Positions 1 through 64,000 of a stretch of 64,000 bases of DNA are shown one piece after another. The stretch covers positions 1 to 64,000 of IMG/VR virus record IMGVR_UViG_3300045988_155830, one strand, 5' to 3'. The stretch is from a virus. Within the stretch, counting starts at the first letter, position 1. Every line of letters begins with the position of its first letter. A model generated the notes under the pieces. The model was not told the DNA's origin and did not search any database. It saw nothing but the letters and a program-made list of their open reading frames with translations. The position numbers were made by a program, and so were the translations under genes.

Positions 1-153
1 GACAAGAACTGCGCACTCGAAATGGTACAGGCAGGCAATGTAAATACCGATTATGACAAACTTATTGACCGTCAGCTTGAAAGAGCGGCAATCACCTGTA
101 CCGCAGGTTTTTCAAAGATTTTTGCGGATTCCGTAAAGACTTTGTCTTACTAA
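1..153 (+). CDS. 3' fragment of a CDS entering from upstream (ends TAA at 151-153); hypothetical
   Basis: Open frame from position 1 to the stop at 151-153; no start in the window. Confidence 0.35.
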   Translation, partial: DKNCALEMVQAGNVNTDYDKLIDRQLERAAITCTAGFSKIFADSVKTLSY

Positions 154-209
154 TGAGGTGAAGTTTTGAATACGGGAAACATTGTTGAAAAATTTGAACT
201 GTTGAAGGA

Positions 210-536
210 ATGAAGAAAATGGATAATAAATTAAAAATCCGTGATTTCTGTGGTGATTATGCGTTGGATATACCATTCGCAGACGGTAGTGTAAACACGA
301 TATACTTTAATTCAAAACGAAATGCTGAAACAGTTAAGCATATTATTGAAGTTGACAAAAGTAAACCCAACGAAGCAACTGTGTGTGATATGCAAGAAAT
401 TAAACACGGAAAGTGGGAAGAAATTCGAGATTCTTATGGGCAACTTGAAGGATGGATTCATATTGAGTGTGGTAGAGAGGTAAAAATTAAAGAGAATTAT
501 TGTCCCTATTGCGGTGCGAAAATGGATAATATGTAG
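210..536 (+). CDS. hypothetical small protein with C-terminal CxxC zinc-ribbon
   Basis: 108-aa ORF with RBS-like GGAA upstream; C-terminal CPYCGAKMD motif. Confidence 0.5.
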   Translation: MKKMDNKLKIRDFCGDYALDIPFADGSVNTIYFNSKRNAETVKHIIEVDKSKPNEATVCDMQEIKHGKWEEIRDSYGQLEGWIHIECGREVKIKENYCPYCGAKMDNM

Positions 537-587
537 GGATTGATACTGAATACTTTACTCGGATTAAAATTATTGGAGGAAAATCAA

Positions 588-920
588 ATGAAAATTAAAG
601 CAGGTCAAGAGGAAAATTATAATCAGTTTGTTACAGTAAACAGTAAAGACCCTTATTCAAATGCAGTTGTGCGGTATGCAGAAAGATGGGCAAATCTTAT
701 GGAATCCAGAATTGCTTCGGGGGATAAAATTGTCGATATAGCAGATAGTACATCTCGTGAAGCAGATACAGAGGGTATTACTGGTTTTATGTATGGTTGT
801 GCTGTTAATGCCTTGTCTCAACTTTGGGAATACGGAGAGGAATTAAGGAAATGGCACAACAAAGAATATAACTATGAAGGCGATGGGGTAGTCAATCCAG
901 CTATTCTCACTATAGGATAA
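588..920 (+). CDS. hypothetical protein
   Basis: ORF in track (540..920); the likely true start is ATG 588, preceded by GGAGG. Confidence 0.45.
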   Translation: MKIKAGQEENYNQFVTVNSKDPYSNAVVRYAERWANLMESRIASGDKIVDIADSTSREADTEGITGFMYGCAVNALSQLWEYGEELRKWHNKEYNYEGDGVVNPAILTIG

Positions 921-934
921 AAGAGGTAATCATA

Positions 935-1687
935 ATGACTGAAAATATAACGGTTGAAGAAAACAAAATGTCTCCGCAGGAGTATTTTGATATTGTAAAA
1001 GAGAGGAAAAGGAAAATTACCGATAAACAATTAAAATCGGTATATGATAATTGTCTTGAACTTCTTAATAAATATAATATAACAGGTCAGCAGAGAGGTA
1101 TGGAAAAACTCTTATTTCATCTTAATTGCATTGAGAAAGAAAGAGAGATTGTTTCAATGGGTATTGATACATTTGTATATCGTGATGATATTGAGTTCTA
1201 TATCAATGAAGTTGCCTCTGATGTTGTCAAAATTATTGATATTCAAAGTTATGAGAGAGAAATTCCTGATGAGATTGTTGAAATTATTTCGCAGGTGAAA
1301 GATAAATTCGACCAGCTTTATATAGTGTTTACTGATTATACTGGCAGGATTGAACGAAAGGTAACAGAAGAACGTAGAAGAAAAGACCCTATTTTATTTG
1401 GAACATTTCAGAATGCCGAAACGAGAAGTGTTATTGACCGTTTTTATTATCTTGGTGATTGGGTTGATGAATATTGCGACCTTACACTTGATAAGATGGT
1501 CAATGAGACTGAACGAGTAGGTAAGAGAAACATTGTTCATACTATTAAAACACCAACAGATATTGAAGAATTAAAAGCACAGTTGAACAGCATTAAAAAA
1601 GTCAATTCAAGATTTGTTGTTGAGGAACAGAAAAAGAAAAGTTTTTTTGCAAGCATTAAGAACTTTATTGATAGGAAAAAGAAATGA
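935..1687 (+). CDS. hypothetical protein (250 aa)
   Basis: AAGAGG RBS 8 nt upstream of the ATG; compact spacing to neighbouring genes. Confidence 0.55.
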   Translation: MTENITVEENKMSPQEYFDIVKERKRKITDKQLKSVYDNCLELLNKYNITGQQRGMEKLLFHLNCIEKEREIVSMGIDTFVYRDDIEFYINEVASDVVKIIDIQSYEREIPDEIVEIISQVKDKFDQLYIVFTDYTGRIERKVTEERRRKDPILFGTFQNAETRSVIDRFYYLGDWVDEYCDLTLDKMVNETERVGKRNIVHTIKTPTDIEELKAQLNSIKKVNSRFVVEEQKKKSFFASIKNFIDRKKK

Positions 1688-2070
1688 TGAAATCAAATAT
1701 AGACTTAACATCAAATGAGATGTTTAGTCGGGAATCTGTGTCACTTCAATTATATGGTTTACAGTGGGATATGTCAAAAGTGGCTATTACCAAAAACGAC
1801 AGTGATTTAATTCCGAAATTTGAGGGTATCAGAACAGGAGATAAAAGATGTAGAGAACTAAAAGAATTGTGCGAAAGAGAAAGCACCGGAGATTATTGTG
1901 ATTGCTGTGGTTCTTATCTTAAAACAATTCCGTGGGATAGAACTTATGGATTGTGTAAGAAGTGTATGGCATATTACGCTAAAGAGGATTGGGCAAAAGA
2001 AGATTTACCCTGGGGTAAGTCACAAGAAATGAGAGGACAGATGGGAACAAATCCGTTATTTTGGGATTAA
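1684..2070 (+). CDS. hypothetical Cys-rich (zinc-finger-like) protein
   Basis: ATGA start/stop overlap with the upstream gene; CDCCGS...CKKC motif. Confidence 0.5.
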   Translation: MMKSNIDLTSNEMFSRESVSLQLYGLQWDMSKVAITKNDSDLIPKFEGIRTGDKRCRELKELCERESTGDYCDCCGSYLKTIPWDRTYGLCKKCMAYYAKEDWAKEDLPWGKSQEMRGQMGTNPLFWD

Positions 2071-2100
2071 AAATAATATTGAGAAAATTCAAAAATATTA

Positions 2101-2129
2101 TTGACATTCTGGCATACATATGATATACT
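2101..2129 (+). promoter_or_regulatory. sigma-70-type promoter (TTGACA-17-TATACT) upstream of the integrase
   Basis: TTGACA at 2101-2106 and TATACT at 2124-2129, separated by 17 bp. Confidence 0.5.
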
Positions 2130-2170
2130 ATCCATAGTAAATGATTTACTACACAGGAGGTAGCGAAATA

Positions 2171-3124
2171 ATGAATACAAACACAGTAAAAATCACACCA
2201 TTATTCCAGAAAGTCGGAATTGACATTGTTGAATTTCCACAACAGGATAAAGCAACGAAATTAAAGAAAGATGGAACGCCAAAAAATATTGTGTGCAACA
2301 AAAAGAAAGGCAAGAAATCAGAAGCTTATGCTATTGAAATTCCTGATATTAAGAAGTTAATAGATTTCTTTTATCAAAATGAAATGTGGCAACATTATTT
2401 GATTTTTGTTTTGTCCTGTAATATGGCTCGCCGTATTGGTGATACACTTACTTTGACTTGGGAGCATTTCTTTTATCCGACAACTGGTGCGATGAGAAAT
2501 GACTTGCTTGAAATCGTAGAGGACAAGACCGACAAGCTCGCAAATCCTCATATCAATTCAGCCTGCAAAAAAGCAATTCTGCTTTATATTGAAAAAACAG
2601 GTATCAATCCTGCCGAAAACAATTATAAGAATTATGTTTTTGTGCAGACCAGCGGAAACTATAAAGGTAGAGTTATTACTGATGATGGCTACCGTAAAGG
2701 CTTGAAAAAGGCTGCTGTTCAAGTTGGTATTGAGTATAACATTGGAACTCATAGTCCTCGTAAAACTTTTGGTATGATTAGTAGGATGTTGCATCCAAAT
2801 GATTATGATAGTATGGAACTCCTTCAGACTATCTATAATCATAGCGATACCAAAACAACAAACCACTATATCGGATTAACAAAGAAGAAGATTGACACCT
2901 ACTATAATGATATGGGTTCATTTTTTGATGATTATATCACAGGTGATAAAACATATATGGAAGTTGCAGAGCAGCCCGTAGTAAGTATTGATACTAATTC
3001 TTTGAGAGATATTATCAAAGAGGCATATAAAGCCGGAGCAGAAAATGCAGATAACACCGACCCTGTTATTCACATTGATGCAATCAACAAAATTATCGGT
3101 ATGATTGAAAGAGTGGCAAAGTAA
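2171..3124 (+). CDS. tyrosine site-specific recombinase / phage integrase
   Basis: ARRIGD (box I Arg), HSPRKTFG (H-x-x-R) and a C-terminal NHY(I) tyrosine motif, matching the R-H-R-Y catalytic signature; RBS GGAGG precedes ATG 2171. Confidence 0.6.
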   Translation: MNTNTVKITPLFQKVGIDIVEFPQQDKATKLKKDGTPKNIVCNKKKGKKSEAYAIEIPDIKKLIDFFYQNEMWQHYLIFVLSCNMARRIGDTLTLTWEHFFYPTTGAMRNDLLEIVEDKTDKLANPHINSACKKAILLYIEKTGINPAENNYKNYVFVQTSGNYKGRVITDDGYRKGLKKAAVQVGIEYNIGTHSPRKTFGMISRMLHPNDYDSMELLQTIYNHSDTKTTNHYIGLTKKKIDTYYNDMGSFFDDYITGDKTYMEVAEQPVVSIDTNSLRDIIKEAYKAGAENADNTDPVIHIDAINKIIGMIERVAK

Positions 3125-3330
3125 TGGATAAAAATGATTATGAAAATCACGAAGTTAAAGTCCAAATTAGAGAATATCTCGGATGTATATATAATGCTTG
3201 CCCGGAACTCCGCATAGGGCAAATAATGGTTAATGCAGCAGTAAAGGGTGGATGGACTCAAGGAGATATATTCTATTGTTCTGATGAAATTCTATTAAAA
3301 GGTTTGAAAATTTTATGGGATGAGGTGTAA
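3124..3330 (+). CDS. hypothetical protein (68 aa)
   Basis: ORF whose start overlaps the integrase stop. Confidence 0.35.
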   Translation: MDKNDYENHEVKVQIREYLGCIYNACPELRIGQIMVNAAVKGGWTQGDIFYCSDEILLKGLKILWDEV

Positions 3331-3359
3331 ATATAATTTATATTCTTATTCATAAGACT

Positions 3360-3737
3360 GTGAATAATGAAATATCAAAACATTTCGCAGTTAATAAAGA
3401 AGCTCAAAACCTTATGTGGAATGAATACGATGAAGTTCGTAAAAATTCTATTGATAAGGTATCTGGCAATCGTGGCGGTGATTGGTGTGAGATTATATAT
3501 TCCGATAAGTCAAAGGAAACTTGGAGTATATACCCTGTTGATATTCCAAAGACAGAGAAAATCTGTGTAACTTATAAGACAAGAACAGACATTGTATATT
3601 TCATCACTAAAAAAGAAATTACCGTTGATAATTTTTTCATATATCAATATGATATAAACAAAAGTGAAACAATTAAACTTGGTAAAGGTAATAATCCAAT
3701 TTTACTGGAGCAGAAGTATATAAAAAATATTTCTTAA
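3360..3737 (+). CDS. hypothetical protein (GTG start)
   Basis: 125-aa ORF from the track; a nested 67-aa ORF at 3367 is judged spurious. Confidence 0.35.
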   Translation: MNNEISKHFAVNKEAQNLMWNEYDEVRKNSIDKVSGNRGGDWCEIIYSDKSKETWSIYPVDIPKTEKICVTYKTRTDIVYFITKKEITVDNFFIYQYDINKSETIKLGKGNNPILLEQKYIKNIS

Positions 3738-3763
3738 TTTTAGAAACAATATTGAGAAAACCA

Positions 3764-3792
3764 TTGACAAACAGCACACCTTATGTTACAAT
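3764..3792 (+). promoter_or_regulatory. sigma-70-type promoter TTGACA-17-TACAAT, preceded by the conserved TTAGAAA..ATATTGAGAAA motif
   Basis: TTGACA at 3764-3769 and TACAAT at 3787-3792. Confidence 0.5.
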
Positions 3793-3941
3793 TATTATAG
3801 TAACAGATTTACTATAATTTATGGGCTGGAAGGAGCATTAAAAGATAGGAATTATAAGTCCACACATAATTACACACATATTATAATAAAGTTAATCCAG
3901 CCTATGAAGTTACATATTAAAGCCATAAGGTGGTATGGATT

Positions 3942-4325
3942 ATGCTTAATAAGACTAACTTAAATGAATACCCACGCTGCGGCGAAATTTGGATGTGCTA
4001 TCTGACTTCTAAAGATGGTAGTATTCAGAGTGGATATAGACCTGTTTTTATTCTCTCTAATGACAAAAACAATACATATAGCACTACACTTAACATAATT
4101 CCGTTGACTTCTAAAATGAATAAAAGAAAGTTGCCGGTACACGTTGAGTTGTGGAATTATCAAAAGTATGGACTCAAGACACCGAGTACATTGCTTGTAG
4201 AACAGATTACAACAATTACTATTGAATGTCTTGATAAATGTATTGGAAAAGTAAGCGATAAAGAAACATTATGTAATATTAGTAATGCTATCGCTATTCA
4301 ATTTCCTGTGATGGTAACAGTTTAA
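3942..4325 (+). CDS. hypothetical protein
   Basis: ATG 3942 with AGGTGG 7 nt upstream; the track's ORF begins at GTG 3930. Confidence 0.5.
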   Translation: MLNKTNLNEYPRCGEIWMCYLTSKDGSIQSGYRPVFILSNDKNNTYSTTLNIIPLTSKMNKRKLPVHVELWNYQKYGLKTPSTLLVEQITTITIECLDKCIGKVSDKETLCNISNAIAIQFPVMVTV

Positions 4326-4343
4326 AAACATTATTGAAAAGTC

Positions 4344-4372
4344 TTGACAGATAACTCTTAACTTGCTATAAT
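4344..4372 (+). promoter_or_regulatory. sigma-70-type promoter TTGACA-17-TATAAT
   Basis: TTGACA at 4344-4349 and TATAAT at 4367-4372. Confidence 0.55.
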
Positions 4373-4404
4373 TAAATTGTCATAATATTAAGAGGTGTGT
4401 AATT

Positions 4405-5394
4405 ATGGGCAAAATTTCTACTAAACAGTTAATAAACAGATACTTCAAAAGCATTGAAGGAACTCCGGCAGAAAAGCAAAGAGCAATTATTGATAAGACT
4501 GAATTATATGATTATGAGGAAAAAATCGGCAAAGAACTTATTGATATGGATGTTGATGATTTGTTTGGATTGATTAACGAGCTTAACAATAAGAAAAATG
4601 GTAAAGATATACCTTTTATGACGGCTCATTATTCATTCGACCATTTAACCGTATTATTGCGAGCAATCTTCAACTTCTACATTGATACGGTTGAGCCTAT
4701 CAAGAATCCTTTATATGATAAAAGAATGAAAGGCAAAGAAGCAACTAAAAGATTAGCACAAGGCAAAGAAACTCTCCGTTTTGATTATGTTCAAAGTATT
4801 ATAAATAAAGTTCATAATGATACAACCGAAGATAGAGCAGACTATGTTGAACTTATAATGTTGCTGTATTATTCAGGATTTGAAAATGCCGAAGAAATTG
4901 CTACATTCAAAGGTAGTGCAATCAATCATAGAAACAGAACTGTTGCAATGACAGGCAGAACGGTTCAGCTTACAGATAGATGCTATGAATTATTACAAAA
5001 ATTTGAAGGCATTGATGAATTAGTCGAATGGAGAACATACTACTTAATAACATATAGAGGCGGATATTTTAAGTTTATTGTTCAAGAAAAACAACTTGCC
5101 GAATTTGATGATAGAGATATAAGGTCTATATGTAATATGATTAACAGACAGATTTCTGTGTATGTTAATCAGCCATATAATACAAAAATTAACTTTAGCA
5201 TTCTCTACTGGCTCGGTTTTTATGATTCAATTGTTAAAAAGTACGGCGAAAAAGAAACTAATAGAATGTTGCTTTCATTCCGTAATTCGGATGATGTAAC
5301 AAAATTGATGAATTGCGCCAGAGATTATGGAGTAAAGGTTGATAATATTTCACACCTTAAAAGATTTTTAAGACCTTTTGTAAAAGTTGATTAA
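4405..5394 (+). CDS. hypothetical protein (329 aa)
   Basis: Strong RBS (AAGAGG); long uninterrupted ORF. Confidence 0.55.
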   Translation: MGKISTKQLINRYFKSIEGTPAEKQRAIIDKTELYDYEEKIGKELIDMDVDDLFGLINELNNKKNGKDIPFMTAHYSFDHLTVLLRAIFNFYIDTVEPIKNPLYDKRMKGKEATKRLAQGKETLRFDYVQSIINKVHNDTTEDRADYVELIMLLYYSGFENAEEIATFKGSAINHRNRTVAMTGRTVQLTDRCYELLQKFEGIDELVEWRTYYLITYRGGYFKFIVQEKQLAEFDDRDIRSICNMINRQISVYVNQPYNTKINFSILYWLGFYDSIVKKYGEKETNRMLLSFRNSDDVTKLMNCARDYGVKVDNISHLKRFLRPFVKVD

Positions 5395-5490
5395 CAGGAA
5401 ATATAGGCTGTTTCGGCAGCCTATATAAAAATCCTTTTAGAAATAATATTGAGAAACACCAATATAATAGTAAGAAAGCAGGTGGTTAAA

Positions 5491-6135
5491 ATGGGTGTTT
5501 ATGTCTTAACAGATGGGCAAGGAAACTATATCCGAAAAGACAATTTAACAGGAAGATATGTACCTGTCCGAAGTTTTAAACAGGCACAACAATGGGATAG
5601 CCAAGTAAAAGCTCATTCTATTTTGAATAACTCATTAGCAAAGTCAATTAGAAATAATTATGCCGTGCAACTTATTGCCACGGAAAACACTATCGAGAAA
5701 GACGATATGAGTAAACAAAAGGAACTTTGTTTTCGTGCTATTGATGATGGCAACATTGATGATTGGCTTGAAAAGGTTAATACAATTATGAATGTATTAT
5801 CTGGTTCTGATACAAGGAAAGATGAACTCGTAGCCAAGTTAAGTGAAATCGACAAAGAAATTGTTGATATTCAACATTACATAGAATTTGGAAAATTCAA
5901 CTGCTATCAAGGGTGGATGTGTTTCAAAATGTTACAAAATACTTTGCAGCAGAGAAGAAAATATAAAAATGAAATTGCAGTATTAAATTTGATAAAGCAA
6001 TGTAAATTTGATAAATCGTCTCTTGAGGCTCTGTCAGCTACAATAGCAGATATTCAAAATAAATGTTATAGACCAAGAGCATTCCCAGAATTGTTCAGTG
6101 GGAACGAAAGAAATCAGAATGAAAAAGAAAATTAA
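5491..6135 (+). CDS. hypothetical protein
   Basis: ATG 5491 with GGTGG RBS; the track's 5449 start is a TTG lying inside the intergenic motif. Confidence 0.5.
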   Translation: MGVYVLTDGQGNYIRKDNLTGRYVPVRSFKQAQQWDSQVKAHSILNNSLAKSIRNNYAVQLIATENTIEKDDMSKQKELCFRAIDDGNIDDWLEKVNTIMNVLSGSDTRKDELVAKLSEIDKEIVDIQHYIEFGKFNCYQGWMCFKMLQNTLQQRRKYKNEIAVLNLIKQCKFDKSSLEALSATIADIQNKCYRPRAFPELFSGNERNQNEKEN

Positions 6136-6265
6136 GTTATGGCTCTACTATAATAAGCCGAGAATTTATAATCTTCCACAGGTTGTTTACATAGTGTGGA
6201 GAAATAAAGAATACATATTTGAAAAATATAATACAAACCGATTTAGGTTTTAATTGGAGTATAAA

Positions 6266-6866
6266 TATGACAACAGAAAGAAAATACTCAACAGGAGATA
6301 GGGTTAAAGTAACAAGTGGCTGTTTAACTTCTGGCAAAATTGGAACTGTAACTGGTTATTGTAACGGATATAGTCATAATGTGGTAGTAGTCCATCTCGA
6401 CTGTGGATATTCGAGAAATTATAATGAACTTTCATTAACATTAATAGAAAAATATAAAGGAGAACAGATTATGGCACTCAAAGGAAATTTCAAAATTGCA
6501 ACAGTTAATTTTATTCAGGGTTATAACACAAGTAAGGAATATTGCTTTGCATTATTTGATGATGAAATCAAGGAAGGTGACATCGTTCTGTGTGATTCTG
6601 GCAATGGTTATAGTATAGCGAAGGTTGTCGGAATTATGACACAGGAAGAATATGGCAAATCAGTAACAAAAGAAATTGTTTGCAAATGTGATTTTGCACT
6701 TTTTGAAAAGAGAAAGGCAATAAGGAAGCAAAAAGCGGAAATTAAGAAGAAACTTGATAAAGCCGTAAAGGAAAATCAGGATTTAATTCTTTATAAGACT
6801 ATCGCACAGAATAATCCTGATGTTGCAGCGCTTCTTGCCGAATATGAAGCTCTTACTTCGGAATAA
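6266..6866 (+). CDS. hypothetical protein (KOW-like GDRVKV..GKIGTV N-terminus)
   Basis: ATG 6266 with GGAG RBS. Confidence 0.45.
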
Positions 6867-6959
6867 TGTGAATAAAAGACGGGTTTTATTGCCATAATTA
6901 CTACAATATATAGTAATTATGTAAAAGTTAAACACTATATATAGAAAGAGAACGATAAA

Positions 6960-7373
6960 ATGTTATATGAAGAAATGCGATTGCGAAAGACTGGCGAAAC
7001 TGTAAGAGTATATGCTATTAACCCTTCGGAAAATATAGCAACTATATTCTCTACTTCTCAATATACTAAAACAAATAACGGATGGCAGAAAATTAAGTTA
7101 TCGCAGTTAGTTCCGATGGATTTTCCTATTAACAATAAAGATTATATTTCTAAAACAAAGAAGAACAAAGCGAAAGATAGAATGAAATTGATTGAAGCTA
7201 CTTGGCAAACCAGTGACGGAAATCTTTGGAATCATTCTGACATTGATGCAGCAGTGGAACACGAACTTTTTCTTATGAGTTTAGAGGAAAATGGCAATAA
7301 GGAAAATAAAGACGGTAATGAAATTGTATATACTGCATCAGGAAAAATTGTAAAAATAGGAGGTCAAATATGA
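6960..7373 (+). CDS. hypothetical protein
   Basis: 137-aa ORF with a GAAAGAG RBS. Confidence 0.5.
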   Translation: MLYEEMRLRKTGETVRVYAINPSENIATIFSTSQYTKTNNGWQKIKLSQLVPMDFPINNKDYISKTKKNKAKDRMKLIEATWQTSDGNLWNHSDIDAAVEHELFLMSLEENGNKENKDGNEIVYTASGKIVKIGGQI

Positions 7374-8434
7374 TTAAGTTTATTGATAAAAAGAATAGAT
7401 TTGTTGAAATGTTTGACAAGAATACAGGTTTTTATGTTAGAAGTGGAGTTATGGGAGAATATGGAAAAGATACTGGTGTTGACCCATTTATGAGATGTTT
7501 TCCAGCACTTATTGATGTTGGTATTATGAATAAATGTGTTTGCGCTCATAAGTGTAATGTTGACTGTTATCAGAGAGCCATCGACCGTCACGGAGATAAT
7601 ATGTCTCTTGAAGATTATAAGTCAATTCTTGAACAGTGTAAAGGCAAAACATTTCAGTATGCTTTGGGTGGAGCAGGAGACCCTGATACACACGAAAATT
7701 TCAAGGAAATTCTTGAATTATCAAAAGAGTATGGTATCATACCAAACTTCACAACGTCAGGAATTATGATGACAGAAGAAAAAGCAAAACTTTGTAAAGA
7801 ATATTGTGGAGCAGTTGCCGTATCAGAACATTTTGCTGATTATACAAGAAAAGCTATTGATATGCTTTTGTCTGCCGGAGTAAAGACAAATATTCATTAT
7901 GTTCTTGGTTCTGATTCTATCGACTATGCTATTGAGCGGTTGAAGAACGGTGGGTTTGATAAAAGGATAAATGCTGTTGTATTTCTTCTTTACAAGCCCA
8001 TTGGTCTCGGAAGAAAAGAAAATATTTTAACAATGGATAATCCAAAAGTCAAAGAATTTTTTGAATTAGTTGATACAGGTAATTATCCTCATAAGATAGG
8101 CTTTGATTCTTGCTCGTGTGGTGGAATTGTAAACTTTTCACAGCATATTGATATGAACAGTATCGACTTCTGTGAGGGTGGCAGGTATTCAATGTATATT
8201 GATGCTGATATGAATGCTATGCCTTGTTCCTTTGGTAATCAGAATAGTAAGTATTTCGTGAGTCTGCGTAAATATTCTATTGAAGAAGCGTGGGAGAGTG
8301 AAATATTTAATCAATTCAGAAATTCTCTCAATCATTCTTGCCCTAACTGTAAAGATAGAGCAATGTGTGGCGGAGGTTGCCCCATTTGTCGAGATATTGT
8401 TTTATGTGACAGAAAGGAAAAACATTTACTATAA
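7370..8434 (+). CDS. radical-SAM-like / SPASM-domain enzyme, with a non-canonical N-terminal Cys cluster
   Basis: C-terminal CPNCKDRAMCGGGCPIC has the Cx2Cx5Cx3C SPASM/twitch spacing; a Gly-rich ALGGAGDP motif resembles the GGE motif; the N-terminal Cys cluster is CVCAHKCNVDC. Confidence 0.5.
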   Translation: MIKFIDKKNRFVEMFDKNTGFYVRSGVMGEYGKDTGVDPFMRCFPALIDVGIMNKCVCAHKCNVDCYQRAIDRHGDNMSLEDYKSILEQCKGKTFQYALGGAGDPDTHENFKEILELSKEYGIIPNFTTSGIMMTEEKAKLCKEYCGAVAVSEHFADYTRKAIDMLLSAGVKTNIHYVLGSDSIDYAIERLKNGGFDKRINAVVFLLYKPIGLGRKENILTMDNPKVKEFFELVDTGNYPHKIGFDSCSCGGIVNFSQHIDMNSIDFCEGGRYSMYIDADMNAMPCSFGNQNSKYFVSLRKYSIEEAWESEIFNQFRNSLNHSCPNCKDRAMCGGGCPICRDIVLCDRKEKHLL

Positions 8435-8541
8435 TGAAAATTAGAACAGATTTTGTAACAAACAGTTCAAGCAGTAGCTATGTTATTGCTTATAAAAAAA
8501 TACCAGAGATTGATGAAGATTTCATTATATTAGAGGATTAT
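8434..8541 (+). CDS. 35-aa peptide sharing the conserved N-terminus MKIRTDFVTNSSSSSYV (paralog 1 of 3)
   Basis: The ATG overlaps the stop of the rSAM-like gene (TAATG); the N-terminal 17 aa are conserved with the next two ORFs. Confidence 0.4.
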
Positions 8542-8546
8542 TAAAT

Positions 8547-8870
8547 ATGAAAATACGAAAAGATTTTGTGACCAATAGTAGCTCATCAAGTTTTATCATT
8601 TGTAAAGATTCTTTACCTGATGATATTAGAGAAAAAGTAGTATCATATATTGAAGAACATTTCGATGCAGCAACAGTTGAAAAAATGTATCAATATTATA
8701 AAGATTGTGATTTTGATTCTATTTATTATTTGGTAGATTATCATCCTAATGATAATGAAATGCACATATGGGTTACAAGAGATGAAAGTATGTGCGATGA
8801 TAACATAGATGATATTCTTTATAAATATGATAATACATCTATTGAGCCTAAATTTGATTTGCATTATTAA
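8547..8870 (+). CDS. 107-aa acidic protein with the conserved N-terminus MKIRKDFVTNSSSSSFI (paralog 2)
   Basis: Shares the N-terminal 17-aa motif; the nucleotide sequence diverges at synonymous sites. Confidence 0.5.
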   Translation: MKIRKDFVTNSSSSSFIICKDSLPDDIREKVVSYIEEHFDAATVEKMYQYYKDCDFDSIYYLVDYHPNDNEMHIWVTRDESMCDDNIDDILYKYDNTSIEPKFDLHY

Positions 8871-8881
8871 GGAGGTGTAAA

Positions 8882-9448
8882 ATGAAATACAGAAAAGATT
8901 TTGTAACGAACAGTAGTAGTTCGAGTTACATATGTGAAATATGTGGAAATTGTGAAAGCGGATATGATGTTGGGTTAAGTGAATTCGGAATGAGTGAATG
9001 TGTGAATGGTCATATATTTTGTGATGAACATAAACTCTCTATCACTGAAACAAAAGAGGATTTAATTAAATCAATTCTTGAAAATGAATATAATCATTCA
9101 ACAGAAGAAGAACTCAATGATATGGATATTGAAGAATTATTCAATAAAAAATATGATGGTGGTCATTATGAAATACCTGAATATATGTGTCCTATATGTC
9201 AATTCATTGAGTATAGTGAATCCGACCTTGCACAATATCTCTTAAAAGCATATCAAGTATCGAGAGATACTGTATTTGCCGAGGTTAAGAAATTCAACAA
9301 GAGAAGAAAGAAATTATATGACAGCGAATACATTACCTATGTTTGTCAACAGTATAATCTCATTCCGGCTGAAATTGTTTCAAGTTGGAAAGAGAAATTT
9401 GGAACATACGATAATTTCATAACATATCTGAATTCTCACGAAAATTAG
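8882..9448 (+). CDS. 188-aa Cys-rich protein with the conserved N-terminus MKYRKDFVTNSSSSSYI (paralog 3)
   Basis: GGAGG RBS; shares the N-terminal motif; multiple CxxC pairs. Confidence 0.5.
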   Translation: MKYRKDFVTNSSSSSYICEICGNCESGYDVGLSEFGMSECVNGHIFCDEHKLSITETKEDLIKSILENEYNHSTEEELNDMDIEELFNKKYDGGHYEIPEYMCPICQFIEYSESDLAQYLLKAYQVSRDTVFAEVKKFNKRRKKLYDSEYITYVCQQYNLIPAEIVSSWKEKFGTYDNFITYLNSHEN

Positions 9449-9478
9449 AAATAATTTTGACTTTTTTCAAAAACGTTA

Positions 9479-9507
9479 TTGACAAATGGGGATATGTATG
9501 CTATTAT
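9479..9507 (+). promoter_or_regulatory. sigma-70-type promoter TTGACA-17-TATTAT; the conserved motif lies downstream in the 5' UTR
   Basis: TTGACA at 9479-9484 and TATTAT at 9502-9507. Confidence 0.5.
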
Positions 9508-9559
9508 ATGAGTACAATAAAAACCGTATTGAGAAATACGCAAAAGAGAGGTTAATAAA

Positions 9560-10168
9560 ATGAAAGTTAATATTACAAACAACATTTCTAATGTAAATGT
9601 TACAGTCAATCAGAATGATGATGGCTCACTTGCTATTCTTCTTTTTGAAAAGACAGGCAAAAAGCTCGGTGATTTTAAGCCCGGTGAAACTGTAAAACTC
9701 GGCAAACGTGAGTATATTATTCTTGGTCACGGAGCAGAAACAACGGCAGTTGTGACAAAAGATATTTCAAAGGAAATGGAGTTCGGCAAGAGCTGGGATT
9801 ATTCAAAAAGTTATGTTCGTGATTACTGTAATGGAGATTTCTATAATGAACTTGCAGAAGCAGTCGGCAAGAACAATATTGTTCCTCACAGAGTAAATCT
9901 CACCTGTGACGATGGCTCAAACAAAGGTGTAACTTGTAAGGATGATGTTTCTATTCTCACAACTGAAAATTATCGCCGTTATCGTGAATATCTCCCTGCA
10001 CTCGGCAAACCTTGTTGGACTGCAACAGGTGTTACTACACTTGATAAGGATTATGCTCGTAGCGTTTGCTGTGTCAATTCCTACGGCATTCTTTGCTGGC
10101 GTGATTGTGACTTTGCCTTTGGTGTGCGTCCGTTTTGTATCTTGAATTCTTCAATCCTTGTATCTTGA
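9560..10168 (+). CDS. DGR target protein 1, with a variable C-terminus in a DUF1566/C-type-lectin-like domain
   Basis: The C-terminal 27 codons coincide with VR1; the ending YARSVCCVNSYGILCWRDCDFAFGVRPF resembles a DUF1566/CLec-fold C-terminus. Confidence 0.6.
   Translation: MKVNITNNISNVNVTVNQNDDGSLAILLFEKTGKKLGDFKPGETVKLGKREYIILGHGAETTAVVTKDISKEMEFGKSWDYSKSYVRDYCNGDFYNELAEAVGKNNIVPHRVNLTCDDGSNKGVTCKDDVSILTTENYRRYREYLPALGKPCWTATGVTTLDKDYARSVCCVNSYGILCWRDCDFAFGVRPFCILNSSILVS
10055..10134 (+). repeat. DGR variable repeat VR1
   Basis: 80 bp aligned to TR 10570-10649 has 9 mismatches, every one at a TR adenine (9 of 16 TR adenines substituted, 0 of 64 non-A positions). Confidence 0.8.
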
Positions 10169-10179
10169 ATTGACTTCAA

Positions 10180-10548
10180 ATGAGTGAAGAAACTAAATTT
10201 CTAATAGGTGAAAAAGCGGAAATACTATATACAGAGGTTTTTGACTTGACAACAAATAGACAACATTATCCTGTTAAGTTTCGCAGACTTGCCGACAAAT
10301 TACAAGAATATACACTTGATATACATAGTGATATTATGGATGCGAATTCATATCCAACTGATACGTTAAACCATAAGCAGAAAAGGTATGACTTACAAAC
10401 AAGTGCAATAACAAAGTGCAATAAACTTGCTTCTTTAGTAAAATATAGTTTACACGCTCATTTAATAAGTTTTAGTACAAGCGAGAAGTTGATAGCGTTG
10501 ATACACGATGTAAAATTTATGGCTCTCGCTTGGAGAAAGCAAACTTAA
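10180..10548 (+). CDS. avd: DGR accessory variability determinant (Avd)
   Basis: 122 aa, sitting between target and TR; internal YPVKFRRL...IMDANS and C-terminal LIALIHDVKFMALAWRK match the bAvd four-helix-bundle pattern as I recall it. Confidence 0.6.
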   Translation: MSEETKFLIGEKAEILYTEVFDLTTNRQHYPVKFRRLADKLQEYTLDIHSDIMDANSYPTDTLNHKQKRYDLQTSAITKCNKLASLVKYSLHAHLISFSTSEKLIALIHDVKFMALAWRKQT

Positions 10549-10569
10549 TATTGTGGGTTATATGCTGTT

Positions 10570-10649
10570 GCTCGTAACGTTTGCTATGTCAATTCCAACG
10601 GCATTCTTAACTGGAATGATTGTGACTATGCCTATGGTGTGCGTCCGTT
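10570..10649 (+). repeat. DGR template repeat (TR), non-coding
   Basis: Near-identical to VR1 and VR2; rich in AAC/AAT/TAT codons in the VR frame; lies between avd and the RT; the overlapping ORFs 10553..10771 and 10639..10848 are spurious. Confidence 0.8.
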
Positions 10650-10763
10650 CTGGTGGATTAGTGAGGTTTATAGACCACTTTTGTGGTCACAAAGAGTACA
10701 CCACTACATCAAAAGAGCATATAACCCTTCTCATAGAAAGTGGGATAAATACAAAAGATTATT

Positions 10764-12176
10764 ATGGATGATTTTCAGACCCTCGTTGATTTTGAAAATC
10801 TCTATAATTCTTACCGAACTTCTATGCGAGGTAAAGGTAAGAAATTGAGTGCGGCGAAGTTCGATGTTATGGCACTTGAAAACCTTTATGTGATGAAGAA
10901 ACAACTCATTAACCATACATATAGGATTTCACCGTATTCAGAGTTTATTGTAACAGAGCCAAAGAAAAGAATAATCAAATCAGGTTCATTTCGAGATAAG
11001 GTATTACAACATTGCTTATGTGATTATGTATTATTGCCAACTATGAAAGACCGTTTTATAAAGGACAATTATGCAGGTCAAATTGGTAAAGGAACATTAT
11101 TCGGACTAAATCGTTTGTCAGAAAATTTACATAATTTTTATGACAAATATGGTAGTGATGGATATATACTAAAATGTGATATAACCAAATTCTTTTATAG
11201 TATCAACCACGATATTATGAAAGAGAAGATAAGAGAAAATTTTTCGGATGAAGATATTCAATGGATTTGTGATAGTTTTATAGATAGTGTTGATGGAGAT
11301 GGGCTACCTCTTGGAAATCAAAGCAGTCAAGTATTTGCCCTGATATTCCTCAACGGACTTGACCATTATATTGTCGATGAGCTTGGATGTAAATATTATG
11401 GCAGATATATGGATGACTTTTATTTACTATCTAATGATAAAGAGTATCTAAAAGAATGTCTTATTAAAATCAAAGAGTATTTAGCTAACTTAAAATTAAC
11501 GCTTAATAACAAGACTGAAATTGTTTCTATGAGTAAAGGTATTAGATTTCTTGGTTTTCATACATATTTGACCGAGCAAGGTAATGTTATAAGAAAACTA
11601 AATGGAGATAACAAAAGACAAGTTAAAAAGCGTTTAAGAAAGTACACAAAGTTAGTAGTACAAGGAAGAATGAAACGAGAAAAGTTCAATGAGATTTACT
11701 GTTCTTGGCGGAATCACGCATCTCACGGTAACTGTTTCAAGTTGATTTATGGAATGGATTTGTTTGTGGAAAATTTATTTAATGAAGAAAAACCTGAAAT
11801 AAGGGTTATTATTGCCGGTAGTAGAGACTTTAATAACTACGAACTATTGGAAAAGCACCTTAATAAATTCGTCAAAGAACACCCTAATAATAAGATAACT
11901 ATTATAAGCGGTGCTGCTCGTGGTGCAGACCAACTCGGAGAAAGATATGCCAGAGAAAAGTGCATATTATTAAAGAGGTTTTCGGCAAATTGGGAACAAT
12001 TCGGTAAAAGGGCAGGTTATATTAGAAACATTCAAATGCTCGACTATATAGATGCATCTACCTGCGATTCATATGTGTTTGCATTTTGGGATGGAAAGAG
12101 TAAAGGAACAAAACAAATGATTGATAGTGCTAAAAAACGAAATATACCGTATCAAATTGTAGCATTTCAATCTTAA
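10764..12176 (+). CDS. DGR reverse transcriptase with an extra C-terminal SLOG/DprA-like domain
   Basis: YMDD motif; PLGNQSSQVFALIFLNGLD matches the DGR-specific [LI]GxxxSQ motif; C-terminal IISGAARGADQLGE resembles the Rossmann-like SLOG/DprA fold. Confidence 0.85.
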   Translation: MDDFQTLVDFENLYNSYRTSMRGKGKKLSAAKFDVMALENLYVMKKQLINHTYRISPYSEFIVTEPKKRIIKSGSFRDKVLQHCLCDYVLLPTMKDRFIKDNYAGQIGKGTLFGLNRLSENLHNFYDKYGSDGYILKCDITKFFYSINHDIMKEKIRENFSDEDIQWICDSFIDSVDGDGLPLGNQSSQVFALIFLNGLDHYIVDELGCKYYGRYMDDFYLLSNDKEYLKECLIKIKEYLANLKLTLNNKTEIVSMSKGIRFLGFHTYLTEQGNVIRKLNGDNKRQVKKRLRKYTKLVVQGRMKREKFNEIYCSWRNHASHGNCFKLIYGMDLFVENLFNEEKPEIRVIIAGSRDFNNYELLEKHLNKFVKEHPNNKITIISGAARGADQLGERYAREKCILLKRFSANWEQFGKRAGYIRNIQMLDYIDASTCDSYVFAFWDGKSKGTKQMIDSAKKRNIPYQIVAFQS

Positions 12177-12197
12177 AAAATAATTTTACAAAACCTC

Positions 12198-12226
12198 TTG
12201 ACAAACATCTAAATATATGATATAAT
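12198..12226 (+). promoter_or_regulatory. sigma-70-type promoter TTGACA-17-TATAAT
   Basis: TTGACA at 12198-12203 and TATAAT at 12221-12226. Confidence 0.55.
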
Positions 12227-12234
12227 ATAGAAGT

Positions 12235-12630
12235 AATCAAGAGTGCTGACCTAAAAGGTCAGCAATTCTAAATGCATTAAGAAATAATATTGAGCAACGC
12301 AAAAATAAATAAGCAACAATCGAGTAGTGAACAGCAAAGCCTTACGAGGATATGCCACAATGTACGAACCATTCAGAAAGACCGTACAATCACTGAATGG
12401 GTGGCAGGAATTAGAACTAATGGTGTAACGGTAGCATAGCGGCGGTGAGGTCGTGGCTCTGGTTCGACTCCAGAATGTTCGACCAAAAAGAAAGTTCCTT
12501 AAAAGTATCGGCGTTTGAAAAAGCAATGTAAAAATAGAAAGTAATTAAGAGAGATAATTGTTGGTACGTTGTGCGCAGACTAATCCAGCCATTGCTCCCA
12601 TAGGTGCGAGACCTATGGCTCGATTTTTAG
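12235..12630 (+). ncRNA. candidate structured ncRNA (promoter to terminator) containing a tRNA-like 3' element
   Basis: No + strand ORF of 60 aa or more; long-range stems (ccattcag/ctgaatgg, ggcgg/ccgcc); the tRNA-like stretch at 12431-12485 has a D-arm (tggtgtaacggtagca), a T-arm (tctggttcgactccaga), then atgttcg-ACCA. Confidence 0.35.
12598..12628 (+). terminator. rho-independent terminator candidate
   Basis: Hairpin ccatagg-tgcgaga-cctatgg followed by ctcgaTTTTT. Confidence 0.55.
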
Positions 12631-12669
12631 ATATAAAGAGAAATATAAAGAAATAAGAGGGAGTTAAAT

Positions 12670-14274
12670 ATGGCATCATTTCTCATTCCTATCGGAATTG
12701 CAATCGCAACAATTATTGTAGTTGTCATATTCTGTTGCTTAATTTATAAAGTTGCAGGTATTGACAAAGCACTCATCGTAACAGGTGGCAAAGAACCTAA
12801 AATTAAGGTATCTGGTGGTTCTTTTGTAATCCCGATTTTCCGAAAGGCTCAATATTTTGACCTTTGTATGTTGACTGTTACGGCAGACAGAGACGAAGTA
12901 AAGACCAAAACATCTGTGCCTATTGTAATTGATTGGACTGCACAGATTAGACCTGACACCGATAATATGGATAATTTGAAGAAAGCAATTATCTCATTCA
13001 AAGAACGAGGTCAAGACGGAATTATAAACGATGTAAAATTGACATTAACGGGTGCGGTTCGTGATATTGTTGCATCAATGACACCGGAAGAAGTTCTTCG
13101 TGACAAAGTTGCTTTTGCCGATAATGTTAAAAAAATTGTTTCTGATGAAATGGTAAATATGGGTATGGAACTTGTATCACTCAACATTCAGGACATTACT
13201 GACAATAACGGCTACTATGACAATATCGCTGCTCTTGATATGGAAGATAAGCGCCGCGAAGCAGAGAACAAAAAGGCGGTTGTTGACCAGGCAGTTCGTA
13301 CACAAAAAGCAGAATCCGAAAAGGTTGCTTCCCAGAATGAACTTGACTCCGAACTTGCTGTTGCTGCTAAACAAAGAGATAACAACTTGAAGATTGCGGA
13401 ATTTAAGGCAGAAACAGATAAGGCAGATGCCGATGCCGCAATCGCAGGTGAATTACAGAGAACGATTAGGCAGCAGGAAATTGCTCAACAGCAAGGTTGT
13501 ATCAAGGTTGTTGAACAAGAACAGGCTAATCTTGCGGCAATGAAAGAAAAAGAAGTAATTGCTACAAGAGCCGAGGCTGAAAAGCAAAAGAGACAAATTG
13601 AAGCAGAAGCCGATGCAAATGTCCGTAAGGTAAGTGCAGATGCTACCGTTGAGGTTGCAGAGAAAGAAGCAAGTGCTACCAAGATTACAGCAGAAGCTAC
13701 CGCAGAGAAAACTCGTAAAGAGGGTATTGCTGTTGCAGATGTTACTAAACAGAAAGGTATTGCAGAAGCAGAGGTTATTCGTCAGAGAGGTCTTGCCGAG
13801 GCGGAAGTTGAGAAACAGAAGTTAATGGCACAGGCAGAAGGCGAAAGAGCATTAGCAGAAGCTCGTGCCTCCAACGAAAAGGTCAACTTTGAGATTGAGA
13901 AGTTGAAGATTGAGAACGAAGCAAAGATTACTATCGCTACAAAGACAGCCGAGATTATGGCTAACATCGGTCAGAACGCAGAGTTCGTAAATATCGGTGG
14001 TGGCAATACTTCCAGCGGAACAGGAAATGTTCTTATCGACACTCTGGCAAGTGTCCCTGCCCTTATGAAGAAGTTGAATACAGAAAATCAGGCACTCAAC
14101 GGACAGTCATTTAATGATGAAATTCGTGGCTTGGTTTCAAGCATTGCCGAGCCTGTAAAGGGTTTACTTGCAACAACTACTAACACAACTGTTAATGGTG
14201 TTAAAGATGAAAATGTAAATTCTGACGGCGTAAAGGTTTTACCCGAAACATCTGTTGAAGATGGAACAGAGTAA
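12670..14274 (+). CDS. flotillin-like SPFH/band-7 membrane protein
   Basis: N-terminal transmembrane helix, an SPFH-like domain (GGSFVIPIFRKAQYFDL), then a long Ala/Glu-rich coiled coil (AEAE repeats) typical of the FloT/YqiK family. Confidence 0.7.
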   Translation: MASFLIPIGIAIATIIVVVIFCCLIYKVAGIDKALIVTGGKEPKIKVSGGSFVIPIFRKAQYFDLCMLTVTADRDEVKTKTSVPIVIDWTAQIRPDTDNMDNLKKAIISFKERGQDGIINDVKLTLTGAVRDIVASMTPEEVLRDKVAFADNVKKIVSDEMVNMGMELVSLNIQDITDNNGYYDNIAALDMEDKRREAENKKAVVDQAVRTQKAESEKVASQNELDSELAVAAKQRDNNLKIAEFKAETDKADADAAIAGELQRTIRQQEIAQQQGCIKVVEQEQANLAAMKEKEVIATRAEAEKQKRQIEAEADANVRKVSADATVEVAEKEASATKITAEATAEKTRKEGIAVADVTKQKGIAEAEVIRQRGLAEAEVEKQKLMAQAEGERALAEARASNEKVNFEIEKLKIENEAKITIATKTAEIMANIGQNAEFVNIGGGNTSSGTGNVLIDTLASVPALMKKLNTENQALNGQSFNDEIRGLVSSIAEPVKGLLATTTNTTVNGVKDENVNSDGVKVLPETSVEDGTE

Positions 14275-14422
14275 TACATAATTTAATCGGTTATTAAGGT
14301 GCTACGAAGTATATGCGATATATATAAGCCCAATTTGATGTTGGGGTTCGTTTCGGGTATCGTATATAAGGCAGAAGCAGTAGTAAATGGAATTTGATAA
14401 ACAGCCTTATAAATAACCACTT

Positions 14423-14497
14423 GCGAATATAGTGTAAAGGTTAGCACGCAAGTTTTCCAAACTTGAAGTGAGAGTTCGATTCTCTTTATTCGCTCCA
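14423..14497 (+). tRNA. tRNA-Gly (anticodon TCC), CCA encoded
   Basis: Acceptor gcgaata/tattcgc; anticodon stem caagt/acttg with loop tttccaa; T-arm gagagttcgattctc. Confidence 0.75.
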
Positions 14498-14502
14498 TAT
14501 AT

Positions 14503-14578
14503 TGGGGTGTTGCCAAGCGGTAAGGCACAGGACTTTGACTCCTGCATTTCGTTGGTTCGAGTCCAACCACCCCAGCCA
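14503..14578 (+). tRNA. tRNA-Gln (anticodon TTG), CCA encoded
   Basis: Acceptor tggggtg/cacccca; D-arm gccaagcggtaaggc; anticodon stem cagga/tcctg with loop ctttgac; T-arm gttggttcgagtccaac. Confidence 0.8.
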
Positions 14579-14887
14579 ATAATAGGCAGACAGGGTTTGC
14601 AAATAACAGCCTGGAATTAAATCTGTCGGAAGTCCGAAAAATTTGTATGCCTTTAAATCTATTAAAATGTTGTTTAAAGAGTATCGATGTTTACTTCGGT
14701 ATTCGTTAATATAGGCTTGGGCGGTAGGCATAGCGAAGTACAAGATAAATAGAGCCGCCATATAAACAGAAAGCAATTTAATTTTTTTACATAAAAATTG
14801 TGAGTAACGGCTGATTTGGCAGCCGAAGTGTGAGACATATATATTGTACTCATAAAAAACTATGTAGGTTAGTGGATAATATTTGAG

Positions 14888-15188
14888 GTTTTGGAACTGT
14901 ATTAAATTACATAGTTACCAAACGTATTGGCTATTAGTCAAATCAGTAACACGGTTTTGGAACTGTATTAAATTACATAGTTACCAAACGGTAAGCATAT
15001 GTACCCTGATTTACAACATTGTTTTGGAACTGTATTAAATTACATAGTTACCAAACACACATATAAACATAAATATATGTATGAAAGTTTTGGAACTGTA
15101 TTAAATTACATAGTTACCAAACAACCAGGGGACCTTATAGAATATGTAAAAGGTTTTGGAACTGTATTAAATTATATAGTTACCAAAA
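14888..15188 (+). CRISPR. CRISPR array: 5 x 36-bp repeat GTTTTGGAACTGTATTAAATTACATAGTTACCAAAC with 4 spacers (30-31 bp)
   Basis: Repeats at 14888, 14954, 15021, 15087 and 15153; repeats 1-4 are identical, and the gene-proximal repeat 5 carries 2 substitutions; the repeat is an imperfect palindrome; an AT-rich leader lies upstream. Confidence 0.9.
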
Positions 15189-15206
15189 ATACGAAGGAAA
15201 GTTAAA

Positions 15207-16553
15207 ATGACAAACACATATATAATTGCAAGAAAAATTCAACTGATACCAGTAGGAAAGAAGGAAGAAGTTAATCGAGTTTATACATATATTAAGGATG
15301 GTATAAAATCACAAAATATGGCAATGAACCAGTATATGAGTGCTTTATATACTTCAACTATTATGGAAATGACAAAAGATGATAGAAAAGAATTAAGCAG
15401 ACTATTTGGTAGAATTAGTACAAGCAAATTAGGAAGTGCTTATGATAAAACAATAGAGTTTGCAAAGGGGCTACCTATGGGTGGTGCAATTCAGCAAAAA
15501 GTCAAAAAAGATTTCGATAATGCAATGAAAAAAGGACTTAAATACGGCAAACTATCTTTACCATCATATCGTGATAGCAATCCTCTTTTGGTACACGTTG
15601 ATTATGTTAGACTTCGTTCTACGAATCCACATTTGGATAACGGCTTATATCACAACTATAGTAGCCACGAAGAATTTTTAAATCACTTATATAACGAAAA
15701 ACTTGAATTGTTTATTAAGTTCGCAAACAAAATTACATTCAAACTTGTTTTAGGCAATCCACGAAAATCAGCAGAAATCAGAAGTGTTTTCAAAAATATT
15801 TTTGAGGATTATTATCACATAAAAGGAAGCTCCATTGAACTTGACGGAACGAAAATTATCTTAAATATGTCGATTGAAATTCCGAAAAAGAAAGTTGTTC
15901 TTGACGAAAATGTTGTTGTTGGCGTGGATTTAGGAATCGCAATTCCTGCCGTATGTGCCTTGAATACCAATGACTATGTAAGAAAAAGCATAGGTTCACG
16001 AGATGATTTTTTGAGAGTAAGAACACAGATTAAATCTCAAAGGGACAGGCTTAAAAGGAAGTTGAAATATACAAGGGGCGGTCACGGCAGAGCGAAGAAA
16101 ATGCAGGCTATGGATAGGTTTACTGATTATGAGAAAAATTGGGTACAAACCTACAACCACAAAGTTAGCAAAGATGTCGTTGATTTTGCGTTGAAAAACA
16201 AGGCTAAATATATAAATCTCGAATGTTTAGACGGTTTCAGTAAGGATGATAAAAAGAAAAATTACTTATTAGCGAACTGGTCTTATTACCAGTTGCAACA
16301 ATACATAAAATACAAAGCCGAAAAATATGGAATTGTGGTTAGATTTGTAAATCCCGCTTATACCTCTCAAACCTGTAACTGTTGTGGTAATTTAGAAGAA
16401 GGACAAAGAGTTAAGCAATCAGAATTTATCTGTAAAAATCCAGAGTGTAAAAATTTTGGGAAGAAAATCAATGCTGATTTCAATGCGGCTCGCAACATCT
16501 CAATGTCAACAGACTTTGTTGAGAAAGAAGAAGAAAAAGAAAGAATTACATAA
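15207..16553 (+). CDS. compact type V effector (TnpB/Cas12f-like RuvC nuclease, 448 aa)
   Basis: RuvC-I VGVDLGIAIPAV; RuvC-II YINLECLDG; zinc finger CNCCGN...CKNPECKNFG; RuvC-III INADFNAARNI; ATG 19 nt after the last repeat with RBS GAAGGAAAG; no tnpA nearby. Confidence 0.75.
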   Translation: MTNTYIIARKIQLIPVGKKEEVNRVYTYIKDGIKSQNMAMNQYMSALYTSTIMEMTKDDRKELSRLFGRISTSKLGSAYDKTIEFAKGLPMGGAIQQKVKKDFDNAMKKGLKYGKLSLPSYRDSNPLLVHVDYVRLRSTNPHLDNGLYHNYSSHEEFLNHLYNEKLELFIKFANKITFKLVLGNPRKSAEIRSVFKNIFEDYYHIKGSSIELDGTKIILNMSIEIPKKKVVLDENVVVGVDLGIAIPAVCALNTNDYVRKSIGSRDDFLRVRTQIKSQRDRLKRKLKYTRGGHGRAKKMQAMDRFTDYEKNWVQTYNHKVSKDVVDFALKNKAKYINLECLDGFSKDDKKKNYLLANWSYYQLQQYIKYKAEKYGIVVRFVNPAYTSQTCNCCGNLEEGQRVKQSEFICKNPECKNFGKKINADFNAARNISMSTDFVEKEEEKERIT

Positions 16554-16567
16554 AGCAGCATAAATTT

Positions 16568-16643
16568 GTGGTTGTTGGTGTAACGGTTAGCACGCTTGTT
16601 TGTGGCACAAGTAGAGTGGGTTCAATTCCCACACTTCCACCCA
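16568..16643 (+). tRNA. tRNA-His (anticodon GTG) with encoded G-1, discriminator C and CCA
   Basis: Anticodon stem cttgt/acaag with loop ttgtggc; T-arm gtgggttcaattcccac; extra 5' G opposite discriminator C; the acceptor has two U-U mismatches, so confidence is moderate. Confidence 0.5.
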
Positions 16644-16651
16644 ATATATAT

Positions 16652-16727
16652 GTGCCAGTAGCTCAATCGGTAGAGCAATCGACTTTTAATCGGTAGGTCG
16701 GAGGTTCGATTCCTCTCTGGCACACCA
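16652..16727 (+). tRNA. tRNA-Lys (anticodon TTT), CCA encoded
   Basis: Acceptor gtgccag/ctggcac; D-arm gctcaatcggtagagc; anticodon loop cttttaa; T-arm ggaggttcgattcctct. Confidence 0.8.
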
Positions 16728-16732
16728 TTGAT

Positions 16733-16904
16733 GGCTGAAAATACTCATCCTTCTAAATCTTTTGCCTGTTAAGCAGGAGGTTGTCGGTTCAAGTCCGGCA
16801 CTGCCCCCGTGGGTAGTTAGCTCAATCGGATAGAGCGCCTACAAGAATAGAGTATAAAATTTCCATCAAATTTCCCTTAACGGCTATATTGAAACTTCCT
16901 TCTA
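16733..16904 (+). repeat. two copies (A and H) of the GGCTG-N8-TCATCCTTCTA motif with tRNA fragments (T-arm gtcggttcaagtccggc, then D-arm gctcaatcggatagagc)
   Basis: Motif A at 16733-16755 and motif H at 16882-16904; between them a T-arm followed by a D-arm without a canonical tRNA fold. Confidence 0.5.
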
Positions 16905-16971
16905 TTAAAGAAATTGGGTTCTAAATAGTTTCAATGATTACCGACAAATTAAAACAAAGGAGATTATTACA

Positions 16972-19218
16972 ATGAAGAATTTCAAATTAACAGAACTTGA
17001 TAAGATTTTGCTACGCCGTAAGCATTCAGTGATGTTTGAACCTGCTAATATGGCTTATGAGCAGAGCAAGACAGAAAAAGCACTCGTTGTTTCCGGCTTG
17101 AAAAATGTTCAGGCTCTTGGATTTACATTTTCAAAGGAACTTATTGAAAAAGCATTTCATTTTACAAGAGATGAGTTTACTGCTTTCTATGGTTTCCTTA
17201 TCCCTGCACTTAAAGAACTTGTTGGTGCGGATGTTGCATATAATCCAATGTACCCGAACTTTCCACAGCAGGTTGCAGAAGCAAGTGACATTGAGTTATT
17301 CATCAATGCAATCGTTCATTACTGGTCATTTGGCACATTGATTCCCGAATACGAAAAAAATGAGCGTTTACCGCTTATTGATGACAATAAAATGGCTCTT
17401 TTATCAGTAGGAAGTCACGATGATTTGATGACTATTTTCACAAATCTTGTTGAGAGCAAGACATCAATCTCGGAGCAGGACAAAGAGGACATTGAAACTA
17501 TCATTCTTGCTTGTCCTGATTATACTACATATTTTTCTGATACAATCCCTCTTAAAGAGAATGTTGCGTTCGTTGGAAAACTCATTATTGAAAAAGCACC
17601 AATCAAAAGCGCCGATTCAATAAGCAAATACTTCAAGACCGCAACGGATGTTTTACGACTTGTAACAGCACTTTCCGATGGCGACATTAGCCTTGCTTCA
17701 AAAACCAAGTACCGAAATCTTCGTAGGGTTGAACGCCGTATGATTATGGACTTGCTTACTGGCTGTGGTAACATAACAGAGGATTTATTCCGTTATCAGT
17801 ATGAATGGATTAGAGTTGCAGAAATTCTTCATCCGTTTGAATATAAAAAATCAAAGTATAGCAATGTCAACGCTGCATTCAATACTTTAAGAAACGAGAA
17901 AAAGCCTCTTATGTTTGCAGGAAAGGTTCAGGCAGCAATTACCGCAAAAGATATGCGTGAAGCTGCCACCTTGTTAAAAGCAAGACCCGGAGAGTTCGCA
18001 AGGAAACTTGACAAACTTATTCGTGATGCAGATAATCCGAATTATATTGTCAACTGTTTTAAGGAAGTTGCAACAGAAATCTCAACTCCTGTACTCCTTC
18101 AGGTAAGACAGCATTTCATAGGAAGAATGGAGAATGATAATCAGCCTGTAAGAGTATTCTTTCCTAAAGGAAACCTTGCAAAAGCTATGGTTATCAGAAA
18201 TGAACTTCCCAAAATCAATAGAAATGTATGTAAAAATGTTGCAAGGATTTGCCGTGAGGCTTTAATTGAACAGTACAAGGAAAAAGATTTTCTCGGAAAG
18301 GTTTATATTGATGAGGATTTCAAAAATTACCTTGTTCCGTTTAGTCAGAGAAGTGCAAGTAAGGCTGTTAAGACCATTGTTCGTGGTAGTAAGTTGCCTA
18401 TTAAGAAAGATGCTACGACTGTTCGTGGTTTTATTTGGTGGACTAATACTGATAACACGAGAAATGGCTGGGGTGAAGATAGGGTTGATATTGACCTTTC
18501 TGCAACCATTTATGATGAAAATTGGCAGTATGTTGACCGTGTATCATACACACAACTTCGCTCTGCAAAATATAGAGCATATCATTCGGGCGATATTACC
18601 AATGGCGGAAATGTTAATGGTGATGGCGTAGCAGAGTTCATTGATGTAGAAATTGATGCAGTTGCTAAAAACGCTGGTAGATACATTGCATTTCAGGTTT
18701 ATAGTTTTACACGACAGCATTTTTCTACGCTTCCTAATTGCCGTTTTGGATGGATGGAAAGAGAAGATGTAAACAGCGGTGAAATATTTGAGCCGAAAAC
18801 GGTTGGAATGAAAATTGACTTAACTGCTGACAGCACTGTTGCTATACCCGTTATATTCGATTGCGTTGAGCGTAAATTCATTTGGTGTGATATGAACCTT
18901 CAGAATGCAAGTTCGAGGTTTTATGGAAATAATCTTGAAAGTAATTTACACGGTGTAACCGCAACTTGCTATGGCTTAACACATCTTAATAAGGCAAATA
19001 TTTATGACCTCATAATGATGAACGCTGTTGCAAGAGGTAGTATTGTCACAGATAGAAATGAAGCAGACATCATTTTCAGTAATGATACAACAGTACCTTA
19101 TGAAATTGTAAATGAGCTTGACGAGGTTACGGGTACTACAAAACCTGTTATAAAGGAGAAGCCAGAAGTTCCGATTATCACGGCTTTCGATACCGATGAA
19201 TTATTTGCCTTGTTATAA
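16972..19218 (+). CDS. large protein (748 aa) with a TerD-like domain
   Basis: Region DIDLSATIYDENWQYVDRVSYTQLRS...YHSGDITNGGNVNGDGVAEFIDVEIDAV..RYIAFQVYSF matches the TerD consensus (HSGDn.tG.g.GDdE.i.vdL...rivf.v.iy); the N-terminal roughly 450 aa are unassigned. Confidence 0.5.
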   Translation: MKNFKLTELDKILLRRKHSVMFEPANMAYEQSKTEKALVVSGLKNVQALGFTFSKELIEKAFHFTRDEFTAFYGFLIPALKELVGADVAYNPMYPNFPQQVAEASDIELFINAIVHYWSFGTLIPEYEKNERLPLIDDNKMALLSVGSHDDLMTIFTNLVESKTSISEQDKEDIETIILACPDYTTYFSDTIPLKENVAFVGKLIIEKAPIKSADSISKYFKTATDVLRLVTALSDGDISLASKTKYRNLRRVERRMIMDLLTGCGNITEDLFRYQYEWIRVAEILHPFEYKKSKYSNVNAAFNTLRNEKKPLMFAGKVQAAITAKDMREAATLLKARPGEFARKLDKLIRDADNPNYIVNCFKEVATEISTPVLLQVRQHFIGRMENDNQPVRVFFPKGNLAKAMVIRNELPKINRNVCKNVARICREALIEQYKEKDFLGKVYIDEDFKNYLVPFSQRSASKAVKTIVRGSKLPIKKDATTVRGFIWWTNTDNTRNGWGEDRVDIDLSATIYDENWQYVDRVSYTQLRSAKYRAYHSGDITNGGNVNGDGVAEFIDVEIDAVAKNAGRYIAFQVYSFTRQHFSTLPNCRFGWMEREDVNSGEIFEPKTVGMKIDLTADSTVAIPVIFDCVERKFIWCDMNLQNASSRFYGNNLESNLHGVTATCYGLTHLNKANIYDLIMMNAVARGSIVTDRNEADIIFSNDTTVPYEIVNELDEVTGTTKPVIKEKPEVPIITAFDTDELFALL

Positions 19219-19292
19219 TTTATGAGGTGAATATTATAGTTAAGGTATGGAACAAACGGAAGGCTATATTAGTGAAATAAAATGAAATTATT

Positions 19293-19995
19293 GTGGCTGT
19301 GGACTTTCTTCCTTCTAAAAGAAAATAATTTCGATGGTTTAGCCATCTACATAATGATGATAAGATAGAAAGTCCGATTTCCACTATTCATAATTTGTGG
19401 CTGTAATGCTCATCCTTCTACATAATATCAAGAACTGCAAATTCTTCTAAAAAGAGTATTAAATTCCCACACCTCTTTCTAAATATTATGTGGCTATTGT
19501 TTTTTCATCCTTCTATGCCAATAGGCACTTGATTTGGGATTAAGATTTTAGAGAAACAAATTTCCACAATACAAAATATGCGGCTGACCAACATCATCCT
19601 TCTATATATCAGGGAACTATGTGTCGTGGGTTCGACTCCCACCATTCCATCTTCGATGGGATGTCGCACAGTTGGTAGTGCAATAGTATTATTAGATGTT
19701 AAAATTACCGCATCAAATAAATTTCAAATAATTAGAAATAATATTGAGAAAAACACTTGACAAATAGTAAAATGTGTGCTATAATATCTAATGTAAGTTA
19801 AATAAACATTCGGCTGTTGAGGTTCATCCTTCTACCTATTAGGAATAGACTTTTAATCTATATATTATAAGAACCTCAAATTTCTGAATATAAGCTGGCT
19901 GAAAGGTTTCATCCTTCTTCAAATACATAATACCAAGCTGCTAATCGTGGGTTCGATTCCCACCTATCTACATTGCTGGTAGTCGCCAAGAGGTA
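19293..19995 (+). repeat. array of about 90-110-nt degenerate tRNA-like units, each beginning with the conserved motif GGCTG-N8-(T)CATCCTTCTA (copies B-G)
   Basis: Motif copies at 19295-19317, 19399-19420, 19492-19515, 19582-19604, 19812-19834 and 19897-19919; units E and G contain a perfect T-arm (gtgggttcgactcccac / gtgggttcgattcccac) followed by a D-arm (gcacagttggtagtgc / gccaagaggtaaggc); unit F contains a Lys-type anticodon arm (atagacttttaatctat); none folds as a complete tRNA. Confidence 0.55.
19757..19785 (+). promoter_or_regulatory. sigma-70-type promoter TTGACA-17-TATAAT inside the tRNA-like array, preceded by the conserved intergenic motif
   Basis: TTGACA at 19757-19762 and TATAAT at 19780-19785. 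Confidence 0.55.
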
Positions 19996-20226
19996 AGGCA
20001 GCAGCCCTAAAATCAAAGAGACCGAAATTTCCAGCATCAAGAAACATTATTGAGCAAAACAAAATACGATAACTACAAAACCTAATCAGAATTTTTCACC
20101 TCTTTCTCTCCTTTCTATGTTTTTGCGTGTTTCATAAGATAAATTAAGAGTATTTTTTTTGTCTGATTAAAACCTGTTTAACAGGGGGCAAAGTTAGATA
20201 GATAAAGGTCTTTGCCATATACATAT

Positions 20227-20304
20227 GCGCCGATAGTTCAGTTGGAACAGAATGCTTGACTACGAATCAAGAGGTCGCAGGTTCGAGTCCTGCTCGGCGT
20301 GCCA
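20227..20304 (+). tRNA. tRNA-Arg (anticodon ACG), CCA encoded
   Basis: Acceptor gcgccga/tcggcgt; anticodon stem cttga/tcaag with loop ctacgaa; T-arm gcaggttcgagtcctgc. Confidence 0.75.
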
Positions 20305-20322
20305 AGAGTGAAAATTTAATAT

Positions 20323-20409
20323 GCTGGTATGATGGAATTGGCAGACATAGCGGACTTAAAATCCGCTGGCTGCAAAGCCGTGTCGGTTCGAGTCCGACTA
20401 CCAGCACCA
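20323..20409 (+). tRNA. tRNA-Leu (anticodon TAA), type II, CCA encoded
   Basis: Acceptor gctggta/taccagc; anticodon stem gcgga/tccgc with loop cttaaaa; long variable arm; T-arm tcggttcgagtccga. Confidence 0.8.
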
Positions 20410-20519
20410 CTAATTATTTAGGAAAGCAGTGATAATAAATTAAACAAGTTCCATTATATGAATTATTAAATGATGAACAATTTATTGATTGCTTTAATAA
20501 ATCTAATAGTTACACAGAA

Positions 20520-20810
20520 TTGTATCTTAATATTGGCTATTCATCTGCCAAACCAGTTAAGCCATCGAAAATAATTGGTATTAAAGAAAGAATCAAAGAA
20601 CTTGGTTTAGATGAGCATAAATTAAGTAATCGTAATTATTATAAGAAAAGTAAATATATAAACAAACATCTAAATTTTGTTTTAGACCACATTGACGGAA
20701 ACGCTTCAAACAATCGAGAAAATAATCTCCGATTGATATGTCCAAATTGTGATTCTCAATTAGACACATATAAATCTAAAAATAAAAATTCAGCAAGACA
20801 ATATAGATGA
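20520..20810 (+). CDS. HNH homing-endonuclease-like protein (short)
   Basis: HIDGNASNNRENNLRLICPNCD matches the HNH motif; located in the tRNA cluster. Confidence 0.5.
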   Translation: MYLNIGYSSAKPVKPSKIIGIKERIKELGLDEHKLSNRNYYKKSKYINKHLNFVLDHIDGNASNNRENNLRLICPNCDSQLDTYKSKNKNSARQYR

Positions 20811-20816
20811 TAATAT

Positions 20817-20906
20817 GGCGAGTTGACAGAGTATGGCTTATTGTGCTTAACTTGAAATTAAGCGGCGGTAACACGCCCGTGGGTTCAAATCCTACACTCG
20901 CCGCCA
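20817..20906 (+). tRNA. tRNA-Ser (anticodon TGA), type II, CCA encoded
   Basis: Acceptor ggcgagt/actcgcc; anticodon stem cttaa/ttaag with loop cttgaaa; long variable arm; T-arm gtgggttcaaatcctac. Confidence 0.75.
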
Positions 20907-21520
20907 ACATCCTGTTGGCGTAACAGGTTGGTTGAGAACCGACTCTCACGACCAATACCAAAAGTATAAAAGCCTCTTAACAATGCTCACTATTATGAAA
21001 AAGTTGGTTATTAAAATATTGCTGTCGCTGCGAATATAGGTGGGGTAAACATACTTTCATATGCAAATCGCAAAATCCTCATTAGCGAACTCCGTGGAAG
21101 CTGCTCCTATGGCTGATGGCTTCTGACAGCAACTATATAAATGAGAAGAAAGAAACTCTCTGTTTAGGGTGAAATGATATATCTCTAATCGGTGCTGACA
21201 CCTATCAGACATTTATATGGCGTTACGCCCTCTACCGATACGATAACTCGGGGTAACACAATGGTGAGGGAATTATAAATACGAGAGTGCAGGAATAACG
21301 AGTAGTCATTCAAAGGAATTGCAGTAAATGATTGTGCATTTATAACGAACTGCAAGAGTGAATGTATGAACAATGAATGACGGTGACTAAATATCAGTTA
21401 GTAATGGCAATATGAGGCGAGGATGTGGTGCGGCTATGCAAACCAACTCACAGTGTTTCGGCATAGAGTAGTTGAACTGTTGCTAACTGGTATTGAAATC
21501 ACTTTAGAAAGGAGAGAACA
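20907..21520 (+). ncRNA. candidate large structured ncRNA (about 600 nt, ORF-free) directly 3' of tRNA-Ser
   Basis: No + strand ORF; GC content visibly higher than the flanks; numerous local hairpins; this placement (after tRNAs in a phage) is typical of ROOL/GOLLD-class RNAs, but that is not verified. Confidence 0.35.
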
Positions 21521-21522
21521 AA

Positions 21523-21792
21523 ATGTTTTATAATGTAATAATCGGAAGTCCGATTGTAGAACCTAAAACATTGATTGCTCTTGATGATATAGATTGGGAA
21601 ACTAATGAAAAAGAAAAGACATTATTTACCGATACAAGATTTCTTCCGGCAATTATGAAAGAAGCCGGAATAGTGAAATCAATCGGAGAAGTTAGAAAGA
21701 ATAAGCCCGAACTTGTTTTTACTCTTAATGAACTTGATTGTTTATGGATTAAATGGGGCAAGAAGTTTCTCTATATTGTAGTCGGTAATTGA
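21523..21792 (+). CDS. hypothetical protein (89 aa)
   Basis: GGAGAG RBS upstream of the ATG. Confidence 0.45.
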   Translation: MFYNVIIGSPIVEPKTLIALDDIDWETNEKEKTLFTDTRFLPAIMKEAGIVKSIGEVRKNKPELVFTLNELDCLWIKWGKKFLYIVVGN

Positions 21793-22018
21793 TTGGAAAT
21801 CTATTATAAATAAAGATAAATTTGCGGAATTGATAAATGAAATATTTATAAGCGGCGTTGCTTATGGTATGGCTTATCAAACAAAAGTGATGCAGAGAAA
21901 TATCATATTATTGATGAAAAACAGATAAAATTTTATTTAGTGATTTTTAGTTAATGATTTGGCTATTTCTTTTTATCCAAGTGCGATTATTCCATCTGCT
22001 TTGAAAAATAAATGAATT

Positions 22019-22101
22019 GCTGGTGTGGTGGAATGGCAGACACGGCAGACTCAAAATCTGTTGCTATAAGCGTGCGAGTTCAAATCTCGCCACCAGCACC
22101 A
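22019..22101 (+). tRNA. tRNA-Leu (anticodon CAA), type II, CCA encoded
   Basis: Acceptor gctggtg/caccagc; anticodon stem gcaga/tctgt with loop ctcaaaa; T-arm gcgagttcaaatctcgc. Confidence 0.75.
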
Positions 22102-22103
22102 AA

Positions 22104-22197
22104 GGTTCATTGGTCAAGCGGTTAAGACACTGGCGGAGGTATGTAGTGTAAATCAGGCACACTGCCGGAGACATAGGTTCAAATCCTATATGAGCCA
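22104..22197 (+). tRNA. aberrant tRNA-like gene (94 nt) with an approximately 29-nt insertion or 9-nt loop in the anticodon region; no CCA
   Basis: Acceptor ggttcat/atgagcc; D-arm gtcaagcggttaagac; T-arm ataggttcaaatcctat; the region between D- and T-arms is 44 nt with nested stems ctggc/gccgg and agtgt/acact. Confidence 0.4.
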
Positions 22198-22253
22198 TAG
22201 ATAATCCTATTTCGTTGTTAAGTGTGGCTGACACTTTCAAAAACAGCCAATAT

Positions 22254-22329
22254 AGCAGGATAGAGAAGTGGTTATCTCGTCAGCCTCATAAGCTGAAAAT
22301 CGTGGGTTCAAATCCCACTCCTGCAACCA
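22254..22329 (+). tRNA. tRNA-Met (anticodon CAT), CCA encoded
   Basis: D-arm gagaagtggttatctc; anticodon stem tcagc/gctga with loop ctcataa; T-arm gtgggttcaaatcccac; a 1-72 A-A mismatch in the acceptor. Confidence 0.65.
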
Positions 22330-22357
22330 CAAAAAATAATAATAAGGAGTTATGATT

Positions 22358-22477
22358 ATGGATAATGTAAAAACTTGTCCTATGTGCGGACAGAGAATTG
22401 CTACATACAAACACAAACTAAATAAGGTTCTTATTTCTGCTTTGTTCAAATTAAGAGACCACAGCGGAATTGGTTGA
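22358..22477 (+). CDS. small zinc-ribbon protein (39 aa)
   Basis: Strong RBS AAGGAG 7 nt upstream; CPMCGQ motif. Confidence 0.35.
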   Translation: MDNVKTCPMCGQRIATYKHKLNKVLISALFKLRDHSGIG

Positions 22478-22705
22478 TAAAGAGGGTTGCATTTATATCC
22501 TTAATGAACTTGGCAGAAGGTTTCTTGAAAACAAAGCAAAGGTTTCTGTCGAGGTTTATATAAAACACGGACAGTTAATATGAACTTCTAATATGATATA
22601 TGCAAACTATATGCAAACCAAGTAGATGCTTATATTCAAGTAAAGGAAGAATGGAAAGAGCAAGCAGCTACGGCATAATATAATTCAAAAAAAGAGGATG
22701 AGAGT

Positions 22706-23515
22706 ATGAAATATGATGCATTTGATAAAAGAATGAAAAAGTATGAATTTGTGTCGAGACACTATTTGACAACTCGTACTCCTGTTATTATCCGAATTGA
22801 CGGTAAAACGTTTCATACATTCACAAGAGGTTTTCAAAGACCTTTCGATGATGTACTTTCTAAAACTATGCAGGAGACAATGAAATATCTTTGTGAAAAT
22901 ATTCAAGGTTGTGTTCTTGGATATACACAATCAGATGAGATTACTCTTGTCCTTGTTGATTACAAGAATATAGATACTTCTGCTTGGTTTGATTACAATA
23001 TCCAAAAGTGTGCGAGTGTTGCAGCAAGTATGGCAACAATGGCTTTTAATAAATTTTTCAATAACAGAGCCAATAATTATATAAATTCAGTTTTAGAACT
23101 CCAAGATACAGATATTCCATCCGAATTAGAATATATTAAGATACTTAAAAGAGCAATAGATAAAGGTGCAATGTTTGATGCTCGTGTATTCAATATTCCA
23201 AAAGATGAGGCTTGCAATAATTTACTTTGGAGACAGAATGATGCCACAAGGAACTCAATTCAGATGGTTGGCAGAGCATCTTTCTCTCACAAGCAATTAA
23301 ATAAAAAATCCACAAGCAATATTCAGGATATGCTTATGCTTGAAAAAGGCGTAAACTGGAATGATTATCCTACAAAATATAAGAGAGGTAGCTGTTGTAT
23401 TCGTAAGACTGATGAGACAACAGGTAGAAGTAAATGGATTATTGATAATGAAATTCCTATCTTTAAGGGAGATGGTCGAAAGTATGTCAATGATTTAATA
23501 TATGTGGGCGAGTAA
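22706..23515 (+). CDS. Thg1-like protein (tRNA-His guanylyltransferase family 3'-5' polymerase)
   Basis: VIIRIDGKTFHTFT and VLGYTQSDEITLVLV match the Thg1/TLP signatures (RIDGRxFHxF; GQSDEYSF); RBS GAGGATG upstream. Confidence 0.75.
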   Translation: MKYDAFDKRMKKYEFVSRHYLTTRTPVIIRIDGKTFHTFTRGFQRPFDDVLSKTMQETMKYLCENIQGCVLGYTQSDEITLVLVDYKNIDTSAWFDYNIQKCASVAASMATMAFNKFFNNRANNYINSVLELQDTDIPSELEYIKILKRAIDKGAMFDARVFNIPKDEACNNLLWRQNDATRNSIQMVGRASFSHKQLNKKSTSNIQDMLMLEKGVNWNDYPTKYKRGSCCIRKTDETTGRSKWIIDNEIPIFKGDGRKYVNDLIYVGE

Positions 23516-23516
23516 T

Positions 23517-23714
23517 ATGAGCTATCGCAGAAGTCAGGAAAGAAATCGTAGACTTAAAAACTTTATAATGAAACTAAGAATTTATATGGTGCTGGTGCTT
23601 GGTATGACGAGGAAAAAGGAAGATATACAAAATATTCTTGCGGTGGCAGGAAATATAAAAAGTATCTTAAAAAAATATCAAGCAAGAAAGCACGCAAATA
23701 TAAAGGGGATATGA
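23517..23714 (+). CDS. hypothetical basic protein
   Basis: ORF from the track trimmed to its first in-frame ATG; weak support. Confidence 0.3.
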   Translation: MSYRRSQERNRRLKNFIMKLRIYMVLVLGMTRKKEDIQNILAVAGNIKSILKKYQARKHANIKGI

Positions 23715-23738
23715 GACATTGCGATTACAAGAGAACAT

Positions 23739-24626
23739 TTGATTATTGGTGGGAGTTATTTTAATGAGAAGATTATTCATAAAATGAATATTTATACTAC
23801 ATATTTTGCAAATATTCGCCATTTGCCAAAAAGTATTATACCAGTTTCAATAGCTGGAAAACCGCCCGAAAAATGGGATGGAATTGAGTATAAGAAATTA
23901 GCACCTAAATGGAGTTTCTTTTCCGAGTGGAAAAAAACTAAAAATAACGATTATTATATTGAACATTTTTATGATGAAGTATTAAGTAGTCTTACTCCAC
24001 AAAATGCAATTGATGAACTAAATAAAATTAGTTCTAATAATGATAACAAAGATATTGCCCTTGTGTGTTACGAAATTCCAAGAGATTTTTGCCACAGACA
24101 TATTGTTTCCGGTTGGTTAAATCGTAATGGGGGATATTGTGTAAAAGAATATATTGATATGAATTCTATAAAAGATACAGATGACGGAATTACACATATC
24201 AATATTTATAGTAAAGGCAAAACTGATTTAGGAAAAATGTTAAGTAACTTTTATAAGTTTCCTATACATACAGATGACGGTGATTTTCTATCAGTTGAGG
24301 GATATTGGTATTGGTTATCTATTGATGATTCGGTGAGAGAAAGAGAAGAATTACGTTATTTATATGGATTTAATGCTAAAAGCAGAGGTAAAGAAATCTT
24401 AAAAGAAACAAATGATGGTAAAAGTAGTAGATTTGAGCCTGACTTTGAAAATAAGATTCTAAAAGCTATTTGGTATAAATTAAGAAGAAATGCAAATCTA
24501 TTAACACCTGAATATCGGAGATTACCAATAGTTCATTATTATTGTTATGGTGGAAAGGTTGTTGATGTTACAAGTAAATATCAATGGTTAATAGACGGAA
24601 TTACTAAAATGAGAGATTACTTATAA
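23739..24626 (+). CDS. hypothetical protein (295 aa)
   Basis: Long ORF; start uncertain. Confidence 0.45.
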   Translation: MIIGGSYFNEKIIHKMNIYTTYFANIRHLPKSIIPVSIAGKPPEKWDGIEYKKLAPKWSFFSEWKKTKNNDYYIEHFYDEVLSSLTPQNAIDELNKISSNNDNKDIALVCYEIPRDFCHRHIVSGWLNRNGGYCVKEYIDMNSIKDTDDGITHINIYSKGKTDLGKMLSNFYKFPIHTDDGDFLSVEGYWYWLSIDDSVREREELRYLYGFNAKSRGKEILKETNDGKSSRFEPDFENKILKAIWYKLRRNANLLTPEYRRLPIVHYYCYGGKVVDVTSKYQWLIDGITKMRDYL

Positions 24627-24671
24627 ATCATTATTAAATGACAGTTTTATTATTAAAAAGGAGATTAAATT

Positions 24672-25358
24672 ATGTCATATACAAAGAGAACAGAAAACAA
24701 TGTTTCAAATGAGAAATTTGTAGAAATTAAATGTAATATTGCATCAGCAAAAAATGTCAATAATTCAACTTTTACAATAGGTAGCTATGATTTTGATACG
24801 GCATTGATGCATCCTTCAAGCATACACTTTGGTAAAGTTCAAGATGGTGCAAAAACTTATATTGATAAGAATTACAGCAAAGGTATTCGTATTATTTATA
24901 ACGGTCTGTGGGGAATGGGTACTGCAACTAATGTAATTATTCCTCACATCAAAGATGTTCAGGTTATCAAAGATAGAGTTGTCATTGTAAGTTTTGCTGA
25001 TGACTCGCAAGAAAAAGCTGTGCTTGATAGTGCTGATACTTTCTCTTTGGAGCAGGGCATTTCGATTTGCATTACAAAGAAAATGCTTTCAATGGAGACA
25101 AACGGAAACGGAAGTTCGGCATATAACAAACTTATTAACCATTGCTTGAAAGTGTATGAGAACAGCCGAAAGACAGAAGAAAAAGCAAAAGCAGAAGAAC
25201 AGACTGCAAAAGAAAAGGAAAAGAAAGCAGCAGATAAGGCAAGAGCAAAGAGAATTAAGAAAGCCAACAAGAATCGTGAAAGAGAGATTGAAATTCAAAA
25301 AGAAGCATATCTCCGTGCAATGAGAGAATTCGGCGGCAATTCTGCTGTTAATGACTAA
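24672..25358 (+). CDS. hypothetical protein with a Lys/Glu-rich C-terminus
   Basis: RBS AAGGAG; 228-aa ORF. Confidence 0.5.
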   Translation: MSYTKRTENNVSNEKFVEIKCNIASAKNVNNSTFTIGSYDFDTALMHPSSIHFGKVQDGAKTYIDKNYSKGIRIIYNGLWGMGTATNVIIPHIKDVQVIKDRVVIVSFADDSQEKAVLDSADTFSLEQGISICITKKMLSMETNGNGSSAYNKLINHCLKVYENSRKTEEKAKAEEQTAKEKEKKAADKARAKRIKKANKNREREIEIQKEAYLRAMREFGGNSAVND

Positions 25359-25415
25359 TTAAGCATAGGGAGTGTGAAATATCACTCCCTTTAATTTATG
25401 AGGTAATAGCAAAGA

Positions 25416-26186
25416 ATGATTTATATAACAGGCGATACTCACGCAAATTTCAATAGATTTTCTACCAAGAATTTTCCTGAACAAAAGGAAATGACTAAAG
25501 ATGATTATATGATAATTTGTGGTGATTTTGGTGGAATTTGGAATTATCTTTATTCCGACAAAACAGAAACATATTGGTTAAAATGGCTTGAAGATAAACC
25601 ATTTACGATATTATTTGTTGATGGAAACCACGAGAATTTTGATAGATTGAGTAAAGAATTTAAGGTTGTTAATTATCACGGCGGTAAAGCTCATAGAATA
25701 CGCAGCAATATCTATCATCTTATGAGAGGTTATGTATTTGAATTTGAAGGCAAGAAATTCTTTACTTTTGGCGGAGCAAGTAGTCACGATATTCAAGACG
25801 GTATATTAAAAATTGAAGATTATTCAACATTGAGTGATTTGGTTAAGGATTATAATAAAAGAACCAGAGCAGGGCAAATGTTGAGAATTGACCACATATC
25901 TTGGTGGGAAAAGGAACTTCCATCATACTATGAAATGCAGAGAGGCAGACGGGAATTAGAAAAGGTAAATTATGAAGTCGATTATGTAATTACTCATTGT
26001 GCTCCTCAAGATATTGCTTCATATATTTCTCACGGATATTACAAACCTGATATTTTAACAATGTATCTTGGTGAAATAGCTCGTGAACTTAAATTTACCA
26101 AGTGGTATTTTGGTCATTATCATAATGAACAAGCCATTATGGATAAATTTATTCTTCACTATGATAAGATTGAGAGGATTATTTAA
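25416..26186 (+). CDS. metallophosphoesterase (calcineurin-like phosphatase superfamily)
   Basis: GDTHAN, GDFGG, GNHEN and GHYH motifs in the canonical order. Confidence 0.75.
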   Translation: MIYITGDTHANFNRFSTKNFPEQKEMTKDDYMIICGDFGGIWNYLYSDKTETYWLKWLEDKPFTILFVDGNHENFDRLSKEFKVVNYHGGKAHRIRSNIYHLMRGYVFEFEGKKFFTFGGASSHDIQDGILKIEDYSTLSDLVKDYNKRTRAGQMLRIDHISWWEKELPSYYEMQRGRRELEKVNYEVDYVITHCAPQDIASYISHGYYKPDILTMYLGEIARELKFTKWYFGHYHNEQAIMDKFILHYDKIERII

Positions 26187-26259
26187 TATGAAAAAGATTA
26201 TGTCAATGGGTTTAGTTATTACAATGACTTGTTTATGCTTTGGAGGAAATATATACTAA

Positions 26260-26625
26260 ATGACCGACATTGATTTTTATGTTCAATTTAGATTAGAGAT
26301 TGAACGAATGTATGCTCCTTATGTTCTAAATGAGTGTGAAACTATAAGAATTGAAGATGAAAAAACAAAAATAGGCATATTGCTTATCAAGGATAAATAT
26401 ATTGTAGGTCTGTATATTTTACCTGAATATAGACGGAAAGGCTATGGAAGAAAAGCAATTTTAGATTATGTATCAAAATATGGTATGTTAAAGGACTTAA
26501 CTATATTAAACTCAAACGAAACCGCCAAGTCTTTTTGGAATAACTTATTTGAGTTAGAAGTAATTAAAGAAAATTCCATAGATACCTATTATTCAATAAA
26601 ATCATTAAAATATAAAGAGGTATAA
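26260..26625 (+). CDS. GNAT-family N-acetyltransferase
   Basis: LYILPEYRRKGYGRKAIL matches the acetyl-CoA-binding motif (R/Q-x-x-G-x-G/A). Confidence 0.55.
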   Translation: MTDIDFYVQFRLEIERMYAPYVLNECETIRIEDEKTKIGILLIKDKYIVGLYILPEYRRKGYGRKAILDYVSKYGMLKDLTILNSNETAKSFWNNLFELEVIKENSIDTYYSIKSLKYKEV

Positions 26626-26627
26626 AA

Positions 26628-26792
26628 ATGAAAGTATTTTATCATTCAGACAATGATGTTGAATATAGAGTTAATGGGATAGAAACCTATAATAAATATA
26701 AAGGCCGAGTAGGTGAAACTGTAAACGCTACTATTGAAAAGAATAGTTATGATGATGGAACAGTTAAATATTCGGTTACTGCGTTGGAGTAA
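26628..26792 (+). CDS. 54-aa ORF whose first 10 codons duplicate the start of the DHH phosphoesterase gene (likely a gene remnant)
   Basis: 31-nt repeat atgaaagtattttatcattcaga(c/t)aatgatg at 26628 and 27098. Confidence 0.3.
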   Translation: MKVFYHSDNDVEYRVNGIETYNKYKGRVGETVNATIEKNSYDDGTVKYSVTALE

Positions 26793-26797
26793 CTAAT

Positions 26798-27088
26798 ATG
26801 AAAATTGCAAGGGCAGCTATTAAGTTTTTTGAATTAAATAACCCGAATAAAGAAAGAATTTATTTTGGTTGGAATCACGCAGAAATTTTTCAAAATATGA
26901 AAAATGATGGAATTATATATGATAGAACAAATTATGAAATGGGTTTCATAACCAACGAAAGACCAATTCATTTTGTTAATAGAACAGAAGCGGCTAAAAT
27001 TGCTTTTGAATCAGGACAGACCAAAGAATTACATAATGAATTGTTTTCCGAAGATTTTTGGAAAAACGGTCAATTTGATTATAGTTAG
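26798..27088 (+). CDS. hypothetical protein (96 aa)
   Basis: ORF with a start overlapping the upstream stop. Confidence 0.45.
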   Translation: MKIARAAIKFFELNNPNKERIYFGWNHAEIFQNMKNDGIIYDRTNYEMGFITNERPIHFVNRTEAAKIAFESGQTKELHNELFSEDFWKNGQFDYS

Positions 27089-27097
27089 GAGTGTTTT

Positions 27098-27979
27098 ATG
27101 AAAGTATTTTATCATTCAGATAATGATGGTAAATGTGCTGGTTATTGGGTAAAAACCTTAAATAAATTAACTGACAACTTTACCGATGAATATATCAAAA
27201 TAAATTATGGGATAGAATTCCCATTTGACTCTATTGGAAAGAATGAAATTGTATATATTGTAGATTATTCTATTTCTCCGGAAGAAATGGATAAGTTACT
27301 TGAAATTACGAGTAATGTCATTTGGATTGACCATCATAAATCAGCAATTGAAAAATATAAGAATTATGATAAAGATGTTAAAGGGTTAAGGTATGACGGG
27401 ATTGCTGGTTGTATGCTTACTTATTGTTATCTTTTTTTTCTTACTGATGGAGTTAAAGAATTTGAACCTGAAATGGTAGAGTCTGCTCCTTTATTTACAA
27501 AGTTAATTGCAGATTATGATGTTTGGACTTTTGAGTTTGGAGATAAGACAAGAAGATTTCAAAAAGGCTTTGAATTATATCCACACGAACCAGAGGATAA
27601 AATCTGGGATAATTTATGGAGCAATATATTCTGTGAATCAGATGAAATGAATCGGATTATAGAAGCAGGGAAGATAATTATTGAATATAGAAAATGTATG
27701 ATGGCAGAGTATTGTGAAAATAAGGGATTTGAAGCAAGTCTTGAAGATTATAAATGTTTTGCTATCAATATGGCTATGGTTAGTAGTGATGATTTTGTCA
27801 TTGATAATATAAACGATTATGATATTCTAATTGGATTCTCATATGATGGAGATAATTGGAATTATTCATTGCGTTCCACAAAGGTTGACTGTGCGGTGCT
27901 TGCTATGAAATATGGTGGTGGCGGTCATAAGGGTGCAGCAGGATTTAGTAGCCCCGACTTTGTGTTAAGAAAATTGTAA
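27098..27979 (+). CDS. DHH/DHHA1-family phosphoesterase (NrnA/RecJ-like)
   Basis: Motif I HSDNDG, motif III WIDHHKS, and DHHA1 GGGGHKGAAGF. Confidence 0.7.
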   Translation: MKVFYHSDNDGKCAGYWVKTLNKLTDNFTDEYIKINYGIEFPFDSIGKNEIVYIVDYSISPEEMDKLLEITSNVIWIDHHKSAIEKYKNYDKDVKGLRYDGIAGCMLTYCYLFFLTDGVKEFEPEMVESAPLFTKLIADYDVWTFEFGDKTRRFQKGFELYPHEPEDKIWDNLWSNIFCESDEMNRIIEAGKIIIEYRKCMMAEYCENKGFEASLEDYKCFAINMAMVSSDDFVIDNINDYDILIGFSYDGDNWNYSLRSTKVDCAVLAMKYGGGGHKGAAGFSSPDFVLRKL

Positions 27980-28140
27980 AGGAGGATTACCTATGGATTA
28001 GGCAAGTTTGAAGTTCTTTGTAAGCAAATCGTAATGGATTACGCAAATAAGCATTTAGACAAGAGTGATAATGCTGAAATTACAGAAAATGATGTTTATA
28101 TTGATTTAGAAAAATCATTTACAGAAAGCGAGGAATAGCA

Positions 28141-28359
28141 ATGGCTAAATATTGCAAGAAACCTGTTATTATTGAGGCATATCAGACCGACAAAGAAATG
28201 ATTATTCATACCCTTGAAGGCGATATGAAGGCAAGTATCGGTGATTATATTATCACAGGTGTAAACGGTGAGAAGTACCCGTGTAAACCCGATATTTTTA
28301 AGAAAACTTACGAGAAAGTAATTGATTTAGAAGAATTATTTACAGAAAGTGAGGAATAA
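28141..28359 (+). CDS. hypothetical protein (72 aa) whose C-terminal tail is duplicated
   Basis: Ends [12 protein letters not shown]; a 39-nt near-repeat of this tail sits at 28101-28139 (34-aa ORF ending [12 protein letters not shown]). Confidence 0.4.
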
Positions 28360-28662
28360 TTATGATAAATGTAAATTTTATTGAACTTGCAGTATCAGCG
28401 GATTAAATATTGTTGCTGAAAGTGCAGATTTTGCACTTAAAGCGGTAAATATTTACTGCAATAAAAATGGTTACAGAATTAAAGAAAACTCACTGCCTGA
28501 TAGATTAGGTAGTTAAATGGTGTTTGTACCACAAGAAGAATGTATTGATTGTTCTGGTTATAGAGAAAATGTCTTATATACAAAGTCAGGCAAAGAAAAG
28601 ATTGCTTATTTTTGTCCGACTTATGGTAGAAAATTCCAGTAAATTTTACAAAGGAGGCAGGT

Positions 28663-29295
28663 TTGAGAGTAGCGAAAATCAAAGGATTGATTTGTTTAGT
28701 TACTGTGCTGGCTGTTATCAGTACAACAGCAATTATAGCAACAGATTCAGAGATTGAACAAAGCGAAAACCAATCCAAAGAAGAAAGTACAGCAATTGTA
28801 ACTACTCAATTAGTAACAGAAGTTACAACTACTAAAAAGGTCGAGGAAACCACAGAAGAAATAACAGAAGTAACAACGGAGCAGGTAACAGAAAAGCCGA
28901 CAGAAGTTACAACGGTTAAACCTACTACAACAGTTAAGCCGACAACAAAACCTGTGGAAACTACGAAACCAAAAGAAACAGAAGCACAAATAGAAAAATC
29001 AGAAACAAGTGAGGCTTTATATTCAGCTTCAAAATTTATGAATATGGGTGTCATTTATTGGAATGGATGGAGATGGACTTGGTATAGCGAAAGGGTTCTT
29101 CCTGGCGGTGGTTTGAATATTCCAGGCAGACACGCAGATTCAAGTGGTTACATTTGCGATGGGAATGATTATATTTGTTTATCTTCTTCATCTTTAAGCA
29201 AAGGTACAGTAATAGCAACGCCATTTGGTAAGAGTGGTAAAGTATATGATACCGGTTGCGCAAGTGATACCATAGATGTTTATGTAAATTGGTAA
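28663..29295 (+). CDS. secreted Thr/Pro-rich protein with a C-terminal 3D (MltA-like) domain; candidate peptidoglycan hydrolase
   Basis: Signal-peptide-like N-terminus; TTVKPTTKP repeats; C-terminal GTVIATPFGKSGKVYDTGCASDTIDVYV resembles the 3D domain. Confidence 0.45.
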   Translation: MRVAKIKGLICLVTVLAVISTTAIIATDSEIEQSENQSKEESTAIVTTQLVTEVTTTKKVEETTEEITEVTTEQVTEKPTEVTTVKPTTTVKPTTKPVETTKPKETEAQIEKSETSEALYSASKFMNMGVIYWNGWRWTWYSERVLPGGGLNIPGRHADSSGYICDGNDYICLSSSSLSKGTVIATPFGKSGKVYDTGCASDTIDVYVNW

Positions 29296-29330
29296 AATAA
29301 AGAATGATGACATAATAGGAGGTCGGTTAA

Positions 29331-29483
29331 ATGTTTTGGATAGGATTTGGAATAGGTGTAATAATTGGAGCAATACTCGGAATTATGTGTATGGCTTTAG
29401 TTACAGCTAATCATAGAAGTGAGAAAGATAATAAAGAACAAGTAATGTATTTTGCTATGCAAAAAGATAGGAATGAGTTTTAA
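29331..29483 (+). CDS. small transmembrane protein (50 aa), holin-like by position
   Basis: Strong RBS AGGAGG; a single hydrophobic helix followed by a charged tail; located immediately after the putative lysin. Confidence 0.4.
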   Translation: MFWIGFGIGVIIGAILGIMCMALVTANHRSEKDNKEQVMYFAMQKDRNEF

Positions 29484-29488
29484 CATAA

Positions 29489-29905
29489 ATGTTAAAAATG
29501 ACACAAGAAGAAGCACAAAAAGTTCTTGATAAGAGAAATGAAAATTTTCAAATTATTTCTTATAATGGAATGAGAAATAACAGTGAGGTCATATGTTTAC
29601 ATTGTGGTTCACAATTTAGCACTTCCATAGATAGTTTATTGAGAAAATCAGGTACTTCGTTTGGATGTAGTTATTGTAATTTTCAAAGAATAAAAGATAA
29701 GTTGCAAAACAATTCACTTGAATTTATTTCAAGAAATAAAGATAAAACTATAAATGTTAAATGTAAAAATTATAATCATATTATAACAAATAGAGCTTCT
29801 ATTCTTACAAATCCTAATTTAAGAGGTTTATATGATTTTATTAAAATAAATTCTATTCCTGCAATGAAAAGAAAATGGAATAGGTTGGAGGTGTTAAGTG
29901 TATGA
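29489..29905 (+). CDS. hypothetical Cys-rich protein
   Basis: CLHCGS...CSYCNF motifs. Confidence 0.45.
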   Translation: MLKMTQEEAQKVLDKRNENFQIISYNGMRNNSEVICLHCGSQFSTSIDSLLRKSGTSFGCSYCNFQRIKDKLQNNSLEFISRNKDKTINVKCKNYNHIITNRASILTNPNLRGLYDFIKINSIPAMKRKWNRLEVLSV

Positions 29906-30480
29906 GTCAGATGTATTTTATAGCTGACTTGCATTAGCATTTCAGCCACAAAAATTGTCTCTCATTTGACAATAGACCATTTAAGACGATTGAAGAACAC
30001 GATACTGAACTTATAAGACGATGGAACGAAACTGTCGGATTTGATGATGATGTATGGATTCTCGGAGATATTAGTTGGGGTAACATAACAAAGACTATTG
30101 AGGTATTCAGTCAATTAAATGGAAACAAACATCTTTGCATAGGAAACCACGATAGAAAACTACTTAAAAGCAAGAATATCAGAGACTTGTTCGTTGAAAT
30201 TGTTGATTACAAAGAATTCAAAATTAACGGCAATGACATTATTTTATCCCACTACCCTATACCTTGTTTTAACCGACACTATTATGGTGCTTACCATTTT
30301 TACGGACACGTTCATAATTCATTTGAGTGGAATATGATGCAGAGAGTTAAATATGAAATGGTTGCTCTCTACGACAAGCCCTGCAATATGTTTAATGTTG
30401 GTTGTATGATTCCTTATATGAATTATACGCCGAGAACATTTGAAGAAATAATTCATAGTGAGGATAAAGAAAATGTATGA
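29902..30480 (+). pseudogene. second metallophosphoesterase gene interrupted by a single in-frame TAG (29935-29937)
   Basis: ADLH-TAG-H...GDISWG...GNHD...GHVH motifs lie in one frame, broken only by the amber codon at the position where a Gly is expected. Confidence 0.5.
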
Positions 30481-30733
30481 TAGATGTGTGAGTTGCGGAG
30501 CTTATGTTCCCGAAGGTAGAATGGTTTGTCCGAGTTGTGAGGCAAAGGCTAAAGAGCAAACTATTAAAATAAGGAAAATGCCTTTATGGAGAAAGATTAT
30601 TGCTTTCTTTATGGGCATTATAATGTGTTTTACATTTGCCGCTTGCTCCAATATTTTCATTAAGAACAATGCTATATTGGCATTTAGTGTTTCAGAACAA
30701 TATGATGGCTGTGTTTATATAATAGCGGCATAA
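30458..30733 (+). CDS. hypothetical zinc-ribbon / transmembrane protein
   Basis: CVSCGAYVPEGRMVCPSC, then a hydrophobic segment. Confidence 0.45.
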   Translation: MRIKKMYDRCVSCGAYVPEGRMVCPSCEAKAKEQTIKIRKMPLWRKIIAFFMGIIMCFTFAACSNIFIKNNAILAFSVSEQYDGCVYIIAA

Positions 30734-30750
30734 ATATAAGGAGATAAAAT

Positions 30751-31338
30751 ATGAGCAAACCATATGATGTAGGTGCTATTTGTGGCAGATTTCAAACTTT
30801 TCATATCGGTCACGAATCACTTGTTGATACAGCGTTAAAACTGTGTGATAGGGTGTTAATTTTGGTCGGTTCTTCGCAGGAATGTGGAACAGAAAGAAAC
30901 CCACTAAACATTGACACAAGAATAAGAATGTTGAGAGCTATTTACGGTGATGATGGCTCAATTATTATTAAGGGTATTTCTGATTTAACAGATGAAAATG
31001 ATATTAGACCTGAATGGGGTCGATACTTACTTGATAATATTGACCGTTATATTTATAAGACACCTGAACTTATGATATACGGTAATGATGAAAGCCGGTC
31101 TCGATGGTTTGACCCAGATGATATTAAGGATGTTACAGAAATTATTGTAAGCCGTGGAAAAATACCTATTTCGGCTACACAAGTAAGAGCCTTAATGGTT
31201 GCCGATAATCGCAGAGAATGGCAAAAATGGGTTAATCCAAAATTACACAAGATGTATGACGAAATTCGGAGAGAGTTAATGAGTGTTCCATTTTACACTT
31301 CGGAAGAATACATTGAGTCTATAAAAGAGGTGATGTAA
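30751..31338 (+). CDS. NMN/NaMN adenylyltransferase-like nucleotidyltransferase (HIGH-motif family)
   Basis: ICGRFQTFHIGH matches the (H/T)xGH signature of archaeal-type NadM/cytidylyltransferases. Confidence 0.6.
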   Translation: MSKPYDVGAICGRFQTFHIGHESLVDTALKLCDRVLILVGSSQECGTERNPLNIDTRIRMLRAIYGDDGSIIIKGISDLTDENDIRPEWGRYLLDNIDRYIYKTPELMIYGNDESRSRWFDPDDIKDVTEIIVSRGKIPISATQVRALMVADNRREWQKWVNPKLHKMYDEIRRELMSVPFYTSEEYIESIKEVM

Positions 31339-31500
31339 ATGAATAGATTAACTTATAAATCACTTATGGGAGATTATGGTTCTGCAAAAGCATTTGAAGA
31401 TGAATATTCAGAAAAATGTGCATTGAGAAACGCCCTTGGAAAGTATGAAGATTTGGGTTATACGCCAGATGAATTAAAAAACATAATCAAACAGAGTTAG
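31339..31500 (+). CDS. hypothetical small protein (53 aa)
   Basis: Start overlaps the upstream stop (TAAATG). Confidence 0.3.
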   Translation: MNRLTYKSLMGDYGSAKAFEDEYSEKCALRNALGKYEDLGYTPDELKNIIKQS

Positions 31501-31540
31501 TGTGATATTGCACAATAAAAAGAAGTAGCAGAAAGATGAA

Positions 31541-32149
31541 ATGAAAGATATGGATAATATGGAAAATGAGGATAGTGTAGTTCTCGCCAAAGATATTGAC
31601 GATTGCTCAAAGTGTCCTTTGTATGAGAGTGAATGTCCGGGCGGATGGACTTCCGATGGTTCTGGCAATCCCATAGAACCACCTTGCACTTCTTGGAATT
31701 ACGATGACGAGATTTGGGATGGTATACTTGAAAGTCAGCGTATTGATTGGGAAGAATCGGAAGAACGTCAAAGAAAATATGAGAGAAGTATGAAAGCCAA
31801 ACGAGCCGCAGCAACCAGAAAGAAATACGCTCACTTGGATAGTAAATATACAAAATTCAAAGAATGGCTTCCAAAGTCACGATGGAATTTGATTATTACA
31901 TCTCGTAGGTTGAACAAAGTATATATGAGGACAATAGGTAAGCGTTCAGCAAACTATTGTTTCAATCTTGAAACAGAGAAATTTTGTGTAATAAGGGGCA
32001 GAATTAGCCTCGCTGACAAAAATGTAATAAATCAATTTGAAAATGATTTCAAAGAGATGTTCTATGGCAAGAGACCAAAAGACAGAGATTTTGTTAAGGA
32101 AAGACAAGAAGAAGTCAATAATATTTTCAAAAAATTTTTTCAGATTTGA
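31541..32149 (+). CDS. hypothetical protein
   Basis: 202-aa ORF; Cys-rich N-terminus. Confidence 0.45.
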   Translation: MKDMDNMENEDSVVLAKDIDDCSKCPLYESECPGGWTSDGSGNPIEPPCTSWNYDDEIWDGILESQRIDWEESEERQRKYERSMKAKRAAATRKKYAHLDSKYTKFKEWLPKSRWNLIITSRRLNKVYMRTIGKRSANYCFNLETEKFCVIRGRISLADKNVINQFENDFKEMFYGKRPKDRDFVKERQEEVNNIFKKFFQI

Positions 32150-32163
32150 AGGGAACAAAACAA

Positions 32164-32900
32164 TGGGTGAATTTGTAAAACCTAAAACAGAATATGTTGC
32201 AGACAAGAATTATGTTGAGAAACTTGTTAATGTTCATTTGAAAAAGGATTTACACGGAGATGAGGAAATTTGCCAAGTTTGTCACGGCACAGGACTTGTC
32301 ATTCGTGAAAATCCTTATGGATTAAGTGATGACCCTGACAAAAGCAGAATGTTTCCTTACTCTCATCAGACTTTGACTTTTTGTCCACATTGTTTTAATG
32401 GCATTATCCACCGTTGTAATCTTTGCGGTGGTATCATTAAGCGTGGATATACAAAACATAATTGTGAACAACAAAGGGAGTTAGACAGAAAGCAATTTTA
32501 TCAACGGAGAGCCAAAGAATTAAATGATGCAGAACTTGCACCATCCGAAATAATTAAAAATATGGAATGTTTCTTTTCTGACGAGTATGGAAGAAATGAC
32601 GGTTTCTTTATGGATTGGGATGATTTCTTTGAGTATTGGGCAGAAGAACACGAACCTTCAGATATAAGACCTGAATTTGTATGGTCAACCGAACCCGTTA
32701 AAATTAGTATTGATGCACAAGGAATAGTTGAAGATGCAACAGAGGATTTGTATGAAGATGCATTCTATGATATTCCAAGTGAAAAAATCATTGAATTACA
32801 GAATTACCTTAATAAATGGTGTAAAGAATGCGGAGTCGGTACAACATATTTTGAGGGTAAATATAAGGTAAGGATTCCGTGGGAGGATTATGATGAGTAA
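32164..32900 (+). CDS. hypothetical zinc-finger protein
   Basis: ATG 32164 with RBS AAGGGA; the track's 32037 start overlaps the previous gene; CQVCHGTG..CPHC..CNLCGG motifs. Confidence 0.5.
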
Positions 32901-33177
32901 AGTTATTGCCAGAAAAAGATACATAATCGTCCGTAATGGTACACATATAATGTGTGGACTTGCGAGACAATATTATTTCAAGCCTATTGATGATATAGGT
33001 GATACACAGATTAAGACTTATTCAAGTGAGAAAAAGGCTATTGCTGGTTTTGAAAGAAGTTGGCATCGTAAAATAGGTGATGAATACCAAGTTGTTGAGG
33101 TTGAGGAAGTTATTAAGGTAAAAGATGACTTACATTCGGGGGAGAGACCGATAGCGGTGAGCAATGGGAACAATTAA
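32890..33177 (+). CDS. hypothetical protein (95 aa)
   Basis: Start overlaps the upstream stop. Confidence 0.45.
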   Translation: MMSKVIARKRYIIVRNGTHIMCGLARQYYFKPIDDIGDTQIKTYSSEKKAIAGFERSWHRKIGDEYQVVEVEEVIKVKDDLHSGERPIAVSNGNN

Positions 33178-33201
33178 CACTGAATATTTGAGGATATAAT
33201 A

Positions 33202-35151
33202 ATGAATGAAAATAGAGTAGAGGAAGTTAAATCCCTCGTTAAAAAATTAAATAAGTACAGAGATGAATACTATAACAATAATAATAGTATCATTTCTGAC
33301 AGAGAGTATGATGAACTCTTTGATAAACTAATTGTTTTAGAACGAGAGACAGGATGTATATTCTCAAATTCACCGACACAATCTGTTGGTTATATGAGCT
33401 TGAGTCAGTTACAGAAAGTCAAACATAGCCATCCTTTATTATCTCTTGGTAAGACAACAGATATTGATGAGTTTATTAAGTATTTCGGCAACAAAGATTT
33501 TCTTATTATGGCAAAACTTGATGGGCTTACTTGCTCCTTGACATATGATAATGGTAAACTCATAAGAGCCGAAAGTCGTGGTGACGGTGAAACCGGAGAA
33601 GATATTACCCACAATGCCAAAGTATTTTCTAATCTTCCAACGGAAATTCCATTTAAGGGTAAACTCGAAATTGATGGCGAGTGTATTATTACTTATGATG
33701 AATTTGAACGTATTAAAGCAAAAGAAAATACGGAATATAAAAATCCACGAAATCTTGTAAGTGGTTCAGTACGTCAGTTGAATAGTGAAATTGCTGCAAA
33801 ACGGAATATCAAGTTTATAGCTTGGAGGCTTCACGAAGCAGAAAATGTTGATATTCAGTATCATTCTGAAGGTTTTGAATTTCTATCAAATCTTGGCTTT
33901 GATGTAGTACCTTATTATACCAATAGTTTTAATACTATTGAATGGATTAAAGATGAATGCGAAACCAAACAGATTCCGATTGATGGAATAGTAGGAATGT
34001 TTGATGATATTGAGTATGGAAATTCTCTTGGTAGAACAGGACATCACCCAAGACATTCTCTTGCATATAAATTCTATCAAGAGGAAAACGAAACGGTTTT
34101 GCTTAACATTGAGTGGTCAACGAGCAGAACTGGTCTTGTAAATCCTGTTGCAATTTTTGAGCCTGTCGAGATTGATGGGACTACTGTATCTCGTGCTACT
34201 CTTAACAATGTAAGTATCATCCAAGAGCTTGAACTTGGTATTGGTGATACTGTAACTGTTATTAAAGCAAATCAGATTATCCCGAAAATCACACAAAATC
34301 TTACAAGAAGTAATACATACCAAATACCTTCAGTATGCCCATCTTGTGGAAATCCTGTGACAATAAAGAATGATAATGGTAGAGAAATGCTTTACTGCAC
34401 AAACAGACATTGTAAAGCAATTCTTCACGATAAAATTTCAAACTATGCTACAAGGGAAGCAATGAATATTGTAGGTATATCAGAAGAAAGGTTACGCTCT
34501 CTTATGGATATGGGTTATATTACAAGTTTTGAGAGCCTTTATCACCTTAAAGATTATCGTAATGAAATTGCAAAAGCAAAAGGTTTTGGTGAATCAAGCA
34601 TTGATAAGATTATCAATGCTATTGAAGTTAGTAAAAAATGTCAGTTAATCAATATTATTGTTGCTATTGGTATTCCGGGAATTGGTAAATCAGCAGCAAG
34701 AACGATGGCTGAATATTGTGAAGAAACAGGAGCAGAAAATACATTTCAAGAGTTTATCAATCTTGCAATATTAGGATTTGATTGGAGTGCATTACAGGAA
34801 ATCGGACAGGCAACAAGTGATAATATCAATTCATATGTTGTAGATAATTATGAAGATATTCAACCTCTTGTTAATATTCTCCAAATTGAAAAACCACGAA
34901 AATCAGATTTAAGTCAGAGATACAAAGGTAAAACATTTTGTATTACAGGAAAATTAGTTGAATTTGATAACCGTAATGCTCTTGTGTATGATATTGAAAC
35001 AAAAGGTGGAACGGTAGTTTCTTCCGTGACTTCTAAAACACAATATTTAATTACAAATGATAAGACTTCTGGTAGTTCTAAAAATAAAGCTGCCGATAAG
35101 TATGGAACAAAGATTATTTCTGAACTTGAATATATAATGGGAAATTTCTAA
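33202..35151 (+). CDS. ligA: NAD+-dependent DNA ligase
   Basis: KxDG adenylation motif (IMAKLDGLT); Cys4 zinc finger CPSCGN..C..C; HhH and C-terminal BRCT-like regions; length 649 aa. Confidence 0.9.
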   Translation: MNENRVEEVKSLVKKLNKYRDEYYNNNNSIISDREYDELFDKLIVLERETGCIFSNSPTQSVGYMSLSQLQKVKHSHPLLSLGKTTDIDEFIKYFGNKDFLIMAKLDGLTCSLTYDNGKLIRAESRGDGETGEDITHNAKVFSNLPTEIPFKGKLEIDGECIITYDEFERIKAKENTEYKNPRNLVSGSVRQLNSEIAAKRNIKFIAWRLHEAENVDIQYHSEGFEFLSNLGFDVVPYYTNSFNTIEWIKDECETKQIPIDGIVGMFDDIEYGNSLGRTGHHPRHSLAYKFYQEENETVLLNIEWSTSRTGLVNPVAIFEPVEIDGTTVSRATLNNVSIIQELELGIGDTVTVIKANQIIPKITQNLTRSNTYQIPSVCPSCGNPVTIKNDNGREMLYCTNRHCKAILHDKISNYATREAMNIVGISEERLRSLMDMGYITSFESLYHLKDYRNEIAKAKGFGESSIDKIINAIEVSKKCQLINIIVAIGIPGIGKSAARTMAEYCEETGAENTFQEFINLAILGFDWSALQEIGQATSDNINSYVVDNYEDIQPLVNILQIEKPRKSDLSQRYKGKTFCITGKLVEFDNRNALVYDIETKGGTVVSSVTSKTQYLITNDKTSGSSKNKAADKYGTKIISELEYIMGNF

Positions 35152-35179
35152 AAATAAGAAATAATTTTGAGAAAAACGC

Positions 35180-35208
35180 TTGACATATACTAAATTCTAT
35201 GATATGCT
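35180..35208 (+). promoter_or_regulatory. sigma-70-type promoter TTGACA-17-TATGCT, preceded by the conserved intergenic motif
   Basis: TTGACA at 35180-35185 and TATGCT at 35203-35208. Confidence 0.45.
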
Positions 35209-35236
35209 TTAGATAAAGTTGAAAAGAGGTGAGAAT

Positions 35237-35509
35237 ATGAAAGCAAAAATTGAGCTATCAAATATTACTGCCGTTAAAAAGTTTACCGATATAGTAAGCA
35301 CAGTTGATTGTGATGTGCGACTCGTAGGCAAAGATGAAAATGGAAATGATTGGGATATATCCGCAAAGTCATTGCTTTGTTCTTTGATTATGGCACAGAG
35401 AGAACAGTCTGAAAGAGAGCATACTGCTCACGAAGTAGATTGGAATACAATATGGTGTGTTTGCGAAAAGGATATTTATTCGGCAATTAGCGAATTTGTT
35501 GTTACTTAA
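35237..35509 (+). CDS. hypothetical protein
   Basis: ORF from the track trimmed to ATG 35237 (GAGGTG RBS). Confidence 0.45.
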   Translation: MKAKIELSNITAVKKFTDIVSTVDCDVRLVGKDENGNDWDISAKSLLCSLIMAQREQSEREHTAHEVDWNTIWCVCEKDIYSAISEFVVT

Positions 35510-35820
35510 AAACATTATTGAGCAACACAAAATACATAAAATAGCATTTTTATTACTCATAATGTACCTTAAACTCCCTATATTGCTATTTTTATGATGA
35601 CTATAATTGTAATATTAGAGCAGACCAAACAACGATTGGAACAATAACTTCAACGATAGGTCATAGTGCTTTAAGGAATTCATATAAATTGATAGAAATG
35701 CAATAATTTTTTGTCATTAAGAAATAATATTGAGAAATACATAAAAGGAGAACTTATGGATTTATTGGTAATGAGTAATTATATAATTTGCAAACCATAT
35801 TCTTTTCCAAAGGAAGGATA

Positions 35821-35973
35821 ATGAAAATGAAATGTAAATATGAACAAAGGGCAAATCTTGGTGAGAAATATATCAAGTGTGGACGTGACGGTTCAATCCG
35901 CCATTATCCCTGCCATAGTAATAAATACCATCAGACATTTTGGGAAAAGCTCAAAAGAAAACTTGGCTTTTAA
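35821..35973 (+). CDS. hypothetical small Cys/His protein
   Basis: RBS GGAAGG before the ATG. Confidence 0.35.
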   Translation: MKMKCKYEQRANLGEKYIKCGRDGSIRHYPCHSNKYHQTFWEKLKRKLGF

Positions 35974-35985
35974 TGAGGGCGTTTT

Positions 35986-36855
35986 ATGATAGATGTTAAA
36001 CCACATAATGAAATCAAATTAAGAGTACCACCCGAACAAAATGGAGATTGTGGCGAAATAGTCATTTTTAATGAAGATTGTTTCGTAACAATGAGTTCTA
36101 TAAGACAATCTTCTATTGATGTAATTTTGACAAGTCCATTTTATAACACAAATAAAAAAGCAGGTAATAACAGAACACTTGAAAATACAAAAGTTTTAGA
36201 TGGTCAATACAATTATGTTAGATATGACACCCACATCGACAATATGACGAATGATGAATACTGTAAATTTACAGAAAAATTATTTAATGAATTTGACAAG
36301 ATATTAAAAGATAATGGTGTGGTTTTATACAACATTAGTTATGGTTCTGAAAATACAGACTGTATGTTTAGGGCAATCAATTCTGTCATTATGAATACAC
36401 CATTCACCATCGGAGATGTAATTGTGTGGAAGAAGAAAACTGCTTTACCAAATAGTTGCTCACCTAATAAACTTACGAGAATTTGGGAGTTTGTATTTGT
36501 TATTTGTAGAAAGATAGAAATTAAATCTTTCAAATGCAATAAGAAAATCACAAGTTATCGTAAGACTGGACAGGCAGCATATGAGAATATCTACAACATA
36601 ATTGAAGCAAGAAACAATGACGGAAGTTGTCCTTATAACAAGGCGACATATTCAAGTGAATTATGTGAAAAGTTGTTGACATTATATGCTCCTGAAGGTG
36701 CAACGGTTTATGACCCATTTTTAGGTAGTGGTACTACTGCTGTTGCTTGTAAGAGATTAAGACTTAATTGTTATGGCTCTGAAATCTCAAAGAATCAATG
36801 CAAATGGGCATTTAACAGATTAAAAGAGGTTACATATGATTCGGGTTCGATATAG
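35986..36855 (+). CDS. DNA methyltransferase (beta-class N6A/N4C; motif IV precedes motif I)
   Basis: ILTSPFY (DPPY-like) is N-terminal and VYDPFLGSGTT (FxGxG) is C-terminal. Confidence 0.8.
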   Translation: MIDVKPHNEIKLRVPPEQNGDCGEIVIFNEDCFVTMSSIRQSSIDVILTSPFYNTNKKAGNNRTLENTKVLDGQYNYVRYDTHIDNMTNDEYCKFTEKLFNEFDKILKDNGVVLYNISYGSENTDCMFRAINSVIMNTPFTIGDVIVWKKKTALPNSCSPNKLTRIWEFVFVICRKIEIKSFKCNKKITSYRKTGQAAYENIYNIIEARNNDGSCPYNKATYSSELCEKLLTLYAPEGATVYDPFLGSGTTAVACKRLRLNCYGSEISKNQCKWAFNRLKEVTYDSGSI

Positions 36856-37171
36856 AGGGCAATTATTAAAACATAATGAGCTTAACGAGATTGCGAATAA
36901 TTACATATTAACAAAACACGCAAAAGAAATGATTGACAAAAGATGCCCTAACCTAAATATAAAACATTCAATTAAACATCCTATTTTGGCTTATTTTAAT
37001 ACGGATGGTAGCGTGAATATTGCAATAAATGGTTTTGAGTATTTAGTAGTATTACTTGATAGATTCCCGTATAAAATTATCACATTCAAAGAGAAATCAC
37101 ACAATGGTATAAATATTTATTTCAAAAGATATTTAGCTCAAATGGGATATTGCAGAAAATTATTTCAGTAA
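36836..37171 (+). CDS. hypothetical protein
   Basis: 111-aa ORF overlapping the methyltransferase stop. Confidence 0.45.
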   Translation: MIRVRYRGQLLKHNELNEIANNYILTKHAKEMIDKRCPNLNIKHSIKHPILAYFNTDGSVNIAINGFEYLVVLLDRFPYKIITFKEKSHNGINIYFKRYLAQMGYCRKLFQ

Positions 37172-37267
37172 GAGGTTTTTGAAATAAAATATCAGATGAT
37201 GACATTAACGACCATTCACAAAATTGGTTGTCTAATGATTACATAAATAGAGTCATTATTACAAACT

Positions 37268-38203
37268 ATGAAACGATGGATTTTAACAATAGAGGAATTT
37301 AATACAAAACCTTTAATTTATGCTGAATCTGCTGAAAAAGCAAGACAGGTTTTTAGCTCTGAAAATGTTACAGATATTCAACCATATACAGATATGTCCT
37401 ATCTTGATACTATTCAAGAGTTGAAAAGCAAATCTGAACTTTTAGCAATACACAAAATTCCTCAAAATAGAATAAAAGAATGGTATAAGTATCAATTACA
37501 AGATGGTATGTTGCGATTTAGGCTATATAAAGACAATACCGATGATTTGTATTATGACATTGTTGAATATCAGTTTATGTCAAATGATAGTTTAGTTTAT
37601 CCTATAACATTTACTTATTCTAATCCTGCCGAAGTTTACGAATTATTTTTTACAGCACCGCTTTCTTGTGAAGTGGTTTCATATAGATTTTACGGTCAGC
37701 CAAAATTATCAAGACCAGCAGAATTAAAAGGAGTAAAGCAAAGTTTTTCAGCGGATTGGATTTCAAACAAGTGCAAGTGTCAATGTGTTGTAAAAGGTGA
37801 TGACCTTTGGATTAAACACAGGGATTTCTTTTCACCCTTACATAGACCATCTGACCCAAGTGACAATGGAACGCCATTGGTATATCGTGCCAAAAAGTAT
37901 TTTGGCATTGATTTAAGTAGCAAAGAAAAGTTTTGTTATTCAGATTGTTGGGGCGAAATCATATTACGAAATGAGGCGTGGATTGTATTCCGAAATTTTG
38001 GTCAGGTAATACGCCGAGATAGACAGTCACCAATTCAAAATATGATTAAAGCATTTTCAAATAGTGATTTTTGTATTAAACACTCAATATCACAATACGA
38101 TTTGAGCAATGGTGATTGGGAAAGATTTTTTGAAAATGTATGTTGTAATTATAAAGCGCAGGTTGATATACTTGGCGCTTCGTTGAAAAATGAAAGGAGT
38201 TGA
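37268..38203 (+). CDS. hypothetical protein (311 aa)
   Basis: Long ORF. Confidence 0.5.
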   Translation: MKRWILTIEEFNTKPLIYAESAEKARQVFSSENVTDIQPYTDMSYLDTIQELKSKSELLAIHKIPQNRIKEWYKYQLQDGMLRFRLYKDNTDDLYYDIVEYQFMSNDSLVYPITFTYSNPAEVYELFFTAPLSCEVVSYRFYGQPKLSRPAELKGVKQSFSADWISNKCKCQCVVKGDDLWIKHRDFFSPLHRPSDPSDNGTPLVYRAKKYFGIDLSSKEKFCYSDCWGEIILRNEAWIVFRNFGQVIRRDRQSPIQNMIKAFSNSDFCIKHSISQYDLSNGDWERFFENVCCNYKAQVDILGASLKNERS

Positions 38204-39264
38204 TTATATGTCTTTCTATTACAGCAATGAAATTGTTTTTAGAGGACATCCCTGACAAAGTTTGCGACCAAATAAGTGATGCACTTCTTGATGCTTTTTT
38301 GAAACAGGATAAACATAGCAGATGCGGCATTGAAACTGTCGGTGGCAAAGGAAAAATATTCGTAACAGGTGAAGTAACTTCAAGAGCATTAGTCAATGTA
38401 ACAAACATTGTTAAAGAAGTTCTTCGTGATGTTGGATATGACCCAAATAAATATGAAGTTATTGATAACATCGGTAAACAGTCACCTGATATTGCGCAGG
38501 GCGTTGATGATGGAGGTGCTGGAGACCAAGGAATGATGTTCGGGTATGCGTGCAGAGATACAGTGGATTACATTCCTACGGCAATGGCTATCCTTCAAGA
38601 TTTATCGGCATTCTATGATAGACTTGTCAAAATTGATGACAGATTTCTCCCTGATGGCAAGGCACAGATAACAGGATTCTATGATGAAAATAACAAATTG
38701 GAGTATATAAATGATTTTATTATCTCATATCAGAACAAAGAAACAAATCGAGCAGAGACAGATAAAATTCTTACTGACTACTGTGAGACACTTTGTTCAA
38801 ATTACGGAATTGCAATCAGAGAGTTTCACATCAATCCGACAGGTAAATTCTTAATCGGTGGTTTTGATGGAGATGCAGGTCTAACCGGCAGAAAAATTGT
38901 AGTTGACAATTATCAGTCTTTTGCAAATGTCGGAGGTGGTGCATTCTCTGGTAAAGACCCAACAAAAGTTGACCGTTCAGCAGCGTATAAGGCAAGACAG
39001 CTTGCAATCGAATGTCTTGATACATCGCCCGATGTCAACTGGTGTGAAATTCAGATTTCTTATGCAATAGGTATGGATAAGCCTCTTGGAATTTATGCAA
39101 AGACAGATAAGGGAGTAATTGATATACCGGATTGTTTCTATGATGAATGCACACCAAAAAGGATTATCGAAGATTTGCATTTGATAGATGGAACATTTAA
39201 GTTTAATGATACTGCAAAGTTTGGTCACTTCGGTCATTCCGAATTTCCGTGGGAGTCAAGATAA
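38200..39264 (+). CDS. metK: S-adenosylmethionine synthetase (MetK), with a probable +1 indel near the N-terminus
   Basis: GGGAFSGKDPTKVDRSAAY signature and PDKVCDQISDALLDA. An ATG at 38208 with an AGGAG RBS opens another frame encoding ..FRGHP, which meets the canonical GHPDK only if one C of the CCC run at 38250-38252 is removed. Confidence 0.85.
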   Translation: MIICLSITAMKLFLEDIPDKVCDQISDALLDAFLKQDKHSRCGIETVGGKGKIFVTGEVTSRALVNVTNIVKEVLRDVGYDPNKYEVIDNIGKQSPDIAQGVDDGGAGDQGMMFGYACRDTVDYIPTAMAILQDLSAFYDRLVKIDDRFLPDGKAQITGFYDENNKLEYINDFIISYQNKETNRAETDKILTDYCETLCSNYGIAIREFHINPTGKFLIGGFDGDAGLTGRKIVVDNYQSFANVGGGAFSGKDPTKVDRSAAYKARQLAIECLDTSPDVNWCEIQISYAIGMDKPLGIYAKTDKGVIDIPDCFYDECTPKRIIEDLHLIDGTFKFNDTAKFGHFGHSEFPWESR

Positions 39265-39668
39265 TGTCGATATTTGAACAATCTAAAATCCGAGGTTATA
39301 AATTCCTCGATAGATGCATCACTTTATCGAACTACATAATTACTTTTTATATTGAAGATATGGTTTCAGCTAAAACAATGCTTGATGAAATCATTGAATA
39401 TTACAAGAAAGTGACTTATGATTGCGAGATAAAATCTATTGTTGAAGGTGAGCAAATTAAGATTGAGTTTTTCAATGGTAGCATTATCAATTTAATATTA
39501 ATAACCCAAGAGAATATGATTCCCGAAATTTGTTCACAAGTTATTTTTATGGATTCTCGAATAAGAGAAACATATATTCAAGAAGTTATTAAGCCAAAAA
39601 TTGACCAATATGTTCTCGGTGAGAGAAATGCAATACTCAATCCGAAACCAATTTATCTTGTTTTTTAA
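39249..39668 (+). CDS. hypothetical protein
   Basis: 139-aa ORF. Confidence 0.45.
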   Translation: MGVKIMSIFEQSKIRGYKFLDRCITLSNYIITFYIEDMVSAKTMLDEIIEYYKKVTYDCEIKSIVEGEQIKIEFFNGSIINLILITQENMIPEICSQVIFMDSRIRETYIQEVIKPKIDQYVLGERNAILNPKPIYLVF

Positions 39669-39684
39669 GTTAGGAGGATTAAAA

Positions 39685-40251
39685 ATGGCTAAAGAAAAAA
39701 GTAAATTCAGTTTGAAATTAACAGCAATTATTCTTGCTATTATTGTTGCCGTTTCAATGATGTTTATATTCGGTTTCAATGGTGTTAAAAACAAGGCGAT
39801 TTCTTATGAGGAGCAAATCAGTACGGCACAGTCTGACATTAAGGTTCAGGAAAAGCGCAGAGCAGACCTTATGCCTAATCTTGTTGATTGTGTTAAACAG
39901 TATGATAATCACGAATACGAAACCCTAATGGCTGTCGTTGAAGCAAGAGGCACATCGTCTGATAATTCTGTAAACGAGATTCAGACTATGATTAACGCAG
40001 TTGCAGAGGCTTATCCAGAATTAAAGAGCAATGAAAACTACAAAGAATTGATGTCGGAACTTACAACGACGGAGAATTTGATTGCAAATTATCGAAGTAA
40101 TTTTAATAAGTTTGTTAAATCTTATAATCAGTATGTAAGGCAATTTCCGAATAGTAATATTCTTGATATACTTGGCTATGAGGTAATTGAATATTCATAC
40201 TTAAATTATGATGTATCGGAAGATGCACCAACAAATCTTTTCGGAGATTAA
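39685..40251 (+). CDS. LemA-family membrane protein
   Basis: N-terminal transmembrane helix, then QEKRRADLMPNLVDCVKQYDNHEYETL, which matches the LemA signature; RBS AGGAGG. Confidence 0.75.
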   Translation: MAKEKSKFSLKLTAIILAIIVAVSMMFIFGFNGVKNKAISYEEQISTAQSDIKVQEKRRADLMPNLVDCVKQYDNHEYETLMAVVEARGTSSDNSVNEIQTMINAVAEAYPELKSNENYKELMSELTTTENLIANYRSNFNKFVKSYNQYVRQFPNSNILDILGYEVIEYSYLNYDVSEDAPTNLFGD

Positions 40252-40254
40252 CCT

Positions 40255-41025
40255 ATGGATAAGAGGTTAGTAACCAAGCGTGAAGTCCTCTTTAGTATTG
40301 TCATTATTTCTGTTATGCTTGTATTTGGTTTTATGATTTCATCAGGAATAAGTAATTCTTTAATGAATGATTATCAGGAATACAATACAGCATTGCAGAT
40401 AGACAATAACAAAGATGTGTTTCAACACGGTATGAGAACAAATATAGGTAATGCTTTCGTATATGGTAAACTTAAAGCTATTGATACAGTTTCTTATAAT
40501 GAAATTGAGGGAGACTTTTCCTACATAAAGAAAGTCAAAGAGAAATATACAAGACACACAAGAACGGTAACAAAAACGAGAACCAACTCAAAAGGCAAAA
40601 CCGAAACATATACGGAAACAGAAGAATATTATACTTGGGATTATGTTAGTCAAGAATCAAAAAGTTCTACAAAGATTGATTTTATTGGTGTTGAGTTTCC
40701 TTATGATACAATTCATTTACCAAGTGAAAGAGAAATAAAAACGATATATGTAGATGGTGATTGGTGGCATTCATCAGGAGATATAAGATATGTGTATTAT
40801 GCTGCTCCGGCCGAATGTAAAGGAACACTACACGCTGTACTTAAAGATAATACAATTTCTAATGTTCACTTTTATTATGATAAGAATATTGAAGATACAA
40901 TCGAAAACCTTGAGTCCGAATGGCAGATAATAGTTTTCTGGATTTTTTGGATATTACTTATAGGTGGATTGGTAGTAGGTTTTTATGTCATTGATAATAA
41001 GTGGCTTGAAGATAAAAAGAAATAA
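40255..41025 (+). CDS. membrane protein (N- and C-terminal transmembrane helices)
   Basis: Hydrophobic segments at both ends; follows lemA. Confidence 0.5.
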   Translation: MDKRLVTKREVLFSIVIISVMLVFGFMISSGISNSLMNDYQEYNTALQIDNNKDVFQHGMRTNIGNAFVYGKLKAIDTVSYNEIEGDFSYIKKVKEKYTRHTRTVTKTRTNSKGKTETYTETEEYYTWDYVSQESKSSTKIDFIGVEFPYDTIHLPSEREIKTIYVDGDWWHSSGDIRYVYYAAPAECKGTLHAVLKDNTISNVHFYYDKNIEDTIENLESEWQIIVFWIFWILLIGGLVVGFYVIDNKWLEDKKK

Positions 41026-41042
41026 TTAAAGGAGATTAAGAA

Positions 41043-41639
41043 ATGAATATGTTCAATGGTATGTTTGGTAAAGTAGCCAACGGAATGTGCAGACTTTCAA
41101 TGAATGGTGAGGTTGCCGTAAAGACAAGCGATGGTTATAAGACTTATAATATCAAGAAAAATAGACTTACAAATTGCAATAACTTCGTTTTCAATCTTGG
41201 TGAGGAATTTTTCTTTGTAATTCCTACTAATAAAGTTGAAGCTGGCGACATTATTCTTGTATCAGGCAAGCCAAAGTGTGTTATTGCAGTAAATAATGAT
41301 ACAATTAAGGTCATTGATTATGAGGATTCAACTGTTAAGGACATTCTTCCAGAACGCCACGTTTTTATGGGTAATACATATTTTTACGGCAAGATTGTTT
41401 CAATGTTCGGAAATGACTTGATGAAGGGTAAAAAAGGTATGGACAAAATGATGTCCTATATGATGATGTCTGAAATGATGAAGGGCAGCAATGGCGGAAC
41501 AATGGGTGATAATGGTATGGCTTCAATGCTTCCATTTATGTTGCTTGGTGGCGGAAATAGGTTTACCGATATATTTGATGGTATGTTCGATTCCGATAAC
41601 AATGATGAAGAAGTAACAGAAGATAAGGAGGCAGAATAA
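41043..41639 (+). CDS. hypothetical protein (Met/Gly-rich C-terminus)
   Basis: RBS AGGAG. Confidence 0.45.
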   Translation: MNMFNGMFGKVANGMCRLSMNGEVAVKTSDGYKTYNIKKNRLTNCNNFVFNLGEEFFFVIPTNKVEAGDIILVSGKPKCVIAVNNDTIKVIDYEDSTVKDILPERHVFMGNTYFYGKIVSMFGNDLMKGKKGMDKMMSYMMMSEMMKGSNGGTMGDNGMASMLPFMLLGGGNRFTDIFDGMFDSDNNDEEVTEDKEAE

Positions 41640-42496
41640 TGGGTTGCGGAACTTGGACTACAAGTGATTATACAATTTACTCAAAATCTGTTGGTAGAAC
41701 TGTTCTTGATGACGGTAATTTAGATAAGAGTTATTCTGCACAGGATTTATTTAAGTCAAGATGTATTCAACCTGAATTAGACCCTTATAATGTAGTTCGT
41801 CAGTGTTGTGATTCAGACGAACATCCTAATACAATCCCGGTTATTCTTGCTCTTGATGTTACGGGTAGTATGGGTAGTGCTGCCGCAGAAGTCGCAAAGA
41901 AACTCAATGAGGTTATGACAAGACTCTATGGGGAAGTAACTGACGTGGAATTCCTTGTTATGGGTATTGGCGATTTGGCTTATGATAATGCACCTATTCA
42001 GGCTTCACAGTTTGAATCAGATGTTCGTATTGCCGAGCAGCTTGATAAAATTTATTTTGAAAGAGGTGGTGGCGGTAATTCATTTGAGTCATATACTGCT
42101 GCGTGGTATTTTGGATTAAAACACACCGACCTCGATTGCTGGAAGCGTGGTAAGAAAGGCATTATCATTACAATGGGAGATGAATCATTAAATCCTTATC
42201 TTCCTGCAAATAGATTAAGTGCCATAACCGGAGATTCATTGCAGACTGATGTTGAAACAGAAACACTTTATAAGGCGGCAAGTGAAAAATTTGATATTTA
42301 CCACTTGGCTATTGATGATACTGCTACAAGTTATTCTTGGCATAAAGATGGTATTAACAATACTTATAGCAAGTATCTTGATAACAAACATTTCCTTACT
42401 GTTGGATTGAATAATATTGCAAGCACTATTGTTAATATTATAACCAATGCAAAAGATGAGGAAGTTGCAAATACAAATACTGAAATTTCTTGGTGA
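41639..42496 (+). CDS. von Willebrand factor A (vWA) domain protein
   Basis: MIDAS-like LALDVTGSMGS (DxSxS). Confidence 0.55.
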   Translation: MGCGTWTTSDYTIYSKSVGRTVLDDGNLDKSYSAQDLFKSRCIQPELDPYNVVRQCCDSDEHPNTIPVILALDVTGSMGSAAAEVAKKLNEVMTRLYGEVTDVEFLVMGIGDLAYDNAPIQASQFESDVRIAEQLDKIYFERGGGGNSFESYTAAWYFGLKHTDLDCWKRGKKGIIITMGDESLNPYLPANRLSAITGDSLQTDVETETLYKAASEKFDIYHLAIDDTATSYSWHKDGINNTYSKYLDNKHFLTVGLNNIASTIVNIITNAKDEEVANTNTEISW

Positions 42497-42502
42497 TAAA
42501 TA

Positions 42503-43702
42503 ATGAGTAAAGTTAAGGTCAAAGTAGTAATAGGTAGTAATTATGGAGATGAAGGAAAAGGATTGGCAACACATTTTTTCTCTCAATCCGAGAAAAATAA
42601 GTGCTTAAATGTTTTATTTAATGGAGGATGTCAACGAGGTCATACTGTCGAACTTAAAGATGGCACAAGGCATATTTTCCATCATTTTGGAAGTGGCACA
42701 TTTGATAATGCTCATACATACTTTGACCAAAACTTTATGGTTAATCCTGCAATCTTCATTCAAGAATATAATGAGCTTAAAAAATATGGCATCAAACCTA
42801 TATGTATGATTTCTCCTAAATGTAGAGTAAACACTATGTATGATATGTTTATCAATCAAATTGTTGAAATACATAGAGAGAATAAAAGACACGGTTCTTG
42901 TGGTTATGGTATTTGGGAAACACAAAAAAGGTATGATGATGGTGTTTTTGCATTAGATTATAACCAACTATCTCATATGAACGATAAAGATGTTGTAGAT
43001 TATCTACATAATATAGCAAATGTTTATTTACCTAAAAAATTATTTGAATACGGAATAACAGAAATTCCACAAGAGTATCAAGAGTTGATAAAGTCTAAAG
43101 GGTTAATTGAACATTTCGTTAGTGATTTAAGAGAAATGCAATATATAACTTTTATGTGTGATTTCGATAGAATCCGAAATAAGTATAATACCATTATATT
43201 TGAGGGTGCGCAAGGTCTTGAACTTGATGAGAATAATTTAAAAGCATTGCCATACATCACAGCAAGTAATACTACTTCTTATACACCCATTCAAAGAGTT
43301 AATGATTTTGATTGTGATGTTGAAATTTGTTATATTACAAGGTCTTATTTTACCAGACACGGAGCAGGAACATTGCCAACAGAATGTGATAAGTCGGATA
43401 TAAATGAAGATATAACTGACCTTACAAACTGTTATAACGATTACCAGCAAACAATAAGGTATGGAATGTTTGATTATGATGAGTTTATCAATAGAGTGAA
43501 AACTGATATACAAAGAGCAAGAGAAAAAATCAGCGGAACAAAAACTTCTGTTATGATTACTCATTTGAATTATACGGATAATGAAATTGCAGGTAATTGT
43601 AAAATTCAAGATTTGTTAAAACATTTCGATAATATATATTTATCTAATACAAAATTTTCAGAAGATATAAAGAGAACCAACAAAGGAAGTACAATACATT
43701 GA
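42503..43702 (+). CDS. adenylosuccinate synthetase-like enzyme (PurA/PurZ family)
   Basis: N-terminal VVIGSNYGDEGKG P-loop typical of PurA; 399 aa, shorter and more divergent than housekeeping PurA. Confidence 0.65.
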   Translation: MSKVKVKVVIGSNYGDEGKGLATHFFSQSEKNKCLNVLFNGGCQRGHTVELKDGTRHIFHHFGSGTFDNAHTYFDQNFMVNPAIFIQEYNELKKYGIKPICMISPKCRVNTMYDMFINQIVEIHRENKRHGSCGYGIWETQKRYDDGVFALDYNQLSHMNDKDVVDYLHNIANVYLPKKLFEYGITEIPQEYQELIKSKGLIEHFVSDLREMQYITFMCDFDRIRNKYNTIIFEGAQGLELDENNLKALPYITASNTTSYTPIQRVNDFDCDVEICYITRSYFTRHGAGTLPTECDKSDINEDITDLTNCYNDYQQTIRYGMFDYDEFINRVKTDIQRAREKISGTKTSVMITHLNYTDNEIAGNCKIQDLLKHFDNIYLSNTKFSEDIKRTNKGSTIH

Positions 43703-44439
43703 TTAAAATTAACACCCCCCTGCCAAATCTTATATGTGGAGAGTGTTTAACAGAATTAAGCAAAATACCAAACGAGAGCATTGATTTAATTGTAACAGAC
43801 CCACCTTATAAAATTACTTCTCGTGGGAACGCCGGAAATTCAGGTGGTATGTTACAAAAGAAAATCAATATGCGAGGTCAAGTATTTAAGCATAATAACA
43901 TTGATTGTTCAGAATATGCATCGGAGTTTTATAGAATATTAAAAGATGGCAGTCATTGTTATGTAATGACCAATCATATCAATCTTATTCATATGTTGAA
44001 CACTTTTACTGATTTAAGGACAGAGGAAGAAAAAGATAATGGCGTTAAGCCCTATGGTTTCCATTTTATTAAGTCTTTGATATGGGATAAAGGAAACAAA
44101 ATAATGGGTCAATTCTATATGTCACAGTTTGAATACATATTATTTTTCCGCAAAGGTCGTGGCGTAAGAATTAACCATTGTGGAACAAGCGATATTTTAT
44201 CTATACCAAACATCAAATTAAAAGGTATTGACGGAAAGAATTTACACGATACTGAAAAGCCTGTTAAGTTGATGAAAATATTGATTGACAATTCTTCTCA
44301 ACAAAACGGTATAGTATTAGACCCATTTATGGGTATAGGTAGTACAGGCATTGCTTGTAAAGAGCTTGACCGACAATTCATAGGTATAGAAATAGACCAA
44401 CAATACTACAATATTGCACAGGAACGAATTAAAGGATAA
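43699..44439 (+). CDS. DNA methyltransferase (beta-class N6A/N4C)
   Basis: LIVTDPPYK precedes VLDPFMGIGSTG. Confidence 0.8.
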   Translation: MIKINTPLPNLICGECLTELSKIPNESIDLIVTDPPYKITSRGNAGNSGGMLQKKINMRGQVFKHNNIDCSEYASEFYRILKDGSHCYVMTNHINLIHMLNTFTDLRTEEEKDNGVKPYGFHFIKSLIWDKGNKIMGQFYMSQFEYILFFRKGRGVRINHCGTSDILSIPNIKLKGIDGKNLHDTEKPVKLMKILIDNSSQQNGIVLDPFMGIGSTGIACKELDRQFIGIEIDQQYYNIAQERIKG

Positions 44440-44440
44440 A

Positions 44441-44728
44441 ATGACTGAAATAAAGTTACCTTATACACATCTTCTTTATGTTAGAAAATATTCTATCATT
44501 ACCAATGATTATGAACTTTTTATCGTTGGTGTGAATACTAAAGATATTTTCCATACTATGGGAGAATATTTGTATCGAAGCGAAACACAAGTCAAGAGAA
44601 TAGACAAAGTAGAATGCACACAAGAAAAACTTGACTTTTGGGCAAAAGAAGGATATGAGATTTATGAATTTAAGGACAAGTACATTGTTAAAAATAAAAG
44701 GAAAGAAGAAAATGCAGATTACCATTGA
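44441..44728 (+). CDS. hypothetical protein
   Basis: ATG 44441 with AAAGGA RBS. Confidence 0.4.
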   Translation: MTEIKLPYTHLLYVRKYSIITNDYELFIVGVNTKDIFHTMGEYLYRSETQVKRIDKVECTQEKLDFWAKEGYEIYEFKDKYIVKNKRKEENADYH

Positions 44729-45350
44729 TAGTGCAAATATAAAAATTGAAAATGGAAAGGTTACTATTGACCTTAATCCAGAGCAACTTGCAGCATTAAC
44801 TTGTTCTAATAAAGTTGAATTATCAACACTAAAATCAGGAGATGAATTTAAGCTCGGAGATGAAGTATTCATTGTAATGGAACATACTGATAAAGGAACA
44901 AGAGTTATTTCAAAAGAGTTTGCTTATAAAGAAGTAAAATTCGGCGATAATTCAAATTGGAATACATCTCCTATTCGTAGAATGCTCAATAATGAGTATT
45001 TCGAGAAGATTGCAGCTATCATCGGCGGAGAAAACAATATTATCTCTATGGATAGAGACCTCACTTCTCTCGATGGTTTGGATGATTACGGAACTTGCAC
45101 CGATAAGGTAAGTCTTTTAACCGCTATGGAATATGCAAAGTATCATAAGATTCTTGGCTTGAAATCCAACTATCCTGATTGGTGGTGGCTTATTACTCCT
45201 GCATCCACTCCGAGTAATAACTACGCTCGTCGCGTTTGCTATGTCGGTTCCAGCGGCATTCTTGACCAGAATGGCTGTGACTGTGCCTTTGGTGTGCGCC
45301 CGTTTTTAAATCTTGAATCTTCTATCTCGGTTCTTTTGAATAAGGATTAA
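44712..45350 (+). CDS. DGR target protein 2 (paralog of target 1) with a C-terminal VR
   Basis: The C-terminus YARRVCYVGSSGILDQNGCDCAFGVRPF is homologous to target 1; the nucleotide sequence aligns to TR. Confidence 0.55.
   Translation: MQITIDSANIKIENGKVTIDLNPEQLAALTCSNKVELSTLKSGDEFKLGDEVFIVMEHTDKGTRVISKEFAYKEVKFGDNSNWNTSPIRRMLNNEYFEKIAAIIGGENNIISMDRDLTSLDGLDDYGTCTDKVSLLTAMEYAKYHKILGLKSNYPDWWWLITPASTPSNNYARRVCYVGSSGILDQNGCDCAFGVRPFLNLESSISVLLNKD
45225..45304 (+). repeat. DGR variable repeat VR2 (remote)
   Basis: 80 bp versus TR: 13 mismatches, 9 at TR adenines and 4 at non-A positions; the 3' flank shares atcttgaat..cttc with the VR1 flank. Confidence 0.6.
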
Positions 45351-45781
45351 CGACTATCTATCCATTCACGGAATTGTGACAATACGATTGTTTCAAGACG
45401 AGAAGTTTGAAAAGCATTTTTTCTTGACAAGAGCATTTCAAAACGCTTAAATCGCTGATTTGCTAAATCAATAGGAAGTCTGGAAAGACTACTCATTTCT
45501 TCCGCAGATTTAACACCTAATTCTTTAAAAATAATCATAGGCGCAAGAATTCTAATGGCAAGGTATCTTGGAAATTCAGGATTCGCCATTCCAAAGATTT
45601 TCAAGATACATTCGGCAACGGAAAGAGTATTATCATATAAAGATTTAGAATTGTCAATTAAGTGTTGTAAATCATAAAGAGTAGCAATAGCATTTATATC
45701 AACTGGCAACCGTGAAATATTTGCATCAATGAGTAAATCCCACGCTAAATTTCGTATATGTTTATATTCTTGTTCTGTCAT
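45347..45781 (-). CDS. hypothetical protein (minus strand)
   Basis: 144-aa ORF, co-directional with the repressor module. Confidence 0.5.
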   Translation of the reverse strand: MTEQEYKHIRNLAWDLLIDANISRLPVDINAIATLYDLQHLIDNSKSLYDNTLSVAECILKIFGMANPEFPRYLAIRILAPMIIFKELGVKSAEEMSSLSRLPIDLANQRFKRFEMLLSRKNAFQTSRLETIVLSQFREWIDSR

Positions 45782-45842
45782 AAAAACACCTCATAGAGAT
45801 TGTTCCCTATGAGGTGTAAAATATAACGAATATATTATATTG

Positions 45843-46454
45843 TTAATAACTACCTTTTTGTTTATAAAGTTTAACAATATCATTTTCCCATGCAGTTTTG
45901 CGATGGTATTGTTTCCATTTTAAGTATTTTTTATAACGATAAAGAGAGGCTTCTGCTGATAATCCAAAAACATTTTGAACATCTAAAGGCGATTGAACGC
46001 TTAGATATTCATAAAGAGGAAACGGAGATAATATTGTTGCGGCAAAATAATCAGCTTCATTTTCAAATTCAGAATTTTCTGTGCACATAAAACTATTCTC
46101 CGATAATTTTGAATAAGCAGATGCAGAGTGGTGTTTGCAAAGAATATGCCCTATTTCGTGACTACAAGTCCATAATTGCCGACCAAAATTGTTATTGCCT
46201 TGTGTTGACTGATTGCAAAGAATTAAATATCTATCCTGTGAAATATCATAATGAGTGCAACCAGACCCGCTTTCGCACATTTGGATAACATCATTTATTG
46301 AACAATTATTTATTTTAGCGAATTTCTGATATGACATATATCTACAATTCGGAATGAGTTTAATTACTTCTTGAATATCTAAAGGAAATGTGATTTGTGG
46401 CAACATAGAATATATTTTCAACACCAAATTGTTTATATAAATATATCTAATCAT
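45843..46454 (-). CDS. ImmA/IrrE-family zinc metallopeptidase
   Basis: HEIGHILCKHH contains HExxH. Confidence 0.7.
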   Translation of the reverse strand: MIRYIYINNLVLKIYSMLPQITFPLDIQEVIKLIPNCRYMSYQKFAKINNCSINDVIQMCESGSGCTHYDISQDRYLILCNQSTQGNNNFGRQLWTCSHEIGHILCKHHSASAYSKLSENSFMCTENSEFENEADYFAATILSPFPLYEYLSVQSPLDVQNVFGLSAEASLYRYKKYLKWKQYHRKTAWENDIVKLYKQKGSY

Positions 46455-46807
46455 TAGGTGTTATTATCCTCCTCAAAGGCGTAATCGAAACCAACTTTAA
46501 GCATTCGCATCATTCGTTCTCTATCTTGTTGAGACATTTTTTGTCTTGCTCTTTGAAAAGATATAATATCATCATCTCCGAGTAATTTAGAAGCAGAACC
46601 TTTTATATCTGTTCTACCGAGTAAATAATCGACTGACACATCGAAGTATGTGGCAACCTTGATTATTTTATCAACGGATGGAGAATAAGTTGATTTCCAT
46701 TTTTGAATTGAAGATAATCCTACTCCTAAATCACTTTCAAGTTTGTTGACAGAAATACCTTTTTCAATACATAATTCTTTGATTCTCTGATATAATACAG
46801 TTTCCAT
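46454..46807 (-). CDS. XRE-family helix-turn-helix transcriptional regulator (CI/Cro-like)
   Basis: N-terminal QRIKELCIEKGISVNKLESDLGVGLSSIQKW is a typical HTH_3 domain. Confidence 0.8.
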   Translation of the reverse strand: METVLYQRIKELCIEKGISVNKLESDLGVGLSSIQKWKSTYSPSVDKIIKVATYFDVSVDYLLGRTDIKGSASKLLGDDDIISFQRARQKMSQQDRERMMRMLKVGFDYAFEEDNNT

Positions 46808-46835
46808 AACTTTCTCCTTATTTGGTAGTGATTTC

Positions 46836-46875
46836 TTGAAATTGTGTTGACATCAAGAAAATAATCTGATATAAT
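46836..46875 (+). promoter_or_regulatory. divergent promoter/operator: TTGACA-17-TATAAT with a 7-bp inverted repeat TTCTTGA..TCAAGAA flanking the -35
   Basis: TTGACA at 46847-46852 and TATAAT at 46870-46875; the palindrome arms lie at about 46836-46842 and 46853-46859. Confidence 0.5.
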
Positions 46876-46963
46876 GAGTCATAGTTCAAGAAAATACAAC
46901 TAAATTTAATTGTATTATACGCTGAATTTTCTTAATTGTCAAGATGATATGGAGGATTAAATA

Positions 46964-47221
46964 ATGTATTACGCAACATATAAAGGAATAGGAATGAGTG
47001 ACATTACTGCATTTGAGTCGGAGCAGGAAAGAAATGATTGGGTTGAATTTAAGGACGATTTTAGTTTACTCTGCGGAGTGACAAAAGAAAATTCAACTTT
47101 TGAAAGACAAATACTCACGAACAAAAGAGAAATTGAAAGAGTAGTTAATAACAAAAAAATTAAGAAAATTATAGATACATATAACCCGAAACAATGGTGG
47201 TTTTTAAGGAGTATAATATAA
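46964..47221 (+). CDS. hypothetical protein (85 aa)
   Basis: RBS GGAGG. Confidence 0.45.
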   Translation: MYYATYKGIGMSDITAFESEQERNDWVEFKDDFSLLCGVTKENSTFERQILTNKREIERVVNNKKIKKIIDTYNPKQWWFLRSII

Positions 47222-48015
47222 TGGCAATTAAAGGTGCAATCATAGGAGATATTATAGGTTCTCAATATGAGTTTCGTAAGCCTATGGAATTTGACAATAA
47301 AACGGCGATTTTATTATCAGAAAACTGCAAATTTACAGATGATACGGTGTTATCATTGGCAACTAAATATGCTATTAAACACAATATAAGTTTTGCCGAA
47401 GCCTATAAGTTTTTCGGATTGAAATACATAGATGCCGGATATGGTGGTTCATTTCGTGAATGGCTTAATAGTGATACCAATGAACCTTATGGTAGTTATG
47501 GCAACGGTTCTGCTATGAGGGTATCTTTTGTTGCAGATTATTATGATAGTATGCAAGATGTTGTTGAGAATGCAAGCAAAACAGCAGAATGTACTCATAA
47601 TCATCCTGAAGGAATAAAGGGTGCTGTTGTAGTAGCAATGTGTATTTGGATGGCAAAACACGGAATTTCAAAAGAAGATATTTTGAATTATGCTATTGGT
47701 CAATATCCAAAAGATAAATACGCATATAGTCCTGAACTCACTCTTGATGAAATTCGAGAAATATATCATTGGAATGATAATTGCCAAGGTAGTGTACCTG
47801 CTGCAATTAGATGTGTATATGAAGCAAATACTTATACAGAATTTATAAGAAATGTGTTGAGCTTGAAATGTGATGCAGATACATTATGTGCAATAGGTGG
47901 TGGAATTGCAGAAGAACTATTTGATAATAGAAAAGATGAAATTCTTCAATCAGCCGACCAAATATTAGGAAGGTATCTTGATGACTATTTAATGAAAGTT
48001 TTTTCTGAAAATTAG
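47221..48015 (+). CDS. ADP-ribosylglycohydrolase-family protein (ARH/DraG-like)
   Basis: N-terminal GAIIGDIIGSQYEF and GNGSAMR match the ARH signatures. Confidence 0.65.
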   Translation: MAIKGAIIGDIIGSQYEFRKPMEFDNKTAILLSENCKFTDDTVLSLATKYAIKHNISFAEAYKFFGLKYIDAGYGGSFREWLNSDTNEPYGSYGNGSAMRVSFVADYYDSMQDVVENASKTAECTHNHPEGIKGAVVVAMCIWMAKHGISKEDILNYAIGQYPKDKYAYSPELTLDEIREIYHWNDNCQGSVPAAIRCVYEANTYTEFIRNVLSLKCDADTLCAIGGGIAEELFDNRKDEILQSADQILGRYLDDYLMKVFSEN

Positions 48016-48034
48016 AAATAATATTGAGAAACTA

Positions 48035-48063
48035 CTTGACAAATAGGTAAATCGGTGCTATAA
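48035..48063 (+). promoter_or_regulatory. sigma-70-type promoter TTGACA-17-TATAAT, preceded by the conserved intergenic motif
   Basis: TTGACA at 48035-48040 and TATAAT at 48058-48063. Confidence 0.55.
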
Positions 48064-48094
48064 TATTCAATGTTAAGAAACGAGGGAATAAATT

Positions 48095-49126
48095 GTGAGT
48101 ATGATTGATATTAAAAAGATAATCCAAAACACAGAGTATGATTTTTTACGAACCAATGAAAATCTTGGTAGTAATATTTTTCTACTCGGATTTGGTGGCA
48201 GTTATGCTTATGGTACAAACAATGAAAACTCTGACATTGATATTAGAGGTATAGCCACAAATAGTAAAAGAAATATTCTTACAGGTAATGATTTTGAACA
48301 AGTTGTTGATATTGATACCGATACAACTGTATATTCATTCGATAAGATTATCAAATTGTTATGTTCTTGTAACCCGAATACAGTAGAAATGTTAGGATTA
48401 AAACCCGAACATTATTTCTATCTTACAAATATTGGTAGAGAACTCATAGAAAATAAATCATTATTCTTGTCAAAAAGAGCAATCCATTCATTTGGCGGAT
48501 ATGCAAACGCCCAGCTGCGAAGGTTGGAAAATAAATCTGTTCGTTTGGTTAGTCAAAGTCAGCAGGAGCAACATATTTTGAAAAGTATCGAACACGCTTC
48601 TGCTGATTTCAGAGAAAGATATTTTGATATGCCGGAAGATGCAATTACTCTGTATGTTGATAAATCGGAGCAGGAAGGTTATGATACGGAAATTTTCTGC
48701 GATGTTACATTAAAGCATTATCCTCTCCGAGATTATAAAGGAATGTTTTCCGATATGGGTACAATTATAAAGTCTTACTCAAAAATCGGTAAGAGAAATG
48801 AAAAGGCTATCGGGCATAATAAGTTGGGTAAACATATGATGCATCTTGTTCGTCTTTACCTTATGGCATTTGATATTCTTGAAAAAGGCGAAATCAATAC
48901 TTATCGAGATAAAGAACACGATTTCCTTATGAAAATAAGAAATGGTGGTTATCTCGATGAAAATAGACAGCCAACAAAGGAATTCTATGAAATTGTTGAT
49001 GAGTATGAAAACAGGCTTGATAGACTCAAGGCAACAACGGATTTGCCTGAAACAGTAGATATGAACAAGGTTATGGATTTTGTAGCCAAAGTAAATGAGA
49101 TGGTCGTTTCAGGAGGTAATATATGA
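48095..49126 (+). CDS. nucleotidyltransferase-fold protein (Pol-beta superfamily)
   Basis: GFGGSYAYGTNNENSDIDIRG matches the GS..D.D motif. Confidence 0.5.
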   Translation: MSMIDIKKIIQNTEYDFLRTNENLGSNIFLLGFGGSYAYGTNNENSDIDIRGIATNSKRNILTGNDFEQVVDIDTDTTVYSFDKIIKLLCSCNPNTVEMLGLKPEHYFYLTNIGRELIENKSLFLSKRAIHSFGGYANAQLRRLENKSVRLVSQSQQEQHILKSIEHASADFRERYFDMPEDAITLYVDKSEQEGYDTEIFCDVTLKHYPLRDYKGMFSDMGTIIKSYSKIGKRNEKAIGHNKLGKHMMHLVRLYLMAFDILEKGEINTYRDKEHDFLMKIRNGGYLDENRQPTKEFYEIVDEYENRLDRLKATTDLPETVDMNKVMDFVAKVNEMVVSGGNI

Positions 49127-50073
49127 CAAGGGAAGAAGTGCTGAATTCTATTCAGTTGAAAAAGAGATTCTGTAAAGATTGTAATATACCGATTGCCGTG
49201 TTTGATAATCCGTATTTTTGTGAAAGACTTATAACACTTGATACAATTTTTAATTGTGTTGAACAGTTTAATCTGTTTTGTGTAGAAATGCAGCAGTTCA
49301 ATAATGAGCAGGATTATTTTGAATACTATAATTTAGTAAAAGATAAAATGATTTCGGATATTAAAGGAAATCATACATATCAATCTTTCAATATAGATTT
49401 AAGTGGTAAATCTGAAACTGCCCTTAATATAGAAAGAGCAAAAGTCGGAAAGAAAAACCTTTATGTTGAAAATAATGACGGAAAGGCATTTATATCTATT
49501 GATATGAAAAAAGCAAACTTTTCATCAATGAACTTCTATTCGAGAGATATTTTCGATTGCGACACCTGGGAAGATTATGTTGGAAAATTTACGAATAGTT
49601 TACATATTCAAAATAGTAAATATATCAGACAGGTTGTATTAGGTGCTTGTAATCCTAAAAGACAAATTCAGTATGAGCATTCATTGATGTTAAAACTCTA
49701 TCTACATATCAAAGACACACTTAATGACAATGGTTTCACGGCTTACAGTATTGGCGAAGATGAAATACTTATAGAAGTAGGTCAGTTCCACCATCCGCTT
49801 AATAAGTTAAAAGAGGTTATTGATTCTTGTCCTTTAGGTATTGGTAATCTTGTAAGAGTTGAAATGTTTGATTTACAGAAAGCAGGAGATTATGGGTGGT
49901 TAAAAGTTATTTATGATGATAACCAGACCGTTAAATTCAAGTGTATTGATTCAGAGATATTTCATCAAATAGTTAAACACTATTACAATATACCAATTAC
50001 AGAAAATGACCTTGTATTTAGACATAATGGCAGACTTGCACGATTTTTAGAGGAGGTCAAAAATCCGTGGTAG
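49123..50073 (+). CDS. hypothetical protein (316 aa)
   Basis: Overlapping start and stop codons. Confidence 0.5.
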   Translation: MTREEVLNSIQLKKRFCKDCNIPIAVFDNPYFCERLITLDTIFNCVEQFNLFCVEMQQFNNEQDYFEYYNLVKDKMISDIKGNHTYQSFNIDLSGKSETALNIERAKVGKKNLYVENNDGKAFISIDMKKANFSSMNFYSRDIFDCDTWEDYVGKFTNSLHIQNSKYIRQVVLGACNPKRQIQYEHSLMLKLYLHIKDTLNDNGFTAYSIGEDEILIEVGQFHHPLNKLKEVIDSCPLGIGNLVRVEMFDLQKAGDYGWLKVIYDDNQTVKFKCIDSEIFHQIVKHYYNIPITENDLVFRHNGRLARFLEEVKNPW

Positions 50074-51392
50074 ATATAAAAATGCCTATGCCGGTTGAAT
50101 TTGCATTAAACAGATTGCATTCAAATGGTTATGAAGCTTATATCGTTGGTGGATGTGTACGTGATAGTATTATAGGAATTCAACCTCACGACTGGGATAT
50201 TTGCACATCTGCTTTGCCAGAGCAAGTCCAAGAAATATTCAAAGACTTAAAAGTAATTCCCACTGGTTTACAGCACGGAACAGTAACCGTTGTTTTTGAA
50301 GATGGCGATTGCAAGCAATGTCTTGAAATCACTACTTACAGAATTGACGGAGAATATAAAGATAACCGACACCCTGAAAATGTTAAGTTTGTATCTGACC
50401 TATCACTTGATTTAATGCGCAGAGATTTTACAATCAATGCTATGGCTTATAATGATAAAGAAGGCATCATTGATATGTTTGGCGGAGTTGAAGATATTGA
50501 AATGGGCTGTTTGAGATGTGTAGGAAATCCAGATGATAGATTTCAAGAAGATGCGCTCCGCATTATGAGAGCTATTCGCTTTGCAATTAGATATGATTTG
50601 CAAATTGATGATGAGATTATTAAATCAATTCAGAAAAACAAGATACTTTTGAAGAATGTATCTGTTGAAAGAATTTGTGCTGAATTGACAAAGATACTTG
50701 AATCAAATATCGGCAATGACGGTTCAAAGAAAAACAGGATTGAACTGATTGGTTATCTTATTGATTTTTTACAGGTAGTTCTTGATTACAAGATTGATTT
50801 TGATGAGCAAGAGGTTTACAACAGATTGGCTTTTGTTGAGCCAAATGTTCCATTAAGACTCGCAATCTTGTTTGATACTACTAATATTATGAATATCCTT
50901 AAAGATTTAAGGTTTTCAAACGATGTTGTATTTGCAGCACACGCTATCCGTGAATATGGTCATAAAATTCTTGACGAGAAAGATAAGCGGAGTAGCAAAT
51001 CAAGCATTGCGGCAGCAGTCAATAATCTGCATATAGGAGATAGAGAAGATAATGTTGAAGATGATAGCTCATTGCGTTACTATGCGAGACGGTCATTAAA
51101 AAACATTCATTCTTGCTCATTTGAATCCATAATATCGTTTGCAAAGGCTTATGTCAATGATGAATATATGTTTGTTGCATTAAACATTCTTCAAAGGCAA
51201 ATGCAATTTTGTAAAGAGAATGACGTATATTGCCTTCAGTATCTTGCCGTAAATGGCAATGATATTATGCAAGCCGGATTTGAGGGTAAGGATATAGGAG
51301 ATATATTAAATAAACTTCTCGATATGGTTATGCGAGAAGATGTCCGAAATAACAGAGAAGAATTGTTGGCTGCCGTATCAAAATTTAGATAA
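50067..51392 (+). CDS. tRNA nucleotidyltransferase (CCA-adding enzyme), class II
   Basis: GGCVRD, DWDI, RRDFTINAMAY and ERIxxE-like motifs. Confidence 0.8.
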   Translation: MVDIKMPMPVEFALNRLHSNGYEAYIVGGCVRDSIIGIQPHDWDICTSALPEQVQEIFKDLKVIPTGLQHGTVTVVFEDGDCKQCLEITTYRIDGEYKDNRHPENVKFVSDLSLDLMRRDFTINAMAYNDKEGIIDMFGGVEDIEMGCLRCVGNPDDRFQEDALRIMRAIRFAIRYDLQIDDEIIKSIQKNKILLKNVSVERICAELTKILESNIGNDGSKKNRIELIGYLIDFLQVVLDYKIDFDEQEVYNRLAFVEPNVPLRLAILFDTTNIMNILKDLRFSNDVVFAAHAIREYGHKILDEKDKRSSKSSIAAAVNNLHIGDREDNVEDDSSLRYYARRSLKNIHSCSFESIISFAKAYVNDEYMFVALNILQRQMQFCKENDVYCLQYLAVNGNDIMQAGFEGKDIGDILNKLLDMVMREDVRNNREELLAAVSKFR

Positions 51393-51405
51393 GGCGAGAT
51401 AAATA

Positions 51406-51732
51406 ATGAACTATAAATGTCAACAATGTGGTTGCGAAAAAGTTTATGCCAAACCAAGCGGCAGACGAATGGGTGTATATTGTTCAGATTGTAATAGTTG
51501 GATTTGTTGGACTACATATTCAAAGATGACAGAGCTTTATAAACAGATTGAAGAACAAGATTTGAATGATAAAGTCGCAATCAGAAAGATATTCAAACGC
51601 AGTGGAGTTACAAGAATGAACTGCTCCAAATGCGGATGTTTGCTATATAATTCGTGTTATTCAAGACCCGAAGGTCAATTCGATTTAGTTAATGCTAAAT
51701 TCTGTCCGAATTGTGGCAGAGAATTGATTTAA
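51406..51732 (+). CDS. hypothetical multi-CxxC zinc-ribbon protein
   Basis: Four CxxC pairs. Confidence 0.5.
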   Translation: MNYKCQQCGCEKVYAKPSGRRMGVYCSDCNSWICWTTYSKMTELYKQIEEQDLNDKVAIRKIFKRSGVTRMNCSKCGCLLYNSCYSRPEGQFDLVNAKFCPNCGRELI

Positions 51733-51797
51733 TTTTTTTAACGATTAGAAACCGTATTGAGCAACACGAAACAAATAACACATAAAGAGGTAAAAGA

Positions 51798-52654
51798 ATG
51801 TATAAGAATCCATTTAATTATACGGGTGCAAAATTCAAGTTGCTCCCACAAATATTGCCTCTTTTCCCGGACAAAATTAACACATTTGTTGACTTGTTCG
51901 GGGGAGTGGAGAATTAACATTCAATACACAAGCAGAGCATTACATATATAATGAGAAATCAAAACAACTGGTTAATATTTTCAATAATCTTGATGATGAT
52001 TTCATAATAGATGTTGAAAAGGTTATTCAACAATATGGTTTATCTAAAGAGAATAAACAAGGATTTCTTGATTTGAGAACATATTATAATACAAATCTTG
52101 GAACAATGTCTGATAGAGAAAATGCCATAATTTTGTATTGTTTATTGACTCACGCTTTTAATTACCAAATAGCATTTAATTCAAAAGGTGAGTATAATAT
52201 GCCATCTGGTAAAGGCAGGAGTTATTTTAGTCCACAACTTAAAGAAAAGCTGACTGCTTATATAGATAAGAATAAACAAAATGATATAAGGTTTTTATCA
52301 TATGATTTTGTTGATATAAATATTCCGTCTTTAGTTTCTTCTGATGATGCTTTTATATATGTTGACCCACCATATTACATAACAGTTGGTGCATATGAAA
52401 GAGATTATTTTTGTAAGTGGTCGGAAGAATACGAGAACAAACTACTTGCACTTCTTGATGATTTATCTACAAAGGGTTATAAATGGGCATTTTCAAATGT
52501 TTTTGAACATAAAGGTAAATCTAATGATTTATTAAAAAGTTGGGCAAGTAAATATACAATTCATTATCTCAATATGGACTATAAGAATTGTAATTATCAT
52601 ACAAAAGATAAGTCTGCAAATAGTAGTGTTGAGGTTTTAATTACTAACTATTAG
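51798..52654 (+). pseudogene. Dam-class N6-adenine DNA methyltransferase with a -1 frameshift in a G5 run (around 51903-51907)
   Basis: Frame 1 reads MYKNPFNYTGAKFKLLPQIL...VDLFGG then stops; the continuing frame reads (G)SGELTFN...YVDPPYY; one extra G restores DLFGGSGELTF (FxGxG) followed by DPPY. Confidence 0.6.
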
Positions 52655-52771
52655 AAACAGTATTGAGTAATAGAGGTTAAGTTATGAGCCATTTATGCTT
52701 GTGGATTTCAAGCAACAAGGTATTTCATTGAAACATACGAAGAAACAGATAATTAAATTAGGAGAATATAT

Positions 52772-53260
52772 ATGGAAAAATTTTATATCGTATCGAATGA
52801 CAGTGTTCTTGGCGAAAAATATCTTGAATATTTAGAAGCTGTTAATAAGATTACTGACTTATTTCGAGATTTTGCGGTAAGAAATAATATTCATACCAAC
52901 TCATTCCATCCAACTGTTACAAGGTTATGGATTGACCCTGATGCCGAGGACATTAAAAACTTTTCAACAGGTTTTATGGCTGATACTGCTGGCAAGTTCA
53001 AATTAAAAAATCCTCTCAATAAAGAATGGGTTTCATTATGTAAAGAAAACGGTCTTACAGAAAATGCCCGCAAACCTTATGTTCCATTCTATTTTACATT
53101 TGGTTGCTTTAAGTGTGGGTGGAGATTATTTGATGTTGATAATGTTATTTATTGCACCTTTTCATCTGAAGGTGATTTCAATGCTCCGGAAGGTTTAAAG
53201 GAAATAAAAGCAAGTGAGTTTTATTCCATTATGGAATCTAAAAAACTTATTATAAATTGA
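52772..53260 (+). CDS. hypothetical protein
   Basis: 162-aa ORF. Confidence 0.5.
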   Translation: MEKFYIVSNDSVLGEKYLEYLEAVNKITDLFRDFAVRNNIHTNSFHPTVTRLWIDPDAEDIKNFSTGFMADTAGKFKLKNPLNKEWVSLCKENGLTENARKPYVPFYFTFGCFKCGWRLFDVDNVIYCTFSSEGDFNAPEGLKEIKASEFYSIMESKKLIIN

Positions 53261-53352
53261 TTAAATAATTCTTTTATTAGTAAAGAATAGAGAATGGTCT
53301 ATATTGATTAGCATTTTAATACTAACAAAAAATAGGGAGTTAAAACATCAGA

Positions 53353-54313
53353 ATGGGCGATAAAAAATCTACTTCATTTGAAAATAAATATACAGTTGAA
53401 GATTTACGAATAATGCAATCGTGGTCATTGCAAAGAAAAATACAGGTCACACAAACACGAATAATCGAATGGTATCAGAAAAACAATGGAAAAGTTTATG
53501 TTTCTTTTAGTGGCGGAAAAGATTCTACCGTACTTCTTGATTTAGCAAGAAGAATTTATCCTGATATTCCTGCCGTTTTTATTGATACTGGGCTTGAATA
53601 TCCAGAATTAAGAGAGTTTGTTAAATCAATATCAAATGTAGTTTGGTTAAAGCCAGATATGAATTTTCGTAAAGTAATTGAAACATATGGCTATCCAATC
53701 ATTAGCAAGAATGTTAGCAGGGCAATACACGATGTCAAAAAATTAGGAAATAATTGTTGGTCTGCAAGAGCTTTTGATGGTAGAGAAACTGGTTTATACA
53801 ATTATACCAAATATAAATACTTACTTGATTCTCCGTTCAAAATTAGCAATCAGTGTTGTGAAGTTATGAAAAAGAAACCATTAAAAAAAATATGAAAAAC
53901 AGTCTGGAAACAAACCAATTATCGGAACAATGGCTTGTGAGAGTCAAGCAAGAAAAATCGCTTGGTTACATAATGGTTGCAACTCTTTTAGTGGTAAAAA
54001 TCAGAAATCACAACCTATGAGTTTTTGGACTGAACAGGATGTATTAGAATACATATCGCTCACTGGAATATCATATACGCAAGTTTATGGTGAAATTATT
54101 AAAGATAAAGATGGTAAATATCACACTACTAAATGCAATAGAACGGGATGTATATTTTGCGGTTTTGGATGCCATCTTGAAAAAGAACCAAATAGATTTC
54201 AAAGATTAAAAGAGACACATCCAAAGCTATGGGAATATTGTATGAGAGATTGGAATAGCGGAGGACTTGGAATGAAAAGTGTTCTTGAATATATAGGAGT
54301 AAAAATTGAGTAA
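53353..54313 (+). pseudogene. PAPS-reductase-family (ATP-pyrophosphatase fold) protein split by a 1-nt frameshift in an A8 run (53883-53890)
   Basis: N-terminal part has SFSGGKDS (PP-loop); C-terminal part has CGFGCHLE; removing one A fuses the two frames. Confidence 0.55.
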
Positions 54314-54872
54314 AACTATTTTAATTGATATAGATGATACCATTGAAAACCTTTGTGAAACCTGGGTTTCCTGGCTTAATAAACAATATGGTACTTCTGT
54401 TAAATATGATGAGATAACGGAATGGGATATAAGTAAATTCTTCCCATTATTAACCAAAGAACAGGTTTATGAACCATTACATAATCCATCATTATGGAGT
54501 TATGTTGAACCAAAGCCTGGAGCAGTTGAATATGTAAAGAAACTAATTGATGAAGGTTACAATGTTTATCTTTGCACAACAACTGATTATAGAAATGTTA
54601 AACCAAAGTTTGAGAGTGTTATTCAGAAACATTTTCCTTATATAAAGTGGAGTCAGGTTATTATTGCAAGTCAAAAACAAATGATAAACGCAGATGTTCT
54701 TATTGATGATGGAATACATAACCTTGAAAACGGTAATTATATCAAAATTCTTGTATCTGCTTCTCATAACAAAAACTATGATGCTGCAAGCAATGGTATG
54801 CACAGAGCCGACACTTGGGAAGAAATATATTCACTTATTCATTCATTGATAGGAGAACCATATGAGAGTTGA
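54306..54872 (+). CDS. HAD-superfamily 5'(3')-deoxyribonucleotidase-like hydrolase
   Basis: N-terminal ILIDIDDTI (DxDxT). Confidence 0.55.
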   Translation: MSKTILIDIDDTIENLCETWVSWLNKQYGTSVKYDEITEWDISKFFPLLTKEQVYEPLHNPSLWSYVEPKPGAVEYVKKLIDEGYNVYLCTTTDYRNVKPKFESVIQKHFPYIKWSQVIIASQKQMINADVLIDDGIHNLENGNYIKILVSASHNKNYDAASNGMHRADTWEEIYSLIHSLIGEPYES

Positions 54873-55428
54873 TATTTTTAATACATCAAATCAGTATAAC
54901 TTAATTCTTGCTGACCCACCCTGGAAACAGGCTAAAGGCGGCAAGAAGAAAGTTAGACCGGTCAGCAGTGGAACTGCACTTGACTACCCTGTATGTTCTC
55001 TTGATGAAATCAAAAGACATTTGGCACAAGCTACAAGTTTATGCAAGGGGGATAGCGTTCTTTTCTTATGGACTATTGATAAGTATTTATTTGAGGCACA
55101 ACAGATTGCAGAATCATTAGGTTATAAGTTACACGCAAGAATGATATGGAATAAGGTCACAGGTATTCCAGCAGCATTTACAGTTAGATATGGTCACGAA
55201 TATTTATTGTATATGTATAAAGGCAAACTTATCCCTGTGGCTACCGAAGAAAGAGGTAAGATACATACCGTTTTTACGGAAAAAGTTCAGAAACATAGTA
55301 AAAAGCCGGAAATTTCTTATGAAATTATCAATCGCCTTTATCCTAATTTAAAAAAGTTAGAGATGTATGCAAGAGAAGAAAGAGATAATTTCGATGTCTG
55401 GGGTAATGAAGTACCCGTACAAAACTAA
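54862..55428 (+). CDS. MT-A70-family adenine methyltransferase
   Basis: LILADPPWKQ (DPPW). Confidence 0.65.
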   Translation: MRVDIFNTSNQYNLILADPPWKQAKGGKKKVRPVSSGTALDYPVCSLDEIKRHLAQATSLCKGDSVLFLWTIDKYLFEAQQIAESLGYKLHARMIWNKVTGIPAAFTVRYGHEYLLYMYKGKLIPVATEERGKIHTVFTEKVQKHSKKPEISYEIINRLYPNLKKLEMYAREERDNFDVWGNEVPVQN

Positions 55429-55448
55429 TCTAAACGGAGGAACTTGTA

Positions 55449-55655
55449 ATGTTTAAATGTAAAAATTGTGGAACTGAAATGGAGAGAGTTTATTCTTTTG
55501 AAAATGAGAATGAAAGTTATCAGCAGATGAAGTGTCCTAACTGTGGCGGTGCTACAAAAAAGAGACCTATCGTGTATGACGATAACGGCAATCTCGTAAC
55601 CAATTTCAAGAAGAACAATAAAAAGAAAAAGCAGAGAAAGGCTAAAGAAGAATGA
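55449..55655 (+). CDS. hypothetical zinc-ribbon protein
   Basis: CKNCG...CPNCGG. Confidence 0.45.
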   Translation: MFKCKNCGTEMERVYSFENENESYQQMKCPNCGGATKKRPIVYDDNGNLVTNFKKNNKKKKQRKAKEE

Positions 55656-58600
55656 TTATCAATGATAAGAGAGCATTAGCCTATATCGTAACCATTGATG
55701 AAATTAGACCTATTCCGAATTACGATAGGGTTGAACACGCTCGTACAAATGGATGGTGGTGTGTAACTCGTCTTAATGAATTAAAAGTTGGAGACAAAGC
55801 GGTTTATTTTGAAGTCGATAGCAAAGTGCCGGCAGATGATGAGAGATTTAGTTTCCTTGAGGCTAAACACTACAAGATTAAAACTCAAAAAATGTGTGGA
55901 GTTTTTTCACAAGGTTTGCTAATGCCAGTTACATTATTTCCTGAATTAGCGGATATGGAAGTCGGAACAGATGTTACTGATATTCTTAAAGTTACATATT
56001 CTGTCATTGAAGATAATACAAGAAAATCCAAAAATGGAGACCCTGATGCAAAATATAAGTCTATGGCACAGCGACATCAAAAGATTTTTAAGAAACCTAT
56101 TGTGCGAAAGATTATGAAACACAAGCTCGGCAGAAAGATTATGTTCCTTTTCTTTGGAAAAAAGAAAGATAAACCATTATCATTTCCGACACATTTCCCA
56201 TTTGTTCATAAGACAGATGAAGAAAGGTGTTTAATTGGCGATACAAAAGTCCAAACAAACAATGGTGTTTTAAAAATTGCCGACATAGTAAATAAAGAGT
56301 TGCCTGTTGAGGTTTTATCTTATAATGAGAAAACAAAAACAGTTGAATATAAACCGATTATTTCTTATCAAAAATTTGCGAAGAAAGAAGATGAAGATTT
56401 AATCGAAATAAAATATCCTTACAGATTTGGAAATCAAAAAACAAATACTATTCGTTGCACCCCAGACCATAAATTTTATAATGGTTCAACTTATGTACGA
56501 GCTGATGAAATTCATCAAGGTGATAAAATTTTTATTCACCATCATTGTTATGATGACTATGTTATTCAAGTTGTTTTTGGAATGCTACTTGGAGATTCTT
56601 CAATTTATTATGATAAGAGAAGTGGTAGTAATAATATCCGCATCCAAACCTCACAAGGCGAAAAACAATTAGATTACTTAAAAATGAAGCAATCGTTGTT
56701 TGGAGAACAATTCTTTAAGATTTCCAAATGTAAAAGCGGATATTGTGACAATGTGGTTTATAAAGGGTGTCTATCGGCTGATTACAATATTTCTAAAGCT
56801 GTATTAGAAAATTGTTTTATTAACAATAAGAAAACAATTACACCTACAATGTTAAAATATATTACGCCACTTTCTCTCGCAATTTGGTATATGGATGATG
56901 GCAACCTTAAACATAAATATGATAGTTGTAGTCCATCAATTATTATTTCTACTTGTGGTTTTTCAAAAAATGAAAATGAATTGCTAATTGATATGTTGAG
57001 AAATAATTTTGGAATTGAGTGCAACTTGCGTAGAGAGAAAAATAAATATTGGAGCATTTATATTACAACTGAAGGAACAAAGAAGTTCCTAAAACTCATT
57101 ACTCAATATATCCCACCGTGTATGAGGTATAAAACATTACAAGAATATGAGAATGATTATTTTTCTATCCAAGATTTAAGATATAAAAAGCAGGAACGAT
57201 TGATGCCCATACCAGTAATATCAATTAAAAAATATAAGGGTATTAGACGATATAAAACTGTTTTTGATATTGAAGTTAAAGATAATCATAATTTCTTTGC
57301 GAACAATATATTAACTCATAATTGTGAGAATATGCCGTGGGTTCTTGGATATGAAAGACCGTTAATCGTGACTGAAAAACTTGATGGTTGTCTTGATAGA
57401 GATGTTAGCGTTGTTACAGATGCTGGTTCGTTTAAGATTTCAGAAATTGTAAACAAAAAACTTCCTGTGAATGTTCTCACTTATAATTCTAATTTGAATA
57501 TTTGCGAATACAAACCGATTGTAGATTATCACAAATGGGAAAGAGTATCGGATATGTATGACATAGTAGTATCTCAACAAGGTTATAAGTGTGAAAACAA
57601 ACCGAAACATATTCGCTGTACAAGTGAACACAGCTTTTATGTTGGTAACAATCAATACATAAAAGCTAAAGACTTAAAAAATACTGATATAATTTATCAT
57701 AGATATGAAATTATTGATACATTAGTAAAAGAAATCTTATTGGGAATTTTGCTTGGAGATGCCTCATTATCTTCTAAATACGGAGTAATAAATGGTGGCG
57801 TTGATTTTAGTCATTCTATTAAACAGAAAGATTATTTTAATGAGATAAAAAGATTGTTGGGTCAAAATATTTCAATAGATACAACAAAATCGGGATATAA
57901 TTCTGAAATGTTAAGAGGTCATTTTTATACTAATTCAGAATTTAAGGAGTTGTCAAATAAAATATGTGTAAGAAATCACAAAAAATATGTAACACAAGAA
58001 TGGGCAAATGAATTAACTCCCATATCTCTTGCATTTTGGTATATGGACGATGGAACTATCTCAAATGCTGATTCAAAGTTGTCAAGACCTACAATTAGTA
58101 TTGCTACAAATGGTTTTAGTTATGAGGAATGCGAAAACTTAAAAAGAGCATTATCAACAAAGTTTAATATTGAATCAGACATAAAAATGGGAGAATCATA
58201 TAAAGGGAATACACTCTATATGAATACAATGAATACGGCTAAATTTGCTTCCTTGATTGCTCCATATATTTGCGATGGTATGAAGTACAAGTTGCCAAAA
58301 TCAATGAGAAATATTAAGTATTGTCTCGGAGATTATATAGCGAGCAATGGTAGCTCAATTACTCCCACGAAAATTATTTCTGTAAGAAAAATTGACAATT
58401 ATAACCGCAAATATGTTTTTGATTTAACAGTCAAAGATAACCATAACTATTTTGCAAACGGTATTTTAACACACAATACCTCATCTACATATATTCTTGA
58501 AAGAAAAGGCAAGAAAAAATTCGAGTTTTATGTTCTATCAAGAAATGTTCGTCAAAAGACACCTGACCAAAAGTGCTACCACGATAAGAATATTTACTGG

Positions 58601-59011
58601 GATATGGCTATTAAAAACAATATTGAGCAACGCCTAAAAGAATATCTTATTGCAAATCCAGACTTGAAATATGTCTGCATACAAGGGGAGTCTGTTGGTA
58701 GTGTTCAAGGAAATCCACTTAAATTAAACGAAGATGAACTCTATGTATTTAACTTCATTCGTTCCGATGTGGGTAGATTATCATCTATTGACGGAAAAGA
58801 AATTATTGAGAGTTGGGGTATGAAATTTGTCCCAATATTGGAAACAGAATATTATGTACCAACTGATATGGAAACATTCAAAGAGTATGCAACTGCAAAA
58901 TCTGTTGTAAATCCGAATGTATTGCGTGAGGGCATTGTGCTTCGTGACCCGACCAATGATTTTAGCTTTAAGAATGTTTCCCGTGAGTATTTATTAAAAC
59001 ACGGAGGTTAA
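55652..59011 (+). CDS. RNA/DNA-ligase-family nucleotidyltransferase (KxDG) interrupted by two LAGLIDADG inteins; the extein is about 391 aa
   Basis: Extein motifs TEKLDG|TSST (motif I), IQGESVG (motif IV) and FSFK (motif V); two insertions with the intein hallmarks Cys1 and ..THN followed by C or T. Confidence 0.65.
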   Translation: MIINDKRALAYIVTIDEIRPIPNYDRVEHARTNGWWCVTRLNELKVGDKAVYFEVDSKVPADDERFSFLEAKHYKIKTQKMCGVFSQGLLMPVTLFPELADMEVGTDVTDILKVTYSVIEDNTRKSKNGDPDAKYKSMAQRHQKIFKKPIVRKIMKHKLGRKIMFLFFGKKKDKPLSFPTHFPFVHKTDEERCLIGDTKVQTNNGVLKIADIVNKELPVEVLSYNEKTKTVEYKPIISYQKFAKKEDEDLIEIKYPYRFGNQKTNTIRCTPDHKFYNGSTYVRADEIHQGDKIFIHHHCYDDYVIQVVFGMLLGDSSIYYDKRSGSNNIRIQTSQGEKQLDYLKMKQSLFGEQFFKISKCKSGYCDNVVYKGCLSADYNISKAVLENCFINNKKTITPTMLKYITPLSLAIWYMDDGNLKHKYDSCSPSIIISTCGFSKNENELLIDMLRNNFGIECNLRREKNKYWSIYITTEGTKKFLKLITQYIPPCMRYKTLQEYENDYFSIQDLRYKKQERLMPIPVISIKKYKGIRRYKTVFDIEVKDNHNFFANNILTHNCENMPWVLGYERPLIVTEKLDGCLDRDVSVVTDAGSFKISEIVNKKLPVNVLTYNSNLNICEYKPIVDYHKWERVSDMYDIVVSQQGYKCENKPKHIRCTSEHSFYVGNNQYIKAKDLKNTDIIYHRYEIIDTLVKEILLGILLGDASLSSKYGVINGGVDFSHSIKQKDYFNEIKRLLGQNISIDTTKSGYNSEMLRGHFYTNSEFKELSNKICVRNHKKYVTQEWANELTPISLAFWYMDDGTISNADSKLSRPTISIATNGFSYEECENLKRALSTKFNIESDIKMGESYKGNTLYMNTMNTAKFASLIAPYICDGMKYKLPKSMRNIKYCLGDYIASNGSSITPTKIISVRKIDNYNRKYVFDLTVKDNHNYFANGILTHNTSSTYILERKGKKKFEFYVLSRNVRQKTPDQKCYHDKNIYWDMAIKNNIEQRLKEYLIANPDLKYVCIQGESVGSVQGNPLKLNEDELYVFNFIRSDVGRLSSIDGKEIIESWGMKFVPILETEYYVPTDMETFKEYATAKSVVNPNVLREGIVLRDPTNDFSFKNVSREYLLKHGG
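56228..57322 (+). mobile_element. intein 1 (365 aa, LAGLIDADG homing-endonuclease type)
   Basis: Begins CLIGDT; internal LLGDSSIYY and AIWYMDDGN; ends NILTHN with C+1 (CENMP). Confidence 0.75.
57389..58477 (+). mobile_element. intein 2 (363 aa, LAGLIDADG type), inserted directly after the KxDG glycine
   Basis: Begins CLDRDV; internal LLGDASL and AFWYMDDGT; ends GILTHN with T+1. Confidence 0.75.
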
Positions 59012-59015
59012 GCAA

Positions 59016-59345
59016 ATGGCAATAACTAATGAGGAAGAAATTATGCTTGAAAAGTTATTCAGAACTGAATTACAGAAACATTTTTTGCGTGGTATCAAAG
59101 TCGGTATTCAAACTTGCAGTAAGGTTTGTCTTGAAAAACTTAATGACAATTCCAAGCCGTTAATGAAACGAATTGAAAATATCAAGAAATATTGTGCTGT
59201 TGCAACACAACTAGATTTTCTTACTAAAGGTATTGATGATACACCTTCAAAAGAAGATGTACCTGAAATTAAAGAAGTTGTGGTAGAAAAATCGGCACAG
59301 CAAAATTCTGATGAAACAAATGTTTCGCAATCCCCCAATAATTGA
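59016..59345 (+). CDS. hypothetical protein
   Basis: 109-aa ORF. Confidence 0.45.
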   Translation: MAITNEEEIMLEKLFRTELQKHFLRGIKVGIQTCSKVCLEKLNDNSKPLMKRIENIKKYCAVATQLDFLTKGIDDTPSKEDVPEIKEVVVEKSAQQNSDETNVSQSPNN

Positions 59346-59415
59346 GGGCTTGAATAACATTATTTGAAAATAAAACTACAATTTTATTTATAAAGATAAG
59401 AAAAGGGCAAATATT

Positions 59416-60420
59416 ATGAAATCAATTGTCAACTATAAAAGAATATGTGATAAACCATTCCTGATTATGATGTGTGGCCTGCCCGGAAGTGGCAAAAGTA
59501 CATTTGCTGAAAATTCCATCACGGTAACTTCGGGTGTAAAGCAGTATAAACCTGTAATCCATTCTTCTGATGGTTTACGCAAAGAGATTTATGGAAATGA
59601 ATCAACACAAGGAGATGCTAATAAGGTATTTGGAGAATTACATAAACGTATTAAGAACGACCTTATTGCCGGCAAAGATGTTATTTATGATGCGACTTGC
59701 ATTAAAAAGAAACAGCGTATTCAGTTTCTCAAAGAATTAAAAAATATATCTTGCACTCCTGTCTGTATTTGTATGGCAACAGAATATTCACTTTGTCTAT
59801 ATAACAATGAGCATAGAGAAAGAAAAGTACCTGTTGATGTTATTAAGCGTATGCAAATGAACTGGCAGCCTCCTCATTATAATGAAGGCTTTGAACAGAT
59901 TACATATATATTTTCTTATCTTGATAAAAATTACAATATAGTCAATGCAAGTCAAAAAGATAAATATAACCTCGGAAAATTCTTTGAAATAGCTAATTCA
60001 TTTGACCAAGAAAACCACCATCATAAACTTACACTTGGCAAACATTGTGAAAATGCAGGTCAAGGAATACAAGCAACAAACCCAGATAATTTTTGGCTTT
60101 TGATTGCTACTTTATTACACGATAATGGCAAGTTATATACAAAGACAAAAACTAATGCAAGAGGTATTGAAGATGGTGATTGCCACTATTACCAACATCA
60201 TTGTGTTGGAGCATATAATGCAATGTTCTATCTTCATAGTTTTGAAGATATTGAAGAAAAGAACATTGCATATGTTACGAATCTGATTTATTACCATATG
60301 CACCCGTATAATGAGTGGAAGCATTCTGAAAGAGTGCATAATAAAGATAAGTTACTTCTTGGCAAAAAATTATATAACGATATTCAACTGTTGCACGAAG
60401 CAGATTTGCTTGCACATTGA
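59416..60420 (+). CDS. polynucleotide-kinase-like P-loop kinase fused to an HD-domain phosphohydrolase
   Basis: N-terminal MMCGLPGSGKST (Walker A, T4 Pnk-like); C-terminal LIATLLHDNGK (HD motif). Confidence 0.6.
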   Translation: MKSIVNYKRICDKPFLIMMCGLPGSGKSTFAENSITVTSGVKQYKPVIHSSDGLRKEIYGNESTQGDANKVFGELHKRIKNDLIAGKDVIYDATCIKKKQRIQFLKELKNISCTPVCICMATEYSLCLYNNEHRERKVPVDVIKRMQMNWQPPHYNEGFEQITYIFSYLDKNYNIVNASQKDKYNLGKFFEIANSFDQENHHHKLTLGKHCENAGQGIQATNPDNFWLLIATLLHDNGKLYTKTKTNARGIEDGDCHYYQHHCVGAYNAMFYLHSFEDIEEKNIAYVTNLIYYHMHPYNEWKHSERVHNKDKLLLGKKLYNDIQLLHEADLLAH

Positions 60421-60434
60421 TGGAGGTTTTAACA

Positions 60435-60755
60435 ATGAAACTAATTGATAGAGAGCGTGGTTCTGGCAAAACTACGAAGTTGATTTATACAAGTGAAATG
60501 ACAGGTTATCCGATAGTGACACAAAATAGTCAAAGCGTAGAACATATAATAAGGCAAGCACAAGAGCTTGGTGCTAAAATTCCCAAGCCTATGACTGTCA
60601 AAGAAGTGTGTACTGTTCGAGGTATTAGGTTTGATAAGATACTTATAGATGAAGGTTTTTCGATTATCGAGAACGCCTTGAAGGCTTATTTTAACGGAGT
60701 AGGAGTCGCAACTGTTACATTCACTTCAAATGATTACAATAACACCTTCGGGTGA
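60435..60755 (+). CDS. small P-loop protein
   Basis: RGSGKTT; ATG 60435 with RBS GGAGG. Confidence 0.4.
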   Translation: MKLIDRERGSGKTTKLIYTSEMTGYPIVTQNSQSVEHIIRQAQELGAKIPKPMTVKEVCTVRGIRFDKILIDEGFSIIENALKAYFNGVGVATVTFTSNDYNNTFG

Positions 60756-60868
60756 TAATATATATACCTTACTTTGAAAAGTGGTGGTTCATTATGATTG
60801 TAAGAAACAAGTAAGAGCAAAACGAAAATAAATGATTAAAATTATTAAGATAGGAGAAAAATACAGAA

Positions 60869-61498
60869 ATGGCAGAAAGTATTTTTGAGACCTTAAACAA
60901 GGTTGATGTATCTAATAAGACCAAAGAAAAAGGTGGTCTTACATATCTTTCTTGGTCATCTGCTTGGGCAGAAGTCAAGAAAAAATATCCAGAAGCAACA
61001 TATGAAATTATTTCACAGGTCGTTGATGAAGGTGGAAACACGAGATTCTGGCACGATGACGGCAAGACCGGATGGGTTGAAGTTAAAGTAACCATTGGAG
61101 ATATTTCTCATACAGAGGTTCTTGCAATTATGGACTTTAAAAATAAGTCAATCCCTGCTGAAAACATTACATCTGTTGATGCAAACAAGTCCTTAAAGCG
61201 TTGTCTTGTTAAAGCTCTTGCTATGCACGGTCTTGGATTATATATCTACGAGGGAGAAGATTTGCCGGAGGAAGCCTCAAAGACAATCGAACTCAAAGAT
61301 AAGATTAAGGAACTTGTTAATAAAAAGGTTAAGTTATCAGATAAGGCAAAGGAAAAAGTTGCCGAACTTTGCAAAGCCGCAGAGAAACAGGCTAATCCTA
61401 CTCTTGATGATGATTTGATTACGGGAAATTACAACAATATCGAAGATGCCGAAGTGCTTGCTAATCTCGAAAGGCAGCTTTTGGCAGTAAGAAAGTAA
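60869..61498 (+). CDS. Rad52-family single-strand annealing protein (Sak-like)
   Basis: GGLTYLSWSSAWAEV and C-terminal MHGLGLYIYEGEDLP resemble the lactococcal phage Sak pattern (..LEYLSWAQVW.. / ..GLGLYLY). Confidence 0.6.
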   Translation: MAESIFETLNKVDVSNKTKEKGGLTYLSWSSAWAEVKKKYPEATYEIISQVVDEGGNTRFWHDDGKTGWVEVKVTIGDISHTEVLAIMDFKNKSIPAENITSVDANKSLKRCLVKALAMHGLGLYIYEGEDLPEEASKTIELKDKIKELVNKKVKLSDKAKEKVAELCKAAEKQANPTLDDDLITGNYNNIEDAEVLANLERQLLAVRK

Positions 61499-61513
61499 AG
61501 TGAGGTAAATATT

Positions 61514-61948
61514 ATGGGATTTAGACAGGCAGACAACGAAGGTCGTGGTGGTTTCGCACGCATTTGGTCTATCGAGAACAAGGGTAACTATTCAGTTGCA
61601 AAAATCAGTACAAGTAAAAAACGCAAAGATGGAGGTGGTTATGAGACCGATTTCCAGGACGGATTTGTTCGTTTAATTGGTTCTGCTCACGAAAAAGGTA
61701 AGACTTTAACCGTGACAGAAAAAGGTGTAGCAATTCAAATTACATCTTGCGAGGTTACTACCCCTTACAATGCAGAAACCAAAAAAGGTTATACAAACTA
61801 TGCAATTTTTGCTTTCAATATTCCCGAAGGCAATGATAATTCATCGACAACAAAGGGCGGCAAGAAGTCATCGGCAAAGACTTCAAAGGCAAAGACTAAA
61901 AAGGCTGCCGAAGTCGCAGATGAGCCAGAAGATGAGCTTCCGTTCTAA
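61514..61948 (+). CDS. ssb: single-stranded DNA-binding protein
   Basis: OB-fold-like N-terminus, Gly/Ser-rich linker, and acidic C-terminal tail ending DEPEDELPF. Confidence 0.7.
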   Translation: MGFRQADNEGRGGFARIWSIENKGNYSVAKISTSKKRKDGGGYETDFQDGFVRLIGSAHEKGKTLTVTEKGVAIQITSCEVTTPYNAETKKGYTNYAIFAFNIPEGNDNSSTTKGGKKSSAKTSKAKTKKAAEVADEPEDELPF

Positions 61949-62565
61949 TGGCTGAAACAAATCCTAATGTTGAGAGGTTTGAACAGTTATTAAAAAGCAC
62001 TAATAGAGAAGGTATAGATAGTCTGATTGACTTTATTAGGAAGTCAGACTTCTATACTGCTCCTGCATCAACAAGATTTCATTCTTGTCACGAAGGTGGG
62101 TTGTTAGAGCATACATTACTTGTTTATGACCGTCTCAACACAAAATTTGAAGATAAATTGTGGAGTGAGAAAGTTGATGTCAAAATTGAAAACATCATTA
62201 TTGCCGCACTACTTCACGATTTATGTAAGGTATATTACTACGGAACAGAGTTAAAAAATAAGAAGATTTACAGTGACCACGGAAAGAAATCAGATAGCAA
62301 TGGCAGGTATGATTGGGAGACAATTCCGGCTTATACAGTGGATGATAAAATCCCTTACGGTCACGGAGAAAAGTCAGCAATGATGGTAGAAGAATTTATC
62401 CGTTTAGAACCAGTTGAAAGATACGCTATTCGTTGGCATATGGGCTTTACAGAGCCTAAAGAGAATTGGAATACTCTTGGATGTGCAATTCGCAAATATC
62501 CTCTTATTTTGGCTCTACATACATCGGATTTAGAAGCAACATACTTGTTAGAAAAGGAAGAATAA
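61948..62565 (+). CDS. HD-domain phosphohydrolase
   Basis: H..H...D pattern; IAALLHDLCK. Confidence 0.6.
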   Translation: MAETNPNVERFEQLLKSTNREGIDSLIDFIRKSDFYTAPASTRFHSCHEGGLLEHTLLVYDRLNTKFEDKLWSEKVDVKIENIIIAALLHDLCKVYYYGTELKNKKIYSDHGKKSDSNGRYDWETIPAYTVDDKIPYGHGEKSAMMVEEFIRLEPVERYAIRWHMGFTEPKENWNTLGCAIRKYPLILALHTSDLEATYLLEKEE

Positions 62566-62568
62566 TAT

Positions 62569-63114
62569 ATGAGCAAAAAAACTGACATTAAGGTTTGCAG
62601 ATATGTTGACTGCCCATACGGAAAAGAAATTGATATTACCAAAGATGATTATAGAGTAGTCGGTAAAACAATGTATTATCACACTGATTGCCTCAAGAAG
62701 AAAAAAAAAGGTGAATGGAAAGATGAAAAAACAAAAGCCGATTTACAATATATCAAAAATGGTTGGGTTACTCATATTAGTAAAACCGTTATTTATAGTC
62801 AGTTGTTTCAATGCTTAAATGAACTCATTGCTCGTGGTATTTCTTCGGATTATCTTGTATTTGTGTTTGACTATATAGTTAGTCACAAATTGAATTTAAG
62901 GCATCCAAAAGGTTTCAAATATTTTGTTGATAAAGATGAAATAAAGGTTGCTTATAAGAAACAGCAGTCGCAGAAAATCAGTTCAATAAAACCAAGCAAT
63001 TTTTCCGGTACTACTGATAGTTCGGATGTTCCGAAGTTTGCTCTTAATAGAAAACCGAATGGATTTGGAAGTATTCTAAATCACAAGGAGTCAATAGATG
63101 AGAAAAAAGTATAA
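62569..63114 (+). CDS. hypothetical protein
   Basis: 181-aa ORF. Confidence 0.45.
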   Translation: MSKKTDIKVCRYVDCPYGKEIDITKDDYRVVGKTMYYHTDCLKKKKKGEWKDEKTKADLQYIKNGWVTHISKTVIYSQLFQCLNELIARGISSDYLVFVFDYIVSHKLNLRHPKGFKYFVDKDEIKVAYKKQQSQKISSIKPSNFSGTTDSSDVPKFALNRKPNGFGSILNHKESIDEKKV

Positions 63115-63283
63115 CACATATGATTTAGATTCCTTAATGAGTGTTAAAAATCAACGAATCAATTTAGGTAGATTCGATACTCTTGAAGATGCCATTGCTG
63201 CAAAACATAAGGCTCAAAATGAATATTATAAAAAATTTTCATATTTGAATAGCATTAAGCAAAGTGAAAGGATAGGTGAATGA
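63098..63283 (+). CDS. hypothetical small protein
   Basis: 61-aa ORF. Confidence 0.35.
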   Translation: MRKKYNTYDLDSLMSVKNQRINLGRFDTLEDAIAAKHKAQNEYYKKFSYLNSIKQSERIGE

Positions 63284-64000
63284 TATAAATACAAAAATTG
63301 AAGAATTATCAGATATACAATCTGAAAGTGGCATTATAGGAACACTCATTTATCATCCTGAATTTGTTCTTCATACTGATTATCTTAAACCAAATTATTT
63401 TTATGGCGTAGAGAATGGTTGTTGTTACTGGGCTATTCAAGAACTTTATAGAGAAGGCATTACAAATATTGATGCCTATAATATCTCAAATAAATTGCAA
63501 AGCCATCCAGGAGTAAGCAAAACAATCGAAAAATATAATATGCCAGCGGTACAAGATTTTATTGAACTCTATAAAGAAATCGCAAGACACTCTTTAGAGG
63601 AATATAAAATGCTTGCCGACAATATTGTGACCCTCGCCTTTAAGCGTGACTTGGTTAAAACTTTAGACAAAGTATCAAGAAGTTGTTTTAAGAATGATAT
63701 TGACCTTGATACATTAAGCAACAATGTATATGACGAACTTGATAACCTCACGCAAAAATATATATCCAGCACAGAAATACATACTCTCGGTACAGAAATA
63801 GATAGTATTTGGGAAGAAATATGCAATCGCCGTTCAGACAATGGTGTTTATGGAATACCATCAAAATTCAACATATTTAATGATTATTTCACTTACGAAA
63901 CTGGCGAATTAGTGGTAGTTCAAGCAAAATATAAAAGAGGTAAATCTGTTCTGCTTATGAACGAAGTTGTTCATAAACTTAGGAACGGTGTTCCAACTTT
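63276..64000 (+). CDS. replicative DNA helicase (DnaB-like), 5' portion; the gene continues beyond the window
   Basis: N-terminal domain (SESGIIGTLIYHPEF..ENGCCYWAIQELY) and the start of the RecA-like core (GIPSKFNIFNDYF...VVVQAKYKRGKSVLL); GTG start assumed. Confidence 0.6.
   Translation, partial: MNDINTKIEELSDIQSESGIIGTLIYHPEFVLHTDYLKPNYFYGVENGCCYWAIQELYREGITNIDAYNISNKLQSHPGVSKTIEKYNMPAVQDFIELYKEIARHSLEEYKMLADNIVTLAFKRDLVKTLDKVSRSCFKNDIDLDTLSNNVYDELDNLTQKYISSTEIHTLGTEIDSIWEEICNRRSDNGVYGIPSKFNIFNDYFTYETGELVVVQAKYKRGKSVLLMNEVVHKLRNGVPT

Follow-up and report, generated by a model that had tools for sequence, protein, structure and literature searches.

The window, a 64,000-nucleotide stretch (positions 1 to 64,000 of IMG/VR record IMGVR_UViG_3300045988_155830), comes from a large uncultivated human-gut phage with a genome of at least 120 kb, which is under the usual jumbo threshold. 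Megablast of the 20-26 kb region against GenBank phages detected no close cultured relative, and the TnpB element was discarded as a guide to the host, since its relatives (in Bacteroides and Prevotella genome bins) are just 41-48% identical. An earlier note on this DNA had named five open reading frames as a tRNA repair toolkit: a Thg1-like protein, a CCA-adding enzyme, a kinase-HD fusion, a ligase, and a separate HD hydrolase. All five are present on the + strand at exactly the coordinates given, and their enzyme identities agree with our profile and structure-sequence matches. That inventory overlooked several further genes of RNA-repair type, encoding RlaP, an unnamed protein of 316 residues (U316), a metallophosphoesterase, a DHH phosphoesterase, and an ADP-ribosylglycohydrolase. 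The repair genes do not form a single operon. They are dispersed across 38 kb, with 25-35 kb between, in three sub-clusters (22.7-28 kb, 47.2-51.4 kb, and 55.6-60.4 kb) separated by DNA methylases, nucleotide-metabolism genes, and the TnpB element. A separate NAD-dependent DNA ligase (LigA, 33202-35151) covers DNA ligation. Gene neighborhoods were examined in IMG/VR phages at 80 loci containing the Thg1-like gene and 80 loci containing U316 (L numbers below), many of which come from a single study (IMG/VR 3300045988) and may be mutually related.

tRNA genes and the Thg1-like protein

The same 10 tRNA genes were identified by ARAGORN and Rfam, in line with the previous count of at least 10. tRNA-Gly(UCC) and tRNA-Gln(UUG) (14423..14578, + strand), both with an encoded CCA, lie directly 3′ of a Band-7/SPFH gene (12670-14274), a neighborhood kept in L007-L010, L013, and L016. 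They are followed on the same strand by tRNA-His(GUG) and tRNA-Lys(UUU) (16568..16727), and by tRNA-Arg(ACG), tRNA-Leu(UAA), and tRNA-Ser(UGA) (20227..20906). The remaining group, also on the + strand (22019..22329), contains tRNA-Leu(CAA), an aberrant 94-nt tRNA-like gene (22104-22197), and tRNA-Met(CAU), and is located just 5′ of the gene for the Thg1-like protein (TLP); the order of this cluster and the TLP gene is syntenic in L007-L016. The genome is AT-rich, with AAA making up 68% of the Lys codons and CAA 59% of the Gln codons, and its commonest Leu and Ser codons are TTA and TCA.

The tRNA-His gene (16569-16643) is preceded by a G at 16568 and has C as its discriminator (16640), and thus encodes the G-1:C73 pair, as had been noticed before. 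The tRNA-His genes of relatives L009 and L013 have no encoded G-1. CCA is encoded in nine of the 10 window tRNAs, the exception being the 94-nt gene, and in 131 of the 168 tRNAs of related loci. With G-1 and CCA both encoded, TLP and the CCA-adding enzyme would be unneeded in routine maturation. These features are compatible with a repair role and are silent on its target. The backbone of the 94-nt gene is nearest to tRNA-Glu of the relatives, and its fold has no extra stability over shuffled sequences (z = -0.8). An intron was considered and rejected, as no single excision of the 22-nt anticodon-loop insertion gives a canonical loop (U33, purine 37). A gapped pattern scan for further copies of this gene was too unspecific, with ~119 matches that were mostly chance and only two already-known contigs that were real.

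TLP (22706..23515, + strand; 269 aa) is a bacterial-type 3′-5′ nucleotidyltransferase by sequence. It matches the Pfam Thg1 family PF04446 with an E-value of 9.8e-31 (106.8 bits; cut-off 29.2), and its top solved match is the Bacillus thuringiensis TLP (BtTLP; 4kgk, E 6e-63). Eukaryotic and archaeal Thg1 proteins are weaker matches (E 1e-7 to 1e-9), with the Candida, human, and other eukaryotic enzymes at 5e-9 to 9e-7. These results bear out the Thg1-like assignment, which the earlier note had made dependent on the three catalytic carboxylates. All three are present: D32, D77, and E78 align without gaps to D30, D75, and E76 of 4kgk, whose catalytic roles, like those of D29, D76, and E77 in hTHG1, have been described (PMC3701042). 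The NTP-binding residues are also shared, with E14, R30, and H37 aligned to BtTLP E12, R28, and H35, while the phage protein differs in having an insert of ~27 aa (residues 121-154). The eukaryotic HINNLYN segment is absent, WRQNDATRNSIQ standing in place of WRQVDCHINNLYN of Candida Thg1. By these sequence features, TLP belongs to the bacterial/archaeal repair-type subgroup, not to the eukaryotic G-1-adding Thg1. Members of the BtTLP family repair 5′-truncated tRNAs by templated 3′-5′ addition (PMC3701042, PMC4820378), and TLP is predicted to rebuild truncated tRNA 5′ ends in the same templated manner.

The previous remark that a Thg1-like protein is uncommon in a phage holds by frequency, with 161 such records among 50,697 GenBank phage records. 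However, the gene is routinely annotated and has already been described for jumbo phages (PMC7824862). Editing of mismatched 5′ ends of the phage tRNAs by TLP, as in amoebal mitochondria, was also considered and is unsupported. Among the window tRNAs, only tRNA-Met has a mismatch at position 1 (A1·A72), and it looks like a recent mutation since the relatives have U1-A72. The U·U mismatches conserved in tRNA-His occupy positions 4 and 5, beyond the editing range.

Three genes on the + strand accompany TLP in this sub-cluster. The first encodes an unnamed 228-aa protein (24672..25358) that has no family match in profile searches and also accompanies RlaP, being 5′ of it in 12 U316 loci. A calcineurin-like metallophosphoesterase (MPE; 25416..26186; PF00149, E 8e-10; phrog_1649) follows, and the order TLP-228-aa ORF-MPE is found in L009-L011, L014, and L015. 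No solved homologue of MPE was found by sequence in the PDB. MPE is directly adjacent to TLP in L321, L325, and L330, where the gene order is MPE-TLP-RlaP-U316. At ten further loci among the 80 with U316, it lies within 2-5 kb on the 3′ side of RlaP-U316-CCA. We infer that it is a candidate healing enzyme for 2′,3′-cyclic or 3′-phosphate ends. The third gene encodes a DHH/DHHA1 phosphoesterase (NrnA/RecJ-like; 27098..27979; Pfam DHH and DHHA1; phrog_4771), which follows the CCA-adding enzyme in L320, L328, L329, and L331 and may serve in trimming or nanoRNA clearance.

The Rnl5 ligase and Pnk-HD

The ligase gene (55652..59011, + strand) encodes a 1119-aa precursor of an Rnl5-family ATP-dependent RNA ligase with a spliced extein of 391 aa. 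The precursor contains a PHA02142 OB domain (PF21189, residues 9-93), HINT, LAGLIDADG, and intein regions, and an RNA_ligase domain (PF09414) at the C-terminus. The earlier note had spoken of an intein-bearing ligase; inteins are indeed present, though two rather than one. Intein 1 (56228..57322, +; 365 aa) carries a LAGLIDADG homing endonuclease, begins with Cys1, ends in THN, and is followed by a +1 Cys. Intein 2 (57389..58477, +; 363 aa) interrupts ligase motif I (KLDG|TSS), begins with Cys1, ends in THN, and is followed by a +1 Thr. The two are 38% identical. Pfam matches in them include PT-HINT, LAGLIDADG_2, and Intein_splicing, and both have the N-terminal Cys, C-terminal His-Asn, +1 Cys or Thr, and HINT domain of class 1 inteins. 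The excision points are backed by intein-free orthologues (74-87% identity), which are continuous over both junctions. The function of this ligase hinges on two protein-splicing events.

The extein aligns with the RNA ligase NgrRnl (5cot, E 5e-33) over NgrRnl residues 5-121 and 139-337, which comprise the N-terminal and NTase domains. It also matches the DraRnl model TIGR02306 (E 7e-28), with a score of 97.5 bits that is under the 151-bit equivalog cut-off. The ligase therefore groups with Rnl5 RNA ligases and not with DNA ligases, a grouping on which its earlier identification had been made to depend. Its architecture, an OB-like N-terminal domain and an NTase domain with no C-terminal appendage, is the Rnl5 signature shared with NgrRnl and DraRnl, and removal of intein 2 restores a KLDG motif I that matches 170-KLDG of NgrRnl (PMC4408790). 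The phage ligase differs from these two proteins in being split by LAGLIDADG inteins, one of them in motif I. Its residues 116-181 also form an additional basic linker of ~60 aa with no aligned counterpart in NgrRnl. Rnl5 ligases, of which phage homologues have been noted previously, seal duplex nicks with an RNA 3′-OH strand, and their physiological substrates are not established (PMC4408790). Knockout of DraRnl renders cells radiation-sensitive. The phage enzyme is predicted to seal 3′-OH/5′-PO4 nicks with an RNA 3′-OH strand.

Downstream of the ligase is a conserved 109-aa ORF (59016..59345, + strand) with no family match in profile searches. It separates the ligase gene from Pnk-HD (59416..60420, + strand), and a homologue is found directly 5′ of Pnk-HD at nine of the 11 Pnk-HD loci in L206-L216, and also in L231 and L268. 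The kinase-HD fusion reported before is supported by a Pnkp-type kinase match in the N-terminal half (residues 15-155) and by HD motifs in the C-terminal half (residues ~195-334). The kinase domain matches Pfam AAA_33/KTI12 P-loop kinases and TIGR04075, and its best solved match is Clostridium thermocellum Pnkp (4gp7; E 2e-8, or 8e-19 with the family profile), suggesting a 5′-OH polynucleotide kinase. The P-loop reads GLPGSGKST, and the family shows no variation at G21, G26, K27, D52, R55, D92, or R134. The C-terminal half is predicted to be an HD phosphoesterase, based on motifs and weak profile matches: residues 199-296 match the HD region of TIGR02692 (E 1.7e-5), the match to Pfam HD is sub-threshold (E 0.009), many full-length homologues have PF01966, and there is likewise no variation at H203, H235-D236, H257, H261, H294, H327, or D330. 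Pnk-HD is predicted to heal broken RNA ends.

An enzyme combining an HD 2′,3′-phosphoesterase with a P-loop 5′-kinase, encoded beside an ATP-dependent ligase gene, is also found in Runella slithyformis, where HD-Pnk heals DNA and RNA ends alike (PMC6097658). In the Runella enzyme the HD domain comes first, whereas in the phage protein the kinase is first and the HD domain C-terminal. The reversed order sets Pnk-HD apart from Runella-type HD-Pnk in architecture, although its predicted action is similar. The phage cluster also differs in that the partner ligase is an Rnl5 enzyme and the small conserved ORF separates the two genes.

The separate HD hydrolase (61948..62565, + strand; phrog_28876) is real as an ORF and has weak HD (E 6e-5) and HDIG matches, with no solved homologue found by sequence at E-values up to 1. 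Its supposed link to repair did not hold: the gene travels in a recombination module with the order Sak-o61514-HD-o62569. It is probably outside the repair set. Given its linkage to Sak, it was rejected both as an enzyme of repair and as a DatZ-like protein partnering the PurZ-like gene.

RlaP, U316, and the CCA-adding enzyme

The middle sub-cluster, on the + strand, starts with an ADP-ribosylglycohydrolase (47194..48015; PF03747, E 1.7e-25) directly 5′ of RlaP; such a gene lies 5′ of RlaP in 16 of the 80 U316 loci. RlaP (48095..49126) is a Pol-beta-family nucleotidyltransferase (PF10127, E 9e-15, 55.4 bits; cut-off 23). The stop codon of RlaP and the start of the U316 gene overlap, and RlaP adjoins or neighbors Rnl5-type ligases in L231, L250, L259-L261, and L268. 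Proteins of this family add one or two NMPs onto the 3′-OH of damaged RNA and restore aminoacylation of damaged tRNA in vitro. The additions are untemplated, so most tRNAs repaired in this way would be wrong (PMC12776372).

The sub-cluster ends with a class II tRNA nucleotidyltransferase, probably of the CCA-adding type (50067..51392), consisting of PolyA_pol head, RNA-binding, and tRNA_NucTran2_2 domains (PF01743, E 8e-37; PF12627; PF13735). Its best solved relatives are the bacterial CCA-adding enzymes 6ibp (E 6e-54) and 1miv (E 6e-47), and alignment with 6ibp reveals the GGxVRD, RRD, and EDxxR motifs. The full-length match to NF009814 scores 276.5 bits, slightly below the equivalog cut-off (290), and is much better than that to the PcnB models (172.8 bits; cut-off 305). 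The CCA-adding assignment made earlier is supported by both domain content and closest structures.

Between these two genes lies U316 (49123..50073), which has no sequence match to any solved protein at E-values up to 10. It is predicted to adopt a minimal PolB-like palm-plus-fingers fold. Compared to family B DNA polymerases, U316 is far smaller and is paired with RlaP, and it lacks their sequence motifs as well as exonuclease, N-terminal, and thumb domains. The family comprises 1,837 clusters at 50% identity and has distant relatives in giant viruses, where orphan proteins labeled "R3H domain" provide a comparison set. U316 adjoins RlaP in 77 of the 80 loci, the order RlaP-U316-CCA is found in 64, and the two proteins also occur fused in one protein. 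No homologue was found in phage T4, and the genes around the U316 homologue of Salicola phage SCTP-2 are annotated only as hypothetical proteins. We tentatively raise the possibility that U316 is the first member of a family, not described before, of minimal PolB-like palm/fingers nucleotidyltransferases that are obligate partners of RlaP in RNA 3′-end repair. Such a protein might refill the trimmed 3′ strand of the acceptor stem in a templated manner, ahead of RlaP and the CCA-adding enzyme, as the mirror image of the proposed 5′-end refill by TLP. If so, U316 would represent a new enzyme class in RNA repair. The activity of RlaP is known and poses a problem of accuracy, and RlaP is nearly always paired here with this conserved, predicted polymerase-like protein. 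Templating or specificity provided by U316 would explain how nucleotide-excising ("smart") ribotoxins are countered.

Gene linkage and a proposed repair pathway

Genes scattered in the window are repeatedly contiguous in related phages. Rnl5, the 109-aa ORF, and Pnk-HD are together in L206 and L211, and are preceded by RlaP and U316 in L231 and L268 (with an Rnl5-like ligase). L250 contains RlaP-CCA-DHH-Rnl5, and L032-L034 contain Rnl5-PnkHD-TLP. At 31 of the 80 TLP loci, Pnk-HD is no more than 10 kb from TLP. Gene orders vary by lineage, with the same partners turning up in new combinations even where TLP or U316 identity falls to 38-60%. This recurrent adjacency supports a single functional network, and the idea that the scattered genes act together, implied in the earlier note, gains support from it. 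TLP, Pnk-HD, Rnl5, RlaP, and the CCA-adding enzyme would then constitute one shuffled yet linked gene network.

The observations made here concern the identities of the domains, the conservation of catalytic residues and of gene linkage, and the limits of the inteins; from these we infer activities, substrate, and counter-defense. We consider it fairly probable that the genes encode a modular system for repairing damaged RNA, with tRNA as the most plausible substrate, arranged in three sub-clusters. In the 55.6-60.4 kb cluster, the HD domain of Pnk-HD would strip 2′,3′-cyclic or 3′-phosphates and its P-loop domain would phosphorylate 5′-OH ends, after which Rnl5, with both inteins spliced out, could join 3′-OH to 5′-PO4 in a base-paired context. 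At 3′ ends (47.2-51.4 kb), RlaP may restore one or two lost nucleotides and the CCA-adding enzyme remake the CCA tail, with a further step, probably nucleotidyl transfer, contributed by the RlaP-coupled U316. At 5′ ends (22.7-28 kb), TLP would refill truncated acceptor stems in the 3′-5′ direction, templated by the 3′ strand, and ends may be trimmed or healed by MPE and the DHH phosphoesterase. The phage tRNAs could supply replacement capacity. The likely purpose is to keep translation going when host defense nucleases cut or trim tRNAs, and a link to host anticodon nucleases can be suggested. The earlier description of the set as the classic phage answer to such nucleases implied an anticodon-loop ligase of the T4 Rnl1 type, but the ligase encoded here is a nick-sealing Rnl5 (PMC4408790). 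As Rnl5 needs a nicked duplex, the sealing of anticodon-loop breaks is not assured.

The same genes might instead perform housekeeping, namely maturation and quality control of the phage's own tRNAs, matched to its AT-rich codon usage and with no link to defense. The position of TLP directly after a tRNA array, conserved in L007-L016, would suit such a role, as would the fit of the tRNAs to abundant A/U-ending codons, the tRNA-like gene without an encoded CCA, and the tRNA-His genes of L009 and L013 without an encoded G-1. However, the window tRNA-His encodes its G-1 and nine of the 10 tRNAs their CCA, and in 58 of the 80 TLP loci there is no tRNA within 10 kb, TLP being next to Pnk-HD, Rnl5, or RlaP. 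Furthermore, we know of no role for kinase-phosphoesterase-ligase sets in bacterial tRNA maturation, and housekeeping is an unlikely explanation overall. We assign a similarly low probability to a system directed at other substrates, such as rRNA or mRNA with nicks, DNA nicks that are RNA-primed or contain ribonucleotides, or nucleic-acid ends carrying ADP-ribose, where the connection to tRNA would be coincidental. The substrate range of Rnl5 and the radiation sensitivity of the DraRnl knockout are compatible with this, as are the action of Runella HD-Pnk on DNA as well as RNA ends (PMC6097658) and the ADP-ribosylglycohydrolase gene 5′ of RlaP. On the other hand, TLP and the CCA-adding enzyme are specific for tRNA ends in every characterized case (PMC3701042, PMC4820378), in relatives their genes cluster with those for RlaP, Pnk-HD, and Rnl5, and RlaP returns aminoacylation to damaged tRNA in vitro.

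The dispersal of the genes over 38 kb, among DNA methylases, nucleotide-metabolism genes, and a TnpB element, could also mean that they are independently acquired accessory genes of a hypervariable region with no joint pathway, the linkage merely reflecting the shared ancestry of close gut phages; the many loci from one study (IMG/VR 3300045988) would be in keeping with this. We regard this as very improbable, as the partners reappear in new orders at the low TLP and U316 identities given above, an RlaP-U316 fusion exists, and the same "syntax" has been reported over unrelated jumbo phages and bacteria (PMC7824862).

The concept of such a toolkit is already published for jumbo phages. Their sets include a ligase, Pnk, phosphoesterase, RlaP, CCA-adding enzyme, sporadic Thg1, and many tRNAs, a component list shared with the gut phage, and were read as countering host attack on tRNA (Iyer et al. 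2021; PMC7824862); the accessible part of that review does not mention U316. The gut phage differs from the jumbo phages in being uncultivated, in its genome of at least 120 kb, in its ligase with two inteins, in the domain order of Pnk-HD, and in having the predicted PolB-like U316 coupled to RlaP. Jumbo-style RNA-repair arsenals thus appear to occur also in abundant uncultivated human-gut phages of ~120-170 kb, where the linked network may guide the matching of host tRNA-targeting defenses in gut bacteria.

In phage T4, tRNA repair by Pnkp and Rnl1 counters PrrC. The heal-and-seal logic is alike: a 5′ kinase and a 3′ phosphoesterase prepare the ends that an ATP-dependent RNA ligase then joins. 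The components differ: the T4 ligase is Rnl1 as opposed to the nick-sealing Rnl5 with its OB-like N-terminal domain, the T4 phosphoesterase is of the HAD rather than the HD type, and T4 has no TLP. The kinase domain of T4 Pnk matches Pnk-HD weakly (E 3e-4), and Pnk-HD contains no HAD phosphatase. Like the gut phage, T4 encodes RlaP (NrdC.11).

Putative repair enzymes encoded in the window

An earlier note named five open reading frames as a scattered RNA-repair set, and all five were recovered on the + strand at identical coordinates. They encode a Thg1-like protein (TLP; 22706–23515; Pfam Thg1 PF04446, E 1e-30), a CCA-adding enzyme (50067–51392; PolyA_pol head and tRNA_NucTran2_2), a ligase (55652–59011; OB, HINT, LAGLIDADG, intein and RNA_ligase domains), a P-loop kinase (59416–60420; AAA_33/KTI12) joined to an HD domain (Pnk-HD), and a separate HD hydrolase (61948–62565; weak HD match). 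Absent from that list were an RlaP nucleotidyltransferase (48095–49126; PF10127), an unnamed 316-residue protein (U316; 49123–50073), an ADP-ribosylglycohydrolase whose gene is the upstream neighbor of RlaP, and, downstream of TLP, a metallophosphoesterase (MPE; 25416–26186) and a DHH/DHHA1 phosphoesterase (DHH; 27098–27979). RlaP lies upstream of U316, which directly precedes the CCA gene, and stop and start codons overlap along these three genes. The window sequence recurs in 20 public human-gut metagenome contigs of up to 120,086 bp; no close relative was found among 50,697 GenBank phage records.

The 1119-residue ligase ORF contains two paralogous LAGLIDADG inteins with 38% mutual identity. 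Intein 1 (residues 193–557, nt 56228–57322) and intein 2 (residues 580–942, nt 57389–58477) both start with Cys and end with THN, followed by Cys and Thr, respectively; intein 2 interrupts ligase motif I (KLDG/TSS). The spliced ligase (391 residues) aligns with both the N-terminal and NTase domains of Naegleria NgrRnl (E 5e-33) and matches the DraRnl model TIGR02306 (E 7e-28). Intein-free orthologues in other phage contigs (74–87% identity) are continuous across both junctions. On these grounds, the sequence places the protein with RNA ligases of the Rnl5 family, not with DNA ligases. Rnl5 enzymes seal nicks (PMC4408790), and nick sealing is predicted for the window ligase as a family trait. 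A complete NAD-dependent DNA ligase is encoded elsewhere, at 33202–35151.

The top solved match of TLP is the Bacillus thuringiensis Thg1-like protein (BtTLP; 4kgk, E 6e-63), while eukaryotic and archaeal Thg1 proteins score only 1e-7 to 1e-9. All three catalytic carboxylates are present: D32, D77 and E78 correspond, in a gap-free alignment, to the metal-binding/structural carboxylates D30, D75 and E76 of BtTLP, and E14, R30 and H37 align with E12, R28 and H35. The eukaryotic HINNLYN segment is missing from the window TLP. Together, the proximity to BtTLP, the matched residues and the missing segment indicate a putative repair-type TLP. Annotated TLP genes occur in 161 GenBank phage records, most of them from Bacillus, Prevotella, Caulobacter and Mycobacterium phages. 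The CCA enzyme is nearest to the Firmicute CCA-adding enzymes 6ibp and 1miv, and aligns over its full length with NF009814 at 276.5 bits, slightly below the 290-bit cut-off.

The N-terminal half of Pnk-HD is similar to the bacterial Pnkp kinase domain (4gp7, E 2e-8, or 8e-19 with a family profile; TIGR04075), which bears out the kinase assignment. The evidence for the HD half is moderate. This half contains invariant H203, H235-D236, H257, H261, H294, H327 and D330, and scores E 1.7e-5 against the HD part of an actinobacterial model for CCA enzymes; PF01966 is present in many full-length homologues, with the window protein itself reaching only E 0.009. The stand-alone HD hydrolase travels with a Sak-like annealing protein in related loci and is the one gene of the five that probably falls outside the repair set.

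U316, a putative polymerase-like protein coupled to RlaP

The main interest of the window set lies in U316. It matches no family in PHROGs, NCBIfam, PADLOC or, even at E 1, Pfam, and has no sequence match to solved proteins at E up to 10. Homologues are found in metagenomes (1,331 close homologues; 1,837 clusters at 50% identity) and in only three GenBank phage records. Foldseek against viral models retrieved uncharacterized giant-virus proteins (E 1e-16 to 1e-7, TM 0.6–0.8), some with an R3H annotation or a fused DEDDy exonuclease, and, more weakly, phage DNA polymerases and herpesvirus UL8. Comparison of sequences 28–54% identical to the window protein revealed three near-invariant sets: S125-x-D127...A131-N132-F133 where a strand ends, the helical S165-K166...R169, and D213-E214 where a strand begins. 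Their order is that of motifs A-B-C of right-hand polymerases.

Among 80 loci retrieved by the U316 query alone, RlaP is directly upstream in 77 (in two of the other three, U316 is clearly at a contig end) and the CCA enzyme directly downstream in 64; one 839-residue protein is an RlaP-U316 fusion. Enzymes of the RlaP family extend the 3'-OH of damaged RNA by one or two nucleotides; a suggested role is that of an antidote to ribotoxins, RloC among them, that excise nucleotides (PMC12776372). U316 is probably an active nucleotidyltransferase partnered with RlaP; it may, as one possibility, perform templated 3'-strand fill-in, complementing the untemplated activity of RlaP.

Linkage of the repair genes and their proposed role

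To gather related IMG/VR loci, TLP, Pnk-HD, RlaP and U316 each served as a separate query, and the window proteins were placed on the loci by tblastn. The same repair partners recur in varying orders: Rnl5-o59016-PnkHD (L206, L211), where o59016 is the 109-residue ORF between ligase and kinase (59016–59345); RlaP-U316-Rnl5like-o59016-PnkHD (L231, L268); RlaP-CCA-DHH-Rnl5 (L250); RlaP-U316-CCA-Rnl5like (L259–L261); MPE-TLP-RlaP-U316 (L321, L325, L330); and Rnl5-PnkHD-TLP (L032–L034). In 31 of 80 TLP loci, TLP has a Pnk-HD homologue no more than 10 kb away; by comparison, tRNAs near TLP are lacking in 58 of the 80. From this recombining linkage, the main evidence, we infer that the three sub-clusters of the window form one functional network.

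In such a network, Pnk-HD and the spliced Rnl5 ligase would heal and seal breaks; nucleotides lost from 3' ends would be put back by RlaP, U316 and the CCA enzyme; TLP would rebuild 5' ends by templated 3'-5' addition; and the phage tRNAs would serve as replacement parts. The tRNA set fits a plain codon supply as well. It consists of ten tRNAs on which ARAGORN and Rfam agree, including, as the earlier note had described, a tRNA-His with an encoded G-1 (base 16568 = G, discriminator C), so that the bacterial-type G-1:C73 pair is already present in the genome sequence. CCA is likewise encoded in 9/10 window tRNAs and in 131/168 tRNAs of relatives. These encoded ends favor repair over maturation as the task of the enzymes. 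Since Rnl5 requires a nicked duplex and TLP a template strand, base-paired lesions in the acceptor or anticodon stem would suit the gene set better than the loop cuts dealt with by T4 Rnl1. The enzyme activities, the substrate and the counter-defense role of the set are all inferred.

The earlier interpretation is largely right, and the concept is already known. An account of jumbo phages describes ligases, Pnk, phosphoesterases, RlaP, a CCA enzyme and 'sporadic' Thg1 with the same interpretation (PMC7824862); the window set resembles these in both components and reading. Phage homologues of Rnl5 were remarked on in 2015 (PMC4408790). Runella has an HD-plus-kinase healing enzyme beside a ligase, in the opposite domain order to Pnk-HD. 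Minor variants in the window are the two inteins in Rnl5, the kinase-before-HD order of Pnk-HD and the small conserved ligase-kinase intergenic ORF.

The tRNA array and other neighboring genes

The tRNA-His (16569–16643, +) contains adjacent acceptor-stem U·U mismatches (4:69 and 5:68), also found in L007, L010 and L014. They appear to be selected, being kept in relatives despite diverged T and anticodon arms. Relatives L009 and L013 have a tRNA-His with U73 and no encoded G-1. The tRNA-Met(CAU) (22254–22329, +), which has no initiator features, has an A1·A72 mismatch that likely arose here by a recent point mutation, as all relatives have U1-A72. An aberrant 94-nt tRNA-like gene (22104–22197, +), called Pro(AGG) by ARAGORN, aligns with the Rfam tRNA model at 49.9 bits with an anticodon 'loop' of 29 nt instead of 7, and is the sole window tRNA without encoded CCA. 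No single excision restores a canonical loop. Its backbone is nearest to the tRNA-Glu of relatives, a tRNA absent from the window phage, and outside this phage the gene occurs only in two IMG/VR contigs whose TLP is 91% identical. In two relatives with TLP-RlaP-U316 side by side, L027 (~5155) and L051 (~3800), the 'anticodon' that ARAGORN gives for a tRNA-like gene is two bases long ('???(tg)'). The tRNA-Ile(UAU) of L015, at 94 nt, carries a long variable arm.

A TnpB (Cas12f-like/OrfB_IS605; 15207–16553, +) lies within the array, ending 15 nt before the tRNA-His G-1. It appears to have replaced three tRNAs, since the nearest relative, L007, has tRNA-Ser(GCU), tRNA-Trp and tRNA-Cys at this position. 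A 748-residue protein inside the array (16972–19218, +), matching only phrog_33734, keeps its position in eight related loci. A 534-residue Band-7/SPFH protein (12670–14274, +) is followed at once by tRNA-Gly(UCC) and tRNA-Gln(UUG) (14423–14578), an adjacency kept in six related loci. According to bioRxiv 10.1101/312249, which cites them, Burroughs and Aravind suggested that Band-7 proteins with a 'b7a-tRNA' are RNA-repair scaffolds. The Band-7 gene is preceded, here and in several relatives, by one for a reverse transcriptase with a fused YAcAr/SLOG domain (10764–12176, +); the top PADLOC matches of this protein are defense-type RTs (UG17, Drt3a).

Directly 3' of TLP is a DUF488-N3a (ParB/Srx-fold) protein with a C-terminal phage domain (phrog_652; 23739–24626, +), found near TLP in few relatives only. 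A divergent adenylosuccinate-synthetase homologue (42503–43702, +) has a match at E 2e-54 in phrog_1211, named '2-aminooxy adenylosuccinate synthetase'. Going by that name alone, we take the group to be of the PurZ type, and the gene may be a sign of 2-aminoadenine (Z-base) in the genome. The same neighborhood encodes a SAM synthetase (38200–39264) and several DNA methyltransferases (35986, 43699, 52073, 54862). A PAPS-reductase/PP-loop domain (53353–54313, +) spans two adjoining ORFs (53353–53895 and 53930–54313), an arrangement kept in relatives, and an NT5C-type 5'-nucleotidase gene comes next.

Follow-up and report, generated by a model that had tools for sequence, protein, structure and literature searches.

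A phage-family metK gene broken after codon 15 at a candidate +1 frameshift site that recurs in CPR and DPANN genomes

The S-adenosylmethionine (SAM) synthetase gene metK of the virus analysed here is broken after its fifteenth codon by an in-frame UGA, and the remainder of the enzyme is encoded, intact, in the +1 frame. The same break was observed at the same codon junction in other phage lineages and in CPR bacteria and DPANN archaea. At roughly even confidence, we propose that full-length MetK is made from this broken gene through +1 ribosomal frameshifting at the break, and that this frameshifting would set the output of the enzyme. Throughout the text, the window refers to the whole stretch of 64,000 nucleotides that was analysed.

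Results

The metK gene of the window is split between two frames

The window contains a MetK homologue, and the open reading frame to which a first-pass annotation had assigned it (38200-39264, + strand) does exist. This ORF matches all three MetK Pfam domains (PF00438, PF02772 and PF02773; E 1e-19 to 4e-36), with the N, M and C domains of S-AdoMet_synt each above the curated Pfam cut-off, and aligns to E. coli MetK structures over residues 15-353 (E 3e-68). The two MetK motifs quoted in that annotation are both present. Its description of the product as a near-canonical MetK did not hold, since the universal motif EGHPDK reads EDIPDK in this frame, so that the catalytic His14 becomes Ile, and the N-terminal strand is missing, with unrelated residues in its place. 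The 38200-39264 ORF is not the real metK gene.

The conserved MetK N-terminus begins at ATG 38208 and lies in a different frame, which is closed by the UGA at 38253-38255; metK is therefore join(38208..38252, 38254..39264). The first segment, in the zero frame (38208..38255, +), consists of 15 codons, MSFYYSNEIVFRGHP, followed by UGA, and includes the catalytic His14. Its translation agrees with the N-terminal consensus of the closest homologues, 117/120 of which start M..YSNEIVFRGHPDKVCDQIS. The second segment, in the +1 frame (38254..39264, +), has 336 codons (DKVCDQIS...PWESR) and carries every other catalytic and ligand-binding residue of MetK. A Shine-Dalgarno sequence, AAAGGAG (38193..38199, +), is found 8 nt 5' of the true start codon, and neither TTG 38200 (spacing 0) nor ATG 38227 has a comparable ribosome-binding site ahead of it. 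In the conceptual trans-frame product, residues H14, D16, K17, E42, E55, Q98, D118, K165, D238, R244, K245, K265, K269 and D271 (E. coli numbering) are all kept; His14 within GHPDK and the N-terminal strand are present solely in this joined product. The gene has one break only, and the downstream 336-codon ORF is intact.

The window MetK is ~44% identical to that of E. coli, with a shortened gating loop and two shortened surface loops. It belongs to a short, virus-associated family of about 340-355 aa, for which we found 490 IMG/VR relatives and thousands of metagenomic proteins, and is thus not a recent host-derived fragment, a possibility raised in the first-pass annotation. No near-identical phage was found in GenBank.

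The extra base is real and recurs at a single junction

The identical junction was found in at least eight independent assemblies from different projects, namely L004-L007 (four independent sources), two IMG/VR contigs and two further metagenome contigs. Moreover, the break occupies four separate positions in the phage MetK tree, one lineage having the variant CCT_TGA_T. A pattern scan recovered metK with CCY_TGA at the junction between His-Pro and Asp-Lys in 76 metagenome and 30 genome loci, with the conserved FTSESVTEGHP upstream in frame 0 and DKxxDQIS followed by an ORF of about 370 aa in frame +1. All 30 genome matches come from CPR bacteria, DPANN archaea or unclassified archaeal assemblies, and the break is also present in closed CPR and DPANN genomes (CP070804.1 and CP179887.1). 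CPR and DPANN cells share one closely related MetK type. When alleles were detected through N-terminal truncation of the protein, without the DNA pattern, 10/10 had CCY_TGA. Within IMG/VR, a T insertion at the junction was observed in 3 contigs, and an A, C or G insertion or a one-base deletion in none. All truncated metK alleles found are broken at this one junction and, as in the window, nearly every allele whose contig is long enough to tell has an intact downstream ORF.

The extra base is not a sequencing error. The idea that the extra C arose during sequencing or assembly, and that metK is simply in frame, can draw on the second frame break that the window holds at a homopolymer, in a Dam-class gene (see below), and on the multiple metK breaks of a few long-read-like metagenome contigs (L098, L111, L122 and L123). 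However, the same base recurs across independent projects, in diverged lineages with different flanking codons and in closed genomes, which leaves this idea next to no probability.

Among neighbouring 90%-identity clusters, frameshifted alleles account for 3/120 in phages, 5/120 in DPANN and 3/120 in CPR, that is 2.5-4% of sequence clusters, and they are scattered through the trees; no clade with a fixed metK frameshift was found in these three neighbourhoods. As a rough estimate, about such a proportion could result if one specific indel recurred near-neutrally.

Sequence context of the break

The break coincides with a candidate +1 frameshift cassette, AGA GGA CAU CCC UGA C (38241..38256, +), in which CCC_UGA is a known +1 shift motif. 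In the cassette, CAU, CCC and UGA would occupy the E, P and A sites after a purine-rich Shine-Dalgarno-like tract, and a C follows the UGA; on a +1 slip, the P-site CCC re-pairs as CCU. All 89/89 unique contexts have CCC or CCT in the P site, CCA and CCG never being found, and in 83/89 the UGA is followed by C. This CCY preference may partly reflect the mutational route, a T or C duplication in CCT GAC. All frameshifted phage lineages possess the 15-nt context GTTTTTAGAGGACAT followed by CCY; the 15-mer occurs in 1/51 in-frame relatives, and together with CCY in 0/51.

The Shine-Dalgarno-like tract of the phage, AGAGGA-CAU-CCC, is weak, with a 4-nt GAGG core, and reads GGAGGGG-CAU in CPR alleles and GAAGGG-CAU in DPANN alleles. 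It is not specific to frameshifted alleles, because the same codons are found in in-frame relatives and in E. coli, whose metK reads GAA GGG CAT CCT GAC, in frame, at the junction. The rare Gly codon GGG, CAT and GAC are likewise present there in in-frame relatives. Codon bias at the site, although very strong relative to each gene's own codon usage, was therefore withdrawn as an argument for programming, given that in-frame relatives and E. coli also have GGG-CAT-...-GAC. No downstream stimulatory RNA structure was detected at the metK junction (z = +1.06).

The cassette seems to be transferred as a short patch. The frameshifted L011 and the in-frame L025 are 93-100% identical in both flanks, and within a stretch of about 20 nt they are separated by 8 substitutions and the T; the differences between the window and the in-frame L001 are confined to -130 to -9. 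A phage tRNAPro was considered as the driver of the shift and rejected: the 'tRNA-Pro(agg)' called by ARAGORN at 22104-22197 folds poorly, Infernal puts a 29-nt loop at its anticodon-loop position, and there is no evident 4-base anticodon that would match CCCU.

Both frames are conserved

Within the clade that carries the exact window cassette, the variable codons comprise 19 with synonymous changes only and 6 that change the amino acid (p about 9e-7 against neutrality); the downstream frame is under purifying selection in this frameshift-bearing clade. We dropped the low dN/dS between frameshifted lineages (0.07-0.11) for this within-clade test, since the frameshifted alleles are polyphyletic and the between-lineage comparison is confounded. 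The zero-frame N-terminal peptide is conserved as well, the lineages differing there by synonymous changes. Internal initiation cannot explain the conservation, for in most cellular alleles the +1 frame is closed 5 codons before the junction and no start codon follows that point. In L004-L007, a sublineage of the window's own clade, 28 residues including GKQSPDI and GAGDQ have been lost in frame, which suggests decay.

metK lies among DNA methyltransferase genes

Four methyltransferase genes had been reported around metK, and domain matches confirmed all four: two N6/N4 DNA methyltransferases of PF01555 (35986..36855, +, E 2e-28; 43699..44439, +, E 3e-33), a Dam-class (D12) adenine methyltransferase (51798..52654, +) and an MT-A70 family methyltransferase (54862..55428, +, E 4e-20). 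One of them, the Dam-class gene, is disrupted. The first-pass annotation had correctly described it as frameshifted, while missing the frameshift in metK: a one-base deficit in the G5 run 51900-51904 splits the gene, the N-terminal 39 codons ending at 51917 and the rest being open from 51893 in the -1 frame. The PurA-like gene of the window was considered as a possible PurZ; this identity was rejected, its sequence matches being ordinary PurA structures only.

Directly 5' of metK is a conserved 311-aa ORF (37268..38203, +) with no Pfam or PHROG match, homologues of which (304-311 aa) precede metK in L001-L006. Among 79 related IMG/VR viral loci, 57 have a methyltransferase at most 3 kb from metK. 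A PF01555-type enzyme, the type encoded at 43699..44439, adjoins metK on the same strand in 49/79 loci, upstream in 39 of these, with a median gap of 138 nt. Both PF00145 and PF01555 genes occur in the relatives L001, L004 and L009. Judged from this gene order, metK is part of a conserved phage methyltransferase-MetK module, which plausibly supplies SAM for phage DNA methylation. The conserved linkage fits, without proving, such a SAM supply for phage methylation. The earlier proposal that the phage makes its own SAM for self-methylation thus keeps its genomic setting but needs qualifying: a catalytically complete MetK requires a +1 frameshift, so that output is probably low or conditional, and one of the four methyltransferases is disrupted.

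Discussion

Proposed route to full-length MetK

We infer from the features above that ribosomes may actually shift at the metK junction, and that the shift may be used rather than tolerated. Translation would start at ATG 38208. With peptidyl-tRNAPro on the P-site CCC and UGA in the A site, part of the ribosomes would terminate and release a 15-residue peptide, and the remaining ones would slip +1 from CCC to CCU and then read GAC AAA onward. The slip would yield a 351-aa MetK with all catalytic residues in register with the E. coli enzyme and a trans-frame junction reading ...VFRGHPDKVCDQ..., written also ...IVFRGHPDKVCDQ.... Frameshifting would in this way set the level of MetK, probably a low one.

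Other routes were considered and rejected. An intron, an intein or a homing-endonuclease insertion does not suit a gene whose missing N-terminus lies directly upstream at a one-base offset. Stop-codon reassignment would leave the frame unrestored even with UGA read as sense, and UGA closes 17/67 window ORFs. Internal initiation as the main route was set aside on account of the absence of a ribosome-binding site at 38227 and of start codons in most cellular alleles.

Comparison with known recoding sites

The metK site resembles that of prfB (AGG GGG UAU CUU UGA C). Both genes are interrupted soon after their start by an in-frame UGA with C as the next base, and in both a purine-rich tract resembling a Shine-Dalgarno sequence stops about 3 nt short of the shift codon. 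Wobble pairing reads the E-site codon in each case (UAU in prfB, CAU in metK), the P-site tRNA slips +1 (as proposed for metK), and translation in the zero frame gives a short peptide. The cellular form of the metK site, GAG GGG CAU CCC UGA C, is almost superimposable on the prfB site. The P-site codon differs, being CCC or CCU (tRNAPro) in metK and CUU (tRNALeu) in prfB. Moreover, the prfB frameshift is the ancestral majority state, whereas the metK allele is a scattered minority, and conservation of the frameshift across orthologues, as seen for prfB, was not observed for metK, where it is recurrent and unfixed in the sampled clades. Unlike prfB, metK offers no obvious reason to be regulated by RF2, and its phage Shine-Dalgarno-like tract AGAGGA is weak.

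The P-site/A-site motif, with tRNAPro re-pairing on CCU, is identical to that of pheL and tsh. In E. coli pheL, CCC_UGA gives 15% +1 shifting, and up to 60% with a stimulator (PMC3082878), and the tsh tail gene of the Listeria phages A118, A500 and PSA uses it as well (PMC5009743); the measured range is 2-15%, and at most 60% with stimulators (PMC3082878, PMC5009743). In these genes the shift lengthens the protein at its C-terminus or, where a leader peptide ends, is incidental; in metK, unlike these, it would be needed for about 96% of the enzyme, 15 codons past the start. The UCC_UGA +1 shift of antizyme is the classic metabolite-sensing recoding event, with a stop codon early in the gene (PMC5009743). 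Antizyme, which like metK is a gene of small-molecule metabolism, offers a precedent in concept for feedback in which a metabolite acts on the efficiency of frameshifting. It is, however, eukaryotic, polyamine-sensing, universally conserved and experimentally proven, whereas any metabolite sensing at metK is conjectural.

Phage and prophage MetK have been described previously (PMC8223999; bioRxiv 10.1101/2021.01.05.425418), and a phage MetK beside methyltransferases is genuine, conserved and already known. The MetK proteins of the Streptococcus Javan and 12/111phiA prophages resemble that of the window in being short, viral, conserved in their substrate motifs and apart from host MetK, and known viral metK genes are also often near DNA methyltransferase genes (PMC8223999; bioRxiv 10.1101/2021.01.05.425418). 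Unlike the window metK, they are in frame. We found no description of a metK frameshift allele or cassette in the searchable literature.

Alternative explanations for the break

The same ribosomal mechanism may operate without any adaptive use, a reading that we hold possible at well below even confidence. A one-base duplication in CCT GAC would by chance yield the intrinsically slippery CCY_UGA_C, enough MetK would still be made, and the allele would drift where MetK demand or population size is small; only the regulatory role of the frameshifting is denied. 'Corrective' or 'savior indel' frameshifting is a recognised class, exemplified by the G-run of herpesvirus thymidine kinase, and CCC_UGA shifting can be incidental, as the pheL study indicates (PMC5009743; PMC3082878). 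As in that class, metK would be an enzyme gene whose indel is offset by low-level frameshifting and whose unshifted product is useless. The minority, polyphyletic distribution, the fact that frameshifted alleles are equally close to in-frame alleles and to each other, and the favourable context pre-existing in in-frame genes, including that of E. coli, all agree with tolerance. However, the genome scan yielded frameshifted alleles solely from CPR, DPANN and unclassified archaeal assemblies, even though the context is shared by ordinary bacteria, E. coli among them. Moreover, the cassette with its exact 15-nt upstream context is found in four phage backgrounds as a seemingly imported short patch, which one would not expect of an allele that is neutral or slightly harmful. 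Unlike the homopolymer indel of thymidine kinase, that of metK recurs at one codon junction in phages, bacteria and archaea and creates a defined stop-codon shift site.

It is unlikely that metK has instead been inactivated and is on its way to loss in a phage that makes no functional MetK and no longer needs it. The gene is accessory for a phage, the frameshifted allele is in the minority, L004-L007 have additionally lost 28 residues containing catalytic motifs, and the neighbouring Dam methyltransferase gene is broken too. Yet inactivating breaks would be expected to scatter along metK, whereas all those found fall at one site, above a nearly always intact downstream ORF with a synonymous excess inside the frameshifted clade; in CPR and DPANN, metK is strongly conserved, 115-116/120 neighbouring clusters being intact. 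Still less probable, to the point of being hard to credit, is a start at the +1-frame ATG 38227 (MKLFLEDIPDK...), giving a MetK-like protein without His14 and the N-terminal strand, whose role could be that of a SAM/ATP-binding or dominant-negative subunit and not of a synthetase. This ATG lies 9 codons 5' of the junction, gene callers annotate the protein in this way (P0003, P0028), and MetK active sites are located at subunit interfaces. However, 38227 has no ribosome-binding site, and in-frame relatives, which encode Asn-Glu as AAT GAA, contain the same ATG out of frame. Such a start would also not account for a conserved zero-frame peptide with synonymous changes between lineages, and most CPR/DPANN alleles lack the start codon.

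Significance

Gene callers annotate frameshifted metK as an N-terminally truncated, His14-less 'MetK' (P0003, P0028, P0006, P0135-P0140, P0166, P0270, P0288 and P0298), so that metabolic reconstructions of CPR and DPANN organisms and surveys of phage auxiliary genes may misjudge these genes.

One further conjecture, which we think unlikely to hold, is that the frameshift serves as a SAM sensor in a feedback loop, with independent origins in phages and in CPR/DPANN cells. Two reactions would compete at CCY_UGA, each tied to a SAM-requiring methylation. For termination, release factors are needed in which PrmC or Mtq2 methylates the glutamine of the GGQ motif. In the other reaction, m1G37, the product of TrmD in bacteria and of Trm5 in archaea, suppresses the +1 slip of tRNAPro, and loss of m1G37 is known to cause +1 shifting at proline codons (PMC7577736, PMC8643618). 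Given that both reactions would be SAM-dependent, low SAM would bring more slippage, weaker termination and more MetK, and high SAM would shut MetK synthesis down. If true, prfB and antizyme would be joined by a third +1 recoding circuit linked to a metabolite.

If ribosomes do shift at this site, metK would join a very short list of cellular or phage enzyme genes that depend on +1 recoding, and the same solution would have arisen at the same codon junction in a phage MetK family and in the CPR/DPANN type, which occurs in bacteria as well as archaea. The metK break would then offer a directly testable link between SAM supply, tRNAPro m1G37 or release-factor methylation, and the maintenance of the reading frame.

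Interruption of the metK reading frame

The metK open reading frame (ORF) quoted in the first-pass annotation (38200–39264, plus strand, 354 codons, TTG start) encodes S-adenosylmethionine (SAM) synthetase N, M and C domains that all exceed Pfam cut-offs, and matches E. coli MetK structures with an E-value of 3e-68. The alignment starts at EDIPDK and the preceding residues are unrelated; because EDIPDK lies opposite E. coli EGHPDK, the catalytic histidine reads isoleucine. The description "near-canonical MetK" is not confirmed for this ORF.

M..YSNEIVFRGHPDKVCDQIS is the start of 117 of the 120 nearest database proteins; of the remaining three, P0003 and P0028 start with MKLFLEDIPDK, as the window ORF does, and P0006 with MCDQIS. 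A six-frame search located MSFYYSNEIVFRGHP* in another frame, immediately 5' of the ORF, where the DNA reads AAAGGAG-N8-ATG TCT TTC TAT TAC AGC AAT GAA ATT GTT TTT AGA GGA CAT CCC TGA C AAA GTT TGC GAC. In-frame relatives have CAT CCA GAT AAA or CAT CCT GAC AAA at this junction, and the window metK therefore contains one additional base. The TTG at 38200 adjoins a Shine-Dalgarno sequence without spacing, and the ATG at 38227 lacks any. If peptidyl-tRNAPro, with UGA occupying the A site, moved from CCC to CCU in a +1 slip, a 351-aa protein would result (join(38208..38252, 38254..39264)). This conceptual product keeps H14, D16, K17, E42 and E55 as well as the equivalents of Q98, D118, K165, D238, R244, K245, K265, K269 and D271, and its residues 1–60 align position for position with E. 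coli MetK.

A sequencing or assembly error as source of the extra base is ruled out by independent assemblies and diverged lineages. The identical junction occurs in four metK loci from independent sources (L004–L007: a Logan SRA assembly, an NCBI metagenome-assembled genome, an ENA assembly and a second Logan run), in two IMG/VR contigs (91 and 128 kb) and in metagenome contigs L132 and L146. Moreover, the break is present in lineages that are 68–85% protein-identical and have other neighbouring codons (L008, L011/L166 and L009/L010, the last with the variant CAT CCT TGA T).

Occurrence in cellular genomes and spread of the allele

We scanned for the pattern GGN CAY CCN TGA YAAR N6 GAY CAR ATH, with ~3 chance matches estimated. 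The hits were 76 loci in metagenomes and 37 in genomes; 7 of the latter are chance matches and the others are metK. These alleles show (L/F)FTSESVTEGHP in frame 0, a UGA, then DKxxDQISDA in frame +1, within an ORF of ~370 codons; in most cellular alleles, frame +1 is closed five codons 5' of the junction, with no start codon between. The genome records are bacterial (Saccharibacteria, Nealsonbacteria, Berkelbacteria, other Patescibacteria) and archaeal (Aenigmatarchaeota, Nanoarchaeota, Iainarchaeum, unclassified archaeal assemblies) and include two closed chromosomes; the genome scan returned no frameshifted metK from ordinary bacterial phyla. In two Aenigmatarchaeota-like DPANN contigs (L216, L217), a LAGLIDADG_3 gene ends ~50 nt 5' of the frameshifted metK start; it is a gene of its own and no insertion in metK.

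Over 89 unique contexts, CCT (59) and CCC (30) are the sole P-site codons, with CCA and CCG absent; glycine is encoded by GGG in 71 and histidine by CAT in 82, and C follows UGA in 83. The nucleotide context is deeply conserved, in-frame genes included. Codons 12–17 of E. coli K-12 metK (L215, NC_000913.3 3086706–3087860) are GAA GGG CAT CCT GAC AAA; their Gly codon, GGG, is a rare one, and duplication of a single T would turn the stretch into the CPR/DPANN cassette GAA GGG CAU CCU UGA C.

Three neighbourhoods of 120 clusters each were sampled, in which the frameshifted state was found in 3 clusters (phage MetK family), 5 (Aenigmatarchaeota query) and 3 (Patescibacteria query); no clade with the frameshift fixed was seen in any of them. 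In neighbour-joining trees, frameshifted alleles are interspersed with in-frame ones, at four positions in phages and about five in DPANN, where they differ by pairwise dS >1 and in-frame genes are equally close. This scatter and these distances argue for repeated gain or loss of the frameshifted state, or its movement by recombination. Recombination of phage metK is visible in two comparisons: frameshifted L011 and in-frame L025 share 93–100% identity on both flanks and differ by eight substitutions and the inserted T inside ~20 nt, and the window is 97–100% identical to in-frame L001 outside −130 to −9. All frameshifted phage lineages have GTTTTTAGAGGACATCCY in common, a 15-mer found in 1 of 51 unique in-frame relatives, and with CCY in 0 of 51.

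Probable use of the downstream frame

The prfB shift site reads AGG GGG UAU CUU UGA C, to which the metK layouts GAG GGG CAU CCC UGA C and GAA GGG CAU CCU UGA C are closely similar. CCC_UGA shifts at 15% in E. coli pheL, and at 60% with a stimulator (PMC3082878); according to the accessible part of the 2016 recoding review (PMC5009743), which holds no metK case, a Listeria phage tail gene uses a CCC_UGA shift. No description of a metK frameshift was found in the open-access literature searched.

The strongest argument for use of the downstream frame is that the break is confined to one site. Alleles found via short protein models, with no DNA pattern, had CCY_TGA at the junction in 10 of 10 cases, and no other truncation class occurred among 360 neighbouring clusters. 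In IMG/VR, a T is inserted at the junction in 3 contigs, whereas A, C or G insertions and one-base deletions are each found in 0. Since metK is otherwise intact in 115–116 of 120 neighbours and broken at one place only, rescue during translation at that junction is the best explanation of the break. Among the variable codons of the clade that has exactly the same cassette as the window, 19 show synonymous changes only and 6 change the amino acid (p about 9e-7 against neutral expectation).

Several points call for caution. The strong codon bias at the junction is not peculiar to frameshifted alleles, the CCY preference may come partly from the mutational route, and the allele frequency is, by rough estimate rather than computation, compatible with near-neutral recurrence. 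The pheL authors caution that CCC_UGA shifting is sometimes incidental (PMC3082878). In L004–L007 (protein P0003), which have the same cassette, an in-frame 84-nt deletion found in four independent assemblies takes out NKYEVIDNIGKQSPDIAQGVDDGGAGDQ (28 residues, including GKQSPDI, GAGDQG and the methionine-binding Gln), and their MetK is probably catalytically dead. A stimulatory RNA fold was looked for and none was found. The first 7 nt of the rebuilt ORF, AUGUCUU (38208–38214), can pair with AGGACAU (38243–38249) before the shift codon, a pairing kept with G-U/G-C changes in L008 (AUGUCCU) and L011 (AUGUUCU); part of this pairing is trivial, AUG being complementary to CAU, and the region as a whole shows no significant fold. 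Given these cautions on site bias, frequency, decay and fold, we keep two claims apart: ribosomes likely shift here, producing MetK, and, separately, the shift is a candidate for regulatory exploitation.

Release factors are methylated with SAM. The SAM-dependent methylation m1G37 restrains the +1 slip of tRNAPro (PMC7577736, PMC8643618). As both modifications need SAM, low SAM could raise MetK synthesis through the CCY_UGA site, a speculative idea that we consider unlikely.

Gene neighbourhood and possible SAM supply

The window is a gene-dense, one-strand accessory region of a large gut phage, with IMG/VR relatives on contigs of 91–128 kb and no close phage relative in GenBank. Its accessory genes include reverse-transcriptase-like (PHROG 1423), transposase and integrase-family genes (10764–12176, 15207–16553 and 2141–3124, all plus strand). 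A PurZ/DatZ-type 2-aminoadenine pathway was considered for a divergent adenylosuccinate-synthetase-like protein (42503–43702, plus strand, 399 aa; Pfam match only over positions 1–305 of 416) together with an HD-domain protein encoded 18 kb away (61948–62565, plus strand); by sequence, the former matched ordinary PurA structures only.

A dense RNA/tRNA repair set (22706–23515, 48095–49126, 50067–51392, 55652–59011 and 59416–60420) comprises a Thg1-like tRNA-His guanylyltransferase, RlaP, a CCA-adding enzyme, an RNA ligase and a polynucleotide-kinase-like protein, plus 10 tRNA genes, and looks like a counter-measure against tRNA-cleaving host defences. The RNA ligase gene (55652–59011, plus strand, 1119 aa) has pretoxin-HINT, Intein_splicing and LAGLIDADG matches; OB-fold and catalytic ligase parts flank these intein-type domains, and we read the product as a ligase with two putative inteins. 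Within the tRNA cluster, a 94-nt tRNA-like gene (22104–22197, plus strand) fits the Rfam tRNA model only if given an anticodon loop of 29 nt that contains an insertion; the ARAGORN call is tRNA-Pro(agg), but the anticodon stem is mismatched. The sequence of this gene recurs in IMG/VR contigs 3300045988_143165 and 3300045988_138921.

All four DNA methyltransferases of the first-pass annotation were confirmed: two PF01555 enzymes (35986–36855 and 43699–44439), an MT-A70 enzyme (54862–55428) and a Dam-class enzyme (51798–52654, plus strand). The gene for the last is split because a G5 run (51900–51904) is one base short; the sequence there is TTC GGG GGA GTG, and G6 would restore FGGSGELTF. This break, which could reflect phase variation, decay or a homopolymer sequencing error, differs in kind from that of metK.

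As an auxiliary gene of viruses, metK is established (bioRxiv 10.1101/2021.01.05.425418; PMC8223999) and has also been described in Streptococcus phages; the idea that it supplies SAM for phage methylation is not new. In 57 of 79 related viral loci, a methyltransferase lies ≤3 kb from metK; a PF01555 enzyme is on metK's strand in 49 of the 79, upstream in 39 of these 49 and usually abutting metK. Together with the established status of viral metK, this conserved linkage makes SAM supply for phage methylation a reasonable, synteny-supported reading.

Follow-up and report, generated by a model that had tools for sequence, protein, structure and literature searches.

The viral DNA analysed here carries a DGR cassette and, some 35 kb away from it, a gene whose 3′ end resembles the template (TR) of that cassette and departs from it at adenines as well as at other bases. 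The question raised by this locus is whether the one TR services two targets in trans, or whether the remote repeat is a decaying former target that has accumulated background changes; both readings had been offered in an earlier note made from the sequence alone. The stretch analysed, here called the window, comprises 64,000 nt (64 kb), about half of the ~120–165 kb genome of a human-gut phage of Clostridia; MAG bins and the name of an NCBI protein point to a gut Clostridia or Ruminococcus species as its probable host. A nucleotide search of a phage genome collection with both loci gave no match.

The DGR Cassette

The window contains a single DGR cassette, with all elements on the plus strand: a target gene (T1) with its variable repeat (VR1), an Avd-like gene, the TR, a structured spacer, and a reverse transcriptase (RT) fused to a SLOG domain; from its sequence, the cassette looks intact. 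T1 (9560–10168) encodes a 202-residue DUF6273 protein, the adjacent DGR target, which is assigned by its match to Pfam DUF6273 (23.5 bits, exactly the gathering cut-off), its match to phrog_9958, and its paralogy to the remote target T2. VR1 (10055–10134) differs from the TR at nine positions, 9/9 of which are TR adenines (P = 4.9e-8), and carries T51 and T75 as does the current TR. The Avd-like accessory protein (122 residues, pI 8.6; gene at 10180–10548) matches phrog_3206, “Avd protein of DGR” (E = 1.8e-12); a Pfam search with it yielded no match at E ≤ 0.01. The TR (10570–10649), the only one in the window, lies between the Avd-like gene and the RT gene and has 16 adenines in its 80 nt, mostly in AAY/NAY codons.

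TR and RT are separated by 114 nt of spacer (10650–10763), which is conserved across 16 related cassettes, opens with the TR-specific, IMH*-like CTGGTGGATTAGTGAGG, and contains the inverted repeat GACCAC/GTGGTC. RNAalifold analysis of 16 related cassettes placed two hairpins in it (10673–10688 and ~10729–10745) and found nine base pairs with compensatory changes; in the hairpin at 10673–10688, there are 2–7 compensatory changes per pair across the 16 cassettes. The blocks ATCAAAAGAG and GGGATAAATACAAAAG are conserved in related cassettes, and ATCAAAAGAG and GGGATAAATACAAA are invariant. A covarying spacer of this kind is as would be expected of a functional DGR RNA. The RT itself (10764–12176; 470 residues) consists of an RVT_1 domain (E = 2.4e-18) and a C-terminal YAcAr/SLOG domain (DUF2493; E = 9.5e-18), and the motifs of the DGR clade, [LIV]GxxxSQ and YxDD, are present as LGNQSSQ at residue 183 and YMDD at residue 215. 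DGR membership is indicated by three features, i.e., an RT of the DGR clade, a TR/VR1 pair that differs at adenines only, and an Avd gene beside the TR. Mutagenic retrohoming is visible as a footprint only, namely, in the series of TR alleles copied into VR1 and in the hypervariability seen in the population.

A Second Target 34.6 kb from the Template

T2 (44712–45350, plus strand) encodes a 212-residue DUF6273 protein and is the non-adjacent second target of the DGR. Residues 78–203 match Pfam DUF6273 (E = 1.8e-8; 34.8 bits, the cut-off being 23.5), with the VR at the C-terminal end of the domain; DUF6273 is a C-lectin-like domain of DGR targets (PMC10743442, PMC11792537). Both T2 (E = 1.3e-42) and T1 match phrog_9958, and the observation in the earlier note that T2 ends with the same domain as T1 can be extended, as the two are DUF6273 paralogues over their full length (36% protein identity, E = 1e-33). 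T2 orthologues were found in every related phage contig examined. An AlphaFold2 model of T2, built on a 45-sequence alignment, had a mean pLDDT of 47, too low for the model to be of use, and a profile search of PDB sequences with T2 returned no match.

The 80-nt variable repeat of T2, VR2 (45225–45304, plus strand), shares the strand of the TR and lies downstream of it at a measured distance of 34.6 kb, where the earlier note had given 35 kb from TR and RT; 67 of its 80 bases are identical to the TR. Base-by-base comparison reproduced the coordinates and counts given before exactly: of 13 mismatches over 80 bp, nine are at TR adenines (hypergeometric P = 2.4e-5) and four elsewhere, the latter being T10612>C together with G10613>A (TGG>CAG), T10620>C (GAT>GGC), and T10644>C (CGT>CGC). 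BLASTN with the 3′ end of T2 found two other copies only within the window, at 10570–10649 (83.75% over 80 nt, E = 2e-19) and at 10052–10156, and a motif scan located the GC-rich core GGYGTNCGYCCG at three sites, in VR1, TR, and VR2; the window searches detected no other TR or RT near T2. When T1 and T2 are aligned by codons, their nucleotide identity is 80.2% within the VR but 47.8% in the rest of the gene; therefore, a common template must have been the source of the VR block, which mere conservation between paralogues does not explain.

Rewriting in Trans among Relatives

Scans of IMG/VR with T2 and RT alignments yielded eight contigs that carry one RT/TR and a T2 orthologue 12–35 kb away; in three of the contigs, this distance runs across the contig ends. 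Between TR and remote VR, these contigs have 7–15 mismatches at adenines and 0–1 at other bases, with four of the five non-adenine exceptions situated at the 5′ edge of the repeat. A ninth same-contig pair, on a 162.8 kb ENA contig whose RT falls into the window's 90% cluster, has 11 adenine mismatches and no others. When the TR of locus L065 is compared with VR2 of L066, two contigs that encode the same RT protein, 14 adenine mismatches and one non-adenine mismatch are seen. The rule of Wu et al. (2018) that, minor exceptions aside, only A-to-N differences occur between a TR and its target thus holds for the T2 orthologues in the nine same-contig pairs, whereas VR2 of the window has nine adenine and four other differences.

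In 120 T2 homologues (77–97% identical), entropy is 1.5–3.1 bits at codons holding a TR adenine, and the mean is 1.30 bits in the VR versus 0.26 elsewhere; columns 172 and 192 of the VR also vary, by lineage. The same is evident at close range: around T2, L066 and the window share 99.1% identity, and the 14 base differences within the T2 gene comprise 12 among the 80 VR bases, nine of which affect TR adenines, and two among the remaining 559. Taken at the level of such comparisons, the data show T2 to be a real, conserved, and non-adjacent DGR target, apparently rewritten in trans by the single TR. The suggestion that one TR serves two targets in trans is therefore borne out for this phage family and species by the nine adenine-only pairs and the hypervariability at TR-adenine codons.

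VR2 Carries the States of an Older Template

TR alleles were compared within the cluster of RTs of at least 90% identity. The allele C51/C75 is found in L071 and L065, T51/C75 in L067, L074, L075, and L076, and T51/T75 in the window; all more distant TRs examined have C51. At positions 51 and 75, every VR1 agrees with the TR of the genome that it comes from, and this includes VR1 of the window. VR2 of the window has C51 and C75, that is, the older TR allele which is still found in close relatives; hence, two of the four non-adenine mismatches are changes of the template and not of VR2. Compared with the TR of L065 instead of its own, VR2 of the window has nine adenine mismatches and two others, both in the CAG codon. 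The allele series shows that VR2 of the window was apparently last written from an earlier TR and was not rewritten through two TR changes, while VR1 was rewritten after both. The notion of a decayed former target with background changes is thus appropriate for the frozen allele of the window, but not for the two mismatches that arose in the TR, and the site itself, although stale, is not visibly decayed: it has the same 3′ flank as a freshly written VR2, and a sister copy of the allele was probably rewritten in part later on (see below).

The Q Allele

The other two non-adenine mismatches make up the CAG codon for Gln186 (45267–45269, plus strand), the marker of what is here called the Q allele (W186Q); the TR, VR1, and 112 of the 120 homologues have TGG (Trp) at this place. 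CAG combined with the same adenine-site states is present in at least five sequenced loci (the window, L001, L002, L054, and L055), L054 being the sole metagenome match of a CAG-specific pattern. These loci differ from one another by scattered point changes, also at non-adenine sites (positions 2, 4, 26, 66, and 78). According to cluster look-ups, protein variants matching the Q allele are on record for ~90 contigs (variants with 15, 8, 24, 5, 4, and 30 contigs, among others); they come from many samples, have extra substitutions at non-adenine sites, for example, S180Y and A192T, and their point mutations are mostly non-synonymous. One Q-allele genome (L002/L017) has lost its TR in a 1-kb deletion. 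A metagenome scan in which all adenine sites were freed did not find any TR carrying CAG.

Together, these variants show an allele that is widespread and, to judge from its base changes, frozen, with variation that looks like ordinary point mutation. A check of relatives for variation restricted to A sites, as had been proposed in the earlier note, thus turned out positive for the family but not for the Q allele of the window, which varies at non-adenine sites too. The CAG change could have arisen during a homing event and not after it. It is conceivable, though rather doubtful, that W186Q represents a “parked” specificity, fixed by selection or by a lower rate of homing at the remote site while sister genomes continue to diversify. 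Were this so, one DGR would service its targets at very different tempos, and the lag from TR to VR (zero steps for VR1, two for VR2) would be a natural clock for the homing rates of individual targets.

Probable Competence of the Remote Site

The sequence directly downstream of VR2, TTTAAATCTTGAATCTTCTATCTCGGTTCT (45305–45334, plus strand), constitutes, together with the GC-rich end of the VR (45291–45304), a candidate IMH-like recognition element. VR1 and VR2 share the terminal GGTGTGCGYCCGTT and, beyond it, a T-rich flank with TCTTGAAT and CTTCnATC, where the TR instead continues with CTGGTGGATTAGTGAGG; the resemblance of the two flanks that the earlier note had pointed out was confirmed, as the strings quoted there are present at both sites. 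The VR2 flank is identical in 30 of 30 positions between the window and the fresh VR2 of L066, and 80–97% conserved in the orthologues, in which the upstream 120 nt are 63–91% conserved. This conservation makes a role as IMH plausible, the flank being at the same time coding sequence. A search downstream of the VRs for a GC-rich hairpin like that of BPP-1 revealed no inverted repeat common to the flanks of VR1 and VR2.

The 8-mer ATCTTGAA occurs in both VR flanks (window 10139–10155 and 45310–45325) in different reading frames, ATC TTG AA. in T1 and.AT CTT GAA in T2, with the frame of the following TCTTC being the same again. This shift hints at a constraint at the DNA level; it may also be due to chance.

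Evidence for continued use of the site comes from loci that resemble Q-type copies rewritten at a later time. L068/L069 do not differ from L001 outside the VR (0/559), and they keep the L001 states at positions 1–27 as well as A78 and G83; positions 28–66 are rewritten, with TGG restored and position 51 showing the T of the newer TR allele. L069 is scaffold_10 of ena:ERZ28620317, and L070 has a comparable pattern. The simplest reading of these shared states is partial homing into a Q-type copy, biased toward the 3′ end of the VR. As a sister Q-allele copy seems to have been partly rewritten later, the intact-looking VR2 site of the window has probably stayed competent as well. Position 75 was copied from TR to VR1 in the window and position 78 was not overwritten in L068; thus, on one case each, the 3′ limit of transfer may lie within CCGTT.

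The strain of the window is 100% identical, VR1, TR, and VR2 included, in several human-gut metagenomes (four such contigs), so the consensus data do not show current activity at either VR; since all three elements are unchanged across samples, it may be the whole DGR, and not VR2 alone, that is quiescent. The four contigs were also considered as a measure of VR1 turnover but, being identical in VR1 too, are uninformative in this respect. Samples with exactly this strain are ERR414377, ERR414378, LIJU14-1, ERR14021391, and ERR12526742. In L066 VR2 and L074 VR1, which otherwise have adenine-only changes, T64>G is found just 5′ of A65 (TAT>GTT); its occurrence in different genes and genomes may reflect recurrent non-canonical misincorporation beside an adenine.

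Proposed Course of Events and Alternatives

We consider it highly probable that T2 is a trans target of the single DGR of the window, that VR2 is stale because it stems from an older TR, and that its site is probably competent. By analogy to BPP-1, the TR would be transcribed, RT and Avd would produce cDNA with random bases opposite the template adenines, and the cDNA would replace a VR whose end is marked by the shared GC-rich core and the VR-specific flank. The same TR could serve VR1 and VR2 over 34.6 kb because the cDNA complex is, as proposed here, diffusible. VR2 would last have been written from the C51/C75 allele of the TR, and TGG>CAG would then have been acquired, or written in, privately at VR2; the TR would have changed from C51 to T and later from C75 to T, with VR1 being rewritten after both changes and VR2 not.

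Alternatively, the present TR might fully service VR2, with the four non-adenine mismatches being errors of RT or integration in a recent round of homing. Such errors are suggested by the recurrent T64>G in two otherwise fresh VRs, and differences other than A-to-N are present in 23% of catalogued DGRs (PMC5758913); nevertheless, this reading is quite improbable, as C51 and C75 are precisely the older TR allele surviving in relatives, and nine other same-contig TR/VR2 pairs have only 0–1 non-adenine mismatches. Moreover, identical states at adenine and non-adenine positions recur across five or more independent loci and in many further contigs, and a set of states common to at least five loci must have been inherited, not newly made. 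A second TR (with CAG, C51, and C75) that services VR2 from outside the 64-kb window appears a little less credible still. The window does cover only about half of a 120–165 kb genome, and multiple DGRs occur in ~10% of the genomes that contain any (PMC5758913), but protein-pattern scans found one RT locus per related viral contig, all CAG copies share their adenine-site states, and the adenine-freed pattern matched a single metagenome contig which is a VR2 copy with the same adenine-site states and no TR-like copy.

The possibility that VR2 is a dead former target, drifting to decay after a defect in cis or the loss of DGR function, has more in its favour and is nonetheless unlikely. It would account for a Q allele frozen across many genomes, for substitutions in L055 that are concentrated in the VR (7/80 vs. 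10/559 in the remaining gene), for the lack of VR change in the window strain across samples, and for two close relatives, one of them with the Q allele (L002/L017), that have lost the Avd C-terminus, the TR, and the RT N-terminus. On the other hand, the cassette of the window is intact and its VR1 has kept up with the newest TR allele, T2 has an unbroken reading frame and the flank of VR2 is the same as that of a fresh VR2, and L068/L069 and L070 resemble Q-type copies that were rewritten later. That there is no DGR action at VR2 at all, and that its similarity to the TR merely reflects conservation of paralogous lectin-fold C-termini, can practically be dismissed: T1 and T2 are indeed paralogues and the similarity of their flanks lies within coding sequence, yet the rise in identity from 47.8 to 80.2% coincides exactly with the VR, the adenine bias (P = 2.4e-5) and the hypervariability at TR-adenine codons have no place in such a reading, and the orthologues in nine genomes track their own TRs at non-adenine sites (0–1 exceptions).

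Relation to Known DGRs

The cassette resembles the DGR of BPP-1 (mtd-avd-TR-brt) in the order of target/VR, Avd, TR, and RT, in adenine-specific mismatches, in a GC-rich end of the homology that is followed by VR-specific or TR-specific sequence, and in a structured spacer RNA downstream of the TR. It differs in having two targets, one of them 34.6 kb away; in that these are DUF6273 proteins of ~200 residues and not Mtd; in the absence of a GC-rich hairpin shared downstream of the VRs; and in the C-terminal YAcAr/SLOG domain of the RT. Non-adjacent targets up to 50 kb from the RT have been documented for phage-associated DGRs (Wu et al. 2018, PMC5758913), some of which likewise have one adjacent target and one elsewhere in the phage genome; they were assigned by A-to-N-only differences, a rule which VR2 of the window breaks at four positions, explained here by TR drift and one codon change. 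Gut phages with two DUF6273/C-lectin targets are known as well, namely, nd4/nd12 (Baykov et al. 2023, PMC10743442) and the Faecalibacterium prophages Lelie/CP11 (PMC11792537). As in the window, one TR diversifies two DUF6273 proteins of gut Clostridia phages there, and the VR is at the C-terminal end of DUF6273; unlike those systems, the targets of the window are small paralogues of each other instead of a tentaclin and a small protein, and they are 35 kb apart and not in one cassette. The DGRs of Treponema denticola and Legionella also have a single TR/RT acting in trans on several VRs; these DGRs are cellular and their targets can be as far off as megabases, whereas the present case is confined to one phage genome.

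Non-adenine differences between TR and VR are common in DGR catalogues, where they are usually left unexplained or taken for sloppy reverse transcription. For the window, relatives resolve them: two are due to template drift and two to a private codon change in an allele no longer rewritten. The known model of DGR function remains unchanged; the value of the case is a resolved history, in which template drift dates a stale allele and partial rewriting is likely. It thereby provides natural evidence for homing in trans over ~35 kb in a phage genome, for partial conversion tracts biased to the 3′ end of the VR, and for two targets that draw on one template yet differ in turnover.

The YAcAr/SLOG Domain and Losses of the Cassette

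The YAcAr/SLOG (DUF2493) part of the RT corresponds to 11802–12176 of the window (residues ~347–470) and has a weak DprA-like match besides. The fusion is present in ~35 of the top RT homologue clusters, and sister RTs of ~340 residues do without it; in the L065 relative, a 34-bp deletion separates the domain as its own ORF. The accessory classes that Wu et al. 2018 (PMC5758913) list for DGRs do not include YAcAr/SLOG, and a search of the papers available found none tying the domain to DGRs. It is not required for remote targeting, because RT-only relatives have adenine-only remote VRs too.

L016 and L017, close relatives from one metagenome, each have deletions of ~1 kb that remove the Avd C-terminus, the TR, and the RT N-terminus. 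At L016:2501, window positions 10317–11429 are missing, at L017:2499 positions 10328–11328 and 11530–11600; as the deletions differ, the DGR was lost independently within the phage species.

Other Genes of the Window

The gene at 42503–43702 matches phrog_1211, annotated as a PurZ-type synthetase. It was considered as PurZ and rejected, since it keeps Asp in GDEGKG, where all 147 phage PurZ have Ser; this adenylosuccinate synthetase homologue is therefore treated as PurA-like and, judged from this residue, is probably no marker of a 2-aminoadenine genome. Past one small opposite-strand ORF downstream of T2, the minus strand encodes an ImmA/IrrE-type metalloprotease and XRE-HTH pair (45843–46807), a module typical of lysogeny switches. 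Some contigs with T2 variants measure 0.4–0.9 Mb; the phage may be temperate or else mis-binned.

Ten tRNA genes (Gly, Gln, His, Lys, Arg, two Leu, Ser, Pro, and Met) are scattered over ~8 kb (14423–22329). Beyond these, the window encodes an RNA-repair-like set consisting of a nucleotidyltransferase, a CCA-adding enzyme, and an RNA ligase. An ORF of 1119 residues at 55652–59011 has an RNA-ligase N-terminus and a LAGLIDADG homing-endonuclease segment (residues 692–883), and may be an intein-containing gene.
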